A stretch of 64,000 nucleotides of DNA from Bacteroidota bacterium. Its GTDB lineage: Bacteria > Bacteroidota > Ignavibacteria > UBA10030 > UBA6906. How positions within the stretch are numbered: the stretch's first letter is position 1; each line of letters begins with the position of its first letter. Positions 1 through 64,000 of this stretch are shown here, in pieces. The stretch spans positions 379 through 64,378 of the forward strand of contig JAUQWO010000020.1 in the NCBI GenBank assembly GCA_030835135.1. The letters are read 5' to 3'. A program made the position numbers and the translations under genes. Below the pieces are notes generated by a model. That model ran no database searches. It was given only the letters and a program-made list of their open reading frames with translations, and had not been told where the DNA came from.

Positions 1-950
1 TGGCGGCGATCTCCTCCGCGACCCTGGCCGTGACGAAGGCGGGCGACACCATCATCAGCACGCCCGCGTTGTACGGCGGCACGTACCGGTTCTTCCGCGA
101 TATCCTCCCGCGGCATGGCATCACCGTGCGCTACTGCGATCCGCACAAACCCGATGCGCTGCGCACGATGATCACGCCGGCCACGAAGCTGGTCTACTTC
201 GAAAGTCCGACGAACCCCACGCTCGCGGTGGTGGACATCCCCGCGCTCGTCGCCGCCGTACGCGCGGCTCAACGCCGCACGCGGCGCCACGTGACGATCA
301 TGTGCGACAACACCTTCGCCACGAGTCTGAACCAGCGCCCGATCGAACTCGGCGTGGATGTGGTCGTGGAGAGCGCAACGAAGTATCTCGGCGGACATTC
401 GGACATCATCGCCGGTGTCGTTGCCGGGACCGCCGCGATGGTCGCGGATGCGCACTTTCAGATGAAGTACTATGGCGGGTGCGCCGATCCGTTCGCGGCG
501 TATCTGCTGCTCAGGAGCATGAAGACGTTCGCGCTGCGCGTGGTGAGACAGAATGCATCCGCGATGGAACTGGCATCATGGTTCGAGCGGCACCCCCGGG
601 TGCTCCGCGTCCTCTATCCCGGCCTCCGGTCGCATCCGGAGCACGCCGCGGCAACGCGGCAGATGGTGCCGGGTGCGGGGTACGGCGGCATGGTCACGAT
701 CGAGGTGCCCGGCGGAGTGAAGGGCGCGGTGAAGGTGTGCGATGCGCTGCAGGTGGCGGTCAATGCCATGTCCCTCGGCGGAGCCGAGACGCTGGTCAGC
801 ATCCCCGTCTATTCCTCGCATGTGGGCATGAGTGCCAGAGAACTCAAGCGTCATGGTGTGACGCCGGGAATGGTGCGCATTTCGGTCGGTTTGGAGGACG
901 TTGCGGACCTCAAAGCCGACTTTGATCGCGCATTGCGCCGGATTTCTTGA
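1..950 (+). CDS. PLP-dependent Cys/Met-metabolism enzyme (cystathionine gamma-synthase/beta-lyase or methionine gamma-lyase family), 5'-partial
   Basis: The reading frame is open back to window position 1. It carries the PLP-lysine motif SATKYLGGHSD and matches the trans-sulfuration enzyme family overall. Confidence 0.8.
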   Translation, partial: AAISSATLAVTKAGDTIISTPALYGGTYRFFRDILPRHGITVRYCDPHKPDALRTMITPATKLVYFESPTNPTLAVVDIPALVAAVRAAQRRTRRHVTIMCDNTFATSLNQRPIELGVDVVVESATKYLGGHSDIIAGVVAGTAAMVADAHFQMKYYGGCADPFAAYLLLRSMKTFALRVVRQNASAMELASWFERHPRVLRVLYPGLRSHPEHAAATRQMVPGAGYGGMVTIEVPGGVKGAVKVCDALQVAVNAMSLGGAETLVSIPVYSSHVGMSARELKRHGVTPGMVRISVGLEDVADLKADFDRALRRIS

Positions 951-1081
951 CCTTCAGCGCAGTTTTCTGTAAAATATGGTTCTAGGTAAGGTAGGCTCGT
1001 GCTCCTGTCTCGTTCTGGTGAAACGAAATCCCTTCACCATGTTTCAAACCATATGTCTGTAACAACTCACGGAGTCGTACT

Positions 1082-3454
1082 GTGAAACGAAGTGCCTCTG
1101 CGCAACTCCTCTCCACTGCGCTCGTGTCCGCCGCAGTCGTTGTCCTCGTCCTCTTCAGCGGTTGCTCCCCGAAAGCGGGTGATACCGTTGTCGCAACGGT
1201 CGGCAAGACCCCCATCACGCTTGCCGAGTACGAAAAGCTCTTTGAGCGCAGCAACGGAAGCCGCGATGCAGGCGTCAAGGCGACACAGGAAGAACGCGAA
1301 CGCTTCCTCGACCTGATGGTCCGGTACCGCAAGAAGCTGGCCGATGCATATGACCTCGGCCTGGACCGCCGTCCGGAACTGCAGGCGGAGATCCAGCAGT
1401 ACAAGGGAAGCCTTGCCGCTTCCTACCTGACAGACCGGCAGCTCGTGACGCCGGGGGTGAGGAAGATGTACGATCGCAGCCTCGAAGAACTCCGCGTCAG
1501 CCACGTCCTGATCCAGGTCAAGCAGGGTGCGACGGCCGAGGACTCCGCCGCCGCCATGAAGAAGGTGAACGAAGTGATCGCCCTCGCGAACAGTGGCAAG
1601 GACTTCGGCGAGCTCGCCCTCAACTTCTCCGACGATCCGAGCGCGAAGAACAACCGCGGCGACCTCTACTACTTCTCGGTCGGCAAGATGGTCCCCGAGT
1701 TCGAAGATGCCGCCTTCGCGATGAAGAAGGGCGAGATCTCCCAGAAGCCGGTCGGATCGCGCTGGGGATATCACATCCTGAAGATCATGGACCGCAAGCC
1801 GGCACCCGGCACGACGCACTGCGGCCATATCATGATCCGGTTCGAGAGCCAGTCGCCCTCGCCGGACGACACCCTGAAGGCCTATCAGAAGATCGCCGCG
1901 CTGCAGGATAGCCTCCGCGCCGGCACGCCGTTCGCCGCACTCGCGAAGGCGCACTCCGATGACGGTGGGTCCTCCGAGAACGGTGGCGACCTCGGATGGT
2001 TCGACCGTGGCCGCTGGCCCCAGCCGTTCGATGAGGCTGCCTTTCTGCTGAAGCCGGGTGAGTCCTCCCCGATCATCCGCACACAGTATGGCTACCACAT
2101 CATCAATTGCACCGGCGTGAACAAGCCGGGATCGTTCGAGGATGCGCGCGCGGACCTCCAGAACAAATACCAGCAGCAGCGCTTCCAGACCGAGTACGCC
2201 GCGTACCTGGACGGGATCCGCCGCGAAGTGAAATTCGCCGCGAATGACTCCATCGTCCGCCGCTTCGTGACCGCATTCGATTCCACGAAGACGGTGCGGG
2301 ACAGCGCATGGGCCGACACATTGACGGCCGGCTTCCGCAAGGCGGCGATCTACTCCTTCGCCGCGGGTCCGGTGAGCGTCGATTCCGTTCTCACCATCAT
2401 CAAGAGCCATCCGGAGTGGAGCAACCTGTCGCTGAACAAGCAGTCGCTCACCACGACGCTCGAGAAGGTCAGCGAGCAACTGCTCTTTGCTTCGAAGGCC
2501 GACCTGATGGAGAAGCAGGATCCGGAGTTCGGTTCCCTCCTCCGCGAGTACAAGGAAGGCATCCTGCTGTATCAGGCCGAGCAGGAACAGGTGTGGAACC
2601 GCGTCAGCCCGAACGACTCCACGCTGCATGTGTATTTCGACAATAACCGCGACCGCTTCATGTATCCTGACCGCGTCGTGTTCACCGAGCTGCGCGCGGC
2701 CACCGCGGAGGTCGCCAACGACCTGTACGCCGATGTGCGCGCCGGCAAGACACTCGAGCAGATCGCGCATGCCGACTCCGTCCGCCTCGCCCAGCGGTTC
2801 ATCTTCTCCCTGACGTTCGCGAAGGGCTCGACCGCACTGAGCAAGGCCGCGCTGAAGACCATCGACTCGGTGGGCACGGCGGTAAAGACGGAAAGCGATG
2901 TGCACCTGCTGATCGCGGCATTCGCCGACACGGCTGCCCGGAAATGGAAGCCGGGTGAGAAGTCGATCGCGCGTCAGCGTCTGGACATGCTGAAGAAGAA
3001 GTTCGCTTCGACTTATGGCATCGCGCCGGAGCGCATCATGGTCGAGCTCCGCCAGCGGTCATACGCCATTGAATCCAAGGCGACGATCGCGTATCTCGAG
3101 ACCCACGTCGATCTGCAGATCATCGGCCGCCAGCCGCGGGTGATCAATGCCCCGGAGACTGCGGTCCTTGCGCCGGCAGCCGACGAGCGCGCCGGTCGTG
3201 CAGATTCTCTGAAGATCGGGGAGGTCTCGGCACCGTTCCCGTCCAAGGTCGGATTCGCGATGGTGCGACTCGACCGCCGCGAACCCGCCCGCCGCAAGGC
3301 ATTCGAAGAAGCGGGTGCCGAAGTCAGCAGCGCGTTCCAGGATTATGAGGCGAAGCGGTTGGAGAAGGAATGGCTGGACCGGGTCGAGAAGGCCCATCCC
3401 GTGGTCGTGAACAAGGAAGCCCTCAGGCAGGCATTTGCAGCTCCCCAGAAATAG
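1082..3454 (+). CDS. PpiC-type peptidyl-prolyl isomerase lipoprotein with two parvulin domains (PpiD/SurA-like), 790 aa
   Basis: It has a GTG start and a lipobox (LFSGC). Two parvulin cores are present (GDLYYFSVGKM...GYHILKI and GDLGWFDRGRW...GYHIINC). An OmpA-like segment (FSLTFAKGSTALSKAALKTIDSV...) lies between the parvulin and C-terminal chaperone-like regions. Confidence 0.7.
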   Translation: MKRSASAQLLSTALVSAAVVVLVLFSGCSPKAGDTVVATVGKTPITLAEYEKLFERSNGSRDAGVKATQEERERFLDLMVRYRKKLADAYDLGLDRRPELQAEIQQYKGSLAASYLTDRQLVTPGVRKMYDRSLEELRVSHVLIQVKQGATAEDSAAAMKKVNEVIALANSGKDFGELALNFSDDPSAKNNRGDLYYFSVGKMVPEFEDAAFAMKKGEISQKPVGSRWGYHILKIMDRKPAPGTTHCGHIMIRFESQSPSPDDTLKAYQKIAALQDSLRAGTPFAALAKAHSDDGGSSENGGDLGWFDRGRWPQPFDEAAFLLKPGESSPIIRTQYGYHIINCTGVNKPGSFEDARADLQNKYQQQRFQTEYAAYLDGIRREVKFAANDSIVRRFVTAFDSTKTVRDSAWADTLTAGFRKAAIYSFAAGPVSVDSVLTIIKSHPEWSNLSLNKQSLTTTLEKVSEQLLFASKADLMEKQDPEFGSLLREYKEGILLYQAEQEQVWNRVSPNDSTLHVYFDNNRDRFMYPDRVVFTELRAATAEVANDLYADVRAGKTLEQIAHADSVRLAQRFIFSLTFAKGSTALSKAALKTIDSVGTAVKTESDVHLLIAAFADTAARKWKPGEKSIARQRLDMLKKKFASTYGIAPERIMVELRQRSYAIESKATIAYLETHVDLQIIGRQPRVINAPETAVLAPAADERAGRADSLKIGEVSAPFPSKVGFAMVRLDRREPARRKAFEEAGAEVSSAFQDYEAKRLEKEWLDRVEKAHPVVVNKEALRQAFAAPQK

Positions 3455-4304
3455 CACTGTTCTTCCGGCCGCCGTTCTTCTCCTTGCCTTTGCAGGGGGA
3501 TGCGGCGGCCCGGGAAACAAAGGCGGGTACGTTGCCCGCGTGAACAATGCAGTGCTCACGCAGGAGGACCTCGTTGTCACCCGCGATTCTCTCGGCGCGC
3601 CGACGGCATTGTCGAAGGAGTACGTCAACGAGTGGATCGTGACCGAGTTGCTCTTCCAGGAAGCGGAGCGCCGCGGCGTTCCGGATGCGCCGGCATTCCA
3701 GGCGCAGCTCGAGAACACGCGCAAGCGCCTCGCCGTGGCCGCACTCCTCCAGCAGGAGGTCTATGGCGCGGTGGACACCGCGGGGATCCCTGACGAAGCG
3801 ATCGCGGCTGCCTTCACGGCGGCCGGCGACGCGTATGCGCTGCGCGAGGATGTTGTGCAGGCGACGCTGGTGCTGTTCCGCGACCGCGAAGCGGCCTCGA
3901 GCTTCCGGACCACGGTGCTGAAAGGTACGGCATGGGACGAAGCCCTTCGCCGCGTCATTGCCACCCCTTCCGGCGCCTCACAGATCGTGCGCACCGCGGA
4001 CCATCGGTATTTCACCCGGACCACGCTGTACCCCGAAGAACTCTGGCGCCTCGCCAGAAGCCTCCCCCGTGAAGAGGTGTCGTTCCCTCTCCGCGCTGCC
4101 GATGGCTACTACATCCTCCGGGTCCACCAGTCATTCCGTCAGGGCGAGTTGCCCCCCCTGGATTATGTGCGGGCCGAAGTGCGCGAACATCTCCTCATGG
4201 ATGCCAGGCGCCAGAAGTACGACGATTTCATCCGCACGCTGCGCGAGCGGCATACCGTTGACATACGTGACGCCGCCGCCGATTCCGGCGCCGTGCAAGA
4301 ATAA
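3435..4304 (+). CDS. SurA N-terminal-domain-like periplasmic chaperone lipoprotein
   Basis: The probable TTG start overlaps the upstream gene by 20 nt. A lipobox (AFAGGC) and a SurA_N-like helical chaperone region are present. Confidence 0.5.
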   Translation: MQLPRNSTVLPAAVLLLAFAGGCGGPGNKGGYVARVNNAVLTQEDLVVTRDSLGAPTALSKEYVNEWIVTELLFQEAERRGVPDAPAFQAQLENTRKRLAVAALLQQEVYGAVDTAGIPDEAIAAAFTAAGDAYALREDVVQATLVLFRDREAASSFRTTVLKGTAWDEALRRVIATPSGASQIVRTADHRYFTRTTLYPEELWRLARSLPREEVSFPLRAADGYYILRVHQSFRQGELPPLDYVRAEVREHLLMDARRQKYDDFIRTLRERHTVDIRDAAADSGAVQE

Positions 4305-4311
4305 GGAGTTG

Positions 4312-5625
4312 ATGATGCGTGCAGTTCATGTCCTCTTCACCATCTGTGTCGTGTCGTTGACCGTGACATCGGCCGTTGGCCAGAACCAGCCCCAGGCAAC
4401 GTCGCCCCAGCAGGCACAGGTGCTCGACCGTATCGTTGCCGTCGTCGAGAACGATCCGATCCTCGAATCGGAAGTGCAGGCGCAGATCCAGTTCTTCGTG
4501 ATGAACAACAAGGTGGATGCCCGGGCCCCCGGCGTGCGCGCCCAGGTGCTCGTGTCCATGATCAATGAGAAGCTGATCGTGGCCAAAGCGGTGCAGGACA
4601 GCGTGACGGTGAGCGATGATGAGGTGCAGCAGCAGCTCGACCAGGCGATCCAGCAGCGCGTGCAGCAGGTCGGGTCCGAAGCACGCCTCGAAGAACTCTA
4701 TGGCATGCCGCTCAGCCGCATCAAGCGTGAATACCGCGATGAGATGCGCCGGAACCTCCTGGCGCAGAAGCTCCAGCAGCAGCGCTTCGGTTCTTCCTCC
4801 ATCGGCCGCTTCGAAGTGGAGGAGTTCTACAGCACGTACCGCGACAGTCTTCCGCGAGTGCCGGAAGAAGTGGAGCTCGCGCATATCTTCATCAAGCCGC
4901 GCTTCAGCGATGCCGACCGTACCGCCGCACGGACGAAGATGCAGTCGCTCCTCGACAGTCTGAATGCCGGCGTCGATTTCGCCGGGCTGGCCCAGCGCCA
5001 TTCCGACGATCCCGGCTCCGCCCCTCAGGGTGGCAACCTCGGCCTCGTCCGCCGCGGACAGTTCGTGAAGGAGTTCGAGAGCGCGGTCTTCAGCCTCGGT
5101 GATGGGCAGACCTCCGGCATCGTCGAAACAGAGCTCGGCATGCACATCATCCAGCTCCTCGAACGGCGCGGCGATGCGGTGCGGGCACGGCATATCCTGC
5201 TGCGCATGCAGCGCACGCCGGAAAGCGATTCCACCACCGTGCATCTTCTGGACTCGCTGCGCCTGCGCATCCTTGCCGGTGCGAATTTCGCCGAACTGGC
5301 GAAGACGTACTCTGAGGACAAGGAGACGAATCTCATCGGCGGCACGCTCGGGACCATGGAGCTGGAACAGCTCGACAAGAACTGGTACGCCGTGGTCGCA
5401 CCGCTGAAGGCCGGCGAGGTCAGTGCCCCGGCACAACTCCCAGTCGGCGCTTCGTATGGCTATCACATCGTGCTGGTGCGCAAGCGCACGGCTGCCCACG
5501 ACATGACGCTCGAGACGGATTACCACAAGCTGGAGCAGATCGCGCTGAACTACAAGCGCACGAAGGACTATCAGACCTGGCTGGATGGCCTGCGGAAGCA
5601 GATCTACTGGAAGATCTACGAATAA
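4312..5625 (+). CDS. SurA-like periplasmic chaperone / parvulin PPIase
   Basis: The ATG at 4312 follows an AAGGAG ribosome-binding site. The upstream ORF extension from 3958 to 4311 overlaps the previous gene and is not used. A signal peptide (MMRAVHVLFTICVVSLTVTSA), a SurA_N region and a parvulin domain (NLGLVRRGQFVKEFE...GMHIIQL) are present. Confidence 0.75.
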   Translation: MMRAVHVLFTICVVSLTVTSAVGQNQPQATSPQQAQVLDRIVAVVENDPILESEVQAQIQFFVMNNKVDARAPGVRAQVLVSMINEKLIVAKAVQDSVTVSDDEVQQQLDQAIQQRVQQVGSEARLEELYGMPLSRIKREYRDEMRRNLLAQKLQQQRFGSSSIGRFEVEEFYSTYRDSLPRVPEEVELAHIFIKPRFSDADRTAARTKMQSLLDSLNAGVDFAGLAQRHSDDPGSAPQGGNLGLVRRGQFVKEFESAVFSLGDGQTSGIVETELGMHIIQLLERRGDAVRARHILLRMQRTPESDSTTVHLLDSLRLRILAGANFAELAKTYSEDKETNLIGGTLGTMELEQLDKNWYAVVAPLKAGEVSAPAQLPVGASYGYHIVLVRKRTAAHDMTLETDYHKLEQIALNYKRTKDYQTWLDGLRKQIYWKIYE

Positions 5626-5643
5626 GCCGGAAGGAACCGTCGC

Positions 5644-6654
<1,011 letters not shown>

Positions 6655-6658
6655 TCCT

Positions 6659-8827
6659 ATGCCGCAGTTCGACCTTCGTGTCGGCGCTTCTCCCCTCTTT
6701 GCACTCCTGGCGATCGCCATCGCCGTCGTCGTTGCCGTTCTGTACTATCGCATCACCCTCCCGCCCGTTGCGCCGTATCTCCGCCGCATCCTGATGGTGT
6801 TGCGCGGACTCGCGCTGCTGCTCCTGCTGCTGCTCTTTCTTGAACCCATTCTGCGGATCATCAGCACCACCGTGCACCGTCCGGTACTCAGCGTGCTCGT
6901 GGATGACAGCAAGAGCATGGGGATCACGGACAAGAGCGGCAACCGTGCGTCGCAGGCCCGCGCGATCCTGCAGTCGCCGCCCCTTGCGCGCATCGCGGAA
7001 CGTGCCGATGTGCGTTACGTGGCGTTCAGCACCGGCGCCCTCATCGTCCCGCCGGATTCGCTGGACTCGTTGTCCTTCAATGGCGATGGTACCGACCTCG
7101 CATCGGCGATGCATACCGCGGCGGCTGCCCATGCGTCCGCCTCCGCACACGCGATGCTCGTCATCTCCGATGGGGTCACGACCATCGGCAAGAACCCGCT
7201 GCATGATGCGGCGTCGTATGGCATCCCCGTGTACTCGGTGGGAGTTGGCGATGCCGCCGAGCAGCTGGACGTCCTGGTCTCGCATGTTGCCGGCAATGCC
7301 ATCGTGTATGCGGGTGTGCCCGCTCCCGTGGATGTGATCGTGAAGAGCGCCGGATATCCGGGACAGAAGGTGGAAGTTACCATCGCCGACGGTCAGCGTG
7401 TGATGGACCGGAAACCCCTGACACTGGAGGATGGCGTCCGCGAGTACGAGCTCTCTCTGACCTATACACCCGAGGGCGAGGGGGTTCGGTCATATACCGT
7501 CGCTGTCACCTCACTTCCCGGTGAGCTCACCACAAAGAACAACCGGCGGACCTTCAGTGCGCGGGTGCGCAAGAGCGCACTGATGGTGCTGGTCATCGCC
7601 GGGGCGCCCTCGCCGGACGTTTCCGCCGTGCGCCAGTCCATCGCGGAAGTGGAACAGTTCAGCGTGCGGTCGTTCACGCAGTCCCCATCGGGACAGTTCT
7701 TTGAAGGTGCGTTGCGGCGTGAGGTCGTGGATTCCGCGGACTGTGTCGTGCTGGTGGGATACCCCGGTGCCGGAGCGCAGCCCGGTGTACTTGAGAGCGT
7801 ATTCGGCGGTGTGAATGCACGGCCTGTGCCTGTGCTCGTCGTGGCGACGAAGAATACCGATCTGCGCGCGCTGGCACGCATCGCAGACTGGCTCCCGTTC
7901 ACGGCGGAGATGTTCTCGATCGCGGAGTATGAAGTAGCCGCGGACCCGACCGCGTCCGAGAAGGCGGTGCCGGTGTTCACGCCCGAGCATCGCGAGCAGG
8001 ATGATCCGTGGCTCCGGCTGCCACCGGTGTTCACCACGCGCACCGTCATCACGGCGAGACCGGATGCAACGGTCCACGCCGTTACGCGTGCCCAGGGCAT
8101 CGATCCGGTGCGTCCGGTGATCTTGTCACGCCGCGTGGATCGCAGGCGTGTCGTTGCTCTTGCCGCGCACGGCGTGTGGCGCTGGCGCCTGATGGCGCAG
8201 CGGTCGGCACAGACCGAGAGCTTCTTCGGTGAGTTGATGGCGAACACGCTGCGCTGGCTCACGGCACCCGACGATGCCGGACCGGTGATCGCGAAGCCAT
8301 TCAAGGAGTCGTTCGCGCAGGGTGAACCATTATTGTTCACCGCGCAGGTGTACGATCCGCGGGGTAACGCGGTTGAAGACGCCGAAGTGAAGCTGACCAT
8401 CGCGAAAGGCGGTGAGGTGCGCGAAGCATTATTGTCGCCACGGGGCAACGGAAGATATGAAGGCGGCACGGCGGGCATCCATACGGATGGCTTGTTTCGT
8501 TACAAGGTCACGGCGTCGCGCAGCGGCGCGGTGTTGGGCAGCGACAGCGGACAGGTGCACATCAGCGGCACGGCGATCGAATTCCTGAACACGCGGATGG
8601 ATGAGGGGACGCTCACTGCACTTGCCGCGCGCACGGGCGGTGCGTACATGCGACCGGACGAGATCGGTCGGTTGGACTCGCTGCTGGCGGGTGATGCGTC
8701 GTTCGCGCCGCGAACGACATCCTCTGTTGCGGAGATCCACGTGAGGATGTCGCCGTGGTACATGGGCGTGGTGATCCTGCTTCTTGCAGCGGAGTGGTTC
8801 ATCCGTAAGCGGAGCGGAATGATCTAG
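6659..8827 (+). CDS. VWA-domain membrane protein (BatA-like), partner of MoxR
   Basis: There are N- and C-terminal transmembrane segments. A VWA MIDAS motif is present (LSVLVDDSKSMGITDKSGN). The gene sits immediately downstream of moxR. Confidence 0.6.
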   Translation: MPQFDLRVGASPLFALLAIAIAVVVAVLYYRITLPPVAPYLRRILMVLRGLALLLLLLLFLEPILRIISTTVHRPVLSVLVDDSKSMGITDKSGNRASQARAILQSPPLARIAERADVRYVAFSTGALIVPPDSLDSLSFNGDGTDLASAMHTAAAAHASASAHAMLVISDGVTTIGKNPLHDAASYGIPVYSVGVGDAAEQLDVLVSHVAGNAIVYAGVPAPVDVIVKSAGYPGQKVEVTIADGQRVMDRKPLTLEDGVREYELSLTYTPEGEGVRSYTVAVTSLPGELTTKNNRRTFSARVRKSALMVLVIAGAPSPDVSAVRQSIAEVEQFSVRSFTQSPSGQFFEGALRREVVDSADCVVLVGYPGAGAQPGVLESVFGGVNARPVPVLVVATKNTDLRALARIADWLPFTAEMFSIAEYEVAADPTASEKAVPVFTPEHREQDDPWLRLPPVFTTRTVITARPDATVHAVTRAQGIDPVRPVILSRRVDRRRVVALAAHGVWRWRLMAQRSAQTESFFGELMANTLRWLTAPDDAGPVIAKPFKESFAQGEPLLFTAQVYDPRGNAVEDAEVKLTIAKGGEVREALLSPRGNGRYEGGTAGIHTDGLFRYKVTASRSGAVLGSDSGQVHISGTAIEFLNTRMDEGTLTALAARTGGAYMRPDEIGRLDSLLAGDASFAPRTTSSVAEIHVRMSPWYMGVVILLLAAEWFIRKRSGMI

Positions 8828-8903
8828 TGCCGGATGATGCGGCCGGGATGTCGCAGGACAGATTGACGACGGTGGTGGTGCGACGCGCGGCAGAATTCCG
8901 GTC

Positions 8904-8985
8904 GTAGGGGCGGTGCATGCGCCAGCCCCTGCTCCCCGTGTACAGTTTTCGGCCGGGGTTGTATCGCACCGAGCCTACCCGACGG
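8904..8985. repeat. Degenerate copy of the GC-rich hairpin repeat family, in the convergent gap between the VWA gene and gyrA
   Basis: The sequence gtaggggcggtgcatgcgccagcccctgc...ggggttgtatcgcaccg matches the repeats at 27768 and 32640. Confidence 0.6.
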
Positions 8986-8995
8986 ACCTCCGGCT

Positions 8996-11900
8996 CTACC
9001 GCTTCCCTTTTCCCTTCACCTTCTTTGCCGGCGTGGCAGGTTTCTTTGCCGCAGCCGGTTTTTTCGTTGGTGCTGCTTTCTTTGCCGGGGCGGCCGCCTT
9101 CTTCGCTGGAGCGGTAGTCTTCTTCGCCGGGCCGGCAGTCTTCCTTGCCTGAGCGACCACCTTCCTGGCCGGTGGCATCTGCTTCTTTTCCGGCGGAGCA
9201 GCCTTCTTTGCGGGTTCTGAATTCTTCACCGGAGCACTCTTTACCGACTCCGTCTTCGCTGCGCTCTTTGGCGGAGCACCCTTGCCAGGGGAGGCTTTCG
9301 ATGCTTCCACTGCAGGAGCAGGAGAGTCTAAAGAACCCCTCTTCCCAGCCGATGCTTTCGGTGCTTCCACTGCTGGAGCAGGAGAGTCCAAAGAGCCCTT
9401 CTTCCCGGCCGATGCCTTCTCTGCTTTGGTAGCACCAGCGGGAGCACCAACAATGCTCCCGGGAGCACTACCGGGAGCACCGACTGTCTTTCCACCCTTT
9501 ACGGGAGCACCCTTGCCAGCCGGTGCCCCCTTCTCTTCGCCTGCTTTACTGCCCTTCGCCTTCTTCTTCAGGTTTTTTTTTTCGTCGGCGTCGAACAGGC
9601 TCGTCTGGTCGCCATTCTCCGGCCCGCCCTCCGGCTTCCCGTTGGAGCCATTCGTGATCGTCTCGTCATCATCTGCCGGCACCGACGCCACATCCGACAC
9701 CGCGTCGCCTGCATCGAGCTTGATGAGCCGCACCCCCTGGGTGTTCCGTCCGGCCACGCGGATATCCGACGCATGCTGACGGATCACCACGCCGCGCGAG
9801 GACACGATCACCACATCGTCCTTCTCCTTCACTTCGCGGATCGCCACCATCTTCCCCGTCTTGTCGGTGGTTTTCATGGTGAAGATACCCTTGCCGCCGC
9901 GGTGACTGATGCGATACTCTTCCGTGTCGCTCCGCTTCCCGAACCCGTTCTCCGTGGCAACAAGGATCGTGGTATCGGACCGGCGCAGCACCACCGCGCC
10001 GACCACCACGTCATTCTTGTTGAGCCGGATCGCACGCACGCCGCCTGCCGCGCGGCCCATGGTGCGCACCTCGGTTTCGGGGAACCGCACCGCCATGCCT
10101 TCCGATGTACCGATGACGACGTCCTGCTTGCCGTCCGTGAGATGCACATCGATCAGCTTGTCCTTCTTGTCCAAACCGATCGCCGCGATGCCCGTCTTGC
10201 GCGGATTGGCGAACTCGCCGAGCACCGTCTTCTTGATGTTCCCCTTCTCCGTGACCATGAGGACGTTCAGCGGCGCGTCGAAGGCCTTCACCGCAACATA
10301 CGACACGATCGTCTCGCCGGTCTCCTTCGAGACGAGGTTGGCGATGGACTTGCCGCGCGTCGCCCGTCCGCCCTCCGGGATCTCGAACACCTTGAGCCAG
10401 TAGCACCGCCCCATGTCCGTGAACAGCAGGATGTACTCATGCGTGGACGCGATGAACATCGCCTCGATGAAATCATCCTCCTTCGTCGTCGCCCCCGAAC
10501 TCCCCCGTCCGCCGCGCGACTGCCGGCGGTAGCCGCTCACCGGGAACCGCTTCACATAGCCATTATGGCTGATGGTGATGACGACCTGCTCCTCGGCGAT
10601 CATGTCCTCAATGCTGAACTCTTCCGCCTTGTACACGATCTCCGTGCGGCGCTCGTCGCCGTACTTCTCCTTCATCTTCAGCAGCTCTTCGCGGATGATC
10701 TGCAGCTGCAGTGCCTTGCTCGCAAGGATGGCCTTCAGGCGTTCGATCAGCTTGATGGTCTCGCGATACTCGTCCTCGATCTTCTTCCGTTCCAGGCCGG
10801 TGAGGCGCTGCAGACGCATGTCCAGGATCGCCTTCGCCTGGATCTCGGAGAGCTTGAACTTCTTCATCAAGCCGACCTTCGCGGTCTCGACGTCGCGCGA
10901 GGCCTTGATCAGCTTGATGATCGCGTCGATGTTATCGAGCGCGATGATGTACCCTTCGAGGATATGCGCGCGCTTCTCGGCCTCATCGAGTTCGTACTTC
11001 GTCCGGCGCACGACCACCTCGATGCGGTGATCGATGAAGAGCCGCATCATCTCGCGCAGCGTCAGGATCTTCGGCCGGCCGTCCACCAGGGCGAGCAGGA
11101 TCACGCCGAAGGTGGTCTGCATCTGCGTGTGCTTGTACAGGTTGTTGAGGATCACTTCCGCGTTCGCATCGCGGCGCAATTCGATGACGATACGCATGCC
11201 GTCGCGGTCCGACTCGTCCCGGATGTCCGAGATGTCCTCGAGCTTCTTGTCCGAGACCATATCGGCGATCTTCTCGATCAGGTTCGCCTTGTTCACCTGA
11301 TACGGGATCTCGGTGATGATGATGCTCTGACGGTCGTTCTTCTGGGTCTGGATCGACGCGCGGGCACGCACCACGATGCGGCCGCGGCCGGTCATGTAGG
11401 CGTCCTTGACACCTTCATAGCCGTAGATGATGCCACCGGTCGGGAAATCGGGGGCCTTCACGATCTTGATCAGCTTCTCGTTGTCGATCCCCTCGTCCTT
11501 GATCATCGCGAGGCAGCCGTCGATGGTGTCGGAGAGGTTGTGCGGCGGGATGTTCGTTGCCATACCCACGGCGATACCGCTGGCGCCGTTGATGAGAAGG
11601 TTCGGGACCATTGCCGGGAGCACCGATGGCTCCTTCAGCGTGTCGTCGAAGTTCGGAACGAAGTCGACCGTGTTCTTCTCGAGATCGAGCAGCATCTCTT
11701 CCGCGATCTTCGCCATGCGCGCTTCGGTGTACCTCATGGCCGCGGCAGAGTCGCCATCCACCGACCCGAAATTCCCCTGCCCGTCCACGAGCGGATACCG
11801 CATGGAGAAGTCCTGCGCCATGCGCACCATGGTGTCGTACACGGCGGAGTCGCCGTGCGGGTGGTACTTGCCGAGCACCTCACCCACGATACGGGCGGAC

Positions 11901-12094
11901 TTCTTATACGTGCGGTTGGAGGCCAGACCGAGCCCCTGCATGCCGAAGAGCACCCGGCGGTGTACGGGCTTGAGCCCGTCACGCACATCCGGCAACGCAC
12001 GCGCCACGATCACGGACATCGAATAGTCGATGTACGATCCGCGCATTTCCTCTTCGATGTCAACGGGGACGATCTTTTCGTTCAGTGTCGCCAT
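8996..12094 (-). CDS. gyrA: DNA gyrase subunit A with a ~200-aa lysine/alanine/proline-rich C-terminal tail
   Basis: The QRDR is [25 protein letters not shown]. Topoisomerase IV/gyrase A core motifs and beta-pinwheel repeats are present. The tail reads [28 protein letters not shown]. Confidence 0.95.
9294..9420. repeat. In-frame 60-nt tandem duplication inside the gyrA tail (two copies plus a partial one)
   Basis: The DNA unit gctttcg(a/g)tgcttccactgc(a/t)ggagcaggagagtc(t/c)aaaga(a/g)ccc(c/t)tcttccc(a/g)gccgat is seen directly. It encodes KASAGK(K/R)[12 protein letters not shown](P/S) repeated twice. Confidence 0.8.
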
Positions 12095-12109
12095 GAGGCT
12101 GTCTCTCTG

Positions 12110-14570
<2,461 letters not shown>

Positions 14571-15714
14571 CCGTCGCCGTCAATATCGCCTGGCCGTTTT
14601 CCTCGAGCTGCCCCAGCACTCGCGCCGCACGCTCGCTGTCCAGCTCCGCGAACACATCGTCCAGCAGGAGCATCGGCGTCTCGTCGCGCACGGTACGCAC
14701 ATACAACACCTCCGCCCACTTCAGTGCGATGAGCAGCGTCTTGTGCTCGCCCTGCGACGCGAAGTCCTGTGCATTCATGCCGCGCAGCAGGAATTCGAGG
14801 TCGTCCCTGTGCGGACCCACCAGCGTGGTCCCGCGCCGCTGTTCATCGTGACGGTGCACATGGAGCCGCTCATGGTACAGCGCGCCAATTGCCTTCGCGT
14901 CCATGCCGGCGGCGAGGCCATGCAATCCCGCGTACACCAGGCCGACCGGCTCCGTGGTTCCTGCAAGGCGCGTGTACGCTGTCATGAACGGCTCCTGCAG
15001 GAACCCGGTGCACTCCATCCGCTTCTGGATGATGCGGCTGCCGTGATCCACGAGCGCTTCGGTCCATGGATCGAGTACGCCCGCGTCGACGCCGCCCTGA
15101 TGCCGTGCATCGAGCAGCACGCGGTTCCTCTGCCGGAGGATGCGGCGGTATTCCTGAAGGTCGTTCAGATACCGCGCACTCGTCTGACAGAGCATGATGT
15201 CCAGGAACTTCCTGCGCTCCGCCGGACCCGACGCAACGATGCCGCCGTGATCGGGCGACAACAACACCGCGGGAAATTCTCCGACGATCGCGGAGACCTT
15301 CTCGAGGGGCGACCCGTTGATGCGGACCGCCTTCTCCCCTTCCTGCACGGCAAAGGTGATGCTCGCCTCGATGGCTCTGCCGTTGTCGCTCACGAACGAC
15401 GCGTGCACATCGAAGAACGGTGCGTTGTGCTGCACCACCTGGGTATCGAGCGCGGCGAAGAAACTCTTACCGAGACTCAGATACGACACGGCCTCGAGGA
15501 TGTTCGTCTTCCCCTGCCCGTTCCTGCCGATGAGCGCGTTGATGCCGCCGCCGAACTCGATGCGTGTGTCGTCATGGTTCCGGAACGTGCGCAGCCGGAG
15601 GGACGTGATCCTCATGAAACGCTGCCCTTCATAGAATACGGCAGCCCCGCTTGTGACGGGGCTCCCGTAAACAGCAGACCTGTGATACCGGCTGCATTCC
15701 CTTCCGCAACCCCG

Positions 15715-16839
15715 TCAATGCTCGGGAACAGTGAGCCGCACGGGCATGATGAGCATCAGCGTGTCTTCGGTCTCCGGTGAATCCGCCGGCGACACGATGC
15801 CCGCACGCGTGGGTGCGCTGAACTTCATGATCACCTGTTCACCATCGATGTGTGACAGGATGTCCACGAGATACGTTGCGTTGAACCCGATCTCCATCGG
15901 CTCGGCATCGTACGCGCACGGCAACGCTTCGTGTGCTTCACCACCCGCATCCGTATCCTGTGCGCTGAGTTTGAGACTGTTCGGGGCGAGATCGAAGCGA
16001 ACCTGGTGATTGCTCGCGTTCGCGAACAACGAGACGCGGCGGATCGCATTGATGAGATCCTCGCGCTTGATCGTCAGAAAGCGGTTGTTCTCCTTCGGGA
16101 TCACCACCTCGTAGTTCGGATACGTCTCTTCGATCAGGCGCGACGTGAGCACGGTCTGATCGTAGGCGAACTTCACATGCGTGGTGCTGGTACTCACCGT
16201 GCACAGCCCCGTTTCGAGTCCCTTCACGAGAATGCCCAAGGCCTTGGCCGGCACGATCACATCCTTCGCGAGCTTCGCACCCTGCTCGGGCTTGTACAGG
16301 AAGCGGGAGAGACGGTGTCCATCGGTGGCAACCGCACGGATCTCGGTACCGTTCGCCTGGAGCAGAATACCCATCATCGATGGACGGAGTTCGTCGGTAC
16401 TCACCGCGAACGCCGTGCGGTGCACGATCTTCCTGAGAATGCTGCTGTCCAGCGTGGTCGTTGCCGTGGCCACGAATTCCGGAACCTCGGGATATTCCTT
16501 TGCCGCTTCACCGGACAGCGAATATTCGCCGGTGGGCGTGGAGATCTTGATCTTGTTCGCCACAACGTCGATGACGAACACCGCATCGGTCGCCGGGAGC
16601 GAACGGATCGTGTCCGTCAGCCGCTTCGCCGGGATGGCGATCTTGCCATCTTCATCGCCCCTGACCTCGAGCGTGATGGTGGACGCGATGATCTGATCGG
16701 TCGCCGTGATGCTCAGAACGTTGTTCACCAGTTCGAACAGGAACGTCTCGAGGATCGGCATCGGGGATTTGGAGGGAATAACGCCCCCCAGCTTGCCCAG
16801 AATGCGCTGAAGATCCGAGGTGCCGACCGTGAATTTCAT
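15715..16839 (-). CDS. dnaN: DNA polymerase III beta sliding clamp
   Basis: It is 374 aa with a beta-clamp family N-terminus (MKFTVGTSDLQRILGKLGGVIPSKSPMPILETFLFEL). Its position between dnaA and recF supports the call. Confidence 0.9.
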   Translation of the reverse strand: MKFTVGTSDLQRILGKLGGVIPSKSPMPILETFLFELVNNVLSITATDQIIASTITLEVRGDEDGKIAIPAKRLTDTIRSLPATDAVFVIDVVANKIKISTPTGEYSLSGEAAKEYPEVPEFVATATTTLDSSILRKIVHRTAFAVSTDELRPSMMGILLQANGTEIRAVATDGHRLSRFLYKPEQGAKLAKDVIVPAKALGILVKGLETGLCTVSTSTTHVKFAYDQTVLTSRLIEETYPNYEVVIPKENNRFLTIKREDLINAIRRVSLFANASNHQVRFDLAPNSLKLSAQDTDAGGEAHEALPCAYDAEPMEIGFNATYLVDILSHIDGEQVIMKFSAPTRAGIVSPADSPETEDTLMLIMPVRLTVPEH

Positions 16840-16879
16840 GGTGATCTCCTTCGGGCTGAAACGTGTGATGCGGAAATGA

Positions 16880-16970
16880 GAATATCCCCGTAAATGTACT
16901 GAAAAACCCTATAATAATCCAATATTTCTATATATGTATACAGATAAGATTACTAATATACGGTGTGGAT
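16880..16970. promoter_or_regulatory. AT-rich tract in the dnaA-dnaN intergenic region, a candidate DNA-unwinding element or secondary origin
   Basis: The sequence aaatgtactgaaaaaccctataataatccaatatttctatatatgtatacagataagattactaatatacggtgtggatat is far more AT-rich than the 62-66% GC background. It contains a one-mismatch DnaA box (tgtggatat). Confidence 0.4.
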
Positions 16971-17191
16971 ATGTTGACCGCGCCATCCACTGCTGCTCCA
17001 AGAGCTGAGAGTCGAACAACAGGACATCGTGACCTCAAGCGATGGATGAGGAAGCGGTCTGTGGAAAGATATCCACGTTGTGTACATGTGGGGCCGGGTT
17101 GTGGTGAAAGAGTGTCGCTGCTGATTCTTGTGCACTGGTATTCCACAGCTGTTCACATCATGCGGACAGTGTCGTGCACATGGAATTCACA

Positions 17192-18739
17192 TTATACGTG
17201 TCCGAGTAACTGCAATCTTCTTTTTATCTGCGTCACATGGGTCTGGTATTTCGAATCCACGCGCATCTGGTCTTCCACGGACTGATAGGCATGGATGACG
17301 GTGCTGTGATCGCGGCCGCCGAAATGCAGCCCGATCGTTTTCAGTGAGGCATTCGTCAGTTCTTTCGCCAGATACATCGCGATCTGCCGGGCATTCACGA
17401 TCTCCTGCTTGCGCGTTTTTGCGCGGAGCATGTCCTCCGGAACGCTGAAGTACTCGCACACGGTGCGCTGAATGCTCTCGATCGTGATCGGCGTGCGGAC
17501 ATCGCCGACGACCACCTTGAGGACGTCGCGGGCGAGGTCCAGGTTGATCTCGCGGCCTTCCAGCGATGCACGCGCCAGAACGCTGATGAGGCAGCCTTCG
17601 AGCTCACGGATGTTACTGGTGACGTTTGCGGCAATGAATTCAACCACATCCTGGGGGAGCTCGATGTGGTCGTCCTCGCTTTTCTTGCGCAAAATGGCGA
17701 TGCGCGTCTCGAGGTCCGGTGCCTGAATATCCGACGTCAGGCCCCATTGGAATCGCGAAAGGAGCCGGTCGTCCAGTCCCTTCAATTCCTTCGGCGGACG
17801 GTCGGAGGAGAGCACGAGCTGTTTGCCGAGCTGATGCAGTTCGTTGAACGTGTGAAAAAAGTTATCCTGGGTCTTTTCCTTGCCGGAGAAGAACTGGATG
17901 TCGTCCACGATCAGGATGTCCATGCTCCGGTAGAAACTGGAGAAGTCGGAGATGCGGTCTGTCTGGATCGCGTCCACGAACTCCACGGTGAACTTTTCGC
18001 TGGACACATACATCACGCGACGGGCTTTGCCGGTGCTGAGGGCATGGTTGCCGATGGCCTGGATCAAGTGCGTCTTGCCGAGTCCGGTGCCGCCATAGAT
18101 GACCAGAGGGTTGAACGATGTGCCGCCGGGGTTGTTGGATACGGCCGACGCCGCGGCGCGGGCGAGCTGGTTGCTATCGCCCTTGATGAAATTGTCGAAG
18201 GTGTACCGGGGGTTCAGATACGTCTGGAAGTCCATATCCCGGGACGTGACGTTCGACGAACTCCGCGGGGCAGGGGGGAGCGGCTGCACCGGGGGAACGG
18301 GCTGGGACGGACGGATCGGGGAGGCGATCACGGGGGAGTAGTCCACGTCCACCGGCGACTCTTCGGTGCGGACCGAGTATTCGAGGGCGGCATCGGGGCC
18401 GAGGACCCGGGTGATGGTCGTGTTGATGATGGTATAATAGTGCTCCTCGAGCCAGTCGTAGAAGAACTGGCTGGGGACCTGGACGATGAGGGTGCCGCCC
18501 TGGAGGTTCTGAGGAACGACCGGTTCGAACCAGGTCTTGAAGCTCTGGGAATTCACCCGCTCTTTGATGAGGTCGAGGCAGGCAGCCCAGACGCGTTGTG
18601 CCTGTTCGAGCTCGGAGGGGTGTTGGCCGCCTATTGGGCCGTTACCCTCTGGTGCAGAAGAAGATGCGAGGTTGTTCATCAGATCCGCCCGGTTATCCAC
18701 AATGTTGTTCACAGATGTGGAATGGTCAATAGTAAGCAT
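17192..18739 (-). CDS. dnaA: Chromosomal replication initiator DnaA
   Basis: The AAA+ Walker A motif is GGTGLGKTHLIQAIGN. Domain IV, the DNA-binding HTH, contains IAMYLAKELTNASLKTIGLHFGGRDHSTVIHA. Confidence 0.95.
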   Translation of the reverse strand: MLTIDHSTSVNNIVDNRADLMNNLASSSAPEGNGPIGGQHPSELEQAQRVWAACLDLIKERVNSQSFKTWFEPVVPQNLQGGTLIVQVPSQFFYDWLEEHYYTIINTTITRVLGPDAALEYSVRTEESPVDVDYSPVIASPIRPSQPVPPVQPLPPAPRSSSNVTSRDMDFQTYLNPRYTFDNFIKGDSNQLARAAASAVSNNPGGTSFNPLVIYGGTGLGKTHLIQAIGNHALSTGKARRVMYVSSEKFTVEFVDAIQTDRISDFSSFYRSMDILIVDDIQFFSGKEKTQDNFFHTFNELHQLGKQLVLSSDRPPKELKGLDDRLLSRFQWGLTSDIQAPDLETRIAILRKKSEDDHIELPQDVVEFIAANVTSNIRELEGCLISVLARASLEGREINLDLARDVLKVVVGDVRTPITIESIQRTVCEYFSVPEDMLRAKTRKQEIVNARQIAMYLAKELTNASLKTIGLHFGGRDHSTVIHAYQSVEDQMRVDSKYQTHVTQIKRRLQLLGHV

Positions 18740-18910
18740 TCGTTTTCACAATTTATCCACATATGCACACGGCAGAATAATGCTGTAAGTCGTTGTAGGA
18801 CTGCCGTTTATGGAAATTTTCTTGATTAGAGGGTTATGAGTGTGCGAATCGCGGAAGCAGGTTCTGTCGGAAATTGGGGGGATACTCCGAAGCGCACAAG
18901 TTATCCACAT
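18690..18910. promoter_or_regulatory. DnaA-box cluster in the oriC and dnaA-promoter region
   Basis: Three perfect TTATCCACA boxes lie at 18693, 18752 and 18901. Degenerate boxes (tgtggaatg, ttttcacaa) lie between them. The cluster sits at the divergent dnaA / rpmH junction. Confidence 0.65.
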
Positions 18911-19080
18911 CATTCACAAGACCTGTCTTCTCCCGATGATACAATATCTGGTGGGGGATGCGCAAGAGAATTCTTTGCCATTTTGCGTTCTTCGGGGTTG
19001 AAATTAGGATCGCTTTTCATTATGTTGTGTTGCTTAGTCCATTTTTGTCTGGGTATACACGCACGTCGGGACGGTGTCCA

Positions 19081-19230
19081 ATGAAGCGCACATTTCAGCC
19101 GCACAAGAGAAAGCGTCGCAACACCCACGGGTTTCGTGAGCGTATGGCGACCAAGAACGGCCGCAAGGTTCTTTCCCGTCGCCGTGCGCGCGGGCGGAAG
19201 AAGCTCACGATCAGTGACGAACGCCGGTAG
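19081..19230 (+). CDS. rpmH: 50S ribosomal protein L34
   Basis: The product is [43 protein letters not shown]. The longer ORF in the track, starting at 18958, is an upstream extension and is not used. Confidence 0.9.
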
Positions 19231-19623
19231 GTGAAACGCGAAGGCACGCTCCGCGGCCATGAGAGTTTCGACCGTGTTTTCACCCGGGGATACCGGACGG
19301 GCGGGACTCTCCTTCAGTGCATGTACCTGCTGGATGTTTCGGAGCTGCCGGTCCTTCGTGCCGGGTATGCGGTTTCCCACAAGCGGTACCATGCCGTTCG
19401 CCGCAACAGATTCCGGCGGTTGATGCGTGAGGCCTTCCGGCTTGAAAGCGAGCCTCTGCGGGCCGCTGTGGAGCACCACCGGGTTTCTGCTGACCTCGTC
19501 TTCGTGTTTCGACCCAAGAGTGACGCGCATGTCGAACGGCTCACCCTCCAACCCGTCCGTACCGAGATCGCCGGATTCTGCCGGCGGGTCCGGGAACGGA
19601 TCGAACAGTACGATCGCGCGTAA
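19231..19623 (+). CDS. rnpA: Ribonuclease P protein component
   Basis: The GTG start follows directly after the rpmH stop. It is a basic protein of about 130 aa in the canonical rpmH-rnpA arrangement. Confidence 0.8.
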   Translation: MKREGTLRGHESFDRVFTRGYRTGGTLLQCMYLLDVSELPVLRAGYAVSHKRYHAVRRNRFRRLMREAFRLESEPLRAAVEHHRVSADLVFVFRPKSDAHVERLTLQPVRTEIAGFCRRVRERIEQYDRA

Positions 19624-19825
19624 ACTCGTCGTCGGGCTCGTCCGGCTGTACCAGATCCTCATCTCGCCGTTCCTCCCGCCCAATACGTGCCGTTTTACGC
19701 CGACCTGCTCACAATATGCCATTGACGCCGTATACAAATATGGCGTCCTCAGCGGTTCCTGGCGCGCACTCAAACGCATCGGCCGCTGTCATCCTTTTCA
19801 TCCGGGCGGCTACGACCCCGCCTGA
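19611..19825 (+). CDS. yidD: Membrane protein insertion efficiency factor YidD
   Basis: The YidD signature is LYQILISPFLPPNTCRFTPTCSQYAIDAVYKYG...RIGRCHPFHPGGYDP. No canonical start codon was found and the 5' end is approximate. The conserved region begins near 19620. Confidence 0.65.
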
Positions 19826-19851
19826 TCACATGATTCTCTACGAGGGTATGT

Positions 19852-21636
19852 ATGGATAGGTCATCAACGCTGGGCTTTGTGCTGATAGGTGTCATCCTCA
19901 TTGCGTGGATGTGGTGGCAGTCGCCCACGCCGCAGCAACCGGTGCGCGGAGCCGACAGTACGCATTCCGTCACCCAGAAGCCCGTCGCGCCCGAACCCGC
20001 GCCTGTGGCAGCGCCGGCAAAGACCGAGACGATGCCGGACAAGCTGGGTGCGTATTTCGGAGGCCGCGACAAGGGTGACGAGAAGGTCGTGATCATCAGG
20101 ACCGACCTGTACACGGCGGAGCTGACGACGAAGGGCGGGCTTCTGCGGAAGTGGGAGTTGCACGGATACAAGACCTGGGACGGCAAGCCGGTGCAGCTGG
20201 TGGACTTCGACAAAGGGGGCGACCTGAGTCTGCTCTTCACGTCGAACGACGGCAAGCTGATCGACACGAAGAACCTGGTGTTCGATGTCGAGGGTCCGCG
20301 GTGGAAGACCATCACGCTGACCGGCACGGATTCCGTGAAGGTGGCAATGGTGTTGCCGGTTTCGAATGGCGGGCGGCTGGTGAAGAGCTTCACGTTCAGG
20401 AACGGCTCGTATGTGTTCGGTGCGGACGTGCAGTTCGAGAACATGGATTCCGTGGTGGCGTACGAGTATCAGATCGTGTGGGAACACGGTCTGAAGTATG
20501 CCGAGCAGAACAGCGTGGACGAGTCCAGTTTTGCGATGGGGTACGTGCATGCCGGCGGAGAGCTGACCGAGGTGGATGCGACCACGGCGGGAGAGGCCGT
20601 GCAAAAGGACATCTCCGGGGCTACGGACTGGATCGCCACGCGGAACAAGTACTTTTTGATGACGATGTTGCCCGGTGTGCCGAAGAGCGAGGGGGCATTT
20701 GTCGAGGGGACGCACAAGGCCGCGGCGGACCATGGGGCGATCGAGAGCTATACGCTGGCATTGAAGATGCCGTTCCGGGGAGGGGTGAAGGAGCGGGCGA
20801 CCATGGATGTGTATCTGGGCCCGCTGGAGTACGACACGGTGAAGGCGTTGGGGCGCGGGGTGGAAGGGACGATGAACCTGGGTGCGGCATGGATCATCCG
20901 GCCGATCTCCGAGTACGTCATGATCCCGTTGCTCCAGTTCCTGCGGATGTTCATTCCGAATTACGGCCTGGTGATCATCGTCTTCTCGATCATCATCAAA
21001 TTCGCGCTGCACCCGCTCACGAAGTCGAGTATGAAGGGCATGCGCCGGATGCAGGCGTTGACCCCGATGATGAATGAGGTGCGGGAGAAGTACAAGGATG
21101 ATCCGCAGAAGATGAACACGGCGGTGATGCAGCTGTACAAAGAGTACGGGGTGAACCCGGCGGCCGGGTGTCTGCCGTTATTGCTGCAGATGCCGATCCT
21201 GTTCGCGTTGTATTCCGTGTTCCGGTCGTCGATCGAATTGCGTCAGGCGTCGTTCGTGGGATGGATCACGGACCTGTCGATCCCTGACGTGATCGCCACC
21301 ATGCCGTTCCGGGTGCCGTTGATCGGGATGGACACGTTGAGCGGGTTGGCGTTGATCATGGGCATCACGATGTTCGTGCAGCAGAAGCAGACGGTGACGG
21401 ATCCGCGTCAGAAGGCCATGGTGTGGATGATGCCGATCATGATGACGCTGTTGTTCAGCAGTCTGCCGTCCGGTTTGAATTTGTATTATCTCGTGTTCAA
21501 CGTGTTGAGCATCGGGCAGCAGTACTGGTTCAACATGCAGCACAAGGATGAGCCGTTGCGGAAGGTGGAGCCGAAGAAGGGTGGCGGCGGGTGGATGGCG
21601 AAGATCTCGAAGGATCTGCCGAAGCTCAAGAAGTAG
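19852..21636 (+). CDS. yidC: Membrane protein insertase YidC
   Basis: An N-terminal transmembrane segment and periplasmic domain are present. The conserved C-terminal 60-kDa insertase core is GCLPLLLQMPILFALYSVF...NLYYLVFNVLSIGQQYW. Confidence 0.9.
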   Translation: MDRSSTLGFVLIGVILIAWMWWQSPTPQQPVRGADSTHSVTQKPVAPEPAPVAAPAKTETMPDKLGAYFGGRDKGDEKVVIIRTDLYTAELTTKGGLLRKWELHGYKTWDGKPVQLVDFDKGGDLSLLFTSNDGKLIDTKNLVFDVEGPRWKTITLTGTDSVKVAMVLPVSNGGRLVKSFTFRNGSYVFGADVQFENMDSVVAYEYQIVWEHGLKYAEQNSVDESSFAMGYVHAGGELTEVDATTAGEAVQKDISGATDWIATRNKYFLMTMLPGVPKSEGAFVEGTHKAAADHGAIESYTLALKMPFRGGVKERATMDVYLGPLEYDTVKALGRGVEGTMNLGAAWIIRPISEYVMIPLLQFLRMFIPNYGLVIIVFSIIIKFALHPLTKSSMKGMRRMQALTPMMNEVREKYKDDPQKMNTAVMQLYKEYGVNPAAGCLPLLLQMPILFALYSVFRSSIELRQASFVGWITDLSIPDVIATMPFRVPLIGMDTLSGLALIMGITMFVQQKQTVTDPRQKAMVWMMPIMMTLLFSSLPSGLNLYYLVFNVLSIGQQYWFNMQHKDEPLRKVEPKKGGGGWMAKISKDLPKLKK

Positions 21637-21814
21637 CTGGCGCCGCATAGGTGCACGATGTCTCTGGGGCCCGCCTGTCAGGTGGGCCCTTTCTATTGCG
21701 GGCGGGCGGGTGACGGGCGTGGTCCTGGCTGCGTTGCGCCTGTACGTGGAAATCCGTAGAATAGTGAACTTTGTTCGGAGAACGCGAAGTCTCGCTCGCG
21801 TGGCATCGGAGGGC

Positions 21815-21930
21815 ACCCGCCGGGGGCTCCCGACTCGGTTTCTCCAAATTCTTCGATCGGCGGAATGGGGAACGAGACCCCTGCGGTGTCCACGGAGTGG
21901 AGAAACCTCGCTGGGAGCCCCCGTCGGGTG
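21815..21930 (-). repeat. MITE-like ~111-bp inverted-repeat element, copy D (reverse orientation)
   Basis: This is the reverse complement of the ccggggagatgccccagcgaggtttctccactccgtggacgcc...gatcgaagaatttggagaaaccgagtcggggcactccccggg element. Confidence 0.75.
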
Positions 21931-22145
21931 CTGTCACCGTGTCCGGCTCACTCGAAAGGAAGCACGGCAGTGGGCCGGTATGCTGTCAGCGTGCCCGGCT
22001 CACTCGAAAGGAAGCACGGCAGTGGGCCGGTATGCTGTCAGCGTGCCCGGCTCACTCGAAAGGAAGCACGGCAGTGGGCCGGTATGCTGTCAGCGTGCCT
22101 GGCTCACTCGAAAGGAAGCACGGCAGTGGGCCGGTATGCTGCTGC
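21925..22145. repeat. 52-nt tandem repeat, four copies
   Basis: The unit is ccggctcactcgaaaggaagcacggcagtgggccggtatgctgtcagcgtgc, with period-52 starts at 21943, 21995, 22047 and 22099. Confidence 0.85.
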
Positions 22146-22155
22146 CGGATAGCCG

Positions 22156-23685
22156 TTGAACAATGACGGATCGACGCGGTCCATGGCTGATCAAGTGCAT
22201 GATTCTATAGCCGCTATTGCGACGCCTCCTGGCGCGGGTGCCCTGGCGATCATACGCGTGAGCGGACCGGATGCCGTGGCGATAGGGGACCGTGTGTTTC
22301 GAGGCTCCGCCCTGCTCGGTTCGGCTGGTGGCTATACGGTGCATCATGGCAGCATCGTCGGGCCCGGCGGCGAGCAGTTCGATGAAGTGCTTGTCACCCT
22401 CTTCCGCGGTCCGAAGTCGTACACCGGCGAGGACATGATCGAGATCTCGTGTCATGGCGGCGGGTTTGTGACGCGTGAGGTGTTGCGGATCGTGCTGGCT
22501 GCGGGTGCGCGGCCTGCGCAGCCGGGAGAGTACACGCGGCGGGCGTTCCTGAACGGCCGCATCGATCTGTCGCAGGCCGAGGCGGTCGCGGACGTGATCG
22601 CCGCACGCAGCCGGCGCGGGCACCGGGTCTCGCTCGAGCAGCTGGCCGGCCGCCTGGGCGACGCCGTGCGCGAGTTGCGCACGGAGATGATGGACTTATG
22701 TGCGTTATTGGAACTAGAGCTCGATTTCAGTGAGGAAGGTCTGGACGTGATCACCGCGCAGGACGTCGACCGGCGGATCGCCGCCGTGCGTGTGCGCATC
22801 GGTGCGCTCCTCGCCTCCTATACGCACGGACGCATCTACCGCGACGGCGTGCGGGTCGTCCTTGCCGGTGAACCGAACGCCGGCAAGTCCAGCGTGTTCA
22901 ATGCACTCCTCCGCCAGGACCGCGCTATCGTTACTCCTGTACCCGGCACAACGCGCGACGCGCTCGAGGAAAGCATCGTCATCGATGGCATCCTCTTTCT
23001 GCTTATCGACACCGCCGGACTCCGCGAAACCGCCGACCAGGTCGAGCGGATCGGCGTACAGCGGTCGCGCAGTGCCGCGAGCGGCGCGGATATCCTTGTG
23101 CACGTCATGGATGCATCCGTCTCGTCCGACGTCGACGAACATCTGATGCGCATGTCCGTCCACACCGACGAGCAGCACTTCATCCCTGTGCTGAACAAGT
23201 GCGACCTGCTGCCTTCATGGCCGGGCGTAATGTTGCGCGCGTCATCCGTCGTCACTGCACACGCGACATCACCATCAGGCGTAAGTAACGACTCTGCCGG
23301 ATACAAGACATCGGCATCAGACTCAAGCAACGACTCTGCCGCACACATGACATCGGCGTCTGGATCAGTCAATGTCGTGGCGGTCTCAGCGCGCACCGGT
23401 CAGGGACTCGACCTCTTGCGGTCGAGGCTCGCGGAAGTTGCGGCAGGGGACACCTCGCTCGGGGACGAAGAAGTATGCATCACCAGCGAGCGGCATCGCG
23501 ATGCTCTCGAGAAGGCACAGGCATCGCTTGCCCGTGCATCGGCCGGATCGTCCGCGCGTTCGTCCGAAGAGTACCTTGCCTTCGACATTCGTGAAGCCGC
23601 CGCGGCTCTCGCCGAGATCACTGGCGAGGTAACGACCGAAGAAGTGCTCAACCACATCTTCGACCGGTTCTGTATCGGAAAGTAG
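22156..23685 (+). CDS. mnmE: tRNA modification GTPase MnmE (TrmE)
   Basis: The N-terminal THF-binding region is IAAIATPPGAGALAIIRVSGPDA and the G1 motif is GEPNAGKSSVFNALL. The C-terminus ends in CIGK. An alternative start lies at 22183 (MADQVHDSIAAIATPPG). A serine-rich insertion of about 45 aa sits in the G-domain. Confidence 0.9.
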   Translation: MNNDGSTRSMADQVHDSIAAIATPPGAGALAIIRVSGPDAVAIGDRVFRGSALLGSAGGYTVHHGSIVGPGGEQFDEVLVTLFRGPKSYTGEDMIEISCHGGGFVTREVLRIVLAAGARPAQPGEYTRRAFLNGRIDLSQAEAVADVIAARSRRGHRVSLEQLAGRLGDAVRELRTEMMDLCALLELELDFSEEGLDVITAQDVDRRIAAVRVRIGALLASYTHGRIYRDGVRVVLAGEPNAGKSSVFNALLRQDRAIVTPVPGTTRDALEESIVIDGILFLLIDTAGLRETADQVERIGVQRSRSAASGADILVHVMDASVSSDVDEHLMRMSVHTDEQHFIPVLNKCDLLPSWPGVMLRASSVVTAHATSPSGVSNDSAGYKTSASDSSNDSAAHMTSASGSVNVVAVSARTGQGLDLLRSRLAEVAAGDTSLGDEEVCITSERHRDALEKAQASLARASAGSSARSSEEYLAFDIREAAAALAEITGEVTTEEVLNHIFDRFCIGK

Positions 23686-23739
23686 CATGGGTCCAGCGCG
23701 TCTTGTCTTGTCCCGAACGTAGTGGTTCAGTGGTGGCGA

Positions 23740-23850
23740 CCGGGGAGATGCCCCAGCGAGGTTTCTCCACTCCGTGGACGCCTGATCGAAATCGTTGTGT
23801 ATGCTGTGGATCGAAGAATTTGGAGAAACCGAGTCGGGGCACTCCCCGGG
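23740..23850 (+). repeat. MITE-like inverted-repeat element, copy A
   Basis: The terminal inverted repeats are ccggggagatgcccc and ggggcactccccgg. The internal inverted repeat pairs cgaggtttctcca with tggagaaaccgag. Confidence 0.75.
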
Positions 23851-24075
23851 CGCTACTCCGTAACCATCGGGGTTGCGGCGCATTCCGGGCGCTACTCCGC
23901 AGCCCTCGGGATGCGGTGCCTTTCGGGCGCTACTTCGTAGCCCTCGGTGTAGCGGTGCTTTCCGGGCGCTACTCCGTAACCCTCGGGGTTACGGCGCATT
24001 CCGGGCGCTACTCTGTAGCCGTCGGGATGCGGTGCCTTTCGGGCGCAACTCCGGCGCATCAGGTGGTTGCAGTGA
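23848..24075. repeat. ~39-nt degenerate tandem repeat, about 5.5 copies
   Basis: The units run cgggcgctactccgta followed by a 23-nt variable part (accatcggggttgcggcgcattc, gccctcgggatgcggtgcctttc, and so on). Each unit contains a short hairpin such as ccgtaacc..ggttacgg. Confidence 0.8.
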
Positions 24076-24097
24076 CGATGAATAGCAAAGGCGGTCA

Positions 24098-24115
24098 ATG
24101 TTCCACGTGAAACAT
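24098..24115 (+). promoter_or_regulatory. Near-perfect 18-nt palindrome atgttccacgtgaaacat containing the mnmG start codon
   Basis: Seen directly. It has one mismatch from a perfect palindrome and contains CACGTG. Confidence 0.5.
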
Positions 24116-25978
24116 AGCTACGACGTCATAGTGGTGGGTGGCGGACACGCCGGCATCGAAGCCGCGCTGGCCGCTGCCCGGATGGGGTGCGCCACCGCCC
24201 TCGTCACCATGGACGCCGCCGCCATCGGCCGCATGTCGTGCAACCCTGCCATCGGAGGCTCCGCCAAAGGCCACCTCGTCCGCGAGATCGACGCCCTGGG
24301 TGGTGAAATGGGACTCATCGCCGACGCCACCGGGATCCATTTCCGAATGCTCAACACCTCTAAAGGTCCCGCTGTCTGGTCGCCCAGGTCGCAGAACGAC
24401 CGGGAGTGGTACAGCAGCGAAGCGCGGCGCAGGGTGGAGTCGCAGCCCGGCCTCGACGTCATCACGGGGTTCCTCTCCGACATCACCGTTGAGAAGGGCG
24501 AGGTCCACGCTGTCACGGTGAACCGGGAGACCACGTTTTCGTGCCGCTCGCTCGTCCTCTGCAGCGGCACGTTCCTCAACGGACTCATGCACACGGGTGA
24601 GAACACAACCACGGGCGGACGCTACGGCGAGCCGGCGTCGGTTGGACTCACTGAGAGGTTCATCGCCCTAGGGTTCGTCGCCGGTCGCCTGAAGACCGGG
24701 ACGCCGCCACGGCTCGACCTTACGACCATCGACCTGGATGAGACCGAGATACAACATGGCGACGCGGACCCGACCCCATTCTCATTCCGGAACGATCGGA
24801 TCGCCAACAGGCAGATCCCCATGTATCTGACCTACACTAACCTCCTGACCCACGAGGTGCTGCGCACCGGGTTCGATGCCTCGCCGCTCTTCACCGGGAG
24901 GATCAAGGGTGTTGGTCCACGGTACTGTCCCTCCATCGAAGACAAGATCAATCGCTTCGCCGACCGAGAGCGACATCAGATATTTCTCGAGCCCGAAGGG
25001 TACGACTCCACCATCGTCTACATGAATGGCTTCTCATCAAGTCTGCCTGCTCATGTGCAGGAGGCGGCCATCCACACCATCCCGGGTCTCAGGCACGCAA
25101 AGATGACCAGGCCGGGTTATGCCGTGGAGTACGACTTCTTCCCGCCACACCAGGTGCGTCACACTCTGGAGACGAAGCTGGTGAAGGGGCTCTACTTCGC
25201 CGGACAGATCAACGGCACGAGCGGATATGAGGAAGCGGCAGGGCAGGGTCTGATCGCGGGCATCAATGCCGCCCTCCGTGTGAAGGGTGATGATTCGTTC
25301 ACCCTGGATCGGAGTGAGGCGTACATTGGCGTGCTCATCGACGACCTCATCAACAAGAGCACCGAGGAGCCGTACCGCATCTTCACGTCGAGAGCGGAAT
25401 ACCGTCTGGCTCTGCGCCAGGACAACGCCGACACCCGGCTCATGAGGAAGGGTGCGGCGCTCGGACTCATCTCCTCCGATGTGCTCGCGAAGCTCAATGA
25501 CAAGGAGCGCGCCATCGCCGGTGCGAAAGAGTATCTCACCATGGTGAGACTCAGCGGGAAGGAGATCGCGGCGACGTTCGGCGACAGGCTCGATGGCACC
25601 GTGCCGGAGAGCGAGACCCTCATCGGGTTGTTGAAGCGTCCGGAGGTCGTTCTCAGAGACATCATCCGTATCCCCATGGTGCGGGAGAGCGATGCCATGA
25701 GGGGTGTGGTTGCGGACAAGGAGATCTTCTCACGGGTAGAGACCGAGGTGAAGTACGAGGGATACCTGCGGAGGCAGGACGAGCAGATCAGGCAGTTCCA
25801 GAAGAGCGAGTCCATGCGGATACCCGAGGGGATGGATTATCACGCGCTCCGGTCGCTGAGCAATGAGGCGCGGGAGAAGCTGGCGAGGGTGCGGCCGGCC
25901 TCCATCGGTCAGGCCATGAGGATCAGCGGCGTCACCCCGGCCGACGTGTCGGTACTAATGATCTCACTTATGAGGTGA
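24098..25978 (+). CDS. mnmG: tRNA uridine 5-carboxymethylaminomethyl modification enzyme MnmG (GidA)
   Basis: The FAD-binding motif is [23 protein letters not shown]. It is 626 aa, typical of GidA. Confidence 0.95.
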
Positions 25979-25995
25979 TGTTTCACGTGAAACAT
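25978..25995 (+). promoter_or_regulatory. Perfect 18-nt palindrome atgtttcacgtgaaacat containing the rsmG start codon
   Basis: Seen directly. It is the same motif as at the mnmG start, and both genes therefore encode MFHVKHS.DV. Confidence 0.5.
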
Positions 25996-26712
25996 TCACG
26001 CGACGTGCAAGTCATCTGTCGGAAGAACGGGTTCGATCTGACTGAAGGGATGGTGGAGCAGCTCGAGCAGTATGTTGCGCTGCTCCTTGAGTGGAATGCG
26101 AAGGTGAATCTGGTATCGAGGAAGGATCAGGAGAACATCTGGGGAGGGCATGTGTTGCACGCGCTCTCGTTGATGTTCAGGATACGGCTGCCGGAGGAGA
26201 TGAGGGTGATCGATCTTGGCTCGGGAGGTGGTTTGCCCGGGATACCATTGGCGATAGTGAACCCGCGGTGGAGTGTCGGGTTGCTCGACTCCATTCAGAA
26301 GAAGTGTGCGGCGGTGCAGGACATCATCACACGCATGGGTTTAGCAGTGCGCGTTGAAGTGATCGTAGGTCGAGCGGAGGAGAAGGCGATCCTTGATGTG
26401 CGGAGGGGGAAGGCAGACGTTGTTGTGGCGAGGGGTGTGGCCCCGCTTGCGGAGCTCGTGAAGTGGTCCAAGCCATACTTGAAAAAGCCGGCGGAAGCCG
26501 GGCCGGCGGTGGAAGACGCCGGGGGCATTGTGCGTGTCACACCGCCGGTGTTGATCGCGTATAAGGGTGGTGACCTCGAGGGGGAGATAAGGGAGATGAG
26601 GATGAAGACGGGGAGGGTTGTGGCGTCGGATGTACCGATAGCATTTGCGGAAGCGGAAGAGTGCGGCCTCACCGGGAAGACGATCCTGGTGGTGCCGATC
26701 CACAGGCAATGA
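25978..26712 (+). CDS. rsmG: 16S rRNA (guanine527-N7)-methyltransferase RsmG (GidB)
   Basis: The ATG overlaps the mnmG stop codon (TGATG). The SAM motif is IDLGSGGGLPGIPLAI and the N-terminus carries LLLEWNAKVNLVS. Confidence 0.85.
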   Translation: MFHVKHSRDVQVICRKNGFDLTEGMVEQLEQYVALLLEWNAKVNLVSRKDQENIWGGHVLHALSLMFRIRLPEEMRVIDLGSGGGLPGIPLAIVNPRWSVGLLDSIQKKCAAVQDIITRMGLAVRVEVIVGRAEEKAILDVRRGKADVVVARGVAPLAELVKWSKPYLKKPAEAGPAVEDAGGIVRVTPPVLIAYKGGDLEGEIREMRMKTGRVVASDVPIAFAEAEECGLTGKTILVVPIHRQ

Positions 26713-26745
26713 TTTCTATAACCGTTATTGTAATGAAGAGCTCCG

Positions 26746-27675
26746 ATGAGTAAAGACCTTTCTGATGCGCTCGCGAAGCTGCTCACCGAGCAGCGTAATC
26801 CGGCATCGATGCAGATGGACAGTCTGAGTGTGGAGGAGATCCTCCGCCTCATCAACGATCAGGACAAGCGCGTGGCGCTGGCCGTGGAACATGAGATCCC
26901 CTGGATCGCGAAGGCCGTCGATCTTGTCGTCGCGTCCTTCCGCAGGGGCGGACGGCTGATCTATTTCGGGTCGGGCACATCCGGCCGACTCGGCGTCGTG
27001 GACGCATCCGAGTGCCCCCCCACCTTTGGCACGCCGCCCGAGCTCGTGGTCGGGATGATCTCGGGTGGACAGCCAGCGATGTTCAGGTCGGTGGAAGGTG
27101 CGGAGGATGATCCCGAGCAGGCGCGGCGCGAGGTGGATGCATTGAACGTCAACGACACCGACACTGTGTGCGGGATCGCAGCAAGCCGTCGGACCCCGTA
27201 TGCCGTTGCGGCGGTCGGACGTGCGCGGGAGCTGGGCGCGAAGACGCTGTACATTACCACCAACCCGCGGAAGGACTTCGACCTCGACGTCGACGTCCCG
27301 ATCTGTCCGGAAGTCGGTCCCGAGGTGCTCATGGGGTCCACGCGGATGAAGTCGGGCACCGCGCAGAAGCTCGTGCTCAACATGATCACCACCACCGCGA
27401 TGATCCGTCTGGGCAAGGTGTATGAGAACATGATGGTGGACCTGCAGCTCACGAACCAGAAGCTCGTGGAGCGGTCGAAGCGTATCGTCATGATGGCCAC
27501 CGGCATCGACTATGACGCGGCGACCATCGCGTTGGAGAAGGCGGGCGGGCACGTCAAGAGTGCGATCGTCATGGTGAAGGCCAACGTCTCGCTGGACGAA
27601 GCGCGCCGCCGCATCGATGCCGCGGATGGTTTCGTCCGCGCTGCGATAGAGGGAGTACCGTCGTCGAGGAAGTGA
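26746..27675 (+). CDS. murQ: N-acetylmuramic acid 6-phosphate etherase
   Basis: The SIS domain carries GSGTSGRLGVVDASECPPTF and the MurQ C-terminal motif is ENMMVDLQLTN. Confidence 0.85.
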   Translation: MSKDLSDALAKLLTEQRNPASMQMDSLSVEEILRLINDQDKRVALAVEHEIPWIAKAVDLVVASFRRGGRLIYFGSGTSGRLGVVDASECPPTFGTPPELVVGMISGGQPAMFRSVEGAEDDPEQARREVDALNVNDTDTVCGIAASRRTPYAVAAVGRARELGAKTLYITTNPRKDFDLDVDVPICPEVGPEVLMGSTRMKSGTAQKLVLNMITTTAMIRLGKVYENMMVDLQLTNQKLVERSKRIVMMATGIDYDAATIALEKAGGHVKSAIVMVKANVSLDEARRRIDAADGFVRAAIEGVPSSRK

Positions 27676-27712
27676 CCACTCTATAGCTGTTATTGCAATA
27701 TCTGTCTCGTAA

Positions 27713-28020
27713 GGGCGGTCCCGCAAGCGGGACCGCCCCTACACCATGCGCCCGGAGAGATGCCTTTGTAGGGGCGGTGCATCCACCGCCCCTACACCAG
27801 CGTGCGGTTGACAGTAGAGGTTTGCCGCACCACCGCGCACAATTTATGGTGGTGGCGCACGGAGGGGTGCGTTTGTAGGCGGCGGTTCCGCTTGCGTGAC
27901 CGCCCCTACACCATGCGCACGGAGAGATGCCTTTGTAGGGGCGGTGCATGCACCGCCCCTACACCAACGTGCGGTTGACTGTAGAGGTTTGCCGCACCGC
28001 CCCTACAATCCGTGGACGCC
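27713..28020. repeat. Two tandem ~160-bp units built from GC-rich perfect-palindrome hairpins
   Basis: The palindrome gggcggtcccgcaagcgggaccgccc lies at 27713-27738. The palindrome gtaggggcggtgcatccaccgcccctac lies at 27768-27795. A perfect 28-nt palindrome, gtaggggcggtgcatgcaccgcccctac, lies at 27945-27972. Confidence 0.85.
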
Positions 28021-28075
28021 TGACAGTAATCGTGGTGTATGCAGCCGATCGAAGAATAGTGAAGCACGACTGACG
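27985..28075 (+). repeat. Partial copy (E) of the MITE-like element
   Basis: The sequence ccgtggacgcctgacagtaatcgtggtgtatgcagccgatcgaagaata matches the core of copies A-D. It lacks the right terminal inverted repeat. Confidence 0.55.
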
Positions 28076-28080
28076 AACGA

Positions 28081-31000
28081 ATGACCCCGATCCTCCCCCA
28101 CCTCCTCACCGACGACCCCTTCGTCCAGGAGCTCCATAACGCCGTCGCGCAATTGCGCCCCGGCGAACGAGCCACGGCAAGCGGCCTCGCCGGATCGCTC
28201 ACCGCGCTCGTCCTCACCGAGCTCCAGCGACTTTCGCAGAGGCAGGTCCTCGTCATTGCGCCTGAGAAAGACGCCGCCGTCAGGGTCTCCGACGACCTTG
28301 CCGCCCTGGCGAGTCTCGACACCGTCCGGCTCTTCGTCGGTCGCGAGGAATCCGACGCCCTGCTTACCGAGCGGAGCCGCGAGCTCCACGACGTGCACAC
28401 GTTGCGCTCGCTCACCAACGGCGACGTCAGCTTCGTCGTTACCCACGCCGGCGGTGCCCTCCACCGTCTCCCCTCCCCCGACACCGTCCGTACCGAAGCC
28501 CTCGTCCTCGAGACCGGCACACTGGCGGGGTTCCAGGAGACCATCAGCACTCTCAACAAATTCCACTTCGACCGCTGCGATATCGTGGAGAAGCCCGGCG
28601 AGTACGCCGTGCGCGGGGGGATCGTGGACGTTTTTCCGTTCGTGGGCGAGAACCCGATCCGCATCGAGTTCTTTGAGGACGAGGTCGAGAGCATCCGCGA
28701 ATTCGACGTCGGCTCCCAGCGCTCCATTCGGTCGCTTGCCACCGCGTTGCTCGTCCCTGACGTGCTGGACACCGAACTCCACGATCATGCGCAGGACGGC
28801 ATCCTGCTGGACTATCTGGCGGATGGGGCATTGCTCGTCATCCTGGAACCGTTATTGCAGGACGAGCCCCTGACGAAACTTCCTGCTGCGGCCCCCGCCC
28901 GCTACCACACCCGCGAATACCTCGACGAGGTCCTCGCCCTCTTTCCGCAGCTCCACTGCACGGCGCTGGATCCTTCCGCCCGCGCCCTGGATGCCGGCGG
29001 ACGGCCGCAGCCGGCATTCAACGGCAGCGTGCAGATGATGGCGCGCGACATCGCCGAGCGGCAGGCCGAGGGGTACGCCGTCATCATCACCTGCGACAGC
29101 CAGTCGGAGATGGCGCGCGTCCGCGAACTCCTTGCCACCGCCGCCGCCGGACTCGAAGACATGACGCCGCCCGACATCGAGGCGCTGCGGTTCACCCTCG
29201 AGGCGGTGCATGAGGGATTCCTCCTCCCCTCCCGCAGGCTGGCCGTGTATACCGAACATCAGGCATTCGGCCGCATCAAGCGCCGGGGCACGCGCCGGAA
29301 GGCGAAGTTCAAGGGGATCACCGAGAAGGAGCTCACCCAGCTCCGCAAGGGCGACTACGTCGTGCATGAGGATTTTGGCATCGGGAAGTTTGCCGGCCTC
29401 AAGACCATCCACGTCCGCGAGATCCCGATGGAGGTCGCCTCGGTGCTGTACGCCGAGAACGACACGCTGTACGTGAACATCAGCTTCATCAATAAGCTGC
29501 AGAAGTACTCTTCCAAGGACGGCCATGTACCGGTGCTGCATCGGCTGGGCAGCGGCGAGTGGGACCGCCTGAAGCAGCGGACGAAGAAGCGGGTCAAGGA
29601 TATCGCGCGTGAGCTCATCGGGCTCTATGCGCGGCGGAAGCATCTGGAAGGCTTCTCCTTCCCCGCCGACACCCCCTGGCAGCAGGAGCTCGAGGCATCG
29701 TTCATGTACGAGGACACCGTGGACCAGGCCAAGGCCACGGTAGATGTGAAGCGGGACATGGAAGGCACATCGCCCATGGACCGGCTCATCTGCGGCGATG
29801 TCGGGTTCGGCAAGACCGAGGTTGCCGTGCGCGCCGCATTCAAGGCCGTCGTCGCCGGCAAGCAAGTGGCCGTGCTCGTCCCCACCACCATCCTGGCATT
29901 GCAGCACACCAACACCTTCCGCGACCGGGTAGCGCGGTACGGCGTCAGCGTAGAATCGCTCTCCCGCTTCACGCCCAAGAAAGAGCAGGACGCCATCGTG
30001 GAGCGGATGAAGGCCGGGGGCGTGGACATCGTCATCGGCACGCACCGGCTGCTCTCCAAGGACATCAAGTTCAAGGACCTCGGGCTCCTCATTATAGATG
30101 AGGAACACCGGTTCGGCGTTGCCGCAAAGGAAAAGCTGCGGCACCTCCGGACGCAGATCGACACTCTGGCGCTCACCGCCACACCCATTCCGCGTACGCT
30201 GCACTTCTCCCTCATGGGGGCGCGCGACCTCTCGATCATCGCCACGGCACCCAGGAACCGTCTGCCCATCCAGACCGAGATCGTGCAGTGGAACGATGAC
30301 ATCATCCATGAAGCCATTCGCCGGGAGATCGTACGGGGCGGACAGGTCTACTTCGTGCACGATAAGGTCCACAACATGGATGAGGTCGCCGAGCGGCTGC
30401 GTGCGCTGCTCCCGGACGTCCGCATGCGTGCCGCACACGGACAGATGAAAGCAAGTGAGCTCGAGGACGTGATGATGGCCTTCCTCGAGAAGCAGATCGA
30501 CCTGTTGATCACCACGAAGATCATCGAGTCGGGGCTCGACATCCCCAACACGAACACCATCATCATCAATCGTGCCGATCACTTCGGGATGGCCGAGCTC
30601 TATCAGCTTCGTGGGCGCGTGGGACGCTCCAACCAGCAGGCGTACGCATATCTCATCACTCCGCCGGTATCGGTCCTCGGCCGCACCACATTGCAGCGAT
30701 TGCAGGCGATGCAGGAGTTCACCGAGCTCGGGTCGGGGCTGAACCTCGCCATGCGCGATCTCGAGATCCGTGGCGCCGGCAACCTGCTGGGGAGCGAGCA
30801 GAGCGGCTTCATCGAAGCCATGGGATTTGAAACATATACGCGTTTGCTCGACGAAGCCGTGCACGAACTCAAGCGCGACGAATTCGCGGAGCTCTTCCCC
30901 GAAGACGCAGGGTTCACCGGTGGAAAGCAGGTCGTGGTGGAGGCCGAGATCGAGGCACTCATTCCGCAGGAGTACATCCCGGGCGAGGGCGAACGCCTCG

Positions 31001-31422
31001 CCATCTACCGCCGGCTTCATGCGCTCACGGACAATACTCAGCTCGAGGAGGTTGCCAACGAGCTGCGCGACCGGTTCGGGCGTATCCCCTACCAGGTGGA
31101 AGGCCTCTTCGGCGTGATACGCCTCAAGCTGTTGGCGGCGAAGATCGGGTTCTCGAAGCTGCATCTGGATACCGACCGGTTGGAAGTGCACTTCCCGCCG
31201 CAGGAAGACACGGCATTCTACGGTTCCGCGGTGTTCCAGGACCTCATGACGATGCTCTCGCGCAAACGAGACCGCGGTGTCACGCTGAATCAGACGGACG
31301 CGCTGTTGCGGGCCGTCGTGCCGCTCAATGCCGGCACCGATTCCGCCGTGGCCATCACGCGGAGCATGGAGTTCCTCACCGAGCTGGCCGGCGTCCTGCC
31401 CATGGAGGCGGTGCCAGCGTAG
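28081..31422 (+). CDS. mfd: Transcription-repair coupling factor Mfd
   Basis: The Walker A motif is GDVGFGKTEVAVRAAFKA and the DEEH box is IIDEEHRFGV. It is 1113 aa with a UvrB-homology N-terminus and a TRG motif region. Confidence 0.95.
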   Translation: MTPILPHLLTDDPFVQELHNAVAQLRPGERATASGLAGSLTALVLTELQRLSQRQVLVIAPEKDAAVRVSDDLAALASLDTVRLFVGREESDALLTERSRELHDVHTLRSLTNGDVSFVVTHAGGALHRLPSPDTVRTEALVLETGTLAGFQETISTLNKFHFDRCDIVEKPGEYAVRGGIVDVFPFVGENPIRIEFFEDEVESIREFDVGSQRSIRSLATALLVPDVLDTELHDHAQDGILLDYLADGALLVILEPLLQDEPLTKLPAAAPARYHTREYLDEVLALFPQLHCTALDPSARALDAGGRPQPAFNGSVQMMARDIAERQAEGYAVIITCDSQSEMARVRELLATAAAGLEDMTPPDIEALRFTLEAVHEGFLLPSRRLAVYTEHQAFGRIKRRGTRRKAKFKGITEKELTQLRKGDYVVHEDFGIGKFAGLKTIHVREIPMEVASVLYAENDTLYVNISFINKLQKYSSKDGHVPVLHRLGSGEWDRLKQRTKKRVKDIARELIGLYARRKHLEGFSFPADTPWQQELEASFMYEDTVDQAKATVDVKRDMEGTSPMDRLICGDVGFGKTEVAVRAAFKAVVAGKQVAVLVPTTILALQHTNTFRDRVARYGVSVESLSRFTPKKEQDAIVERMKAGGVDIVIGTHRLLSKDIKFKDLGLLIIDEEHRFGVAAKEKLRHLRTQIDTLALTATPIPRTLHFSLMGARDLSIIATAPRNRLPIQTEIVQWNDDIIHEAIRREIVRGGQVYFVHDKVHNMDEVAERLRALLPDVRMRAAHGQMKASELEDVMMAFLEKQIDLLITTKIIESGLDIPNTNTIIINRADHFGMAELYQLRGRVGRSNQQAYAYLITPPVSVLGRTTLQRLQAMQEFTELGSGLNLAMRDLEIRGAGNLLGSEQSGFIEAMGFETYTRLLDEAVHELKRDEFAELFPEDAGFTGGKQVVVEAEIEALIPQEYIPGEGERLAIYRRLHALTDNTQLEEVANELRDRFGRIPYQVEGLFGVIRLKLLAAKIGFSKLHLDTDRLEVHFPPQEDTAFYGSAVFQDLMTMLSRKRDRGVTLNQTDALLRAVVPLNAGTDSAVAITRSMEFLTELAGVLPMEAVPA

Positions 31423-31501
31423 TTTTGGTGAGCGATGATAGTAGAAAGAGGGACAGACGAAGCCAGGAAGGAGTCACCAAATGACCGCCTGGTGAGGGCG
31501 A

Positions 31502-31612
31502 CCGGGGAGATGCCCCAGCGAGGTTTCTCCACTCCGTGGACGCCTGGCAGCAATCGAGGTGTACGACGCTTATCGAAGAATTTGGAGAAACCGAGTCGGG
31601 GCACTCCCCGGG
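31502..31612 (+). repeat. MITE-like inverted-repeat element, copy B
   Basis: The terminal inverted repeats and the core tttctccactccgtggacgcc...gatcgaagaatttggagaaaccgagtcgggg are the same as in copy A. Confidence 0.75.
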
Positions 31613-31637
31613 CGCTACTCCGACAAAGGTGAATTTC

Positions 31638-32576
31638 GTGAGCCATCGCGTGAAAAGACTCTTCCTGCTAACGTTTCTCGTTGCCTCTGTCGCAGCGGGG
31701 CAAACCAAGCACTTGTGCGTGACGATCGACGATCTACCCGTCGTCGCCTACGGCATCGCCGACACGAGCTACCAGCGAAAGATCATCACGGCACTCACAC
31801 GCGGACTCGTGGATGCCAGAGCTCCTGCCATTGGCTTCGTGAACGAACAGAAGCTGAACGACGACACAGGCCTCTCCCCTTTCCGCGTCTCACTCCTCGA
31901 GCAGTGGCTCGATGCCGGACTGGATCTCGGGAATCACACCTACTCTCACCCGGACATCAACACGATCACCTGTGCGGCGTACTTTGCGGATGTCATCCGC
32001 GGTGAGACCGTCACACGGCAGCTTCTCCGGCGGCGCGGAACGACACTCCGCTACTTCCGGCATCCGTTCCTCTACCTGGGCAGCACAAAGCACGTTGCCG
32101 ATTCATTGAGCACATTCCTTGCGGGACGCGGATACACGACAGCCCCCGTCACCATCGACAACGACGATTACATGTTCGCGGCCATGTATCATCGTGCGTA
32201 TCAGCGGCGGGACACGGCAGATGCGAAGAAGGTCGGACGGGAGTACGTGGCGTATCTGGAAACGAAGCTGCAGTACTACGAGCGGCAGTCGGTCAAGCTG
32301 TTCGGGCGGCCCATCGCGCAGGTGCTGCTCATCCATGCGAGCCGACTGAATGCAGAACACATCGACGCGTTGCTGGCGATGATCAGGAGGAACGGGTATA
32401 GCTTCGCGGACCTCGCGAGCGTGTTGCGGGACGAAGCATACCATACGCCCATCACCGTCTACAAGAAGTACGGCATCTCGTGGTTGGATCGCTGGGCGCT
32501 GTCAGCGGGGAAGACCGGGGACTTCTTCAAAGAAGAACCTGACGTGCCGGAGTATATCAGGGCAGGTTGGAAATAA
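31638..32576 (+). CDS. Polysaccharide deacetylase (NodB-homology domain) family protein, secreted
   Basis: The GTG start is at 31638; an alternative GTG at 31650 gives MKRLFLLTFLVASVAAGQ. A signal peptide is present and the NodB motif is DLGNHTYSHPD. The ORF extension upstream of 31638 lies inside a repeat and is not used. Confidence 0.75.
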   Translation: MSHRVKRLFLLTFLVASVAAGQTKHLCVTIDDLPVVAYGIADTSYQRKIITALTRGLVDARAPAIGFVNEQKLNDDTGLSPFRVSLLEQWLDAGLDLGNHTYSHPDINTITCAAYFADVIRGETVTRQLLRRRGTTLRYFRHPFLYLGSTKHVADSLSTFLAGRGYTTAPVTIDNDDYMFAAMYHRAYQRRDTADAKKVGREYVAYLETKLQYYERQSVKLFGRPIAQVLLIHASRLNAEHIDALLAMIRRNGYSFADLASVLRDEAYHTPITVYKKYGISWLDRWALSAGKTGDFFKEEPDVPEYIRAGWK

Positions 32577-32596
32577 GGGCGGTCCCGCGTGCGGAA

Positions 32597-32690
32597 CCGC
32601 CCCTACGCCATGCGCACTGTCGACAGAAGGGGTTGTATCGCACCGCCCCCACACCCATCATGGTGGCGTCGACGGGGGGGTATGCCCGGC
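32597..32690. repeat. GC-rich hairpin repeat of the same family as 27713-28020 and 8904-8985
   Basis: The sequence gggcggtcccgcgtgcggaaccgcccctacgccatgcgc...ggggttgtatcgcaccgccc shares motifs with both other copies. Confidence 0.7.
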
Positions 32691-32743
32691 AAGGTATCCC
32701 CGCGAACATGCCTCCATCGAATTGGTGAACATGGTGATGGCGA

Positions 32744-32854
32744 CCGGGGAGATGCCCCAGCGAGGTTTCTCCACTCCGTGGACGCGTGACAGTAATCGTG
32801 GTGTATGTGGCTGATCGAAGAATTTGGAGAAACCGAGTCGGGGCACTCCCCGGG
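32744..32854 (+). repeat. MITE-like inverted-repeat element, copy C
   Basis: It is the same ~111-bp element with the same terminal inverted repeats. Confidence 0.75.
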
Positions 32855-32975
32855 CGCTACTCCGTAGACTTCACAGTTGCTGCACTGCCCGGGCGCTACT
32901 CCGTAGACTTCACAGTTGCTGCACTGCCCGGGCGCTACTCCGTAGACTTCACAGTTGCTGCACTGCCCGGGCGCA
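32849..32975. repeat. 39-nt tandem repeat, three identical copies
   Basis: The unit is cccgggcgctactccgtagacttcacagttgctgcactg. Confidence 0.85.
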
Positions 32976-33039
32976 TCTTCGGCCGACTCTGATATCCGGC
33001 CCACGAGGCGTACATTTCCTGACCTGTATTGAAGGGACC

Positions 33040-33495
33040 ATGAGAGAGATCAATTTCCATAACGGCGCCGTCATCTTCCGCGCGCCGGACGCCTGGCAGG
33101 AATCGCACGACGACGAGCAGACCATCGTGCTCTTCCAGACCGAGCCTACGCCCATGACGCTACGGCTCACCGTAGTGAACAGCACCGTCCCGCCGCACGC
33201 GAAGAGCGCATCCGCACAGGCATTGATGCGGCTGACCGGCGGGATCTCGGAGATCATCGTCGAAGAGCTGTCGCACGAGCGCGCATTCAAAACGTTCACA
33301 ACGAAGAGCGGATCACCGGAGCGCCCTACGTTCATTCAGTTCTGGCACTACGGCATTCGCGGTAGCGGATTGAAATGGATGCAGGCGGTCTTTTCACTGA
33401 CGGTCGATGAGAAAGACCGGATGCTCCCGGCGGTGGAGGCGATCACGTCGCAGCTCGATGAGGAGATCCGTCGGGCGGCGTTCGATCCGGACTGA
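33040..33495 (+). CDS. Hypothetical protein (151 aa)
   Basis: The ATG lies at 33040, inside the longer track ORF that starts within the tandem repeat. No recognisable motifs were found. Confidence 0.4.
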   Translation: MREINFHNGAVIFRAPDAWQESHDDEQTIVLFQTEPTPMTLRLTVVNSTVPPHAKSASAQALMRLTGGISEIIVEELSHERAFKTFTTKSGSPERPTFIQFWHYGIRGSGLKWMQAVFSLTVDEKDRMLPAVEAITSQLDEEIRRAAFDPD

Positions 33496-33554
33496 GGGCT
33501 CACACACATGCCGGACAAGATCCATCGTGCACATACTATCAAGAAGAGGGACCA

Positions 33555-34514
33555 ATGACTGTCGATGCGGCAAGTGAACCCAGACAGCGAACAGGAATAG
33601 ATGTTGCTGGTATCTTTCGACGCTATCCAGTGACATCAAAGATCACTGGTGGTCCGCTGGACTTTCCAGAGATCGAGAGTCCCTTTCATTCATTGTATCG
33701 CAATACTGCCGTTCCTTTGGAGACAAGACGCTGGAGTTTCCATACCCTGCGTCGTTCTTGCATCGACATATCCTGGTATACAGCCTTTGCGGGTTACTGG
33801 CACAACGTCCTGGGGAATCGACCGATGTGGGGACCTCATGACTTCTTCTCAACGCGCCATGAGTATCGTATGAAATTCGGATCGCTTGAAGTGGAAGACG
33901 GCGTGGATGCAAACGGGCATCTGGCAGCATGGCAACGTCCGGAGACAGCATCGTTGCTGCTCCATTGTGTCAACAAGCAGATCGAAGTCGATTGCCTGAA
34001 TACCGTGACACTCATTGAAAAGATGGCAGGATCGTTCCACAATCTTACGATGCTTGAGTTTGGCTGCAGCACTGCACCGGTTCTTGACACGATCTTTGAT
34101 TTCTATCCCATGCCATCGTCGATGAAATACTTCATCGCCGACCTGGAAGCCCTTCCGTTTCATTATGGAGCATACAAGTATCGGCAGTGCGCGAATGTTA
34201 TCCCGTTGCCCCTCTCTCCTGTCGATGATTTTGCGCTCCACTGTCCCGGGTCGTGTGATGTCATTTTCTGTCATGCAGTGTTCGAGCATCTCAACATGCC
34301 GTTGAAGACCGTTCAGAGCTTCACCGATACGCTGAAGCGTGGCGGCGTATTGTCGTTTGACTATATCAAGAGCGATGGGGCAGGCTATGACACCGTTCAT
34401 GGCGCGCGGGAACGTGCCATGGTGCTGGATCACATCACAGACAACTACAATATCATCGTTGGACAGGTGACGAAAGAAGAGTCGATCGGTCTGACCTTCG
34501 CCCAGAAGCGTTAG
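33555..34514 (+). CDS. Class I SAM-dependent methyltransferase
   Basis: Motif I is TMLEFGCSTAPVLD and a post-I motif is KRGGVLSFDY. The gene lies in a low-GC patch. Confidence 0.55.
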   Translation: MTVDAASEPRQRTGIDVAGIFRRYPVTSKITGGPLDFPEIESPFHSLYRNTAVPLETRRWSFHTLRRSCIDISWYTAFAGYWHNVLGNRPMWGPHDFFSTRHEYRMKFGSLEVEDGVDANGHLAAWQRPETASLLLHCVNKQIEVDCLNTVTLIEKMAGSFHNLTMLEFGCSTAPVLDTIFDFYPMPSSMKYFIADLEALPFHYGAYKYRQCANVIPLPLSPVDDFALHCPGSCDVIFCHAVFEHLNMPLKTVQSFTDTLKRGGVLSFDYIKSDGAGYDTVHGARERAMVLDHITDNYNIIVGQVTKEESIGLTFAQKR

Positions 34515-34662
34515 TACGAAGTACGCACCAGCGGTGCGATACTCCGTGTGATCGCTTCGGGGATCACTCTGCACCTGGGAGAACCGTCCCCTACCGGGCT
34601 TCCTGGACCCAATGACCATCAGAGTGTGCTTTCCGTTCCATTGAAGGAGGGAGCAATTCCCC

Positions 34663-35100
34663 ATGAATACAAAGGGACTCATCAGCGACTATATTGCCGG
34701 TCTACCCGAACCCAAGCGGAGCGATATGCAGACACTGCACCGCACAATTCTGGCGGTTATGCCGAAGTGCAAACTCTGGTTCCTGGACGGCAGGGATGAT
34801 ACAGGTACGATCGTCTCGAATCCCAACATTGGATATGGAACTCAGATACGGACGTACGCGAACGGAAATACGAAAGAGTTCTATCAGATCGGTATCAGTG
34901 CGAACACCTCGGGGATCTCCGTGTACATCCTCGGAATCGACGACAAGAAATACCTCGCCCGGACGTACGGAAAGACCCTCGGCAAAGCAAGCATCACGGG
35001 GTATTGTATCAAATTTCGAAAGCTCGCAGACATACGGATCGATGTCCTTGAAGATGCGATACGGGACGGGATCAAGCAGGCCAGGGTCCATCATGATTGA
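34663..35100 (+). CDS. DUF1801 (YdhG-like) domain protein
   Basis: The DUF1801-like N-terminus (DYIAGLPEPKRSDMQTLHRTILAVMPKCK) is recognised from memory. It lies in the low-GC patch. Confidence 0.5.
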   Translation: MNTKGLISDYIAGLPEPKRSDMQTLHRTILAVMPKCKLWFLDGRDDTGTIVSNPNIGYGTQIRTYANGNTKEFYQIGISANTSGISVYILGIDDKKYLARTYGKTLGKASITGYCIKFRKLADIRIDVLEDAIRDGIKQARVHHD

Positions 35101-35293
35101 CAGTGGGGACCACACAATTGCGGGGTGAGAGCCACGTATTCCGGCGCTGGGAAGACAGGCCTATGATCGGGGTTCCCGGCGCCAGTGTCCCAGAGTGGGA
35201 ACTCTTCCCGCCAACTCTCTCGTTGATCATTGCACGGCGTTCTCTACCCACGCCTGGTGGTCAGCTCCCTCCACAACTCTACGGAGTCATCTT

Positions 35294-35728
35294 ATGCACA
35301 AGGTCCTGCGCTTTGCTGCAGCGGTGATAGTCGGCCTCATCGTGGGAAGTGTGGTCAATATGGGTCTCATCATGATCGGCCCGAAACTGATCCCACCGCC
35401 ACCTGGCGGTGACATCACCACGATGGAAGGCTTGAAGGCGACCATGCATCTCTTCGAGCCGCAACACTTCATCTTTCCGTTCCTGGCACACGCGCTGGGC
35501 ACCGTGACTGGTGCATTCGTCGCACGGCTTCTCGCCCCCGGCAAGTCAACAGTCCCGTCCTATGTAGTCGGGGCGTTGTTTCTCGCAGGCGGCATCGCCA
35601 ACGTGATGATGCTCCCGGCACCCATGTGGTTCAATGTCGTGGATCTGGCGCTCGCGTATCTCCCGGCAGCATGGCTGGGGCAGAAACTCGCCGGCAACCC
35701 GGCTCCTCCTGTGCCGAACGCGCTATGA
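35294..35728 (+). CDS. Hypothetical membrane protein
   Basis: The ATG at 35294 is in frame within the longer ORF. Four predicted transmembrane helices are present. Confidence 0.45.
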   Translation: MHKVLRFAAAVIVGLIVGSVVNMGLIMIGPKLIPPPPGGDITTMEGLKATMHLFEPQHFIFPFLAHALGTVTGAFVARLLAPGKSTVPSYVVGALFLAGGIANVMMLPAPMWFNVVDLALAYLPAAWLGQKLAGNPAPPVPNAL

Positions 35729-35813
35729 GACGTGATCATCCCAGGGCAGAAGAGGCACGCATGATGAGCGATCACCCACGAACGAACGTCCGATTCGGGA
35801 ACAAGGTGTCGGC

Positions 35814-36611
35814 ATGAGCACGGTCCGTATCGCCCTTGCGAATATTCGCGTGCCCGCGACGCCGGAAGAATCCGTGCGACTGGCAAGAACTGCGATCGCG
35901 GAGGCGGGCAGCACCGGCGCATTGGTTGTGTGTTTTCCCGAGTGCTTCGTTCCGGGATACCGTTGGCCGGGCGGCACGATGCCCCCGCCGGATCCTGTCT
36001 TCCTTCAGCGTGCGCTGGAGGATGTTGCGACCGCAGCCCGGGCAGCGCGCATAACGGTGATCCTTGGCACGGAGAGGGTAACAGACCGGGGTTTGCAGAT
36101 CACGGCGTGCGTGATCGATGCGGACGGCACGGTTGCCGGGTGGCAGGACAAAGCACAGCTCGATCCATCGGAAGAGACCACGTATCCTTCACGTGCAACG
36201 GAGCGCCGGGTCTTCACTGCCGGCGCATTGACGTTTGGTGTGGTGATCTGTCATGAAGGCTGGCGGTATCCCGAGACGGTGCGCTGGGCGGTGCGACGGG
36301 GTGCGCAGGTGGTATTCCACCCGCACGCGCATATTGCCGAGCCCGGAAGCTATCGCCCTGCCACATTCGCCGATCCCGCCAACACTTTCCATGAAAAGGC
36401 TGTGCTCTGCCGCGCAGCGGAGAACACATGCTACTTCGCATCGGTGAACTGCGCAAGCCCGGGTTCCGGGACCACATCGGCCATCGCACGTCCTGATGGC
36501 ACGTTGCTGTGCTATCAGCCGTATGGTCAGGAAGGGCTGCTTGTGGCGGACCTCGATCTGAGTCTCGCGACGGGTCTGCTTGCATCACGGTGCCGCACAT
36601 CGGCACTGTAG
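35814..36611 (+). CDS. Carbon-nitrogen hydrolase (nitrilase superfamily) protein
   Basis: The catalytic Glu is in CFPECFVPGY and the catalytic Cys is in FGVVICHEGWRYPE. Confidence 0.8.
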   Translation: MSTVRIALANIRVPATPEESVRLARTAIAEAGSTGALVVCFPECFVPGYRWPGGTMPPPDPVFLQRALEDVATAARAARITVILGTERVTDRGLQITACVIDADGTVAGWQDKAQLDPSEETTYPSRATERRVFTAGALTFGVVICHEGWRYPETVRWAVRRGAQVVFHPHAHIAEPGSYRPATFADPANTFHEKAVLCRAAENTCYFASVNCASPGSGTTSAIARPDGTLLCYQPYGQEGLLVADLDLSLATGLLASRCRTSAL

Positions 36612-36753
36612 ATCCTGCAGTCCGTGGTTTCGGCATCGTGCCAACGGGGCGGCACGAAGAGAGGGGGTCTCCGTTGCCTCATGTAAGTTACTATTCGGTG
36701 TCTTGACAAGGGCCGTGTCGTGGCGTACATTGACACGTACCTTCGAGAAGCTG

Positions 36754-37284
36754 ATGACATCCATCCGGCAAGCCGTATCCTCCGACGCGAGCGCTCTTGC
36801 CGTACTGGCCGAGCGAACCTTCCGCGACACGTTCGAAGCGATGAATAGCGCTGACGATATGGCGATGCACTGTTCGCTCACGTACGGTGAAGCCCAGCAG
36901 TTGGCCGAGATCTCCTACCCCGCGATGCACACGCTGGTATGCGAAGAGAACGGTCACTTGATCGCGTTCGCACAACTGCGCTGGGACCATGCTCCGGCGT
37001 GTGTTGTGGGGAAGCAGCCCGGAGAGATCCAGCGGTTGTATGTTGACCGCCCCTGGCATGGCAAGGGCATCGCCCAGACGCTGATGGCCGCGTGTCTGAG
37101 GGAGTTGGAAGCACGCGCCTGCGATGTTGTGTGGCTTGGTGTGTGGGAGCGGAACTGGCGGGCGCAGGCATTCTACCGCAAGTTCGGATTCACCGAGGTA
37201 GGTGATCATGTCTTCATGCTGGGGTCGGATGCTCAACGGGACCTCATCCTGATCCGATCGGTAGACAGCGCGCATGGATCATGA
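36754..37284 (+). CDS. GNAT family N-acetyltransferase
   Basis: The acetyl-CoA motif is QRLYVDRPWHGKGIAQTLM. The ATG is internal to the longer ORF. Confidence 0.8.
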   Translation: MTSIRQAVSSDASALAVLAERTFRDTFEAMNSADDMAMHCSLTYGEAQQLAEISYPAMHTLVCEENGHLIAFAQLRWDHAPACVVGKQPGEIQRLYVDRPWHGKGIAQTLMAACLRELEARACDVVWLGVWERNWRAQAFYRKFGFTEVGDHVFMLGSDAQRDLILIRSVDSAHGS

Positions 37285-37485
37285 ACAGGATCCGTGAGCG
37301 CGTCCCGGCGCTGAGGCACGAGGGCTGAATTGACAATACCGCGCTGCTGCTGTATCTTGCAGCATTACCACGTGGGGGAATATTGGGAATGCATATGCCT
37401 CTTGTCCGGAAGTCGTGGATGAGGGGCATTTGTGCTTCAATGTGTGGGGCGGATCAATCTGGAAGTCCAATACGGGAAGAGCGAC

Positions 37486-37851
37486 ATGAGGGTGGAGAAG
37501 GTCACGCTTGCAGAGAAGTTCGCTCTGTTCACGACACACTGGGATCCAAAGATCGTCGGTGCGTTGAACGGTCAGCATGTGAAACTCGTGAAGTTCCAGG
37601 GGCCGTTCGTCTGGCATCATCATGATGCAGAGGACGAACTGTTCCTTGTGGTGCGCGGGAGCTTCACGATGCAATTCCGTGACCGTTCGGTGGAGCTGCG
37701 GGAAGGGGAGTTGATCATCGTCCCCCGTGGCGTGGAGCACTGTCCGGACGCGAAGGAAGAAGTGCAGGTGCTGCTGTTCGAGCCGGCAGCGACCGTGAAT
37801 ACCGGGAGCACGCCGGGAGAGAAGACGGTGAACGAACCGGAGTGGATCTGA
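37486..37851 (+). CDS. Cupin-domain protein
   Basis: The His-containing cupin motifs are FVWHHHDAEDELFLVVRG and IIVPRGVEHCPDA. Confidence 0.7.
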   Translation: MRVEKVTLAEKFALFTTHWDPKIVGALNGQHVKLVKFQGPFVWHHHDAEDELFLVVRGSFTMQFRDRSVELREGELIIVPRGVEHCPDAKEEVQVLLFEPAATVNTGSTPGEKTVNEPEWI

Positions 37852-37920
37852 AAGGGTGACGATCTGCCCCCCCGGGGCAGGAGTGGATCACTATCACAGT
37901 TCACAAGGGGGATCACAACC

Positions 37921-38346
37921 ATGAACAAGATCCTGCTGAGTCTTCTTCTGCTGGCCCTCCTTCCCGGTCTCGCCGGTTCAGGTGATAAGGGCGTATTGCG
38001 GGGTTCGGTGCGGAGCATGGAGACGCGTGAGTTGCTGGAGCAGACCGCCATCGTGTTCTTTCACATGGCGGATACAGTGCGCGAAAGAACCGTGATCTCA
38101 CATTCGGGGCTGTTCGTGGTCCTCGATATGCCCCCGGGAACGTACCGTGCCCGCGTCACGCACGAGGGACACCATGCGTTCATGAGTCCGGTGTTCCATG
38201 TGAAGGCCGACAGTGCCCTGAGTCTGAACTTCTTCCTCAAGCCACTCGTCGTGGCGGGCGATACTCTCGGGACCGTGCGCATCGGCAAACCGGGGGTCGA
38301 TTACAAGATGAAGGTCGTCAAACCCGAACCGGGAACGTACCGATAG
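37921..38346 (+). CDS. Secreted carboxypeptidase-regulatory-like (CarbopepD_reg) domain protein
   Basis: A signal peptide is present. The segment LRGSV...PPGTYRARVTHEG has the pattern of the CarboxypepD_reg fold. Confidence 0.5.
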   Translation: MNKILLSLLLLALLPGLAGSGDKGVLRGSVRSMETRELLEQTAIVFFHMADTVRERTVISHSGLFVVLDMPPGTYRARVTHEGHHAFMSPVFHVKADSALSLNFFLKPLVVAGDTLGTVRIGKPGVDYKMKVVKPEPGTYR

Positions 38347-38409
38347 TCCTGGTGCGCGCCGTACTCTTTGCCGGGGGCCACCGCTCCCGCTTACGAAAGG
38401 ACACACGCC

Positions 38410-38916
38410 ATGCGGGCACTGTTGGTCTTCTGTCTCGCGGGCATCGGGCTTCTGAATGCCTGCACCGACTCCACCTCTCCCGGTCTCTTCAGGGAACTCG
38501 CGATCCATACATTGCAGGACACCACACTTTCCGCCTTCGCGGTCTGGGGGATGCCGCTGGATAGTCTGAAGCTGTCATCGAAGCCATTCTTCACCATTGA
38601 TGACGTCACGTCGTATCGATGGAGCACGCATGAGTTCACGGTGAGCGCGGCTGTGGATTCACAACTCGCCGCACTGAAATGGGTCCACGGGCATACTGGT
38701 GGCGTACCGTTCGTTGTGGTTGTGGACGGGGAAAAGATCTACCTCGGGGCATTCTGGTATGCCTACTCGTCTCTGATGCCGCAGGTGCCGTACATCGATG
38801 TGATCCTCGAGCCTCACAAGATCCGGTATTCCGCCAGCTCACAGTGGGTCGACGACAAACGCTCGGACCCGCGTATCTACCAGGTGCTCAAGTCCGCAGG
38901 TATCTTGATAGAATAG
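38410..38916 (+). CDS. Hypothetical lipoprotein
   Basis: A signal peptide and lipobox (GLLNAC) are present. Nothing else is recognisable. Confidence 0.45.
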   Translation: MRALLVFCLAGIGLLNACTDSTSPGLFRELAIHTLQDTTLSAFAVWGMPLDSLKLSSKPFFTIDDVTSYRWSTHEFTVSAAVDSQLAALKWVHGHTGGVPFVVVVDGEKIYLGAFWYAYSSLMPQVPYIDVILEPHKIRYSASSQWVDDKRSDPRIYQVLKSAGILIE

Positions 38917-38937
38917 GACACAAGGGCCTCGACGACC

Positions 38938-39459
38938 ATGAACATACCATTTCAATTTCTCGGTGCATGCTTTCTCGCGTGTCTTGCAGTGCGAGACACG
39001 TACGAACTGTTGAAGGAGGCGGGGAGGATCAAAGAAGGAAACAGGCCGGCATTCATCATCGTGTTCCTTGCGATGGGGGGCCTGTGGACATCGTGGTTCC
39101 TTCTGTGTCCGGAGGACCCATACCAGCTCGGTCTCCCCTCCGTGGTCCAATGGACCGGACAGCTCATAGCGATCATGGGGACGATCCTTGCTGTCGGTGC
39201 GCTCATCCAGTTGCGCGGACTCGAGGGCATCGATCATCTGGTCACGCGCGGGCTGTTCAAACGGTTCCGGCACCCGATGTACCTCGGATTCATCCTGTGG
39301 ATCGTCGGATGGGGCATTGCCCATGACGCAGGGGCGGGGCTTCTACTCGGGGTGCCGGCCCTGGCGAGCATCCTGTGGTGGCGGCATCTGGAGGACCGGC
39401 GGCTGGGAGCGCAGTTCGGTGAGGCGTACCGGGAGTACAAGCAGAGCACGTGGTTCTAA
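38938..39459 (+). CDS. Isoprenylcysteine carboxyl methyltransferase (ICMT/PEMT) family protein
   Basis: The family motif is LVTRGLFKRFRHPMYLGFIL...EDRRLGAQFGEAYREY. Confidence 0.75.
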   Translation: MNIPFQFLGACFLACLAVRDTYELLKEAGRIKEGNRPAFIIVFLAMGGLWTSWFLLCPEDPYQLGLPSVVQWTGQLIAIMGTILAVGALIQLRGLEGIDHLVTRGLFKRFRHPMYLGFILWIVGWGIAHDAGAGLLLGVPALASILWWRHLEDRRLGAQFGEAYREYKQSTWF

Positions 39460-39475
39460 GATCAAGGAGACCGCG

Positions 39476-39907
39476 ATGACATTCAGGGCCGTGGCCACGA
39501 TCACCTCCGTTCTTCTCTTGATCCTTGGAGCGGGGTACCTTTTTGCTGGTGGGACGGTGGTCGGACGCTGGGACCTTCCAGCCACCGATGAGGTCTTGCT
39601 GGTAGCACGGCGGATCGGAGCGATCTACCTCGGTCTCTCCGTCCTGTTCTTCATGGCGAAGAATGTGCCCGCTTCGGCAGCCAGAACCGCCATGACCGCT
39701 GGCGCGATGGTGGTGCTTTCACTGCTGGCGATCCTCGGCGTGTATGAGTTCGTGGCGGGACGCGTAGGTGCGGGGATATTCGTCAGTGCCGGGATCGAAT
39801 TGCTCCTTGCCATCGGATTCACCGTCGTACTGATCTCCGATCGGAGGGAAAGTGCGAGTCTCGCCGCACCTGGCGATGAGATGTCGGACCGCCAGGACTC
39901 TCAGTGA
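39476..39907 (+). CDS. Hypothetical membrane protein
   Basis: Four transmembrane helices are predicted. The ATG is internal to the longer ORF. Confidence 0.45.
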   Translation: MTFRAVATITSVLLLILGAGYLFAGGTVVGRWDLPATDEVLLVARRIGAIYLGLSVLFFMAKNVPASAARTAMTAGAMVVLSLLAILGVYEFVAGRVGAGIFVSAGIELLLAIGFTVVLISDRRESASLAAPGDEMSDRQDSQ

Positions 39908-40007
39908 CATATCCTGAGCTTGACGCGAAACCCGCATGTCGCGGGAGAGTACGATATCAACAAGAAATGGCACGACGCGTCGTGGTCACAGCAGCGGCTG
40001 GAAACGA

Positions 40008-41054
40008 ATGGTGACCGGCACAAGATACTCTTCACTGATCGTCTATTACTTCTCCGGAACGGGAAATGCCCGCAACGTTGCTGCATGGCTCTGTGCGGTG
40101 GCCGCAACGAAGCAGATGCCCTGCCGGATGGTCAACATTGCGGATGTGGACCGGCGAAAGATCGAAGCGCCTGATCCGGACGCACTCGTGGCTTTCGTCT
40201 CCCCGGTGCACGGTTTCAACTACCCGCCCATCATGGTCCACGTTCTGTATCACTTCCCGAAGGGGAGGAACGACGTCCTCCTGCTGAACACGCGCGCGGG
40301 CATGAAGATCGGGAACATCGTAACGCCGGGGTTGAGCGGTGTGACGTTCTACCTGGCGTCGTTGTTTCTGCTGCTGAAGGGATACGCCATCACTGCGTGG
40401 TATCCCATCAACCTTCCATCCAATTGGATGTCCCTGCACCCTGCGCTCAACAGGCGGACCGTGGACTTTCTGTACGCGAAATACAAACCGAAGGTCGAGG
40501 CTCTGGTGGCGCGCGCGCTCGAGGGAGGAAGGAATTACAAGGGACTCATGGAGATCGTGCAGGACCTTGCCATCGCACCGATCGCGCTCGGGTACTATTT
40601 CGTCGGACGGTTCTTCTTTGCCAAGTCGTTCTATGCCTCCCGGGCGTGCGACGACTGTGGTGTGTGCATCAAGGGATGCCCCGTACAGGCCATCAAGGAG
40701 ATCGATGGTCGTCCATTCTGGACCTTCAGCTGTGAGAGCTGCATGAAGTGCATGAGCAAGTGTCCGAAGAAGGCGATCGAGACGGCACACGGATTCATCG
40801 GGGCCCAGCTGGTCCTGTTCTACGCGGTCCTCGTAGGAGTCCTGTATACGCTTGTGCCGGCGGGTGCAGGCATTGCGCATGACACCATTGCGGGGTTCAT
40901 CGCCGAGACCCTCCTGATGCTGGGCTCGCTCGGGATCCTCTACTACCTGCTGCACCGTCTCCTGCGGATACCGGTCATAGAGAGGGTGATCGTGTTCACC
41001 TCTCTGACGTCCTACCGGTTCTGGGGTGGACGGTACCGCGCGCCGAAGTCGTAA
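40008..41054 (+). CDS. EFR1-family ferredoxin (flavodoxin-like domain plus 2x[4Fe-4S])
   Basis: A flavodoxin-like N-terminus (IVYYFSGTGNARNVA) is present. Two cluster motifs follow (CDDCGVCIKGCP and CESCMKCMSKCP), then C-terminal transmembrane helices. Confidence 0.65.
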   Translation: MVTGTRYSSLIVYYFSGTGNARNVAAWLCAVAATKQMPCRMVNIADVDRRKIEAPDPDALVAFVSPVHGFNYPPIMVHVLYHFPKGRNDVLLLNTRAGMKIGNIVTPGLSGVTFYLASLFLLLKGYAITAWYPINLPSNWMSLHPALNRRTVDFLYAKYKPKVEALVARALEGGRNYKGLMEIVQDLAIAPIALGYYFVGRFFFAKSFYASRACDDCGVCIKGCPVQAIKEIDGRPFWTFSCESCMKCMSKCPKKAIETAHGFIGAQLVLFYAVLVGVLYTLVPAGAGIAHDTIAGFIAETLLMLGSLGILYYLLHRLLRIPVIERVIVFTSLTSYRFWGGRYRAPKS

Positions 41055-41062
41055 CAGCCGCT

Positions 41063-41623
41063 CTACACCTTGAGCATGCCCCGGAACCCGCGGGCGGCGT
41101 AGTACGACTCGGCGCCATTATGATAGAGGAAGACGGTATCGTACCGGCGGTCGCAGAAGAGCGCGCCGCCAAGCCTCCGGATCGCGGGAGGGGTGCGCAC
41201 CCAGCTCGACGTCTTGAGATCAAAGGCGCCGAGCGTCTGGAGTTCGCGGTACTGTTCTTCCGTCAGGATCTCGATGCCCATGGCCGCGGCCACATCCATG
41301 GCATTGTTCGCCGGCTTGTTCTCCTTCCTCGTCTGCAGCGCTTCGCGGTCGTAGCACAGGCTGCGTCGCCCCGCGGGGCTCTCCGCCGAACAATCAAAGA
41401 AGATGAATTCGCGGGTCTTCGGATCGAACCCCACCACATCCGGCTCCCCGCCGCTCTGTTCCATCTCATGGAGTGACCAGAGCCGTTCCTTGCTCGCCTC
41501 GAGCCTGGACTGTACATCGGTCCAATTAATAGATTTATGACGCGGCATGTTCTTCTCGAAGCGGATCCTCAGCACATCGATGACGGAATCGCGCCGGTCT
41601 GCGGGCAGAGCTCTTTTGGCCAT
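41063..41623 (-). CDS. DUF4256-domain protein
   Basis: The start is MAKRALPADRRDSV. The conserved core WSLHEMEQSGGEPDVVG...FFDCSAESPAGRRSLCYDREAL...GAESYYAARGFRG was recalled as DUF4256. The longer ORF extension to 41881 is rejected. Confidence 0.6.
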   Translation of the reverse strand: MAKRALPADRRDSVIDVLRIRFEKNMPRHKSINWTDVQSRLEASKERLWSLHEMEQSGGEPDVVGFDPKTREFIFFDCSAESPAGRRSLCYDREALQTRKENKPANNAMDVAAAMGIEILTEEQYRELQTLGAFDLKTSSWVRTPPAIRRLGGALFCDRRYDTVFLYHNGAESYYAARGFRGMLKV

Positions 41624-41860
41624 AGGCTGTGGAATGTGATCTGTGAAGTGAAAGGCGCCGCATGTTCTGCCAATGTGTGGGAGCATGCCGGCGCGTGCTT
41701 GTTTAGAGAACACCACACAGGGGGCAGCATGTTCCTGGTGTGAAGCATATCCCGGTGCCCCTTGCAGGAATACCTCAATTGCGTTATTGCCGTTCAGGGC
41801 ATCGCGGAGTATATTGAGCAACATTCCCTCTTCTTGCCCGCATATGCTTCGGGAGGCCTT

Positions 41861-44398
41861 ATGCACTCTGCAGATGTGCACATGCTCTCCGGAAGGCGCA
41901 GATCAGCCCTGCTGCTGATGTGCGCACTCCTCGCCGCTCCGTTGTCCGCCCAGACCAACTTCAACGCAGCATTCGATGCCTCGCAAGGCAACATCCGGAT
42001 CCCCCATGAGGCTGCCCTCGATGTCGCGCCGCGTGTCACGCTCGAAGTCTGGGTGAAGCCATCTCCGCCCGATCGGACATTCGGTGCCGTCATCGACCTG
42101 GACCATCCCTGGGGATTCGGGTTCGGCCTGACAGCCATCAACGGGCGGACCGACAGTGTCGATGCCACGGTCATACTTGCCGGCTCTGCGATCACCGGTC
42201 CGCGCATCGCATCGAACGACACCGTCTGGACCCACTGTGCCGTTTCCATCGACACGTTGCTGCATCAGCTCATCTTCTATATCAACGGCGTGGCGACGGC
42301 CCCGCTGACCGATGCGCGTGTGCGGTTCCCGAACATCACACAGGATCTGCGCATCGGGAGAAGCACGCTCGGGGAAGCGTACCGGGGCATGTGCGACGAG
42401 GTGCGTGTCTGGAATGTGGTCCGGACCGCGCCGGAGATATCTTCGTTGTGGGACCATGAGGCGAAAGGAAACGAACCCGGACTTGTTGCTGTATATCATT
42501 TCGAAGATGTGCGCGACACCATGGCATGGAACCGTGCCGCCGGGGGAGGACTGCATGGCATTCTCACCGGCAGCGGGCTCATCGTTGCAGAGCCGCGTCC
42601 CGATGCGTTCATCGACGAGCAGGAAAGCAACGGCCGGTATGCCGCCGCTACGCCGGTCGGGTATGGGAGTTACCTGAAGAATGCCGCGATCGCGCCGGCG
42701 GACTCGGACTGCTTCAAGCTCTGGACGCGTGCTGGTGATACCTTCAGGATCCAGAGCGCGGCGCGCAATGCCGGCGAGGCTGCGGACCTGATGATCAGCA
42801 TCTATAGCGTTGATAGCATCACGCACATCACCTCGTACCTGAGCGGATACCCTGGCTTCTGGTCGTCCGCAAGCGTCACGGGATACCGCTTCATCAGGGT
42901 CATCAACCGCGGGACTGCCGACGCCGCATACACGCTGAACATCACGCGGCGGAATGAAGTGTTCGTGGCGGACGAATACGAGCCGAACCAGACGCCCCTG
43001 CAGGCAGTGGCGCGACCGTGGGGTGTCACATCGTACGGCACGATCTTCCCGGGTTGCGATGCAGGCGTTGCCCCGCGCGACTCCGACTATTATGCGTATA
43101 CGGCGAAGGCGGGAGAGATCGGAGTCTTCATCTATTCGCTTCAGGGCGTGAGCACCGGAAGTGGATACGCGAGGCTCAGTGATGGGTCTGCGGATCTCAC
43201 GAGTACCTTTCCGGGCGGGAGTCTGAACCACAGGTTCCTTACGGACGGTACATGCTTCCTGAAGATCGTGCCCAATGAAGCAGCGTACAGGTATTACTTC
43301 GGAGGGTTCAAGGTGCTTGCCGACATCCACGATATGCTCTATGATATGGTCACCACGGGTGCCGGAGCAACGCTGTGGTCCGGGACCGGTACTGCGTACT
43401 ACAGCGCATATGCGCTCAGGATCAACGGCTCGCTGTTCGAAGGTACACCCGATTATGCTTCAACGGAGGCGGACGGGAGGCAAATGGTGTTCGGGCCGGT
43501 GACGTTAAGCGGTCTCACCGTCACGCGGAAATTCTTCGTACCGACGGCGACCCAGGGTGACACGCTCGGGTACTTGCGGGTTCAGGATGTATACACGAAT
43601 GCCACCGCGGCGCCGATCACGGTGACAGCGCGTGTGAGTGGGCGGCTGGGAGGGAGCCCATTGAAGATCATCGGCTCTTCGAGCGGTGACACATTGTTCA
43701 CGGTTGCGGACACCTGGCTCTGGACCGATGACGCCTATCCTGCTTCGGGCAGGCCGAACCTGGTTCACATCATGGATGGTATTGGTGGGAGTGACCGTGT
43801 GGATTCGGTGTCGTTCGCCGGCGGCGATCTCTCCTGGGAGTGGAGAGACATCACCGTGCAGCCCGGAGAGACGAAGGTCTATTTGTACTATCATACGCAG
43901 GATGCAACCCCCGAGGTTGCCGCGACAAAGGGTCCTGCGTTCTCCGTCGCCTCATCGTTGCCGGCGGCGGCGAAGCTCGGGCTGGGCGGAGATGGGGGGC
44001 ATGTCATGAACTGGCCGACCGATCTGCTCGTCGGTGTGGAAGATGAGCGGCCCGTGCCGCGGGTGTATGCCTTGGAGCAGAACTATCCGAATCCGTTCAA
44101 CCCTGTGACCGTGCTGCGGTATCAGCTTGCGGAGGCCGGGCATGTGCGGCTTGTGGCGTACGATCTGCTCGGGCGGGAGGTGGCCGTGCTTGTGGATGAA
44201 GCAAGGATGGCGGGGGACCATGTGGCGCGGTTCGATGGCTCGGGGTGTGCGAGCGGGGTGTACTTTTGTCGCATACAGGTCCGCGGTTTGGATCCCGCAG
44301 GAGGCACGATGCGTCCTTCGGACGCCGCCCACGGGCGCGACGTCAAAGATGGAGCGGTGAATTTTGTGGCGACGAAGGCGATGATGCTGGTGAGATAG
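41861..44398 (+). CDS. Secreted LamG/concanavalin-like domain protein with a T9SS C-terminal sorting domain
   Basis: A signal peptide (LLLMCALLAAPLSAQ) is present. The LamG-type motif is LRIGRSTLGEAYRGMCDEVRVWN. The Por_Secre_tail is NYPNPFNPVTVLRYQLAEAGHVRLVAYDLLGREVAVLVDE. Confidence 0.75.
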   Translation: MHSADVHMLSGRRRSALLLMCALLAAPLSAQTNFNAAFDASQGNIRIPHEAALDVAPRVTLEVWVKPSPPDRTFGAVIDLDHPWGFGFGLTAINGRTDSVDATVILAGSAITGPRIASNDTVWTHCAVSIDTLLHQLIFYINGVATAPLTDARVRFPNITQDLRIGRSTLGEAYRGMCDEVRVWNVVRTAPEISSLWDHEAKGNEPGLVAVYHFEDVRDTMAWNRAAGGGLHGILTGSGLIVAEPRPDAFIDEQESNGRYAAATPVGYGSYLKNAAIAPADSDCFKLWTRAGDTFRIQSAARNAGEAADLMISIYSVDSITHITSYLSGYPGFWSSASVTGYRFIRVINRGTADAAYTLNITRRNEVFVADEYEPNQTPLQAVARPWGVTSYGTIFPGCDAGVAPRDSDYYAYTAKAGEIGVFIYSLQGVSTGSGYARLSDGSADLTSTFPGGSLNHRFLTDGTCFLKIVPNEAAYRYYFGGFKVLADIHDMLYDMVTTGAGATLWSGTGTAYYSAYALRINGSLFEGTPDYASTEADGRQMVFGPVTLSGLTVTRKFFVPTATQGDTLGYLRVQDVYTNATAAPITVTARVSGRLGGSPLKIIGSSSGDTLFTVADTWLWTDDAYPASGRPNLVHIMDGIGGSDRVDSVSFAGGDLSWEWRDITVQPGETKVYLYYHTQDATPEVAATKGPAFSVASSLPAAAKLGLGGDGGHVMNWPTDLLVGVEDERPVPRVYALEQNYPNPFNPVTVLRYQLAEAGHVRLVAYDLLGREVAVLVDEARMAGDHVARFDGSGCASGVYFCRIQVRGLDPAGGTMRPSDAAHGRDVKDGAVNFVATKAMMLVR

Positions 44399-44460
44399 GT
44401 GTGCCGGGGCCCGGTGTCCATGTACGTCATGCATGGTGACCATGCACGACGTGCGGTCCC

Positions 44461-45624
44461 TTACGGCAACTCGGTACCGCGGTTCATGATCCCGATGTAC
44501 TCGCTGTAGCTGAACACCCGGTTGCGCTTGCCGGCGGTGAGTTCCTGCACGATGCCGAGTTGTTGAAGATGAGCGAGCGACTTGTTCACTGTTGCGTGTG
44601 TAAGGCCGGTGCTCCTCACCAGTGAGCTGGCTGTGGCGATCGGGTGTTGCATGAGTGCGTCGTGGATTCGGATCATCGATGCTGCCGGCCGGCCAAGTGG
44701 CGTGATCCTCTCGTGGTCCTTCTTCCGCAGATCCACGAGCTGTTGAGCTGTCTGTACTGCCTGTGTGGCGGTAACGATGACCGCTTCAGCGAAGAAATCG
44801 AGCCATGCTTCCCATTCGCCGGTGAGCCGGATACTATTGAGGAGTTCATAGTACTGACGCCGGTGTGTGTTGAAGTAGAGGCTGAGGTAGAGGAGCGGTT
44901 TGCGCAGCACCTTCTGATCGCACAGCAGCAGCGTAATGAGCAATCGTCCCAGGCGACCATTGCCGTCAAGGAAGGGGTGTATCGTCTCAAACTGCACGTG
45001 GACGAGGGCCGCCTTCAGAAGGACCGGGGATGGTTCCGGTTTGTTGTGCAGGAACAGTTCCAGTGCGTCCATGCATCCGAGGATGTGCTCCGGTGGGGGT
45101 GGAACGAACACTGCATTGCCGGGGCGTGTGCCGCCGATCCAATTCTGGCTCCTGCGGAATTCGCCGGGGGACTGATCTCTTCCACGCCCTTCAGACAGGA
45201 GGACGTTGTGGAGCTCCCGGATAAGGCGGAGTGACAACGGAAAGCCATCGGCCAGAAGCTCCAGTCCGCGGTTGAGAGCTGCGACATATCTGCTCACCTC
45301 CCGAACATCATCCAACGGAACCCCGGGTAGCTGATCCAGTTCGAAGAGCAACAGATCCGACAGCGATGATTGGGTCCCCTCGATCATCGAAGAGAGGACA
45401 GCCTCTTTCCGGACATAGGTGTAGAGGAAGACCGACGAGTCCGGGAGCAGGGTGGAGACACTGTCGAGGCGTCCGAGAGCCAGCATCGCCTCTTCGAATT
45501 TGCGACTCAGTCCCGGTGTCCAGTCGATCGGCGGATGGGGGGGCAATGGTGCGGGGATATAGGCATGGACCGTTTCGCCCGCCGTCGAAGTGGATACATA
45601 TCTGCCCTGGAGACCCCGATTCAT
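44461..45624 (-). CDS. Fic-family protein (class II, autoinhibited) with a C-terminal wHTH
   Basis: The Fic motif is HPFLDGNGRLGRLL. An N-terminal inhibitory SxxxEG motif (SSMIEGT) is present. Confidence 0.85.
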   Translation of the reverse strand: MNRGLQGRYVSTSTAGETVHAYIPAPLPPHPPIDWTPGLSRKFEEAMLALGRLDSVSTLLPDSSVFLYTYVRKEAVLSSMIEGTQSSLSDLLLFELDQLPGVPLDDVREVSRYVAALNRGLELLADGFPLSLRLIRELHNVLLSEGRGRDQSPGEFRRSQNWIGGTRPGNAVFVPPPPEHILGCMDALELFLHNKPEPSPVLLKAALVHVQFETIHPFLDGNGRLGRLLITLLLCDQKVLRKPLLYLSLYFNTHRRQYYELLNSIRLTGEWEAWLDFFAEAVIVTATQAVQTAQQLVDLRKKDHERITPLGRPAASMIRIHDALMQHPIATASSLVRSTGLTHATVNKSLAHLQQLGIVQELTAGKRNRVFSYSEYIGIMNRGTELP

Positions 45625-45894
45625 ACCTTCCTGATCCTAAAATAGCCCCGATTCTTATTTTATTATATTGCGTTATTCTAAAATAATCTAATCGGTGAGG
45701 ATAGTCAAGTGAATTTTGGCCAAATTTGGATGGAATGAGGCCATTCAATGCCGGCCTTCTGTACGCACTTGTCCCGGAAGGACTCGGCATCACGCCGGAC
45801 AGCTTCGCGGGATTCATTTCTCTCACATCCTCCCGTGCGAACAGCACATCATGCGCCGCATTCGGTCAGATGCCCACGGCCTACCTCAACCATA

Positions 45895-46962
45895 CTACTT
45901 CGGTCGGACGGACAGAGAACCGTCAGGGTGGCGGACGATGTTGTCCAGCGTCAGGGTGCAGGGGGCATGATAGATGGCGCGGACCCAGTCCGGCGTATTC
46001 TGTGTGTGCAAGAGCTGCGCCCACTCCATGAACCACACCCATTGTGGTTGTGAAGCCACGATATCCGCCGAAGGCATGGTTCCCACCTCGCCAAGTGCAA
46101 TGAGTTTACCCTGGCCCAGCGTCACCAGATCATCGTGATGGCTCTGTTGCCAATCCTGACGGTAGACATCGGCCGCCAGTATATCCACCGTCCCGATCCC
46201 GGGAAAGTATTCCGCGTAGTCGTAGGCTTCATCATCCGGGGTGTCCCTCGGTGCATTGGCGTTCCAGACCCAGAGCAGATTGTTCAGGTGATGGTGGTTG
46301 GTGAAGTGGTCGTACATCATATTCCACAGCCGCGCGAAACCCTGCCGGCCCGGTTGCTGGCACCACCAGAACCAGACGCCGTTCATCTCATGATACGGCC
46401 GCCACAACACCGGGATGTGCGCGTCACGCAGCTGTTTCAGATACGCAGCCACCTTATCCGCCTGCGCGCGCCACTGCGTGTTCAGCGCGGTTCCCGCGGT
46501 CACCAGCGAATCCCAGTCCGCCGGACTGACGGTGTTCTTCCAGACCCAGATGTCCTCTCTCTTGCAGGAGTCGCCGCGGGAGGGAAAGCAGCTATGCCAC
46601 ATCAGGGTGACGATCTGTCCTTTCTGGTGTGCGGCTCTGGCCCGTTCGATCATTGCCTGGCGCACGCTATCGGGACTCAGGCCGTTGAAGTTCCAGCTGA
46701 AGTCGCTTCCCCAGAGTGCCGGGTACGTACCGGTGAGCTTCTTCACATCTTCATTGAACTCGTAGATGCTGGAAGCGCCGTTGTGCTGTCCGGCCAGAAT
46801 GTACTTTCCCTTGATCTGATACAGAAAGTCGAGGAGAGCACGCGCTTCGGGTGATGCGTTCGGGTTGACGGGTTGCGGTTGATCTTCAGGGCTGCCGCAC
46901 ACAGCGAGTGGTGCCAGCAGCGTGAACAGGATGGTGAGAAGGATCGTTGTGACACGTTTCAT
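45895..46962 (-). CDS. Glycoside hydrolase family 26 (beta-mannanase-like), secreted
   Basis: The ATG at 46962 gives the signal peptide MKRVTTILLTILFTLLAPLAVCG. The GH26-type motif is WRPYHEMNGVWFWW. Confidence 0.7.
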   Translation of the reverse strand: MKRVTTILLTILFTLLAPLAVCGSPEDQPQPVNPNASPEARALLDFLYQIKGKYILAGQHNGASSIYEFNEDVKKLTGTYPALWGSDFSWNFNGLSPDSVRQAMIERARAAHQKGQIVTLMWHSCFPSRGDSCKREDIWVWKNTVSPADWDSLVTAGTALNTQWRAQADKVAAYLKQLRDAHIPVLWRPYHEMNGVWFWWCQQPGRQGFARLWNMMYDHFTNHHHLNNLLWVWNANAPRDTPDDEAYDYAEYFPGIGTVDILAADVYRQDWQQSHHDDLVTLGQGKLIALGEVGTMPSADIVASQPQWVWFMEWAQLLHTQNTPDWVRAIYHAPCTLTLDNIVRHPDGSLSVRPK

Positions 46963-47159
46963 GGGTTCTCGTTCCTGGGGAGTGATCCGAAGATGTGAAC
47001 ACGGGCGATCACTGGTGAATATCGCGAAATTCCCCGACTCATTCAGCATGAAACGATCCGTCTCCTGCGATGTGTCTACGTCCGGTGCGCGCCGATCGCC
47101 GGATCGCGCCTTGATCCGCTGAGTGGGAAACCTGAACCGGGTCCGTTCCCCGCAGGGCG

Positions 47160-49055
47160 TCACCGGAAGCGCTCGATCTCCAGCAGCTTCTGCTTTCCGT
47201 TCTCATTGTGCGGGTTCAGTTCGATCGATCGCCTGAAATTGCGTGCTGCCTCCTCATACTGGTGGCCAGCGAGGAGCGCTTCACCATAGCTGTCATAGAC
47301 ATTGAACGATCCGGGGTACGCATCGATGTTCAACCTGAACAACAGCAGGGCATCCCGGACATCCCCGCGGTTCAGGCATGCGTATCCCTGGCGATTCAAC
47401 TGACTCTCCGTGAACAATACTACCATACTATCCTGCGCTCGTCGTGACTGGTAGAAGGCAGCGGCGCCGGAAGCGCCTTCGCTTCGCAGCGCATTCTCGA
47501 ACTCCGGATCCATCGAGTGAGCGACCTTCCAGTACTTTCTCAGATCCACCTTTGGGGCAGAACAGAGGAAGATCGAATTGTTGTTCTCGTTCGGCCGGCA
47601 ATACCGGTGGGTAAAGACCGCCTTCTTCTCTACGCGGGTGAACAAGGCGTTCAGCTCAGCGCGGGATCTCCCGATGACGACATAGCTGTTCCGGAAGTCA
47701 TCTCGCTGGAGCGAGGTAAAATAGTACCATCCGTCGGTCGAGATGGGCTCGGGCAACCCGTACTGCCTTCCGTGAACATGCAGCGCGGCGGCTTCACCCC
47801 AATCCCCTGCAGCGATCCCGATGCTCTCCGTCGATGTGGACTGCGCATCGTGATACACCCCGGCGACCAGCCGTGCCATCTCCTCCCAACCGAACCGGTC
47901 AGCAACATGTTGTGGCAGATCACGGACCTGGGAATCTTCGGTCTTGATGCCTGCTGTGACGCCCAGCGGTTGAAGATACGCGATGAGCGTGTCGACCGGA
48001 AGGAGGGGGACGAAGTACGGGAGGGCAGGCAGGCTCAGCAGCAGATACAGAACCGGCATGGCATACCGGGGGACCGTCGAGTTCCTTCCGCGTTCCCTCC
48101 TTCCGTCGATCCACCGCTCGATGCCGACCGCACCGGCCGCAATGAGGAGACTGTACATCGGGATCATGAAATAGAACTGGCCGCCCAGAATGAAGATGGC
48201 AACACACAGGACAAGATAGCAGTAGCCGAAGAAGCGGTACGGCGACTTTCTGACGAGCAGGAGGATCAGCCCCGTGATCCATACCGGTGCCGTGGCAAGA
48301 TTGTTGGGGAGGAGCTGATGCCACAGAAATTCGAGGACCGGGGAATCATGGGTGGTTCGTGCGGCGTACGTGGTCGCGTAGGAGAGAAAATACCAGCCGT
48401 GGGTCCATTGCCAGTGGACATACGGGATGGCACCGAGGAACGCAATGAGTGCGGCCAGCCAGATCCATGGTTGTTTGAACCACCGCCGTTCGGGCACGAG
48501 CCAGAGCGAAAGAAAAATGACCAGGCCCAGAAAGAGGATCGTGAGTTTGGTCAGCATGCCGAGTCCGAGCAGCACACCTGCGATCAACCAGAGGCGCTGG
48601 CTGGCACCATTCAGCATTTTGATGATGAGGTAAAGGACCGCGGACCAGAGGACGAAAGTCACAGCATCATAGGTATACAGGGAACCGAAAATGGCGAGGC
48701 CGGAGAAGATGAGGACGATGCCTGTCATGGCGATCGCGTAGCGTTTCCCGCCGAGCTCTTTTGCGATCAGGCAGCTGAACACGATCACCAGAGAGCCACA
48801 GAATGATGCCGCCAGGTGAACGGTCTTCAGCGAATGTCCGAAGAGCACAAGAAAGAGTTTGAGGTAGAGGGGTGAGACAGGAGGCATGTCGAGGTTCGAG
48901 AACGAGAAGCCATCGGCGATCGCGACATAGTACATCTCGTCGCGATGATAGCCATACTCAGGAAGCAGGAGATGGAAGGCAATATTGGCGGCAGCCAGGG
49001 CGAGAATGATGAGCGTTTCGGCAGAGAGGCGAAGCCCCGGGGGAATTCGTTGCAT
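47160..49055 (-). CDS. ArnT/PMT-like (GT39/GT83-type) membrane glycosyltransferase with C-terminal TPR repeats
   Basis: The ATG at 49055 gives MQRIPPG. There are about 11 transmembrane helices and a C-terminal TPR domain (YDSYGEALLAGHQYEEAARNFRRSIELNP). Confidence 0.6.
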   Translation of the reverse strand: MQRIPPGLRLSAETLIILALAAANIAFHLLLPEYGYHRDEMYYVAIADGFSFSNLDMPPVSPLYLKLFLVLFGHSLKTVHLAASFCGSLVIVFSCLIAKELGGKRYAIAMTGIVLIFSGLAIFGSLYTYDAVTFVLWSAVLYLIIKMLNGASQRLWLIAGVLLGLGMLTKLTILFLGLVIFLSLWLVPERRWFKQPWIWLAALIAFLGAIPYVHWQWTHGWYFLSYATTYAARTTHDSPVLEFLWHQLLPNNLATAPVWITGLILLLVRKSPYRFFGYCYLVLCVAIFILGGQFYFMIPMYSLLIAAGAVGIERWIDGRRERGRNSTVPRYAMPVLYLLLSLPALPYFVPLLPVDTLIAYLQPLGVTAGIKTEDSQVRDLPQHVADRFGWEEMARLVAGVYHDAQSTSTESIGIAAGDWGEAAALHVHGRQYGLPEPISTDGWYYFTSLQRDDFRNSYVVIGRSRAELNALFTRVEKKAVFTHRYCRPNENNNSIFLCSAPKVDLRKYWKVAHSMDPEFENALRSEGASGAAAFYQSRRAQDSMVVLFTESQLNRQGYACLNRGDVRDALLLFRLNIDAYPGSFNVYDSYGEALLAGHQYEEAARNFRRSIELNPHNENGKQKLLEIERFR

Positions 49056-49287
49056 GGTGCAAGCCGGTTGGAGGATGAGACAGACTACACGAATATACGG
49101 CAATTCGTGAAAAAATGATTCACATGCGAGACCCGGGTGATCTCCGATTTGGTTCACTTTCTGATTTGGATCATTCTCTGATCCGGCACTCCTGACCGTG
49201 GTCCGTACCTTCACATGGGTGGCGGGGCAGTTGACCGTCGCCGTGCCGTCAAGGCACCACAGGATCGAGCCACGACCAGGAGCAGCA

Positions 49288-50025
49288 ATGGGCAAGCGGA
49301 AGAGCACTCTCTACAAGAACACGAAGGCGAACCACCGTACAGAGGACCTCAAGCCGGGGGAGGTCGTTGGCGTGGCAGACATGCTTGGCATCGATGATCG
49401 CGAGGCGGATGCCCTGCCGCCGGTGGGGTGGCTTCGTGGCGACGCGAGCCCTTTTCACATGGATGTCTTCGATTGCCGCAGGGTGGCGTTGACGTCCGTC
49501 TCCACGACCGGCGATCCTGCGATCGCGGAGAGCTTCTCGCGTTTGCGCCGGTCCGACGGCACCGAGTACATCGGCACCACGCCCGAAGATCCCGCGTACT
49601 TCGATCTCGCCCTGGAGATTCCCCTTCAAGGTGAAGAGTTACGGGATGGACCGCTGTTCAAGGCTTCGCAGATGGAGGACAAGTGGGACATCTACCGGTA
49701 CGGGGACATCTATTACTTTGTGCGCAGTTGGACCGGTGCGCTCATCCATCTTGCGCATGGTCATGTGCGCGAGGGTGTGCTGTACATCGACGGCATCATC
49801 ACGGCATCGCAGATGGTGGATGAGCGGGACAGAACGTTCTTCGCTCGTGAGGTCTTCTTTTTGATCCTAAATCATGCGCTGGGGTTTGAGTATCCTCATC
49901 CGGTGCCATCCTATCGCGCCGCCGATGACGACGCCATCGTGCAGTTCTCGTTCGCGGAGTTCGGGAGGAGGGGGTGGTATGCGGCGGTGGCGGGGGCGCT
50001 CAGCCCGGGCTCTACCGAGGGCTGA
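49288..50025 (+). CDS. Hypothetical protein (245 aa)
   Basis: It has an internal ATG and high GC. There are no recognisable motifs. Confidence 0.4.
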   Translation: MGKRKSTLYKNTKANHRTEDLKPGEVVGVADMLGIDDREADALPPVGWLRGDASPFHMDVFDCRRVALTSVSTTGDPAIAESFSRLRRSDGTEYIGTTPEDPAYFDLALEIPLQGEELRDGPLFKASQMEDKWDIYRYGDIYYFVRSWTGALIHLAHGHVREGVLYIDGIITASQMVDERDRTFFAREVFFLILNHALGFEYPHPVPSYRAADDDAIVQFSFAEFGRRGWYAAVAGALSPGSTEG

Positions 50026-50342
50026 GCGCCCATCGTTGGTGCAATCGAGAACGTGCCAATGCGATAGCGCGGATTGATTTTCTCATAGATTCGCACAATA
50101 TTACGGGTAGCACCTCTCCATTCCGCAGTTCCGGTTACGACCAGGGGGAACGCCAAGACGACAGGTTCACAAGTGGGGCAACACGACATGGTCAACGGTG
50201 ACCCTCGAGCCCGCTTACGCCTGACCTGAACCCGCCTCAAGATGACAGTCCCACACGATTCCCCGATGAGGTGCTTCATCATCCATAAGCACAACCGCTT
50301 CCGGGATATTTCAAGGCTCTGACCAATGGAAACTGAATCCTG

Positions 50343-51491
50343 GTGAAACTCTTTCATATTTCGAACACCAACCAGATCGAAGTTATTGATCAAGCTTCGT
50401 ATCGAGATGAATCCGCGGGAGGCTTTGGAGAAGTCACATTGCAGGAACTCATCGCTGACCACCCCGAATTGATACCTGGCGACGACATCAACCCATCGGA
50501 TCCTCCCCGATTCCTTGTGATACGCAGCGAGGCTGGGGTCACGGCGGGGTCAATGGACATTCTGCTCATCGATCACAAGGGTATTCCGACCGTCGTTGAG
50601 ACGAAACTGATCGATAATCGTGAGATCAGACGGAGCGTGCTCGCCCAGGGGGTTGAATACCTGGCACACTTGAAGACTGAATGGAACGCTCAGCGAATGA
50701 TCGATGAAGGGAGAGCATATTGGAGTCATCGCAAAGGAAATCTAGACACCCAGGCAGTTGAGCGGCTTGGAATTGCGCTTGATGGCGACTTCCTTGAGCG
50801 AATAGACAGCAACATAGGGTCGAACAGGATGCGGTTGATCATCGCCTCCGATGAGATCCCGCCTGAGCTCAAGCAGATCATCGAGTTTCTCAACGACGCT
50901 TCTGACTTTGATATTTATGGTATCGAGGTCCAGCTCTTCAGCGGGAAAGATAGCAACCGAAAGATTCTTGCACCTCGACTTGTGGGTTTGACCGAGGCAG
51001 CCCGGGAGCGTAAGAGTTCAAGCACAGGGTCACGATGGACGTATGAACGATTCATTGAAGAGCTTCAGAGAGAATCCTCATCTGAAGCAGTTGCGTTTGC
51101 CGATGAGCTTCTTCGCTTTGGTGAAGAAATCAGTGGGCGTCCGGTAGAATGGGGGAACGGCAAAGACCGGGGATCCTTCACCGCTCGTCTTCTTGCCGGC
51201 GGAGATCGCTTTAGCCTCTTCTCGGTGTACACCACCGGGGGACTCAGCATCAATTTCGGATGGTCCTATCAAAAGTATCCAGATCTGGGGATCGATGTTT
51301 CGGAGAAATACCGTGCGAGGATCAGGAAAGATCTCGGCATCGATTTCGAGCAGTCGAGTTGGGAGCGTGGGTGGCCGATGACGGACCTTCTGCTCTTGGC
51401 GCCACACAAGGACACGCTTTGTCAGATAGTCAGGGACTTTGTGGACGAGTTGAGTTCAACGCCTTCGGATCGTGCTCAAAGGGGTAGATAG
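50343..51491 (+). CDS. NucS/DUF91-like PD-(D/E)xK nuclease-domain protein with an unknown ~250-aa C-terminal domain
   Basis: The N-terminal segment GSMDILLIDHKGIPTVVETKLIDN...QGVEYLAHL matches the NucS / RecB-like pattern G-iDlL..D..G.lvVvElK....QxxxY. This is the first gene of the low-GC island. Confidence 0.5.
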   Translation: MKLFHISNTNQIEVIDQASYRDESAGGFGEVTLQELIADHPELIPGDDINPSDPPRFLVIRSEAGVTAGSMDILLIDHKGIPTVVETKLIDNREIRRSVLAQGVEYLAHLKTEWNAQRMIDEGRAYWSHRKGNLDTQAVERLGIALDGDFLERIDSNIGSNRMRLIIASDEIPPELKQIIEFLNDASDFDIYGIEVQLFSGKDSNRKILAPRLVGLTEAARERKSSSTGSRWTYERFIEELQRESSSEAVAFADELLRFGEEISGRPVEWGNGKDRGSFTARLLAGGDRFSLFSVYTTGGLSINFGWSYQKYPDLGIDVSEKYRARIRKDLGIDFEQSSWERGWPMTDLLLLAPHKDTLCQIVRDFVDELSSTPSDRAQRGR

Positions 51492-51566
51492 TCTACGCCA
51501 GGCGGGGACTATTCTCACAGGAATCTCAATCTGCCGATAGGCTTCTCGACACTTCGGAATGGTGAA

Positions 51567-52412
51567 ATGCCAAGTTCAACGATCAAGATCTTCCTGGTCC
51601 ACGGGGACCCAAAACGGTTGAAGACCGTAGAGCTTTCGAATTGGACGGGCAAAGGCGTTGCCGGTTCCCGTGCGGAACTGACAGAGGTACTCGCCCGTGA
51701 AGAATCGCAGAAGCCCGGAGTGTACGTTCTCACTGGAGTTGATCCCCAAACGGAGAAAGCCGCCATCTACATTGGTGAGGCAGAGAATATTGGAGAACGG
51801 CTTAAGCCCCATCTTGCCAAGGACTATTGGAATCATGTTGCATTTTTTGTGAGCAAAGATGAGAATCTGACAAAGTCGCACATTCGATTTCTTGAAGGGC
51901 GGCTTATCGAAGAAGCGAAGCTTGCCGGTCGCTATTTGTTGAAGAATAATCAGGCGAGCGGAGCGAAACTCCCGGAATGTGACCGGGAGGATATGGAGAC
52001 TTTTCTTGAGAAGATACGCCAGTTGCTTCCCGTACTCGGCATCGAAGCCTTGGTTCCCAGGCCGAATGCGTCAGAAGAGGGAGTCAACAAGGGAAAATTC
52101 TTTTGTGAGATCAAGCACATAAGGGCGACTGGCTATCTGACGCCCAACGGCATCGTCGTGACTGCAAAATCGCAAGCCGTCCTGGCCGATCGGAATTCTA
52201 CCAAGAAGTATCCATGGGCGAAGATTCGACGCGCCAAGCTCATAGAAGAAGGCATTTTGAAAAGTAGAAAGGATCACCTCGTCTTCACACAGGACCATGA
52301 GTTTACGAGTCCAAGCGCTGCTGCATCAGTTATTCATGGTGGACAGGCGAATGGATTGACGGCATGGAAGAATGCGCAGGGGAAAACGTTGAAAAGTCTT
52401 GAATCCAAATAG
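51567..52412 (+). CDS. GIY-YIG nuclease with a C-terminal DUF4357-like domain
   Basis: The GIY-YIG core is PGVYVLTGVDPQTEKAAIYIGEAENIGERLKPH. A C-terminal domain of about 150 aa follows. Confidence 0.6.
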   Translation: MPSSTIKIFLVHGDPKRLKTVELSNWTGKGVAGSRAELTEVLAREESQKPGVYVLTGVDPQTEKAAIYIGEAENIGERLKPHLAKDYWNHVAFFVSKDENLTKSHIRFLEGRLIEEAKLAGRYLLKNNQASGAKLPECDREDMETFLEKIRQLLPVLGIEALVPRPNASEEGVNKGKFFCEIKHIRATGYLTPNGIVVTAKSQAVLADRNSTKKYPWAKIRRAKLIEEGILKSRKDHLVFTQDHEFTSPSAAASVIHGGQANGLTAWKNAQGKTLKSLESK

Positions 52413-52501
52413 CAATGGAGAGCGGGACAGCTGGACCACACCCGATATTCGGAATGAATTCAGACGTGTAGGTTTCGACAGCACATTCAGAAAGGCAATG
52501 T

Positions 52502-54823
52502 TTGATGATCATTCTTGATCTTCACATTGAAGAAGAGCTCAGGAACACCCACAAAGATCTCGCCGGCAATGCCAAACTCCATTCTCCTGAAAGGTTAGAC
52601 GCTGCCTACAACACTTTCCGGGATCGGTTCGGACCCGACAAGCTTGCCCTTCTCGACGGGACCGCACTGCTCAATGCAATGCACCTGCACGGCAACAAAG
52701 AAAGCCTTGTATATTGGTTGGAGTTCAAGGATGATGAAGAATTCCCGGGGATCAGTTTCGGTAGTATCGCCGGAGGGAGTGCTCACAAATTCGGGCTCTT
52801 CCGTCGGAGGGAAACTGGGCAATGGGTTACAGGCGCACCTCAGGCCGAGAGGACGCTAACCGAATCTGAAGCAGTTGTTGTTGCACGGAAACATCGTGAC
52901 CAACTTCTTGAAGGTGTTAAGCGTCTAGAAAGGTTCGAAGCCAATGCCGATGATGCTGCCTATGTGCGTCTCCAGCGGGATCTTGACACATCATGCCCCG
53001 ACGTCAGCGGGGTAGCGTGGGGTCACAAGTACTTCTCCATTCTCTTTCCGGACAAGTTGGATGATTATCAGAATCATCGGTGGCAACGATACCATCTTCT
53101 CAGACTACTGCAACTGCCTCCGGAAGCGCAGGGACTCTATGTCTGCGCGGGTCGCTACGTGACCCTCGCCAATCAGTTCGGTTGGCCGATGCAGCATTTG
53201 ACCGCCACATTGAACGCACGTAACGGGCGACCGAAAAGGTATTGGCGCATCGGGACCGCGCTTGGAGGAAAAGAGAGAATTTGGGACGATATGCTGAGGG
53301 GGCAATATATCGCCATTGGATGGGGCGGCTTGCGTGACCTTTCTGAACATGGTAAAGGGGCAGAACTCAAGTCCGCGTTGAGAAAGATGCTGGAGCCATA
53401 TTACCCCGGAGATCAAAAGACCATTTCTCGCAAGGCGGGTGAGATTCGCAATTTTGTATCGGAGATTAGTGTAGAGGAGAACGACATTGTCGTTGCGGCG
53501 GATGGGGGAAAGGTCCTTGGGATAGGGCGGGTAACAGGTCCTTATCGTTATGAAGACACTCCTCCCAAGGGGGCGCCGCATAGAAGGGCGGTCGAATGGC
53601 TTTCAACGGAAGAATGGAAATTGCCAGTTCCAGAGGGGCTGCGGACTACGGTTGCTGTGTTCAAGAAGGATGAGCAGAATATCCTGGAGATTGAGCGGAG
53701 GTTGTTAACTCCTCTCATGGTTACGTCCCCGGGCCCAAAGAATGGGGGAGGAGGTGGTGGTGGTGAGGGGACGCTCCGACTTACTGGGATTCCGGCTCGC
53801 GTGCAGGCGATACTCGAACGGAAAGGGCAGGCAATACTCTACGGTCCTCCAGGCACTGGAAAGACCCACTGGGGAAGAGAGACCGCTCATGATTTTGCAG
53901 CACTTCGTGCCTTTGGCACGACCTTCACTGAACTTGTCGCTGAGCAGAAAACTGAGGTTGTTGGTTCGAGCGCCGTGCCAGGACTCGTAAGATCGTGTAC
54001 ATTTCATCCGAATTACGGATATGAAGATTTCCTTGAAGGGTTTCGCCCGGCAGCGAATTCCTCCGGACAACTTATCTTCAATCCAAAAGACGGGATATTC
54101 AAGCGCATGTGTGCTGATGCCCGCAGGAGGCCCGAGCGATCATTTGTTCTGTTGATCGATGAGATCAATCGAGGGGATATCCCCCGGATCTTCGGTGAGT
54201 TGTTGACCCTGCTGGAATCTGACAAGCGTGGACTCACCGTCAGTCTTCCTGTTTCAGGAGAGGAGTTCGCGGTTCCCCCGAATGTCTATGTGATCGGAAC
54301 CATGAACACGGCAGATCGATCGATAGCTTTGCTGGATACGGCATTGCGCCGACGATTTGGGTTCGTTGAGCTCTTGCCTGATATGACGGTATTCGGAGGT
54401 GCATCCGTGGACGGGAGAATACCGTTGGGTCCATGGTTGGGAGCGTTGAACGACAGGATTCGAGCACAACTTGGACGGGACGGCCGGAACCTTCAGATTG
54501 GCCATGCTTATCTCCTCGAAAAGAAGGAACCTGTCAGTGAGTTGTCAAACTTTGTCCGGATCCTCTCAGAGGACATCATCCCTTTGATCGAGGAATACTG
54601 TTACGAGGACTACGATGCATTAGCCAAGATCATTGGCGGAAAACTGGTTGACATCCCGAAGCAACGGATCAAGGAGGAGCTTTTCGCGCCAACGAGATGG
54701 GATGAACTGGTGCAGGCACTACTCGAGCCAACGCCAGACATATCAACCGGGAAGGAGGCAGCAGCGACTGTCACGATGCCCGATGAGGTGGAAGATGGAG
54801 AACCTGAAGACGAAGAGAAGTGA
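52502..54823 (+). CDS. mcrB: McrB-family GTPase (AAA+) with a long N-terminal region that includes an EVE/PUA-like modified-base reader domain
   Basis: The Walker A motif is ILYGPPGTGKTHW. McrB signatures LLIDEINRGDIPRIFGELLTLLE and VYVIGTMNTADRSIALLDTALRRRF are present. The N-terminal EVE-like segment is RYWRIGT...RIWDDMLRGQYIAIGWGG...IVVAADGGKVLGIGRVTGPYRYED. Confidence 0.85.
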   Translation: MMIILDLHIEEELRNTHKDLAGNAKLHSPERLDAAYNTFRDRFGPDKLALLDGTALLNAMHLHGNKESLVYWLEFKDDEEFPGISFGSIAGGSAHKFGLFRRRETGQWVTGAPQAERTLTESEAVVVARKHRDQLLEGVKRLERFEANADDAAYVRLQRDLDTSCPDVSGVAWGHKYFSILFPDKLDDYQNHRWQRYHLLRLLQLPPEAQGLYVCAGRYVTLANQFGWPMQHLTATLNARNGRPKRYWRIGTALGGKERIWDDMLRGQYIAIGWGGLRDLSEHGKGAELKSALRKMLEPYYPGDQKTISRKAGEIRNFVSEISVEENDIVVAADGGKVLGIGRVTGPYRYEDTPPKGAPHRRAVEWLSTEEWKLPVPEGLRTTVAVFKKDEQNILEIERRLLTPLMVTSPGPKNGGGGGGGEGTLRLTGIPARVQAILERKGQAILYGPPGTGKTHWGRETAHDFAALRAFGTTFTELVAEQKTEVVGSSAVPGLVRSCTFHPNYGYEDFLEGFRPAANSSGQLIFNPKDGIFKRMCADARRRPERSFVLLIDEINRGDIPRIFGELLTLLESDKRGLTVSLPVSGEEFAVPPNVYVIGTMNTADRSIALLDTALRRRFGFVELLPDMTVFGGASVDGRIPLGPWLGALNDRIRAQLGRDGRNLQIGHAYLLEKKEPVSELSNFVRILSEDIIPLIEEYCYEDYDALAKIIGGKLVDIPKQRIKEELFAPTRWDELVQALLEPTPDISTGKEAAATVTMPDEVEDGEPEDEEK

Positions 54824-56127
54824 ACGCCAACAGCATCATACTGAGCGAATGGGAAACGAGAGGTCCTGAAGCTGGCGCCCCCCTTGCCGGATGGCAATTC
54901 AAAGACAGAGCGAGTCATGATCTTGCTGAACGGCTGACCGACCTTGGTTGGATCGAGATCCTCGAATTGGCTCAGGGGATCGAACTCCGCGCAACGTCGT
55001 TCGTTGGCAGGTTCAGCATTGGCGATATGACCATCACGATCCAACCGAAGATTCAGGGAGCGCCATTCCTGAGTTTGCTTCGATACGCGTATGGATTTCG
55101 GCAGCTTAAGCTCCTCAAACCGACAGCATATGGCTCATCCGCGTGGGATCTCTGCGAGTTGCTCGTTCAGCAATTGATCGCGGAAGCACGGGATCTGATA
55201 GGCCGCGGGGTACACAGGGACTATGAGCGAAGGTCAGCTCGCCTATCCGACCTGCGTGGTAGGATCGATTTTGACAAGTACGTCCGAACGGTAGGTACTG
55301 GCGCTGCAGAGGTACCGTGCACGTACTATCCGCGGACTGACGACACCGTTCTCAATCAGGCAATGCTTGCAGGACTTGAGTTCGCCGCTCAACAGACGAT
55401 TGATGTTGACCTTCGATATCAGGTCAATCATCTGGTCAAGGATCTGCGATCGTCGATCTCCCTCATGAGGCTGAGTGGCAGCCTGATCGAAGATGCGAAG
55501 GGTGCGATTGACCGGCGTACTGTCGCATACGGTCCGCTGCTATCTCTGATCGAGCTGCTCTACGCCGGGCACGGGCTTTCGTTGGACGAGGGAAGGAATC
55601 AGATCCAGCTTTCCGGATTTCTGTTCGATATGAACCGCTTCTTTCAGGCCCTGGTGTCACGGTTTCTCCATGAAAACCTGGAAGGCTATGTGATTCACGA
55701 TGAACACAAGATGAAAGGATTCTTTGAATACGAACCGGCGCACAATCCCAGGGGATATTCTAATTCCGATCTCCGGCCCGACTTCGCTGTGATGGATTCC
55801 TCTCGTCTGGTGACCATCGCGGATGCCAAGTACAGAGACCTATGGAATACCCGGTTGCCACAGTCCATGCTGTATCAACTCGCATTGTATGCCATCGCCC
55901 AGGGGAATCACACACGAGAGAGTGTGATCCTGTATCCCACGCTTTCACGGGGCGCACGGGAACAAAAGATCAATGTCCGGGAACCGATCGCAGGTCATCA
56001 TCAAGCACGAGTCATTCTCAGGCCAATCAACCTGATAGATATGGAAGAGCTCATCTATCGGAGTGATCCAGCAGGACAGGTTGAACGCGTCCAAATGGCG
56101 TCTCAGCTTCTATTCGGCGAAGCATAA
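54820..56127 (+). CDS. mcrC: McrC nuclease subunit
   Basis: It overlaps the mcrB stop by 4 nt. The PD-(D/E)xK motif is DFAVMDSSRLVTIADAKYRD, typical of McrC. Confidence 0.8.
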   Translation: MNANSIILSEWETRGPEAGAPLAGWQFKDRASHDLAERLTDLGWIEILELAQGIELRATSFVGRFSIGDMTITIQPKIQGAPFLSLLRYAYGFRQLKLLKPTAYGSSAWDLCELLVQQLIAEARDLIGRGVHRDYERRSARLSDLRGRIDFDKYVRTVGTGAAEVPCTYYPRTDDTVLNQAMLAGLEFAAQQTIDVDLRYQVNHLVKDLRSSISLMRLSGSLIEDAKGAIDRRTVAYGPLLSLIELLYAGHGLSLDEGRNQIQLSGFLFDMNRFFQALVSRFLHENLEGYVIHDEHKMKGFFEYEPAHNPRGYSNSDLRPDFAVMDSSRLVTIADAKYRDLWNTRLPQSMLYQLALYAIAQGNHTRESVILYPTLSRGAREQKINVREPIAGHHQARVILRPINLIDMEELIYRSDPAGQVERVQMASQLLFGEA

Positions 56128-56213
56128 ATTTGCGCATCCCTGGCGGAAATCCGCGTCTCGTTGCGGAGCAGCACAATGTGCAGTAACCTTCTGAGTCATC
56201 GCATCTGATACCT

Positions 56214-56801
56214 ATGCAATCTGATCTTCTTTTGGAGTTTCAAGGTCCGTACTCTTGGTTTGCGGCGGGGCCTGTCGGCTCAATTCTGGATCCTCCTCAG
56301 GGCAAGGGCCATGGAATATACCTGTGGACAGTCCCCACCGCAAGTGGAGAGTTAGTCTACTATGTTGGTGAAACCGGGCGGCAATTTTCTATTCGATTCA
56401 GGGAACACCTGCTGGCCCAACTGTCGGGCATGTATCATGTCCATGACCCAGCAGCTTTCCAGCTTGGAAAGAAATCCATGCTGTGGCCAGGTCTTTGTGA
56501 TAAACACCATCGCGTCGACCTATGCGAGTTTGTTCAAAGGCTGCCTGAATTGGCAGAACCACTCCAGAAATTCGTGAATGTATTTCATTTCTTTATTGCT
56601 GAGATTGACGTAGACAATCGACTTCGCAAACGCATTGAAGGGGCCATAGCCGATCACCTTGTCCGGCAGCCCGGCATCGTGGGTTCATTCCAGGAAGCGG
56701 GAATCAAATATGTTCGCCGCCGCAAAGATGAGCCCTCCGTTCAGATAGGTTTACGTTCATCCAGAGAAAATTGTGGACTCCCAGCGTGTTTGGAGGCATA
56801 G
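56214..56801 (+). CDS. Small GIY-YIG-domain nuclease (195 aa)
   Basis: The GIY-YIG motifs are GIYLWTVPTASGELVYYVGETGRQFSIRFREHL. Confidence 0.5.
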   Translation: MQSDLLLEFQGPYSWFAAGPVGSILDPPQGKGHGIYLWTVPTASGELVYYVGETGRQFSIRFREHLLAQLSGMYHVHDPAAFQLGKKSMLWPGLCDKHHRVDLCEFVQRLPELAEPLQKFVNVFHFFIAEIDVDNRLRKRIEGAIADHLVRQPGIVGSFQEAGIKYVRRRKDEPSVQIGLRSSRENCGLPACLEA

Positions 56802-56981
56802 ACTCCGAGAGATTCCATTGGCCAGGAACCTCGAATTGGCCCCGCGTGAGCGGAGGATTCCTTGAAGACCCGGCGCGGGGTGTTTAACAATGCAATGATC
56901 TATAGGTGGTATCTCCAGGATTTCGATTCTATCGGCAGTTGTGATGCATAGAGCCGACCCTGTCAAGGAAGGGATGGTGCG

Positions 56982-57767
56982 ATGAAGAGCTTTCCATTTG
57001 GGAATCCAATTCTACCGGTTCAACAATCTGACCGGACCCCTAAGAGGGTATTCGTCCTTGGTGTGTACGCGAGTGCCGTTCACGCACGGTGGCTTCGCGC
57101 CGATGGGTCGATTGCCGTACGAGCTCTTGCGGTATCATCGGAGCCAGAGATCTTTTGGAGGGGTGACGGGGAGGATGAGATAATTGCCAGCATTCCGCTT
57201 CCGGAAGGGGCCGGTCGTCTTGTTTCACCCGGGGAAGGGTTGAACGGCCCCTCCGGTCAAACCCTTGATCAGGACTTTCTCCGACCAATGGGTCTGGATC
57301 GTAGTTCCGTATGGCTTTGCGATCTGCTGCCAGAGAGCCGATGCAATCCCAATCAAGCGAATGCCATCAAACGCGAGTACGATTCGATGAAGACGGCCTA
57401 TTCTTTGCCAGACTTTGACTTTCCGCCTCTGCCGAAAGTTCTGGCCGATGAGAATAGAGTACGCGCCATCGAAACGGAACTCGAAGAGGCGGGATCCCGG
57501 ATATTGGTTACTCTCGGCGATCTGCCATTGCAGTGGTTTGCGAGTCGCCATGGTGCTCATTCACGGTTGGCAGACTATGGATCGACCAATGAGTCGTATG
57601 GCCGGCTGCACGAGATTCGAATAGGAGACAAGCAGCTGCTCTTGTTGCCACTCGTCCATCCCCGACAGGCCGGCCAGCTTGGTGGCTACTCGGAAACGTG
57701 GTGGCAGCTCCACCAGCATTGGATGACTGCTGATGCTCCAGCGATTCTGATCAATGTCCCGGCTTGA
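56982..57767 (+). CDS. Hypothetical protein with a degenerate uracil-DNA-glycosylase-superfamily fold (lacks the GEAPG catalytic motif)
   Basis: Three pattern similarities to family-4 UDG were found. WLCDLLPESRCNPNQ resembles NIVKCRPPQNR. ILVTLGDLPLQWF resembles IIVPLGAVAAEFF. LLLLPLVHPRQAG resembles VFPMFHPAYLLRNP. The N-terminal motif is replaced by VFVLGVYAS. Confidence 0.35.
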   Translation: MKSFPFGNPILPVQQSDRTPKRVFVLGVYASAVHARWLRADGSIAVRALAVSSEPEIFWRGDGEDEIIASIPLPEGAGRLVSPGEGLNGPSGQTLDQDFLRPMGLDRSSVWLCDLLPESRCNPNQANAIKREYDSMKTAYSLPDFDFPPLPKVLADENRVRAIETELEEAGSRILVTLGDLPLQWFASRHGAHSRLADYGSTNESYGRLHEIRIGDKQLLLLPLVHPRQAGQLGGYSETWWQLHQHWMTADAPAILINVPA

Positions 57768-57950
57768 ACATATACGGTGTGTTCCCCCGATGTTTGTCCG
57801 CTGTTGACTGACCCCGGGTGAGGGGGGGCGAGTCTTCAACAAGAGAATATGGATGTTGGGTTGTCGCAATCACGGTTTGTTGCCCAGCATGAGGTATGGC
57901 TTGAGTAGTCCTAACACAATGTCAGACACGCTATTGTATAGAGAGATACC

Positions 57951-59570
57951 GTGAACTGGATCGCCGCCTCTGAAAAAGACACCGCTGCCGCAACGCTTGA
58001 AAAGCGCCTGTGGGACGCCGCCGATCAGTTCCGCGCAAACTCGGGGCTCAAGGCCCAGGAGTATTCCGGCCCCATCCTCGGACTGATCTTTCTGCGCTTC
58101 GCCGAGGTACGCTTCGCCGCCCAGCGGACCAAGCTGGAGAAAGCCCGTGCTTCCTCCCGCCGGGGCAGTCGCGTTGATGAGCCCGCCGCCTACCACGCCG
58201 ACAACGTTCTGTATCTGGCCCCTGAGGCGCGCTTCGATTTTCTGCTGACACTGCCAGAGGCGGCCGACATCGGCGGCAAGGTCAACGCTGCCATGCGCGA
58301 GGTAGAGAAGCACAACCCGCAGCTCGCCGGCGTGCTGCCCAAGACCTTCAACCTCTTCACAGGCACCCTGCTCAAAGAGTTGCTGAAGAAGATCTCCGAG
58401 ATCCCGGCCACGCTCGACTTCGACGCCTTCGGCCGTATCTACGAATACTTCCTCGGCGAGTTCGCCATGAGCGAGGGCCAGGGCGGCGGCGAGTTCTACA
58501 CTCCGGCGAGCATCGTGCGGCTCCTGGCGCAGGTGATCGAGCCTTTCCACGGCCGCATCCTCGACCCTGCCTGCGGCTCGGGCGGAATGTTCGTGCAGTC
58601 GGCCCGGTTCGTAGCCGAGCACCACAAGAACCCTACCGCCGAGCTGTCCATCTGCGGGGTCGAGAAGACCGACGAGACCGGTCGCCTCGCCCGCCTGAAC
58701 CTCGCCGTGCACGGGCTTGAGGGCGACATCCGACACGGCGGTAACGTCAACAGCTACTACGACGACCCGCACGCGGCCACCGGCGCCTTCGACTTTGTGC
58801 TCGCCAATCCGCCTTTCAACGTGAACGCGGTGGACAAGGAGCGGCTCAAGGATCTGGTCGGCGTCGGCCGCCGCTACCCCTTTGGTCTGCCGCGCACCGA
58901 TAACGCGAACTTCCTGTGGATCCAGCTCTTCTATTCGGCGCTCAATGCCAGGGGCCGCGCTGGCTTCGTCATGGCCAACTCGGCCTCCGATGCCCGCTCC
59001 ACCGAGCAGGAGTTGCGACAGAAGCTGATCGAGGCGCGGGCGGTGGATGTGATGGTGGCCGTCGGTTCCAACATGTTCTACACCGTCACGCTCCCCTGCA
59101 CACTGTGGTTTCTCGACCGGGGCAAGGCCAAATCGAAGCGCGCGGAGACCGTGCTCTTCATCGACGCCCGCCACATCTACCGGCAGGTGGATCGCGCCCA
59201 CCGCGACTGGACACCCGCGCAGATCGGCTTCATCGCCAACCTGGTGCGCCTCTATCGCGGCGAAGAGCCCGACTTGACCGTGGGCGGGGAGGAGACGGCG
59301 GCCAAGTTGAAGGAGGTGTTCGGCAAGAAGACCGCCTATGCGAACGTCCCCGGCCTGTGTAAGGCAGCAACGATCGCGGAGATCGAGGCGCAGGGCTGGT
59401 CGCTCAACCCCGGCCGTTATGTGGGCGTGGCCCCGGGCGAGGAAGTGAGCGACGAGGACTTCAAGGCGCAGCTCGAGACGCTGAACGAGGAACTGACAAC
59501 CCTGAACGGCCAAGCGCGTGAATTGGAAACCACTATTGCGAAGAACGTCACCGAGATACTGGAAGCATGA
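57951..59570 (+). CDS. hsdM: Type I restriction-modification system methyltransferase subunit (N6-adenine)
   Basis: It has a GTG start and the motif [13 protein letters not shown] (NPPF). The HsdM N-terminal domain is [33 protein letters not shown]. Confidence 0.95.
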
Positions 59571-59703
59571 GCGCCGACCACCTATCCCCGTTGATGCTCT
59601 ACCAGACGCTGTACGGAATTCGAAGCCCGGGGCGAAGCGGATCTTCTAAGTCTGCTCCATGCCGAATTGAGAATACTCCCAAGCGGGAGCGGGAAGGGAA
59701 GAA

Positions 59704-60972
59704 ATGAAGCGGGGTGGAGATTCGAAAGGGATAGCAAAGGCGCATTGGCAACAACGCCGGCTCGGTGATTGCCTGACGCTGATGTCTGGTGGCACGCCCT
59801 CGAAGGCACGCAACGATTACTGGGGTGGGGACATTCCGTGGGTGTCTTGCAAGGACATGAAAGTACATCGCATTCACGACGCCGAAGACCACCTGACGCC
59901 ACTCGGGGCAAAGAACGGTACTCGCCTGGTCCCAGCCAACACCATCCTATTCGTTGTCCGCGGTATGATTCTGGCGCGAGAATTCCCAGTCGCGCTGACG
60001 AAGCGCACGGTGGCGTTCAATCAAGATCTCAAGGCTGCGAGGCCCGCCGATTTCATCGAAACCGAGTTCTTGTTCCATTGGCTGCGCGCCAATACATACG
60101 AAATCCTTGGTCGTGTTGATGAGGCTGGCCACGGAACAACGCGCATCCAAACGGACCGACTGCTGTCATTGCCGATTGCCGTTCCCCCGCTGCTGGTGCA
60201 GCGACGCATCGCGGGCATCTTGTCGGCCTACGACGAGCTGATCGAGAACAGTCAGCGGCGCATCAAGATTCTGGAGGCGATGGTCCGCGCCCTCTACCGC
60301 GAGTGGTTCGTCTACTTCCGCTTCCCCGGCCACGAATCCGTCCCCCGCGTCCCATCGCCGCTTGGCGAGATTCCACAGGGGTGGGAGGTGAGAGCAGTGG
60401 CCCAAGCTTTTGATATTTCCGGTGGAGGCACTCCATCTCGAAAGGAGGAAGCGTTCTGGGTAGGCGGCACCATTCAGTGGTATTCGCCCAGCGACCTGAC
60501 TGGTGCAGGGACGATGTTCATGGATGATTCCAGCGACCACATCACCGAGCGAGGACTTGCACAAAGTTCAGCGCGGATGTTTCCCGCGCGCAGCGTGATG
60601 CTCACGAGCCGTGCCACCATCGGTGCCCTCGCGATCAACACGCATCCGGCTTGCACCAATCAGGGGTTCATTACTTGCCTGCCGAATGAACGCGTACCGC
60701 TTTACTTTCTGTTCCATTGGCTTACGGAAAACGTGCCGACTTTTCAGCGTATGGCTTCCGGTGCCACCTTTAAGGAAATCAGCCGGGGTGTATTCAAGAC
60801 CATCAATTTCCTGCAACCGCCAGATGAACTGGTCCGACGCTTCGAGGTCATGACTGCACCGATAGCCGAACAGATGCTCGCACTCCAACGCCAAATCAAG
60901 AACCTCCGCCGCACTCGCGACCTCCTGCTGCCGCGCCTGCTGTCCGGGCGGATCGCAATTCAGGAGAACTGA
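59704..60972 (+). CDS. hsdS: Type I R-M specificity subunit (two target-recognition domains)
   Basis: The conserved inter-TRD helices are IAGILSAYDELIENSQRRIKILEAMVRALYREWF and, at the C-terminus, LALQRQIKNLRRTRDLLLPRLLSG. Confidence 0.9.
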   Translation: MKRGGDSKGIAKAHWQQRRLGDCLTLMSGGTPSKARNDYWGGDIPWVSCKDMKVHRIHDAEDHLTPLGAKNGTRLVPANTILFVVRGMILAREFPVALTKRTVAFNQDLKAARPADFIETEFLFHWLRANTYEILGRVDEAGHGTTRIQTDRLLSLPIAVPPLLVQRRIAGILSAYDELIENSQRRIKILEAMVRALYREWFVYFRFPGHESVPRVPSPLGEIPQGWEVRAVAQAFDISGGGTPSRKEEAFWVGGTIQWYSPSDLTGAGTMFMDDSSDHITERGLAQSSARMFPARSVMLTSRATIGALAINTHPACTNQGFITCLPNERVPLYFLFHWLTENVPTFQRMASGATFKEISRGVFKTINFLQPPDELVRRFEVMTAPIAEQMLALQRQIKNLRRTRDLLLPRLLSGRIAIQEN

Positions 60973-60975
60973 CCC

Positions 60976-62790
60976 ATGCGGCTCAAAGAAATCGGAATCA
61001 AAAACTTCAGAGGATATCGGGACGAAACCCGCCTCCCGATCGATCCCAACGTTACAGGCATTACGGGAAAGAATGATGCCGGCAAGTCAAGCATTCTGGA
61101 AGCTCTCGATATCTTCTTTGAGGGAGGTGAAGTAACGCTTGACAAAGATGACTTCAATGTCGCCGAGCCTGAAGGTTCAGTAGAGATTAGGTGCGTCTTC
61201 GAGGGACTTCCCGCTGAGATACTCCTTGATGAAACCAACAAGACGACACTGGCAGCCGAACACCTGCTCAATACTGCTGGAGAGTTGGAAATTCTAAAGC
61301 GCTACAAGCGTAGTTCGAAAGAGCCAGCGGTTTTCATTGTCGCTAACCATCCAGCCGCAGGAGATTTTGATGATCTCCACTTGCTGAAGATCAATGAGCT
61401 AAAGAAACGCGGCGAAAAGCTCGGCGTGTCGGCGGACGATATTGCGGATGCACGAAAGAGTGCTTCGTGGCGTCTAGCGATTTGGGCCAAATCCCCAGAC
61501 TTGAACAAGCAGCAGCGCGAGTTGGAAATCAGCAAGTTCGTTGGCGACTCGAAGGACATTCAGGACAAGTTGTTTAAACAGTTGCCCCTCTTCGCCCTGT
61601 TCAAATCTGACCGCGAAAGTAAAGACAACGACCCGCAAGCCAAGAACCCCCTTCAAGCCGCGGTAAAGCAGGCACAAGACGAGCTGCGGGAGGACATCGA
61701 AAAGATACAAAACGAAGTCCAAAAGCGTGTTCTTGAACGGGCGGCCAAGACATTGGAGAAGCTCAAAGACATGGACGCGACACTGGCATCCCAACTCGTG
61801 CCGCGCTTCAGGAAGGCTCCAAGTTGGACGTTCGACTTCGCCTTGGATGGAGAGGACAACATACCAATAAACAAACGCGGCAGCGGCGTCCGGCGGTTAA
61901 TCCTGTTAAATTTCTTCCGCGCTGAGGCTGAACGCAAGGTCACAGACAAAAAGGCCCCCTCTGTAATTTACGCTTTTGAAGAACCCGAGACATCGCAACA
62001 CCCATCTAATCAAGAGATGCTTGTTCGCGCTTTGGTGCAGGTCGGCAAGAGGGATAACTGCCAGGTGCTCGTAACGACCCACGTTCCAGCTCTTGCAGGA
62101 CTCTTGCCTACTGACGGGTTGCGTATAGTTGAGAAGTCGGCGGCGGGTTGCTCAATTGAATATGGCAACGACACCGTGATTGACCGGATTGCGCAGTCGC
62201 TTGGCGTGCTTATAGACCCTCGTGCCAGCCGCGCAAAAGCACTAGTGCTCGTGGAAGGGCCGGGGGATGTCGTGTTCCTGCGTCACACGGCAGAGCAACT
62301 AAAGGCGGGTGGGCACATTCCCGCAACGCTCGAAGAGAAAGGAATCTTACCTGTCTCAATCGGTGGTTGCGGCCTACTGAGGCATTGGATAGCGAAGCGA
62401 ATCGCCGAGCAGTTTAATATCCCGTGGGCACTCCTCCTGGATTCCGATTTGGGGACTTCCGAGGCGGGGCAGAATTTGACACAAGTGCAGCAGGTCCGCG
62501 CCAACGGCAAGAAGGCTTACGTGACGCGTAAACGTGAGCCGGAGAATTATATCCTGCCAGAAGTAGTAACTCCACACTTCGTAGGTGGAGCAACTGCAAC
62601 TTGGACAGACAGCAGCGATGCCAAGAAGGACATAGGCGCTGCTACATCGAAGGGACATGGCGAGGTTCTTGAGTTCTTCTGGACCAAAATGAACGCCGAT
62701 CAAATTCGTCGAGCTGAAACATTCACAGACAGTGGAACAGATCGCTACGAGTTCACAGAGATTCTTACGGACTTGCTCACGTTGGTATAG
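60976..62790 (+). CDS. OLD-family ATP-dependent endonuclease (ABC-like ATPase plus TOPRIM) embedded between hsdS and hsdR
   Basis: The Walker A motif is GITGKNDAGKSSILEAL. The TOPRIM motifs are LVLVEGPGDVVFL and ALLLDSD. Its GC content is lower than that of the flanking hsd genes. Confidence 0.8.
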   Translation: MRLKEIGIKNFRGYRDETRLPIDPNVTGITGKNDAGKSSILEALDIFFEGGEVTLDKDDFNVAEPEGSVEIRCVFEGLPAEILLDETNKTTLAAEHLLNTAGELEILKRYKRSSKEPAVFIVANHPAAGDFDDLHLLKINELKKRGEKLGVSADDIADARKSASWRLAIWAKSPDLNKQQRELEISKFVGDSKDIQDKLFKQLPLFALFKSDRESKDNDPQAKNPLQAAVKQAQDELREDIEKIQNEVQKRVLERAAKTLEKLKDMDATLASQLVPRFRKAPSWTFDFALDGEDNIPINKRGSGVRRLILLNFFRAEAERKVTDKKAPSVIYAFEEPETSQHPSNQEMLVRALVQVGKRDNCQVLVTTHVPALAGLLPTDGLRIVEKSAAGCSIEYGNDTVIDRIAQSLGVLIDPRASRAKALVLVEGPGDVVFLRHTAEQLKAGGHIPATLEEKGILPVSIGGCGLLRHWIAKRIAEQFNIPWALLLDSDLGTSEAGQNLTQVQQVRANGKKAYVTRKREPENYILPEVVTPHFVGGATATWTDSSDAKKDIGAATSKGHGEVLEFFWTKMNADQIRRAETFTDSGTDRYEFTEILTDLLTLV

Positions 62791-62806
62791 TTGACCATGC
62801 CCCACG

Positions 62807-64000
62807 CCTACACCGAAGACCAGCTCATCGAGCAGCCCGCCATCGGTCTGTTTGCCACGCTTGGCTGGCAGACGGTGTCGGCGATGGAGGAGACCTTCGG
62901 CCCCGACGGCACGCTCGGCCGCGAGACCAAGGGCGAGGTGGTGCTGGTAGAGCGCCTGCGCGCTGCGCTTACCACGCTCAATCCCGGACTGCCGCCCGAG
63001 GCAATCCAGACTGCCATCGACGAACTCGTCCGCGACCGCTCGGCCATGAGCCTGGAGGCCGCCAATCGCGAAGTCTACCGACTACTCAAGGACGGTATCC
63101 CGGTTTCCATCCCTGACCGGGAGCATGGTGGACAAAAGACCGAACGCCTGCGCGTGGTGGATTGGGGGCACCCGGAGGAGAACGACTTCCTGCTGGCCAG
63201 CCAGCTCAGCGTGGTGGGCAACCTCTACACCTGCCGGCCCGATCTGGTGGGCTTCGTCAACGGCCTACCCTGGGTGGTCATCGAACTCAAAAAACCTGGT
63301 GTGCCTGCGCGAGCGGCCTTCGATGAGAACCTGACCCATTACAGGAAGGAAATTCCGCAGCTCTTCTGGTTCAACGCCTTCCTCGTCGCCAGCAACGGCA
63401 CCGACAGCCGCGTAGGTTCTCTCACCGCCGACTGGGAACGCTTCTTCGAGTGGAAACGCATTGAGCGCGAGGACGAGCCACGCCGCGTGTCGCTGGAAGT
63501 AATGCTCCGCGGTACCTGCGACCGCGCCCGTCTGCTCGACCTGGTGGAGAACTTCACGCTGTTCTCCGAGCACAAGGCCGGGTTGGTGAAGGTGCTCGGC
63601 CAGAACCACCAGTTCCTCGGCGTCAACAACGCCATCGCCTCCATGCTGGAGGCCCGCAAGCTGGGCCACGGGCGCGGCGGCGTGTTCTGGCAGACCCAGG
63701 GCAGCGGCAAGAGTTTTTCTATGGTGTTCTTCGCGCAGAAGATATTGCGCAAGCTCGCCGGCAACTGGACCTTCGTGGTCGTCACCGATCGGGTGGAGCT
63801 GGACGAGCAGATCGCCAAGACCTTCAAGACCGTGGGCGCGGTGAGTGAGGCCGAGGGCGACCAGTGCCACGCCACCAGCGGGGCGCACCTGCGCGAACTG
63901 TTGCGTGGCAACCACCGCTATGTCTTCACGCTGGTACACAAGTTCCAGACGCCAGAGATGTTGACCGACCGCTCGGACGTGATCGTACTGACCGACGAAG
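62807..64000 (+). CDS. hsdR: Type I restriction enzyme R subunit, 3'-partial (runs off the window)
   Basis: The frame from the ATG at 62807 stays open to position 64000. The HsdR N-terminal nuclease region is WVVIELKKPG and the helicase motif I is FWQTQGSGKSFSMVF. It is absent from the ORF track only because no stop codon falls in the window. Confidence 0.9.

Follow-up and report, generated by a model that had tools for sequence, protein, structure and literature searches.

A palindromic intergenic repeat near the replication origin of an uncultured bacterium, probably of the REP/REPIN kind

In the 64-kb stretch of DNA that we analyzed (the window), which comes from an uncultured lineage related to Bacteroidota, a palindromic element lies in five consecutive gaps between housekeeping genes near the replication origin. 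It is present as four full copies and one decayed copy. We propose, with a probability of about 0.55, that it belongs to the REP/REPIN/BIME kind of repeats, as a palindromic intergenic element that is non-autonomous, specific to its lineage, and built as a "REP doublet forming a hairpin". An earlier note on this DNA had described a repeated non-coding palindromic element of the REP or MITE kind, and our analysis supports that description.

Copies of the element and the genes around them

Each of two conserved 20-mers of the element, TCGAAGAATTTGGAGAAACC and GGTTTCTCCACTCCGTGGAC, has exactly four occurrences in the window, one in each full copy (0.00–0.01 are expected by chance). A repeat-finding run also recovers the element families, as direct and inverted repeats. 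So the repeats are where the earlier note placed them, but the length of 111 bp that it gave should be corrected: the conserved block is about 121 nt and includes GGCGA on its 5' side and GCGCT on its 3' side. All five copies lie within 11 kb, with none in the remaining 53 kb, which have about 10 gaps of over 130 nt. The flanking genes had been named correctly and encode YidC, MnmE, MnmG, RsmG, MurQ, Mfd, and a polysaccharide deacetylase.

Three of the full copies are on the forward strand and belong to subfamily I, with a type-B centre and an outer stem as in GGCGaCCGGGGAGaUGCCCC / GGGGCACUCCCCGGgCGCU (the sequence of the first of them). That copy (23735–23855) is in the mnmE–mnmG gap, 50 nt past the mnmE stop codon (ΔG −62.5 kcal/mol, z −5.9, covariance model score 159.6 bits). 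Another (31497–31617) is in the gap between mfd and the deacetylase gene, 75 nt past the mfd stop codon (ΔG −68.9 kcal/mol, z −6.85, 157.9 bits). The third (32739–32859) is between the deacetylase gene (163 nt past its stop codon) and an ORF with its ATG at 33041, and has GTAG-type REPs upstream (ΔG −65.7 kcal/mol, z −6.0, 162.2 bits). The fourth full copy (21810–21935, reverse strand) is in the yidC–mnmE gap, opposite in orientation to the genes. It represents subfamily II, with the outer stem GCACCCGaCGGGGGCUCCC / GGGAGCCCCCGgCGGGUGC and a type-A centre with a GGGGUCUCGUUCCCC hairpin (ΔG −72.8 and −76.3 kcal/mol for the two strands, 137.2 bits). The copies had been called near-identical, which is true of the forward ones (90–93% identical to each other) but not of the reverse copy, which is only 71–73% identical to them. 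The reverse copy shares their inner stem and loop-flank motifs; its centre is different, and so is its outer stem, which is nevertheless self-complementary.

The decayed copy (about 27985–28064, forward strand) retains the 51-nt centre and the flanking motifs CCGTGGAC ... GATCGAAGAAT, and ends 17 nt upstream of the mfd start codon. A truncated copy had been noted here, at 27985–28075. What the covariance model matches is the centre only (28003–28064, model positions 41–101, 35.4 bits); the left arm is interrupted by REPs and the right arm is deleted.

The copies are 50–310 nt from the upstream stop codon, so placing them "immediately 3' of a gene" was loose. Furthermore, the yidC-side copy is in the 5' leader of mnmE, because both yidC's own terminator and a conserved promoter-like motif precede it. 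Just downstream of the copy at 31497–31617 (by 21–33 nt) is the likely start codon of the deacetylase gene, GTG at 31638 or 31650. The annotated start of a database ORF, P0122 (346 amino acids), falls within this copy. A six-frame peptide search of the element against 5.8 billion proteins found no coding homologs: the sole match was the window's own mis-started deacetylase ORF. The conserved antisense peptide is thus a by-product, as had been suggested.

A conserved hairpin

Full copies are predicted to fold into long hairpins, with ΔG of −62 to −76 kcal/mol and z scores of −5.2 to −6.9 relative to shuffled sequences, on both strands. The secondary structure is conserved: in the alignment of the stems, 91.5% of the cells are paired, and seven pairs were altered on both sides, as compared to 2.6 in shuffled alignments (1 of 500 reached seven) and 0–2 in slid controls, although such covariation fits DNA inverted repeats as well as RNA stems. 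For instance, an A-U pair in the inner stem has become G-C in the relative L010, and the outer stem of subfamily II has a different sequence with complete complementarity. A nested inverted repeat around a variable centre of about 25 nt had been proposed. The inner stem is real, but its halves are separated by 51 nt in all copies, a stretch that is variable over about half of its length and comes in two types (A and B). The inner core comprises a 10-bp helix, tandem G-A mismatches, an A-C mismatch, and the loop motifs GUGGAC ... GAUCGAAGAAUU. Every copy also contains the 13-bp palindrome TCCAC-N3-GTGGA, with a free 3-nt spacer. The arms alone are weak palindromes and lack the GTAG signature.

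Very stable GC-rich hairpins downstream of stop codons might suggest that the element is primarily a transcription terminator or an insulator between genes, and REPs have been reported to influence termination (reviewed in 10.1101/2021.07.10.451892). However, no copy is followed by a U-tract, and a terminator scan matched none of the copies, even though it picked up yidC's own canonical terminator (21666–21690) upstream of one of them. Also, the ancestral mnmE–mnmG junction was a 12-nt operon spacer, and one copy is in a leader, past a promoter-like motif. We give this explanation hardly any credence.

Filled and empty sites in related genomes

The element is not confined to the window: three relatives, whose MnmG proteins are 87–89% identical to the window's, carry it in the same intergenic gaps. 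The spacer between mnmE and mnmG is 226–412 nt and contains the element in the window, in L005 (MnmG 89% identical), and in L008 (87%). In L009 (84%), L011 (79%), and L007 (72%), this spacer is just 12 nt and the element is absent. Because these more distant relatives have the empty spacer, we conclude that the element was inserted. These comparisons show insertion into formerly compact operon junctions, in the ancestor of a narrow clade, and vertical inheritance in unchanged gaps since then. The orthologs of the mnmE–mnmG copy are at 9808–9928 in L005 and 79–199 in L008, and the ortholog of the reversed copy is at 8196–8320 in L005, also reversed and 91–92% identical. L005 has copies in the yidC/mnmE, mnmE/mnmG, and murQ/mfd gaps. 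The murQ–mfd gap contains full copies in L005 and L010 and the decayed copy in the window, so single copies can decay. On the 133-kb JGI contig of P0003, the five corresponding gaps are widened to 294–642 nt, as judged by gap lengths alone. More remote relatives have solo arms (L012/L013, L014, and L015).

We also considered that the element might be a classic MITE, as the earlier note had it, that is, a deletion derivative of a DDE-type insertion sequence that is mobilized via its terminal inverted repeats. Its shortness, lack of coding capacity, long inverted repeats, multiple copies, and filled as well as empty sites would fit. Furthermore, the block inserted between mnmE and mnmG in the window has a TAGCA on either side, while the empty site has a single TAGCA. 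But the distance of these TAGCA sequences from the element is 45 nt for one and about 240 nt for the other, and in L005 the pair is degenerate. Classic MITEs require target-site duplications that abut the element, and no copy has direct repeats abutting the conserved block. Between subfamilies, it is at the termini of the arms that conservation is lowest. Pfam scans of the 64-kb window found no transposase, RAYT included; searches of plasmids and phages gave no true match to the element, and neither did exact 20-mer scans of GTDB genomes, JGI metagenomes, and viral contigs. Finally, the positions of the copies have been stable over about 40% divergence at four-fold sites. A classic MITE therefore seems quite improbable.

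Conservation above the neutral rate and concerted evolution

The earlier note did not mention filled and empty sites, above-neutral conservation, or concerted evolution. At four-fold degenerate sites of mnmG, L005 and L008 are 62% and 58% identical to the window, and the spacer DNA around the element cannot be aligned between genomes. Yet the arms of the element are 97–100% identical between genomes, with 71 invariant columns. The alignments thus show that pairing of the stems, and a core with about 70 invariant positions, were kept far above the neutral rate. The inner stem and the loop flanks are the most conserved part. Within one genome, paralogs are 90–98% identical; orthologs are 82% identical. 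All three copies in L005 have CCAC-CAT-GTGG and a type-A centre, and all copies in the window have TCC as the loop trinucleotide, in both subfamilies. That the loop and centre variants are genome-specific indicates concerted evolution, with homogenization of the copies within a genome by gene conversion.

Conservation across species points to a constraint at the level of the host or of a partner, which the label "selfish repeat" does not itself explain. The element might instead be a host-functional structured RNA family, either a cis-acting mRNA element or a processed small RNA, with its repeat-like spread being secondary. The inner helix, mismatches, and loop motifs would then form a platform for a protein or RNA partner, and the outer stem would be only a clamp. 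This would account for a core without any change between genomes that have about 60% identity at neutral sites, next to an outer stem that shifts in sequence and stays paired. It also fits with the G-U pair at columns 36/114 (kept in 8 of 9 copies), with the more stable fold of the gene-sense strand (again 8 of 9), and with centres of exactly 51 nt in both types. Within a genome, the loop trinucleotide shifts jointly in every copy, as a co-evolving trans-acting partner would lead one to expect. However, no promoter is conserved upstream of the copies, whose upstream flanks are unrelated; there is no promoter or terminator consensus within them; and Rfam has no true match, all of which speaks against the independent small-RNA gene that had been suggested. 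The neighboring genes are unrelated in function, one copy is opposite to transcription, the window's murQ–mfd copy was allowed to decay, slightly more remote relatives with the same genes lack the element, and, as mentioned above, the covariation suits DNA inverted repeats equally well. Overall, we consider a structured RNA unlikely.

Solo arms, tandem arrays, and a second REP family

Several features that had been overlooked (the solo arms, the arrays seeded at the element's ends, a second REP family, and the proximity to oriC and parS) concern how the element behaves and where it lies. In the decayed copy, the left arm has been broken up by GTAG-type REP palindromes. Its remnants (27840–27984, forward strand) read GGTGGTGGCGCACGGAGG..., then CGGAGAGATGCCTT, a REP, and CCAACG...GAGGTTTGCCGCACC. 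They fall in a 167-nt tandem duplication (27714–27834 and 27881–28001) and match the covariance model at 27871–27968 with 17.9 bits. The composite of left arm and REP recurs in L014 (2684–2737), with the REP inserted into the element at the identical point.

The GTAG-type REPs are a separate family of palindromes, GTAAGGGCGGTCCCGCAAGCGGGACCGCCCCTAC and TGTAGGGGCGGTGCATCCACCGCCCCTACA, found at 27709–27795. They recur at 27898–28006, 32595–32652, and 8904–8978, with 21 matches as compared to 4.95 expected. This family is a better "classical REP" of the window than the element's arms are.

Tandem arrays (all on the forward strand) begin at the ends of three copies. At 23846–24053, a 39-nt unit (CCGGGCGCTACTCCG followed by a small hairpin) is repeated 5.4 times with 80% matches, and at 32843–32974, a 39-nt unit is repeated 3.4 times with 98% matches. 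Both of these arrays begin within the element's 3' end and have a seed in common (CCCGGGCGCTACTCCG). At 21929–22141, a 52-nt unit is repeated 4.1 times with 98% matches, starting where the reversed copy has its gene-downstream end; in L005, there is one unit at this place.

Position relative to the replication origin

The window contains oriC, with an AT-rich unwinding region around 16890–16960, DnaA boxes at 18693, 18753, and 18901, and a minimum of the cumulative GC skew at about 16 kb. All of the copies are 3–16 kb from oriC, on one side, and are interleaved with two consensus parS sites. The tandem arrays are always on the fork-downstream side of a copy. Together with the 13-bp palindrome, this might suggest an element that acts at the DNA level, as a cruciform, a single-strand hairpin, or a site for a dimeric protein, in chromosome organization or replication. 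However, the rest of the window, oriC included, lacks this palindrome, and the element's TTCTCCAC differs from the TTATCCACA box that is in use at the real origin. Close relatives with the same origin layout lack the element. Local spread and gene conversion could by themselves explain the clustering, which is seen within 64 kb of the genome. We view an origin-linked function as very improbable.

Proposed mobilization and effect on the host

If the element is a REPIN-like repeat, it may be mobilized and maintained as a single-stranded DNA hairpin that is acted on by a RAYT or IS200-like tyrosine transposase encoded elsewhere in the genome. Such a mechanism would leave no target-site duplication. 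The stable hairpins may also cause replication slippage, which would seed tandem arrays at the element's ends.

In E. coli, REPs have an established role as mRNA hairpins that block 3'-exonucleases and uncouple expression. By analogy, we infer an mRNA-hairpin role for the element. All of its copies lie in gaps that are probably transcribed, so the main effect on the host would come from a long hairpin in the mRNA, within a leader or a 3' UTR. This hairpin may be a barrier to 3'-exonucleases and a site for double-strand RNases, and would thereby uncouple the expression of neighboring genes.

Comparison with known systems

The element shares with classic bacterial MITEs its small size, lack of coding capacity, inverted repeats, and occurrence of filled and empty sites. 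Unlike them, it is not abutted by target-site duplications and its terminal bases are the least conserved; nor was a cognate insertion sequence found.

ERIC/IRU elements of enterobacteria (about 127 bp) and Correia elements of Neisseria (about 100–155 bp) resemble it in length, as long imperfect palindromes with internal variants, in being (for our element, probably) co-transcribed as RNA hairpins, and in their presence/absence polymorphism between relatives. In sequence, the element is similar to neither. The 26-bp terminal repeats, TA duplication, promoter, and IHF sites of Correia elements were not seen in it.

BIMEs, the REP clusters of E. coli, stabilize the upstream mRNA when they are in transcribed 3' regions. 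As with BIMEs, the gaps are mosaics of several short palindromic units in varied order and orientation, placed in 3' regions that are probably transcribed; however, the sequences are unrelated, and the element's unit is 121 nt instead of about 35 nt.

REPINs are normally dispersed, with tens to hundreds of copies, and typically combine conserved REPs with a free spacer. The element differs in being known as a tight cluster of five (as counted in the window), with no RAYT in these 64 kb. In the reverse of the typical arrangement, its inner "spacer" (the 10-bp helix and loop flanks) is most conserved, while its arms vary by subfamily and lack GTAG. REPINs, which are REP doublets that form hairpins, are known with their RAYT transposases from Pseudomonas, enterobacteria, and Neisseria (Bertels & Rainey 2011, PMC3116915; 10.1101/2021.07.10.451892), and these proteobacterial hosts are unlike ours. 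Nevertheless, the element resembles REPINs in its length (about 100–120 nt), in having a spacer flanked by two inverted arms, and in the long hairpin that its single-stranded DNA or mRNA is predicted to form. It is exclusively extragenic and vertically inherited, and has long persisted in the same gaps. Solo arms, arrays that include the element's ends, insertion of REPs into REPs, and the lack of abutting target-site duplications have been described for REPINs and BIMEs (PMC3116915). The element has solo arms as decay products, tandem arrays that take in flanking sequence, other REP elements inserted in or beside existing copies, and no target-site duplication, which match REPIN/BIME behavior better than that of a classic MITE.

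A palindromic repeat in successive gaps beside the origin

The repeat family described in the earlier note is real: repeat finding recovers it in the window, and two 20-mers from the conserved arms occur exactly four times each in the 64 kb, once per full copy (shuffle expectation 0.00–0.01). Alignment of the copies gives a conserved block of about 121 nt. Three full copies are on the forward strand (23735-23855, 31497-31617, and 32739-32859) and one is on the reverse strand (21810-21935). The fifth copy, which had been called truncated, is indeed present at 28003-28064, but it has decayed and retains the apical region alone, matching positions 41-101 of a covariance model that we built from nine copies. 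The three forward copies are 90–93% identical to each other, while the reversed copy is only 71–73% identical to them. Because the reversed copy keeps the core but has a type-A centre (see below) and a different, yet fully self-complementary, outer stem, we assign it to a second subfamily.

Every copy folds into one long interrupted hairpin, with an RNA ΔG of −62 to −76 kcal/mol and, for both strands, z-scores of −5.2 to −6.9 relative to dinucleotide-shuffled sequence. At the base is an outer stem of about 18–20 bp with a conserved A-G mismatch. Above it come a conserved A-C mismatch, a GC/GU step, a tandem G-A / G-A internal loop, and an invariant inner helix of 10 bp (GGUUUCUCCA / UGGAGAAACC). 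The apical region is 51 nt long, with conserved ends (CNNNGUGGAC ... GAUCGAAGAAUU) and a middle of two types: type A holds the hairpin GGGGUCUCGUUCCCC, and type B is approximately GCCUGACAGUAAUCGUGGUGUAUGC. (At 33087-33105, within the open reading frame starting at 33041, GGACGCCTGGCAGGAATCG matches the type-B centre of the copy at 31497-31617 at 18/19 positions. The orthologous gene at L013, a locus from a relative, also has this stretch, and the match is probably due to chance.)

In the gene tables of relatives, gyrB-dciA-recF-dnaN-dnaA lie on one strand, followed by rpmH-rnpA-yidC-mnmE-mnmG-rsmG-murQ-mfd on the other, which places the replication origin within the window. The cumulative GC skew reaches its minimum near 16 kb. 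The likely oriC is at 16850-17190 and 18690-18910; an AT-rich stretch in the dnaN-dnaA gap (about 16890-16960) has DnaA-box-like sites, and three perfect TTATCCACA boxes (at 18693, 18753, and 18901) surround the dnaA start and the region upstream. There are also two consensus parS sites (chance expectation 0.05), at 24099-24114 and 25979-25994, with the sequences TGTTCCACGTGAAACA and TGTTTCACGTGAAACA, a perfect palindrome. The first overlaps the start and first codons of mnmG (MFHVKH), and this overlap is kept at five of the relatives' loci (L005, L007, L008, L009, and L011). The second is at the mnmG/rsmG junction.

On the yidC side of the origin, NCBIfam identifies YidC (19852-21636), MnmE (true start ATG 22183, end 23685), MnmG (24098-25978), RsmG next in the gene order, MurQ (26746-27675), Mfd (28081-31422), and a polysaccharide deacetylase (likely start GTG 31638 or 31650, end 32576). 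Between yidC and the open reading frame at 33041 there are six successive gaps, and the five copies occupy five of them, all within 11 kb. The other 53 kb of the window contain no copy by 20-mers, BLAST, or the covariance model, despite having about ten gaps of over 130 nt. We considered that the element might act at the DNA level in a role linked to the origin: its copies cluster beside oriC and parS, and it carries a TCCAC-N3-GTGGA palindrome that occurs nowhere else in the window. We think that this is very unlikely.

The earlier note placed every copy 3' of a gene. This holds for the forward copies, which begin 50–163 nt past stop codons, but not for the reversed copy. The yidC gene has a canonical terminator at 21666-21690 (GGGGCCCGCC...GGTGGGCCC, then a T-run). 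Just downstream of this, the window and L005 share TTGCGC-17 nt-TAGAAT (21734-21762) in a gap that otherwise cannot be aligned, and we read it as a promoter-like motif. The reversed copy comes after this motif and so would lie in the mnmE leader. With this arrangement, mnmE would have a promoter of its own, and its leader, about 410 nt long, would contain the reversed element and four 52-nt repeats.

Other parts of the window also have repeats or unusual composition. The coding sequence of mnmE contains a 42-nt tandem repeat (2.4 copies, 23257-23357, in the region 23224-23375) and exceeds that of L005 by about 108 nucleotides in frame, so that MnmE has about 500 amino acids instead of 464. GyrA is unusually long (1032 amino acids; minus strand, 8996-12094), and tandem repeats in the 3' part of its gene (21 nt x 3.7 and 60 nt x 2.2, at 9078-9426) indicate a repetitive C-terminal tail. 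The region 50300-61000 has low GC content (about 0.53, versus 0.60 for the window) and carries a defence island with a DUF4357 protein, a McrB-like AAA_5 ATPase with McrC (PF10117), and the type I restriction-modification proteins HsdM and HsdS.

Filled and empty sites in related genomes

We reached syntenic loci from relatives via homologs of MnmG, and we report the identity of each MnmG to that of the window. L006 (GCA_905339585.1) is from the same organism, with 3 mismatches in 2105 nt and none of them in the element or its array, so it represents the same copy. The element is not confined to the window. L005 (GCA_009612975.1; 89%) has it in the yidC/mnmE gap, where it is reversed as in the window, and in the mnmE/mnmG and murQ/mfd gaps. 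L008 (87%) has it upstream of mnmG, and L010 (87%) has it in the murQ/mfd gap. In contrast, the element is absent from L009 (84%), L011 (79%), and L007 (72%), where the mnmE-mnmG spacer is just 12 nt, as is the murQ-mfd spacer of L007. Filled gaps in close relatives and 12-nt spacers in the others indicate that the insertion took place in the ancestor of a narrow clade, at operon junctions that were compact. The element has stayed in the same gaps since then, and the copies are orthologous. On a 133-kb contig from the closest relative in the JGI data (MnmG 88%), the same five gaps are widened to 294–642 nt, as seen from gene positions alone. The nearest named relatives of the host are Bacteroidota MAGs whose MnmG is 65–68% identical; the host lineage is uncultured.

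Constraint, concerted evolution, and pairing

At four-fold degenerate sites of mnmG, the window is 62% identical to L005 and 58% identical to L008, and the spacer DNA on both sides of the element cannot be aligned between genomes. The arms of the element are 97–100% identical between these genomes, and 71 alignment columns are invariant across the nine copies. This excludes neutral decay of the core since the insertion.

Copies within a genome resemble each other more (90–98% identity) than they resemble their orthologs (82%). All three copies in L005, from both subfamilies, have CCAC-CAT-GTGG and a type-A centre, while all of the window's copies have CCAC-TCC-GTGG. Three adjacent substitutions that are common to all the copies of a genome imply gene conversion or else co-evolution with a partner.

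Pairing has also been maintained. Seven pairs have substitutions on both sides, compared to 2.6 in column shuffles (1 of 500 shuffles reached seven) and 0–2 in slid controls. Although subfamily II is partly out of register, 91.5% of the cells are paired, and in the inner helix of L010 an A-U pair has become G-C. The secondary structure is conserved. That pairing was kept through sequence change supports selection on self-complementarity, which by this evidence could act on RNA stems or on inverted repeats in DNA.

Might the element be a structured RNA? It has a conserved G-U pair, and the length of its apical region is fixed. The gene-sense strand has the more stable fold in 8 of 9 copies, which is too weak and non-independent a bias to discriminate RNA from DNA. 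In the form of an independently transcribed small RNA, which the earlier note also raised, this explanation does poorly: the copies contain no sigma-70-type promoter and their upstream flanks are unrelated to each other. (The conserved AAGAAT has no acceptable −35 at the right spacing, and we rejected a promoter within the element.) Rfam gave no match in the window at gathering thresholds, and up to an E value of 5 it gave nothing credible on the copies, only generic hairpin matches. The best of these on a copy was the Deinococcus Y RNA (24.5 bits versus a gathering threshold of 80; E = 0.96), which we rejected as a generic match to a long hairpin. Overall, we consider a structured RNA to be rather unlikely.

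The best-conserved part of the element is the inner helix and the flanks of the loop, not the terminal arms. A textbook REPIN has the opposite pattern, and the difference hints at a partner that recognises a specific sequence. We also considered that the element could be domesticated rather than a mere passenger, kept by purifying selection for a role in the host that depends on its location next to oriC and parS. In one form of this idea, an RNA or single-stranded DNA hairpin could serve as a platform whose invariant core (the 10-bp helix, the tandem G-A, the TCCAC-N3-GTGGA mini-hairpin, and GAUCGAAGAAUU) binds a lineage-specific protein. If so, the genome-specific loop trinucleotide would reflect co-evolution with that protein. 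We view domestication as unlikely.

Decay, solo arms, and tandem arrays

The decayed copy in the window lies between murQ and mfd. GTAG-type REP palindromes and a 167-nt duplication break up its left arm, and its right arm has been lost by deletion; intact copies are found in the same gap of L005 and L010. Solo left arms are present in more distant relatives (L013/L012 and L014), and solo right arms lie right behind the deacetylase stop codon in L012/L013 and L015. The composite of a left arm and a GTAG-type REP occurs a second time, in a different gap of L014, at 94% identity. Furthermore, tandem arrays in three gaps (39 nt x 5.4, 39 nt x 3.4, and 52 nt x 4.1) start inside the end of the element. 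They are always on the downstream side with respect to both transcription and fork movement, and each unit includes the terminal CCCGGGCGCTACTCCG.

The GTAG-type REP palindromes (for instance, TGTAGGGGCGGTGCATCCACCGCCCCTACA) are a separate family, with 21 matches in the window versus about 5 expected. They lie at 27709-28006, where they were inserted in the decayed copy, and at 32574-32652 and 8904-8978, as well as at 2702-2737 of L014, joined to the solo left arm. Another long hairpin repeat, GGCGGYATGGTGCTC...CAATTTCTCGCA, is partly duplicated in the murQ-mfd gap of L010 (3422-3562, reverse strand). It scores 33.9 bits with our covariance model, apparently by structure alone, and may be another hairpin-repeat family of this clade.

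Other classes of element

A classic MITE, which would have a parent insertion sequence with the same terminal inverted repeats, was one proposal of the earlier note, and inspection of the target sites weakens it. No target-site duplication adjoins the conserved block, and for each of the three forward copies the two flanks have no direct repeat in common. In the window, a TAGCA stands on either side of the whole insert between mnmE and mnmG, and the empty site has a single TAGCA, but this pair is 45 nt and about 240 nt away from the element and is degenerate in L005. As for a parent insertion sequence, the open reading frames that we scanned in the 64-kb window include no transposase, RAYT (IS200-like Y1) or otherwise; BLAST against plasmid and phage collections gave no match to the element; and one 20-mer had no exact match in viral contigs. 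We judge a classic MITE to be improbable.

Nor do the copies look like terminators. A terminator scan reports none of them, and they are followed by GCGCTACTCCG, without a T-run, so termination as the primary role is highly improbable. The lack of a promoter or T-run and the unrelated upstream flanks argue against a small RNA transcribed on its own and also against an intrinsic terminator.

We rejected two other candidates. The first is a DnaA box: the origin has perfect TTATCCACA, but the element has only 7/9 matches. The second is the attC site of an integron, which we considered given the location of copies 3' of genes and a structure that is better conserved than the sequence. In attC sites, RYYYAAC and GTTRRRY cores bound mobile cassettes next to an integrase. 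No R''/R' cores of this kind are visible in the aligned copies, and the genes flanking the element are syntenic housekeeping genes in all of the relatives.

Searches beyond the window and effects on annotation

Exact 20-mers gave three matches among genomes representing each GTDB species, each of them single, due to chance, and inside coding sequence, and one chance match within coding sequence in JGI metagenomes. The covariance model found no further full copy in the 139 kb of the window and loci. When all six reading frames of both subfamilies were compared to 5.8 billion predicted proteins, the sole match was the window's own deacetylase (P0122 in our protein set). Thus, the element is rare in public data and does not encode protein, and the antisense peptide is, as the earlier note held, a by-product of DNA identity. 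(The frames are open by composition only, they lack homologs, and the two types of centre differ in every frame.) The element is a previously undescribed sequence family.

The match to P0122 illustrates how the element misleads gene callers. This database protein has 346 amino acids and starts at GTG 31536, inside the copy at 31497-31617, while its orthologs have 300–311 amino acids and the sequence after GTG 31638 or 31650 resembles the start of a signal peptide. The repeat has therefore probably caused the wrong start to be annotated. Short-read assemblies also break at the element, and relatives' contigs end there (L006, L008, and deacetylase contigs of 1.1–3.2 kb). The closest homologs of the deacetylase (P0123-P0128) are on these very short contigs. 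One of them is 1242 nt, the exact spacing of the two copies around the gene in the window, which suggests that assemblies break or collapse at the copies.

Proposed explanation and comparison with REPINs

The element is more than a chance repeat, and the known kind that it belongs to is the palindromic intergenic repeats: REPs (short palindromic extragenic repeats), REPINs (doublets of these), and BIMEs (mosaics). We propose, with a probability of roughly 0.55, that a RAYT-like enzyme mobilises and maintains it as a REPIN/BIME-type repeat via a single-stranded DNA hairpin, and that the repeat acts as a hairpin in mRNA. (RAYTs are the cognate Y1 transposases of REPINs, each encoded by a single-copy gene that the repeats flank.) The enzyme would be encoded elsewhere in the genome. 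With the forward copies past stop codons and the reversed copy in the mnmE leader, all of the copies would be included in mRNAs, where they would fold into long hairpins. In a 3' UTR or a leader, the hairpin might modulate the decay of the mRNA and uncouple neighbouring genes. It might also promote slippage and so give rise to the adjacent tandem arrays.

To our knowledge, almost all REP/REPIN-type repeats that have been characterised are from Proteobacteria. The element described here is a clean example and comes from an uncultured, Bacteroidota-related lineage. The filled and empty sites allow the insertion to be dated. Together with arms that are 97–100% identical against neutral sites at about 60%, concerted evolution, and one decaying copy, this makes the element a usable case in which to test the claim that repeats of this kind survive by being beneficial and not by being selfish. 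We consider the element to be of moderate interest, given its uncultured host, the clean filled and empty sites, constraint far above neutral, and tight clustering at the origin.

REPINs consist of inverted REP doublets with a spacer, form hairpins in single-stranded DNA or mRNA, and leave singlets as remnants; their tandem arrays take in flanking sequence (PMC3116915). They are inherited vertically over long times, their conservation depends on RAYTs, and they have proposed roles in mRNA stability and termination (10.1101/2021.07.10.451892). The element differs from textbook REPINs in which part is most conserved. Also, each arm of a REPIN is an imperfect palindrome, often after GTAG, while the arms of the element have only GGGG-N4/5-CCCC mini-palindromes and no GTAG. 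And REPINs have tens to hundreds of dispersed copies, while we see five copies of the element within 11 kb of a 64-kb window. The element has inverted arms around a spacer that pair over about 35 nt to form a hairpin, and both orthologous persistence (L005, L008, and L010) and solo-arm remnants (L012-L015) fit vertical inheritance. In its solo arms, its arrays that include flanks, and its vertical persistence, the element behaves as published for REPINs.

Follow-up and report, generated by a model that had tools for sequence, protein, structure and literature searches.

The adjacent genes A and B, which lie on the forward strand of the 64,000-nucleotide stretch of DNA analysed here (the window), are on balance best regarded as independent single-gene passengers of a defence island and not as a two-component system, with B probably a stand-alone glycosylase resembling the Brig enzymes and A a stand-alone nuclease. 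The two genes are part of a mosaic defence island that extends from ~50.3 to beyond 62.8 kb and combines a NucS-like gene, PDC-S14, McrBC, A, B, and a Type I restriction-modification (R-M) system with an embedded OLD-family gene:

50343..51491, forward strand: NucS/PDC-S11-like nuclease, at the start of the low-GC island
51567..52412, forward strand: PDC-S14 candidate defence protein (GIY-YIG and DUF4357), the second GIY-YIG gene of the island, unrelated to A
52502..54823, forward strand: McrB-like GTPase (AAA_5) of 773 aa, with an N-terminal reader region matching PDC-S02
54820..56127, forward strand: McrC (Pfam McrBC, 1.5e-29), with an intact PD...(D/E)xK motif (RPDF...IADAKY, from the translation)
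56214..56801, forward strand: gene A, 195 aa, ATG start, GIY-YIG nuclease of a small unannotated family
56802..56981, forward strand: A-B intergenic spacer, 180 nt
56982..57767, forward strand: gene B, 261 aa, ATG start, single-domain UDG-superfamily protein of a distinct clade
57951..59570, forward strand: HsdM, Type I R-M methyltransferase
59704..60972, forward strand: HsdS, Type I specificity subunit
60976..62790, forward strand: OLD-family ATPase-TOPRIM gene (AriA/GajA-like), embedded between hsdS and hsdR
From ~62797, running off the window end: putative open frame that resembles the HsdR N-terminus

A previous sequence-only reading of this DNA had placed A and B in a defence island between mcrBC and the Type I R-M genes, and this description of the locus holds: both open reading frames (ORFs) have the boundaries given above and lie between mcrBC (52502-56127) and hsdM, and all of the strings it quoted are present in the translations, namely GIYLWTV...YYVGETGRQFSIRFREH in A and VLGVYASAV, WLCDLLPESRCNPNQ, ILVTLGDLPLQWF, and LVHPRQAG in B. 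The GC content is 50-55% at 50.3-57.8 kb, whereas the first 49 kb of the window have 61%, and GC3 rises from 0.48-0.59 in the block upstream of hsdM (A, 0.48; B, 0.55) to 0.85 in hsdM itself. No repeats or tRNA genes were found flanking the island. A and B are genuine genes rather than chance ORFs, because homologues of both were retrieved from 5.8 billion protein clusters: 137 for A (best E-value 1e-57, at 51% identity) and 2791 for B (clusters at 90% identity; best E-value 1e-119).

The co-occurrence of the two families was surveyed from both sides. A scan of a genome collection with the A-family alignment yielded 38 loci, which together with three look-up loci gave 41 A-bearing loci, and a B-family HMM run on all six-frame ORFs of these 41 loci found no match. 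A metagenome scan with the B-family alignment yielded 80 loci, and across the 128 loci compared in total, A and B occurred together only in L042, a 2.5-kb wastewater contig with 94.5% DNA identity to the window. Deduplication left 84 B loci, 52 of which have an upstream flank of 1 kb or more, and 33 A loci, 29 of which have a downstream flank of this length. An A homologue was present at none of 85 independent B loci (these 84 and the Variovorax plasmid locus L129), and a B homologue at none of the 33 independent A loci. A third instance of the A-B arrangement was identified in an Ignavibacteriae MAG (GCA_016707525.1, L130), within a McrB(AAA)-McrC-A-B-HsdM block of 91% nucleotide identity to the window; its flanking cassettes differ from those of the window, with no PDC-S14 and with the OLD gene replaced. 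Since all three instances share one McrBC-A-B-HsdM block at 91-94% nucleotide identity, they represent a single evolutionary event.

The dedicated A-B pair envisaged by the sequence-only reading is therefore not borne out. That reading had itself called for a survey of gene neighbourhoods and had named absence of the pair elsewhere as the outcome that would count against it, and the pair is indeed absent outside the lineage represented by the window, L042, and L130. The length of the A-B spacer (180 nt), the difference in GC3 between the two genes, and the 20-fold difference in family size (2791 B clusters vs 137 A clusters) point in the same direction and weaken the claim further. A scan of the spacer revealed neither a sigma-70-like promoter nor a terminator-like site, and the fold energy of its RNA is no better than that of shuffled sequences (z = 0.17). 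In an all-against-all clustering of 449 flanking ORFs, no group of neighbours of A or of B extended beyond four loci. Because A and B are neighbours in one bacterial lineage only, they look like separate passengers of the defence island. The two genes may nevertheless cooperate in this particular lineage, given that their adjacency and the length of their spacer (178-179 nt in L042 and L130) are retained in three assemblies. Recognising A and B as a non-conserved pair keeps a spurious "system" out of the catalogues of defence systems.

Gene A belongs to a small family. Its translation contains the GIY and YIG motifs followed by the downstream Arg and Glu, and the protein has the GIY-YIG fold, confirming the earlier assignment of A as a GIY-YIG nuclease. 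The predicted catalytic set comprises Tyr36, Tyr50, Arg61, His65, and Glu142, with a ~75-residue helical insert between His65 and Glu142, and the protein carries N- and C-terminal beta extensions of its own. At the sequence level, A matches neither Pfam PF01541 nor any other entry of the Pfam, NCBIfam, PADLOC, and PHROGs libraries, and it shows no match to the stand-alone GIY-YIG nucleases R.Eco29kI, T4 EndoII, UvrC N-domain, and PD-T4-3. The other GIY-YIG gene of the island, PDC-S14, has a weak match to the A family at the level of motifs only (hhalign probability 36%). A-family genes occur alone in varied contexts across bacteria and archaea, with neighbours that include NUDIX, integrase, Type I R-M, BrxA, PbeA, and housekeeping genes. 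With its complete predicted catalytic set, A most plausibly works autonomously, as a GIY-YIG endonuclease in its own right.

The position of A also raises the possibility that it serves the adjacent McrBC as an accessory nuclease and is unconnected with B. In the window, A lies 86 nt downstream of mcrC, and in one Planctomycetota MAG two contigs (L018 and L033) have an A homologue that follows an unrelated McrBC at a distance of ~60 nt; the McrB there is only 31% identical to that of the window, and the McrC has no BLAST match to the window McrC. However, these are the only two McrBC neighbourhoods among the 33 A loci, both come from the same MAG, and the remaining A loci have unrelated neighbours. 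In addition, no extra nuclease would be needed by either McrBC, because both McrC proteins keep an intact PD-(D/E)xK motif. We therefore consider an accessory role of A in McrBC restriction highly improbable, and return to the reading of A as a nuclease acting by itself.

The B family is large, and its sequence characters set it apart from the annotated UDG families. The B profile matches 783 representatives at 50% identity (E <= 1e-3), including 181 at E <= 1e-30; nearly all representatives are single-domain proteins of ~260 aa, and they are spread over many phyla. Among 10 longer representatives scanned, no nuclease domain was found, with only one DUF5677 and one DUF2934 detected. The profile is tight and does not reach the canonical UDG families. 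Low scores were obtained in annotation libraries: the family falls below detection at PADLOC, NCBIfam, and Pfam thresholds, the window B scores 20.7 bits against Pfam PF03167, under the gathering cut-off of 24.3, and neither A nor B has a match in PADLOC-DB v2 at E <= 0.1. Some relatives do pass PF03167, for example P0249 with 32.8 bits, and several family members carry the JGI label "uracil-DNA glycosylase". Profile searches of PDB sequences with the B-family alignment A1 and with alignment A2 returned nothing significant. At the fold level, B is an alpha/beta protein built around a central parallel sheet and can be superposed on solved UDGs, with family 4 UDG, UdgX, and family 5 as the closest folds, and the earlier proposal of a UDG fold for B is thus well founded. 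B represents a large, well-delimited, unannotated clade of the UDG superfamily.

The same reading had pointed out that B lacks the GE(A/G)PG catalytic loop, which we can confirm: the motif-A site reads G27-V28-Y29-A30-S31 (GVYAS) and is followed by an inserted beta-hairpin of ~30 residues. The altered site is nonetheless highly conserved. Down to 26% identity, the (near-)invariant positions of the family include G27-x-Y29-x-x-A32-x-H34 at the motif-A site, E54-P55-x-x-F58-W59-x-G61 (EP..FW.G) in the hairpin, N88-G89-x-x-G92 (NGPSG in the window, NGxSG in the family), the motif-B pair H226-P227, H244...W247, and F6, G7, E166, L178-G179, and Y206-G207. In a HMMER alignment to the UDG of S. tokodaii, G89 and G92 of B correspond to the G-x-x-G loop of family 4, and D114 aligns with N82. 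H226-P227, which is invariant in alignment A1 and present in at least 90% of alignment A5, aligns with the His-Pro of 4zbx. Asp114 is found in 23 of 28 distant members and is replaced in the other five, by Asn in two of them. The only cysteines of B are Cys113 and Cys121, neither of which is invariant across the broad family, and B cannot hold a 4Fe-4S cluster because four Cys ligands are needed.

These features bear on the idea that B is a catalytically dead, base-flipping reader that recruits nuclease A, the two forming a modification-dependent restriction module of two genes. The idea draws on the motif-A site, which is without the usual catalytic residue, on the adjacent and co-directional arrangement of A and B with its conserved spacing, and on another subclade of B homologues with an HNH nuclease gene directly upstream, so that a "B plus nuclease" form recurs. 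Against it, the canonical pocket (NGxSG, Asp114, His226-Pro227) is under strong constraint, the family-specific positions Tyr29, His34, and Glu54 are conserved as well, and such residues speak against B as a degenerate protein. Likewise, the absence of nuclease fusions among the 10 longer B representatives scanned and the much greater abundance of B argue against a module with A; the gap of 180 nt exceeds the <=100 nt that separates B from most of its upstream partners; and the HNH-B loci, like the A-B loci, stem from one island lineage. The reader idea is also not supported because the glycosylases Brig1, Brig2, and Brig3 already provide a simpler mechanism. Overall, a reader module of this kind appears very unlikely.

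Rather than a decayed domain, the conservation pattern of B suggests a constrained enzyme with an amine-bearing substrate. UDG families 2 and 5 are active without the acidic motif-A residue. N82 of the S. tokodaii UDG recognises uracil by its Watson-Crick face, and in human UNG the mutation N204D confers cytosine-excising activity. An amine-bearing substrate is suggested because Asp114 of B stands at a position that is Asn in uracil-specific enzymes and an essential Glu in Brig1. Such a pocket could suit a modified cytosine, the excision of which would complement the neighbouring McrBC. Glycosylase chemistry is, however, not assured, because the catalytic Glu, Asp, or Asn of motif A is absent and a beta-hairpin insert takes its place.

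Compared with the characterised UDG families, B differs in several of their defining features. Family 4 UDG (UDGa) has the motif A GE(A/G)PG with a catalytic Glu, and UdgX has GEQPG, likewise with a catalytic Glu, along with a KRRIH loop; B possesses none of these. Both families also contain a 4Fe-4S cluster bound by four Cys, whereas B has only two Cys, and both have a uracil-reading Asn and no ~30-residue hairpin, where B has Asp and the hairpin insert. By contrast, the motif-B His-Pro of family 4 UDG and UdgX, which stabilises the leaving base, is kept in B. The family 5 UDG (UDGb, Thermus 2d3y) carries the motif GLAPA and an Fe-S cluster, both of which are missing from B, and the GINPG motif of family 2 (MUG/TDG) differs from the corresponding site in B. 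Families 5 and 2 are repair enzymes, not defence-island genes.

Probable functional parallels to B are found among the UDG-superfamily glycosylases that act in phage defence. Brig1 excises alpha-glucosyl-5hmC, its essential E147 occupies the same position as N82 of the S. tokodaii UDG, and 42 homologues of it were reported, mostly in Actinobacteria (PMC11078745). Like B, Brig1 is a single-domain UDG-superfamily protein (coincidentally also of 261 aa), has the S. tokodaii family-4 UDG (4ZBY) as its top structural match, and places an acidic residue at the base-reading site (E147 in Brig1, D114 in B). It is encoded by a solo gene in a defence island and makes abasic sites in modified phage DNA. 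Unlike B, Brig1 keeps a recognisable motif A, GLNPG, where B has GVYAS followed by the inserted hairpin, and its 42 homologues contrast with the ~2800 clusters of the B family in many phyla. Membership of B in the Brig1 family was considered and rejected, as hhalign of profile A1 against the Brig1 sequence gave a probability of 0.1% (E = 0.48). Two further enzymes are also UDG-superfamily defence glycosylases: Brig2 acts on phages with thymidine hypermodifications (10.1101/2025.10.29.685425), and Brig3 excises 5hmC, with an accessory deglucosylase, BapA, that widens its range (10.64898/2026.02.25.707755). BapA, the operon partner of Brig3, is a deglucosylating hydrolase and not a nuclease. The key residues of Brig3 (N50-P51-S52, W100-F101, H125, D127, and N225), compared by published residues only, have no counterpart pattern in B.

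By analogy with these enzymes, we infer for B a glycosylase activity on non-canonical bases and a role in defence. B alone would flip a non-canonical base of invading DNA into its predicted pocket, formed by the NGxSG loop, Asp114, and His226 together with the family-specific Tyr29, His34, and Glu54, and would cut the N-glycosidic bond as a monofunctional DNA glycosylase. The resulting abasic sites could block phage replication or be cleaved by host AP endonucleases, while A, as a GIY-YIG endonuclease, would act independently. Base-excision immunity, as exemplified by Brig1, Brig2, and Brig3, is a very recent entry in the catalogue of phage defences and was found via functional screens and structure-guided search. 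In size, the B family (~2800 clusters at 90% identity, 783 at the 50% level) greatly exceeds the Brig1 family, and it could constitute a novel type of base-excision enzyme directed against phages. Should B indeed be active as an anti-phage glycosylase, this form of immunity would gain a major clade that solves the active site differently and may have a new substrate specificity, and an active enzyme of the B type could also serve in the mapping of modified bases.

The genomic contexts of B homologues are consistent with a role in defence, with some exceptions. Five of the eight independent B loci with long flanks contain R-M, type IV, toxin-antitoxin, or other defence genes, and two more contain mobile-element genes. 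B homologues were found beside a Type ISP R-M enzyme, an HTH/M78 pair, and HipA (L043); beside SNF2, DUF4391, and a methylase, with prophage-like genes adjoining (L044); between a GmrSD/HsdR/YgjP group and an OLD-family gene (L045); and among a transposase, a resolvase, and a reverse transcriptase (L046). In L099, the B homologue is next to a large reverse transcriptase, a helicase, and an orthologous McrBC (McrB 57.6% and McrC 48% identical to those of the window), with the McrB orthologue, also of 773 aa, two ORFs downstream of B. As a general partner, McrBC was rejected, being found beyond the window lineage only in L099 for B and in one MAG for A. In the conjugation region of a Variovorax megaplasmid (L129), the B homologue is annotated as "hypothetical protein", and the PLSDB plasmid records with a B homologue number four, all of them Variovorax megaplasmids; none was found in 50,697 phage records. 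Recurrent families among the 149 immediate neighbours of B include HNH, Nmad3, ParE, HipA, YgjP, mREase_IV (type IV restriction), mad genes, and OLD/AriA. It is thus plausible that the B clade, with its repeated location in defence and mobile regions, is a new branch of base-excision immunity.

It could be argued that B is an ordinary, sporadically distributed DNA-repair glycosylase, acting for instance on bases altered by deamination or oxidation, that it plays no part in defence, and that its position in the island is incidental. Its nearest folds are repair UDGs, one homologue (L048) lies among housekeeping genes, and the JGI annotations mentioned above use the name of a repair enzyme. The prevalence of defence and mobile genes at the long-flank loci, the location of B inside a low-GC inserted block, and the small number of PLSDB records, which is consistent with a patchy distribution, all weigh against this explanation, and the Asp at the base-reading site, in place of Asn, argues against uracil as the substrate. 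A pure repair function is accordingly unlikely in our judgement, and a defence glycosylase acting alone remains the reading that we prefer for B.

B may not always act alone, as suggested by the close upstream ORFs and subclade-specific partners observed at many loci. A co-directional ORF is present within 100 nt upstream of B at 36 of 63 loci. In L043, L044, L049, and L051, the upstream gene encodes a ~120-aa protein with no assigned family, and in L043 and L044 this protein and B are kept as a pair at 69-83% and 71-86% identity despite differing flanks. The window contains no remnant of the ~120-aa protein, which has no similarity to A. The HNH nuclease upstream of B in L053, L055, L056, and L058 is 271-275 aa in length and lies 52-58 nt from B; these loci form a single island lineage in which the B proteins are 85-91% identical and the genes at -2 and +1 are common. 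A further pair, Nmad3-B, occurs in L082, L083, and L114.

Such arrangements could indicate that B is a modular component whose upstream partner can be exchanged, being GIY-YIG here and HNH, Nmad3, or the ~120-aa protein elsewhere, so that A-B is the version of one lineage. The occurrence of the ~120-aa protein-B, Nmad3-B, and HNH-B pairs in separate subclades agrees with this possibility, as does the precedent of Brig3 with its accessory BapA. The domain legend of DefensePredictor names both NMAD and UDG for systems that are predicted but unvalidated, although not necessarily within one system; beyond this legend, the Nmad3 literature as available to us held nothing relevant. On the other hand, each partner is limited to a narrow subclade, the majority of upstream genes are singletons, many B genes lack a co-directional gene close by, and the spacer in the window measures 180 nt. 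We regard interchangeable partners as a minor, rather improbable option. The partners found in subclades keep alive a weaker and more general form of the pair idea, in which partners vary, without lending support to A as one of them.

A more specific version of this proposal appears quite unlikely, namely that B is a new UDG-superfamily family whose remodelled site (GxYxSA.H, the EP..FW.G hairpin, and Asp114) would read hypermodified phage bases in combination with interchangeable upstream partners. If true, this combination of a glycosylase-fold sensor or effector with a partner that cleaves strands or modifies bases would be a type of cassette not yet described.

In the subclade nearest to the window's 261-aa UDG-fold protein (B), a protein of ~120 aa is conserved directly 5' of the B homologue (L043, 5711-5971; L044, 5600-5971; L049, 730-1104; L051, 2806-3162), and at these four loci it gave no family match. 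As this small protein is kept with B despite differing flanking genes, it is a candidate for the true partner of B in this subclade. In another subclade, the gene directly 5' of the B homologues encodes Nmad3 (PF18754, E 4e-75; L082, 647-1102; L083, 2331-3206; L114, 5334-6224). NMAD and UDG are both among the domains of the predicted but unvalidated defence systems of DefensePredictor.

The defence island of the window was also compared with the syntenic island of the Ignavibacteriae MAG GCA_016707525.1 (L130), and three genes of the window are relevant here:

51567-52412, PDC-S14 (PADLOC E 2e-98), a candidate for a defence gene, combining GIY-YIG with DUF4357
52502-54823, McrB, 773 aa, with a long N-terminal region matching PDC-S02 models
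60976-62790, OLD-family ATPase-TOPRIM gene (AriA/GajA-like), inserted in the Type I operon between hsdS and the HsdR-like open frame

The McrB reader domain is exchanged between the window and L130: DNA similarity across McrB starts only at window position 53802, and the McrB equivalent in L130 (5530-7844) is split into two separate genes, DUF8426 and an AAA_5/McrB_lid part. The PDC-S14 gene, which is absent from the L130 island, is the second GIY-YIG gene of the window island and is unrelated to the 195-aa GIY-YIG nuclease gene (A). The slot of the OLD-family gene is occupied by other genes in L130, and a similar OLD-family gene is found at L045 (8837-10642), where a B homologue lies directly 5' of it. 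Synteny with L130 is otherwise kept, except that ~4.8 kb of the window (44388-49164) has no counterpart there and may be a further inserted cassette; this segment carries ORFs of 387, 422, and 715 aa on the minus strand, and its AT skew is locally strong, reaching 0.27 at 48-49 kb.

A-family genes are also found beside McrBC in two contigs of one Planctomycetota MAG (L018, 1894-6573; L033, 1939-6574), in which McrB (997 aa) and McrC (350 aa) are followed by an A-family GIY-YIG gene. The gene order McrB-McrC-A is the same as in the window, although the McrBC proteins are only distantly related. On one contig, two A copies (L020 and L036) are separated by ~18 kb.

At L099, a protein of 1275 aa that weakly matches reverse transcriptase (1536-5363) is encoded upstream of a B-McrBC cluster; its flanking genes encode DUF2326, CBS, and helicase proteins, and it may represent a defence-associated reverse-transcriptase system.

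Follow-up and report, generated by a model that had tools for sequence, protein, structure and literature searches.

In the window, a 64,000-nt stretch of DNA from a Bacteroidota contig, hsdM, hsdS, an OLD-family nuclease gene and the 5' part of hsdR make up a single, tightly packed operon on the + strand (Table 1). The HsdM product matches HsdM_N (1.6e-18) and N6_Mtase (3.2e-73) in Pfam and MTase_I (1.8e-234) in PADLOC, and has 80 orthologues at 79-93% identity. HsdS matches Methylase_S in two stretches (4.4e-36) and Specificity_I (4.7e-82); in a blastn coverage profile its gene shows two variable target-recognition regions, with conserved parts in the centre (about 60180-60390) and at the C-terminal end (about 60890-60955). 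The 5' part of hsdR matches HSDR_N (2.8e-44) and SWI2_SNF2 (7.6e-33) in Pfam and hsdR in NCBIfam (3.6e-72), and the nearest solved structure is HsdR of EcoR124I (1e-13), a Type IC enzyme. The operon has the makeup of a Type I restriction-modification (R-M) system: an N6-adenine methyltransferase in HsdM, two target-recognition domains in HsdS, and an HSDR_N nuclease with an SF2 motor in HsdR, as read from the first 401 codons of hsdR, which lie inside the window. The McrBC-like pair belongs to the same defence island and lies outside the hsd operon; its NCBIfam matches to McrB (6.5e-41) and McrC (2.3e-19) are both below cut-off.

Table 1. Features of the hsd operon and of the adjoining defence genes, in window coordinates.
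Feature	Coordinates	Strand	Description
McrBC-like pair	52502..56127	+	McrB-like, 773 aa, and McrC-like, 435 aa; Pfam AAA_5 and McrBC
hsdM	57951..59570	+	539 aa, GTG start; Type I R-M methyltransferase subunit
hsdM-hsdS spacer	59571..59703	+	133 nt; without counterpart in the orthologues inspected
hsdS	59704..60972	+	422 aa, specificity subunit; Pfam Methylase_S, PADLOC Specificity_I
Left junction of insert	60956..60975	+	New hsdS tail, Shine-Dalgarno-like motif, 3-nt spacer
OLD-family nuclease gene	60976..62790	+	604 aa, Class-1-like; Pfam AAA_15 and OLD-like_TOPRIM
OLD ATPase domain, ABC-type	60976..62094	+	aa 1-373; AAA_15 match 1-373/374
OLD TOPRIM nuclease core	62233..62448	+	aa 420-491; OLD-like_TOPRIM match
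OLD stop to hsdR ATG spacer	62791..62796	+	6 nt, TTGACC; right junction of insert
hsdR 5' part	62797..64000	+	401 codons, open to window end

An earlier note on this DNA had read the same four genes, hsdR open-ended among them, and the Pfam and PADLOC domain matches bear it out. The junction between hsdS and the OLD gene is also as it described, with the OLD ATG 3 nt past the hsdS stop (TGA at 60970-60972, then CCC). The new hsdS tail there ends in …RIAIQEN before the stop and contains an AGGAG Shine-Dalgarno-like motif, 9 nt 5' of the OLD ATG. The note went wrong at the other end of the insert, where it put the hsdR ATG at 62807, 16 nt past the OLD stop: no ATG is found there, and the frame from 62807 meets stops. 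The OLD gene ends with TAG at 62788-62790 and hsdR starts with the ATG at 62797-62799, from which the frame does stay open to the window end. The gene is missing from the list of open reading frames (ORFs), as had been remarked, because the ORF tool skips ORFs that run off the source end. Between hsdM and hsdS lies a spacer holding a 46-codon ORF whose start overlaps the hsdM stop (ATGA); blastn of 59571-59703 against the other loci gave no nucleotide homology, and in the 14 orthologous loci inspected hsdS mostly starts 2-5 nt past the hsdM stop. On the + strand inside the operon, no terminator-like or promoter-like site scored above chance.

The OLD gene is foreign in composition. GC content is 0.643 in hsdM, 0.585 in hsdS, 0.525 in the OLD gene and 0.638 in hsdR, with GC3 values of 0.848, 0.676, 0.583 and 0.845, respectively; GC3 is 0.847 in mfd, a core gene elsewhere in the window, and 0.55-0.59 in the McrBC-like pair. 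The profile across the operon, suggested as a check by the earlier note, thus reveals a real GC3 step (0.58 vs 0.85). That note's picture of three high-GC hsd genes around a lower-GC insert holds for hsdM, hsdR and the OLD gene and fails for hsdS, which is intermediate. A like dip in GC3 is seen in loci L003, L004, L005, L161 and L162.

We compared the operon with 46 orthologous loci in which hsdM (79-93% identical) and hsdR are both present. In 13 of them hsdS stands alone between hsdM and hsdR, its stop overlapping the hsdR ATG (ATGA); the remaining 33 carry other defence cargo. The window OLD gene occurs in none of the 46, the reverse of the outcome (all orthologues carrying it) that had been named beforehand as contrary to a secondary insertion. 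By blastn, homology to the insert-free loci is lost after 60955 and picks up again at 62800, and we made alignments of these junctions. Together, the empty sites, the breakpoints and the GC3 step support the proposal that the OLD gene is a secondary insertion. Many unrelated cargo genes fill the same slot across the orthologous operons; in this operon family the junction between hsdS and hsdR is a hotspot for cargo in general. Traces of recombination are also present as hsdR 5' stubs, found directly 3' of OLD in L001 (102 aa, 63% identical, E 3e-40) and L004, with another in L117.

The nearest relatives of the window OLD, at 80-90% identity, are found in this slot too. In contigs of P0001, P0010, P0012 and P0013 the gene lies inside hsdM-hsdS-…-hsdR, with the 6-nt OLD-hsdR spacing repeated in those of P0001 and P0010; both L162 and the P0001 contig have an nSTAND3 gene between hsdS and OLD, and the P0005 contigs have just an HsdM_N fragment ahead of OLD. 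The insertion did not arise in the window genome, for the same hsdS-OLD-hsdR junctions recur in the relatives that are 80-90% identical. Every contig with context in the closest clade (at least 80% identity) has the gene in or beside hsd genes. Among 75 genomes with more distant homologues, HsdS is the upstream neighbour by Pfam in at least 15; in most of these the hsdS-OLD spacer is -4 to +17 nt, and the arrangement spans two or more different Type I families. Roughly 75-80% of the family's genome loci have no hsd neighbour, and 360 plasmid records carry a solo gene 46% identical to the window OLD, of which copies H3-H5 are IS-disrupted. Across phyla, family members are 48-90% identical, a degree of conservation that indicates purifying selection.

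In Pfam, the OLD protein matches AAA_15 at E 4.8e-70 and OLD-like_TOPRIM at E 1.3e-7. The Walker A and TOPRIM motifs picked out by the earlier note are there (G28ITGKNDAGKSS, LVE427GPGD431 and LLD489SD491). In an alignment of 25 family sequences the invariant positions include K37 (Walker A), H125 (Q-loop), E335 (Walker B), H342 (D-loop) and H369 (H-loop) of the ATPase, E427, D431 and D489-x-D491 of the TOPRIM core, and E521-x-E523 of a conserved C-terminal helical part, which runs 3' of the core to 62787 and also holds K550. The five ATPase residues correspond to K34, H140, E276, H283 and H310 of TsOLD, H125 by motif position only; E427 and D431 pair with TsOLD E377 and D381 in the alignment, and the remaining TOPRIM residues can be matched to TsOLD by motif position. 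In TsOLD, mutating residues matched by this invariant set abolishes ATPase or nuclease activity (PMC7049728). The window protein is full length with all ATPase and TOPRIM catalytic residues kept; a lack of the latter would have counted against the earlier reading.

The closest relative of the protein in both sequence and predicted fold is TsOLD, the Class 1 OLD of Thermus scotoductus, and we describe it as a Class-1-like OLD. TsOLD (6p74) is the best PDB match by phmmer (2.1e-14), and a Foldseek search with the AF2 model (pLDDT 81.9) ranked it first (3.9e-18), by a small margin over GajA, with retron-Eco8 OLD third. The two proteins are nonetheless distant: 17% identical over the Foldseek alignment, with a whole-chain TM-score of 0.33 and 604 aa against 528 in the deposited 6p74 chain. 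Identity to any characterised OLD is low; the homologues found are up to 90% identical. Like P2 Old, TsOLD, V. cholerae OLD and E. coli YbjD/OldB, the window OLD has no helicase, RT or AriB partner; its adjoining genes are hsdS and hsdR only, and the operon holds no helicase or RT ORF. Class 1 OLD genes are described as isolated and not near other defence genes (PMC10568477), whereas this one lies within a Type I operon in a defence island, with the McrBC-like pair adjoining.

It is already established, through prrC, the rlo genes, TgvAB and a guilt-by-embedding survey, that Type I R-M operons can harbour embedded defence genes. EcoprrI, a Type IC system, has the gene order hsdM-hsdS-prrC-hsdR. 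PrrC shares with the window OLD the hsdS-hsdR slot and an architecture in which an N-terminal ATPase domain of the ABC type is joined to a nuclease effector, and the HsdR nearest to that of the window operon among solved structures is likewise Type IC. The effectors differ, an anticodon nuclease domain in PrrC and a TOPRIM domain in OLD, and so do the distributions: prrC, embedded in the EcoprrI locus, is nearly confined to Type I loci (Payne et al.), whereas the window OLD family is mostly outside them. Silencing by the R-M complex, which marks PrrC-type guardians, is for the window OLD a hypothesis. TgvAB (V. cholerae VPI-2), the Rlo genes (C. jejuni) and the ATPase-TOPRIM candidates HEC-01 and HEC-04 are further defence genes that, as OLD does here, interrupt a multi-gene immune operon. 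An ABC ATPase with TOPRIM is a recurrent embedded architecture, HEC-04 was found in Hma systems, and the TOPRIM proteins RloB and Mad4 go with Type I R-M-like systems; in RloA/RloB and Mad3/Mad4 the two parts lie on separate genes, whereas in the window OLD they are fused. No HEC model is among the best 25 of 120 PADLOC matches for the window operon, and the literature that we consulted does not name the window OLD clade.

We think it probable, on balance, that the gene encodes an autonomous second-line OLD nuclease, co-expressed with the R-M system as cargo in the hsdS-hsdR junction. The 3-nt and 6-nt spacers, the AGGAG motif and the lack of a terminator between the genes suggest that all four are co-transcribed, with OLD and hsdR each translationally coupled to the preceding gene. 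OLD would then be made whenever the R-M system is made. The cargo enzyme, an ABC-type ATPase sensor or regulator fused to a metal-dependent TOPRIM nuclease, would stay latent until a phage cue, for which anti-restriction proteins, anti-RecBCD proteins and aberrant DNA are candidates, switched on the ATPase-controlled nuclease. Once active, it might nick DNA, on the model of V. cholerae OLD, or cut tRNA, on the model of P2 Old and PARIS AriB, so that infection stops. Such abortive infection is presumed from the family: the Class 1 OLD of V. cholerae is a DNA-nicking enzyme that protects against phage (PMC12392090), P2 Old cuts tRNA (PMC12445682) and E. coli YbjD has anti-phage phenotypes (PMC13261556). 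Class 1 OLDs differ mutually, in DNA nicking vs tRNA cleavage and in that the TOPRIM domain is dispensable in YbjD. The cargo probably reached this slot by recombination via the 3' end of hsdS and the 5' end of hsdR, both of which are conserved, and later cassettes could be added likewise. Occurrence of the protein family as a solo gene, too, counts for autonomy. Since every closest-clade contig with context places the gene within or next to hsd genes, a functional tie to the R-M system fits at least as well as plain autonomy.

GajA (a Class 2 OLD) and PARIS AriA/AriB (Class 4) belong to the same ATPase-TOPRIM superfamily, and GajA and AriA are detectable here by sequence or profile, GajA also by structure. 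[quoted passage not shown] We consider this highly improbable, and the evidence has largely refuted it. The AriA match spans aa 1-373 only, an extent equal to that of the generic Pfam AAA_15, and the two may be the same model. No DUF4435/AriB domain is found at E<=0.01, the match of the C-terminal domain being to OLD-like_TOPRIM, and the top 50 Foldseek matches, headed by TsOLD, contain no AriA entry. Gabija was rejected because the downstream gene is hsdR, with no adjacent UvrD-like helicase (GajB), and a UvrD-type helicase is absent from the 25 commonest Pfam families of the downstream neighbours of 75 homologues. MADS was rejected on NCBIfam MAD2 (38.8 bits vs a cut-off of 720), and the PADLOC mad2, mad3 and mad5 matches are far weaker than those to the Type I models. 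GajA and AriA score below TsOLD, and the earlier assignment to a 'Gabija/PARIS/OLD type' can be narrowed to OLD, of the Class-1-like kind, with Gabija and PARIS dropped for want of their defining partner genes. PrrC or RloC anticodon nuclease homology appears neither in the Pfam matches nor in the best 25 of 120 PADLOC matches.

If OLD were instead tied to HsdMS(R) as PrrC is, the intact restriction complex would silence it, and a phage anti-restriction protein of the Ocr, Stp or ArdA type would, by disabling the complex, free the TOPRIM nuclease for abortive infection. The slot held by prrC in EcoprrI, the Type IC character of the nearest solved HsdR (EcoR124I), tight coupling to hsdS in at least two different Type I families and the hsd-embedded position of all closest relatives with context are consistent with this idea, and related systems respond to such cues, the ABC-ATPase/TOPRIM systems PARIS and Gabija to Ocr and PrrC to Stp (Payne et al.). 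We still hold it to be unlikely. Most family members, the 360 plasmid copies included, are without an hsd neighbour, and an R-M partner is therefore not generally needed; the many unrelated genes in the same slot of orthologous operons argue for a passive hotspot, and nSTAND3 parts hsdS from OLD in the P0001 contig and L162. It likewise seems rather doubtful that the OLD clade as such is a true Type I guardian, the TOPRIM counterpart of PrrC monitoring HsdMS(R). Were that so, its repeated capture behind hsdS in unrelated Type I families would reflect function and not a passive hotspot. A related and similarly doubtful idea is that the hsdS-3'/hsdR-5' junction serves as a cassette site driven by recombination, at which defence genes pile up and hsdR 5' stubs are left over. 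The hotspot with its alternative cargoes also fits a selfish, addiction-type or decaying passenger without defence benefit to the host, or one that might instead stabilise the island by post-segregational killing; the foreign composition, the degenerate P0005 context and the IS-disrupted plasmid copies point the same way. This we regard as quite improbable, for the window OLD is full length with every catalytic residue intact, conservation across phyla indicates purifying selection, and characterised Class 1 OLDs are anti-phage.

Defence operons that enclose a further defence gene are already known, which makes this a clear yet ordinary case, and with OLD nucleases established it leaves current concepts unchanged. 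The window locus illustrates layered immunity in a clean natural setting with well-defined bounds, in which the empty site, the filled site and alternative fillings all occur in one orthologous operon family, with breakpoints known to a few nt. It shows that a conserved Class-1-like OLD clade is not always 'isolated' and has repeatedly been wired into Type I R-M operons, and it offers a tractable system for the trigger of a solo OLD enzyme and for the sensing of restriction inhibition.

Four closely spaced genes fill 57951-64000 on the forward strand of the window: hsdM, hsdS, the OLD-family ATPase/TOPRIM gene (OLD) and the 5' part of hsdR, a gene truncated by the window end. Among solved structures, HsdR is closest to EcoR124I, a Type IC enzyme, though the match is distant (1e-13). 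The earlier note read the OLD motifs and the 3-nt hsdS-OLD spacer correctly. It misplaced the hsdR start at 62807, 16 nt past the OLD stop: there is no ATG at that position and reading from it meets stops, while an ATG lies at 62797, 6 nt after the TAG at 62788-62790. As it also remarked, hsdR does not appear in ORF lists; these leave out any ORF that continues past the end of its source. From the spacing and the lack of terminator-like sites, we infer that OLD is probably transcribed with hsdMSR and translationally coupled to the gene before it. A scan of 56000-64000 found no promoters or terminators above shuffled expectation, a result that does no more than fail to contradict an operon.

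Features of the window and of the comparison loci (L-numbers) discussed in the text
Feature	Position	Strand	GC	GC3	Remarks
Fic/DOC-family protein	44461-45624	-			C-terminal HTH
Low-GC ORFs left of McrBC-like pair	50343-52412	+			orf382 (no family); DUF4357 protein, 51567-52412
McrBC-like pair	52502-56127	+		0.55-0.59	upstream, a few genes from the operon; GC3 unlike host
Low-GC ORFs right of McrBC-like pair	56214-57767	+			orf195 (no family); sub-threshold UDG-like ORF, 56982-57767
hsdM	57951-59570	+	0.643	0.848	HsdM_N and N6_Mtase (Pfam); Type I R-M by Pfam, PADLOC and NCBIfam
hsdM-hsdS spacer	59571-59703				133 nt
hsdS	59704-60972	+	0.585	0.676	Methylase_S, two stretches (Pfam); Type I R-M by Pfam, PADLOC and NCBIfam
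OLD, 604 codons	60976-62790	+	0.525	0.583	AAA_15, residues 1-373 (4.8e-70); OLD-like_TOPRIM, residues 420-491 (1.3e-7)
hsdR, 401 codons, open at window end	62797-64000	+	0.638	0.845	HSDR_N (2.8e-44); SWI2_SNF2 (7.6e-33); Type I R-M by Pfam, PADLOC and NCBIfam
299-301-codon gene	L161:9812-10717; L162:9818-10717				between OLD and hsdR; no Pfam family
nSTAND3 NTPase gene	L162:5628-7970			0.49	about 780 aa; between hsdS and OLD
hsdR 5' stub	L004:11816-11866				about 50 nt; directly after OLD
hsdR 5' stub	L001:1997-2356				102 codons, 63% identical, E 3e-40; directly after OLD
hsdR 5' stub	L117:15074-15190				in cargo region upstream of complete hsdR

A metagenome scan with HsdM yielded 80 orthologous loci (HsdM 79-93% identical), 46 of which hold both hsdM and hsdR (hsdR 74-93% identical); these 46 scored best among 508 candidates and do not form an unbiased sample. 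In 13 of them the hsdM-to-hsdR distance, 1175-1313 nt, accommodates hsdS alone, with the stop of hsdS and the start of hsdR overlapping in TCATGA. The other 33 have 1.9-8.9 kb between hsdM and hsdR, filled by other genes: Schlafen/AlbA_2-HATPase_c_4 proteins, DUF1016/YhcG PDDEXK nucleases, AAA_13 and AAA_15/AAA_21 ATPases, GmrSD, Fic, DarT with Macro, and PIN. This cargo is typical defence material. The window OLD is absent from all 46 loci; one has a different OLD-TOPRIM protein.

Window DNA is homologous to these loci in hsdM, in the centre of hsdS (about 60180-60390) and in its C-terminal region (about 60890-60955). Nucleotide comparison (junction alignments A5 and A6) places the left breakpoint at 60955, which is 17 nt short of the hsdS stop, and finds homology again from 62800, 3 nt inside hsdR. 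Along with OLD, the inserted segment introduces six new codons as the tail of hsdS, a 6-nt spacer and a fresh start codon for hsdR; an AGGAG motif in the new tail lies 9 nt ahead of the OLD ATG. These breakpoints, with the absence of OLD from the orthologous loci, support the earlier note's proposal of a secondary insertion into the R-M operon. That this was an insertion rather than a deletion is probable from composition, from the simplicity of the empty site with its ATGA coupling and from the diversity of fillings. Since hsdR has lost its ancestral ATGA coupling to hsdS, its translation would now hinge on read-through of OLD. Elsewhere in the operon, the 133-nt hsdM-hsdS spacer holds a 46-codon ORF that starts with an ATGA overlapping the hsdM stop, in a frame different from that of hsdS; hsdS begins 2-5 nt past the end of hsdM in most of 14 orthologous loci examined for this. 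An exchange of target-recognition domains may have left the spacer behind as a scar.

Profiling bore out the claimed drop in GC from hsdM and hsdR to OLD (table). Since hsdM and hsdR have the GC3 of the core gene mfd of the same window (0.847) and OLD is lower, the former look native and OLD foreign. Upstream, at about 50.3-57.8 kb, lies another block of low GC3 (0.48-0.59), with the McrBC-like pair, a DUF4357 protein, an ORF weakly similar to UDG and ORFs of no known family; the operon thus stands on the margin of a composite defence island. At 773 aa the McrB-like protein is long; it has an AAA_5 GTPase-type domain at aa 445-620 and an N-terminal region (aa about 246-395) that matches the PADLOC candidate family PDC-S02; the McrC-like ORF overlaps it by 4 nt. 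DNA upstream of 57945 is shared with none of the 80 orthologous loci, so the hsd operon has different surroundings in each genome. A tRNA scan found no tRNA genes in the whole window, and hence no tRNA-linked island boundary. Further left, a Fic/DOC-family protein stands in otherwise housekeeping surroundings; Fic proteins also occur as cargo in the orthologous hsd slot.

The presence of OLD in the hsdS-hsdR slot is no one-off. Exact-sequence look-up recovered the contigs of its closest protein relatives, and one of these (P0010, OLD 82% identical) has the window's order, hsdM-hsdS-OLD-(6 nt)-hsdR. Others read hsdS-nSTAND3-OLD-(6 nt)-hsdR (P0001, 90%), hsdM-hsdS-OLD-orf301-hsdR (P0013, 81%) and hsdM-RhuM-hsdS-nSTAND3-OLD-orf299-hsdR (P0012, 80%), and in P0005 (86%) an HsdM_N fragment precedes OLD. 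The comparison loci L161 and L162 have HsdM 80-83% and HsdR 86.5% identical to those of the window, and show the same GC3 dip; their full-length HsdR has about 1,050 aa. The nSTAND3 gene, found in L162 and on the P0001 contig, is a second cargo layer in the same slot. The 299-301-codon genes of L161 and L162 are 94% identical to each other and absent from the window; the L161 copy overlaps the OLD stop by 4 nt.

Two loci, L004 (Verrucomicrobiota, OLD 86%) and L001 (Nitrospira, OLD 76%), have the order OLD, hsdR 5' stub, unrelated genes, complete hsdR. A third stub lies in L117. Sought as a general signature of cassette stacking, stubs were detected by tblastn in two of 56 loci in all, and one more by DNA comparison; they are real but rare. 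They are what is expected if cassettes recombine into hsdR 5' and hsdS 3' ends, and the sequences suggest that cassettes may be added in this way, in the conserved ends of these genes, and then stack.

A search with OLD gave >7,000 matches in a large protein collection, with full-length relatives (48-90% identical) in Nitrospirota, Verrucomicrobiota, Cyanobacteria, Bacteroidota, Gammaproteobacteria and Firmicutes; an exact look-up found no identical sequence. In a 25-sequence alignment (A1), the invariant residues include, in the ATPase part, Walker A G31, G36 and K37, H125-P126, R301-G-S-G304, E335-E336, H342 and H369, and, in the C-terminal part, E427-G428, D431, D489, D491, E521, E523 and K550. 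The TOPRIM residues E427, D431, D489 and D491 are thus retained on alignment, as the motifs in the earlier note implied. HMMER alignment to the Class 1 OLD of Thermus scotoductus (TsOLD, PDB 6p74) pairs K37, E335, H342, H369, E427 and D431 with TsOLD K34, E276, H283, H310, E377 and D381, which are Walker A, Walker B, D-loop, H-loop and metal-ligand residues whose mutation abolishes or strongly reduces activity (PMC7049728). The best PDB matches of an AlphaFold2 model built from A1 (mean pLDDT 81.9) are TsOLD (3.9e-18), then GajA, then the retron-Eco8 OLD; AriA is not among the top 50. Over the whole chain the TM-scores are low (about 0.33), which fits a flexible multi-domain protein. The top PADLOC match, 'AriA', spans the ATPase part alone, which is the extent of a generic AAA_15 model; no DUF4435/AriB domain was detected in the protein, and no NCBIfam model reaches its cut-off. 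Gabija, PARIS and MADS, raised by PADLOC matches, were rejected, as partner genes or domains are missing and scores are sub-threshold. Residues, fold and the lack of a Gabija, retron or PARIS partner therefore identify an OLD-family enzyme closest to Class 1; of the Gabija/PARIS/OLD assignment first offered, the OLD part stands and the other two fall. At the level of sequence, the gene is shown to encode a predicted complete ATPase-TOPRIM enzyme with no partner gene.

We surveyed neighbours in 80 species-representative genomes with OLD homologues 40-86% identical. HsdS lies upstream in 15 of 75 by Pfam and in at least 17 by junction inspection, with spacers mostly of -4 to +17 nt; ORFs in related loci were called by a simple greedy procedure, so these counts are lower bounds. 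In the remaining three-quarters OLD is solo or beside other defence genes. A Pseudomonas/gammaproteobacterial subclade (L029, L030, L032, L035, L037, L042, L045, L046, L050, L058 and L066; OLD start near 10001 in most) has OLD behind the hsdS of another Type I family, in several loci with the order hsdR-hsdM-hsdS-OLD. The junction TAG-ATAAGGAAATCCCC-ATG is common to most of them, and the hsdS recognition domains vary. A solo homologue, 46% identical and annotated 'AAA family ATPase', occurs in 360 plasmid records, mostly conjugative enterobacterial (for example L166, NZ_CP023347.1, and L167, NZ_CP083738.1); a small resolvase-type recombinase gene sometimes precedes it and ISVsa5 sometimes interrupts it. 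The phage collection holds almost no relatives (three records, the best a 64%-coverage fragment), and a prophage origin is therefore not supported.

Enzymes of the OLD family are ATP-regulated nucleases that form a second line of defence, often an abortive one. In P2 Old, inhibition of RecBCD is the cue and the anticodon arms of tRNA are cut (PMC12445682), and V. cholerae OLD nicks DNA (PMC12392090); the anti-restriction protein Ocr triggers PARIS and Gabija, and Stp is the trigger of PrrC (Payne et al.). What is known of these families leads us to favour a model in which OLD is probably an autonomous back-up nuclease, co-expressed with the restriction enzyme, that would act against phages able to escape or block restriction. 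On a sharper alternative, OLD would be a guardian like PrrC, under the physical control of HsdMS(R). In its favour are the slot, identical to that of PrrC, the recurrent linkage to hsdS and the position of the closest OLD clade, consistently within or beside hsd genes; against it are the many solo copies of OLD and the promiscuity of the hsdS-hsdR slot, and we regard this alternative as rather unlikely.

Embedding of defence genes in Type I R-M operons is already well documented: prrC resides in the EcoprrI locus, TgvAB in V. cholerae VPI-2, and the rlo genes in C. jejuni Type I loci. RloB and Mad4, which belong to Type I-like systems, are TOPRIM proteins. A systematic 'guilt-by-embedding' survey of BREX, DISARM and Type I systems lists embedded genes in the thousands, with ABC-ATPase/TOPRIM architectures common among them (Payne et al.). 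Reviews describe Class 1 OLD genes as isolated, away from other defence genes (PMC10568477), whereas the window clade often lies behind hsdS. What is slightly unusual here is that a conserved, Class-1-like OLD clade is often hard-wired in that position.
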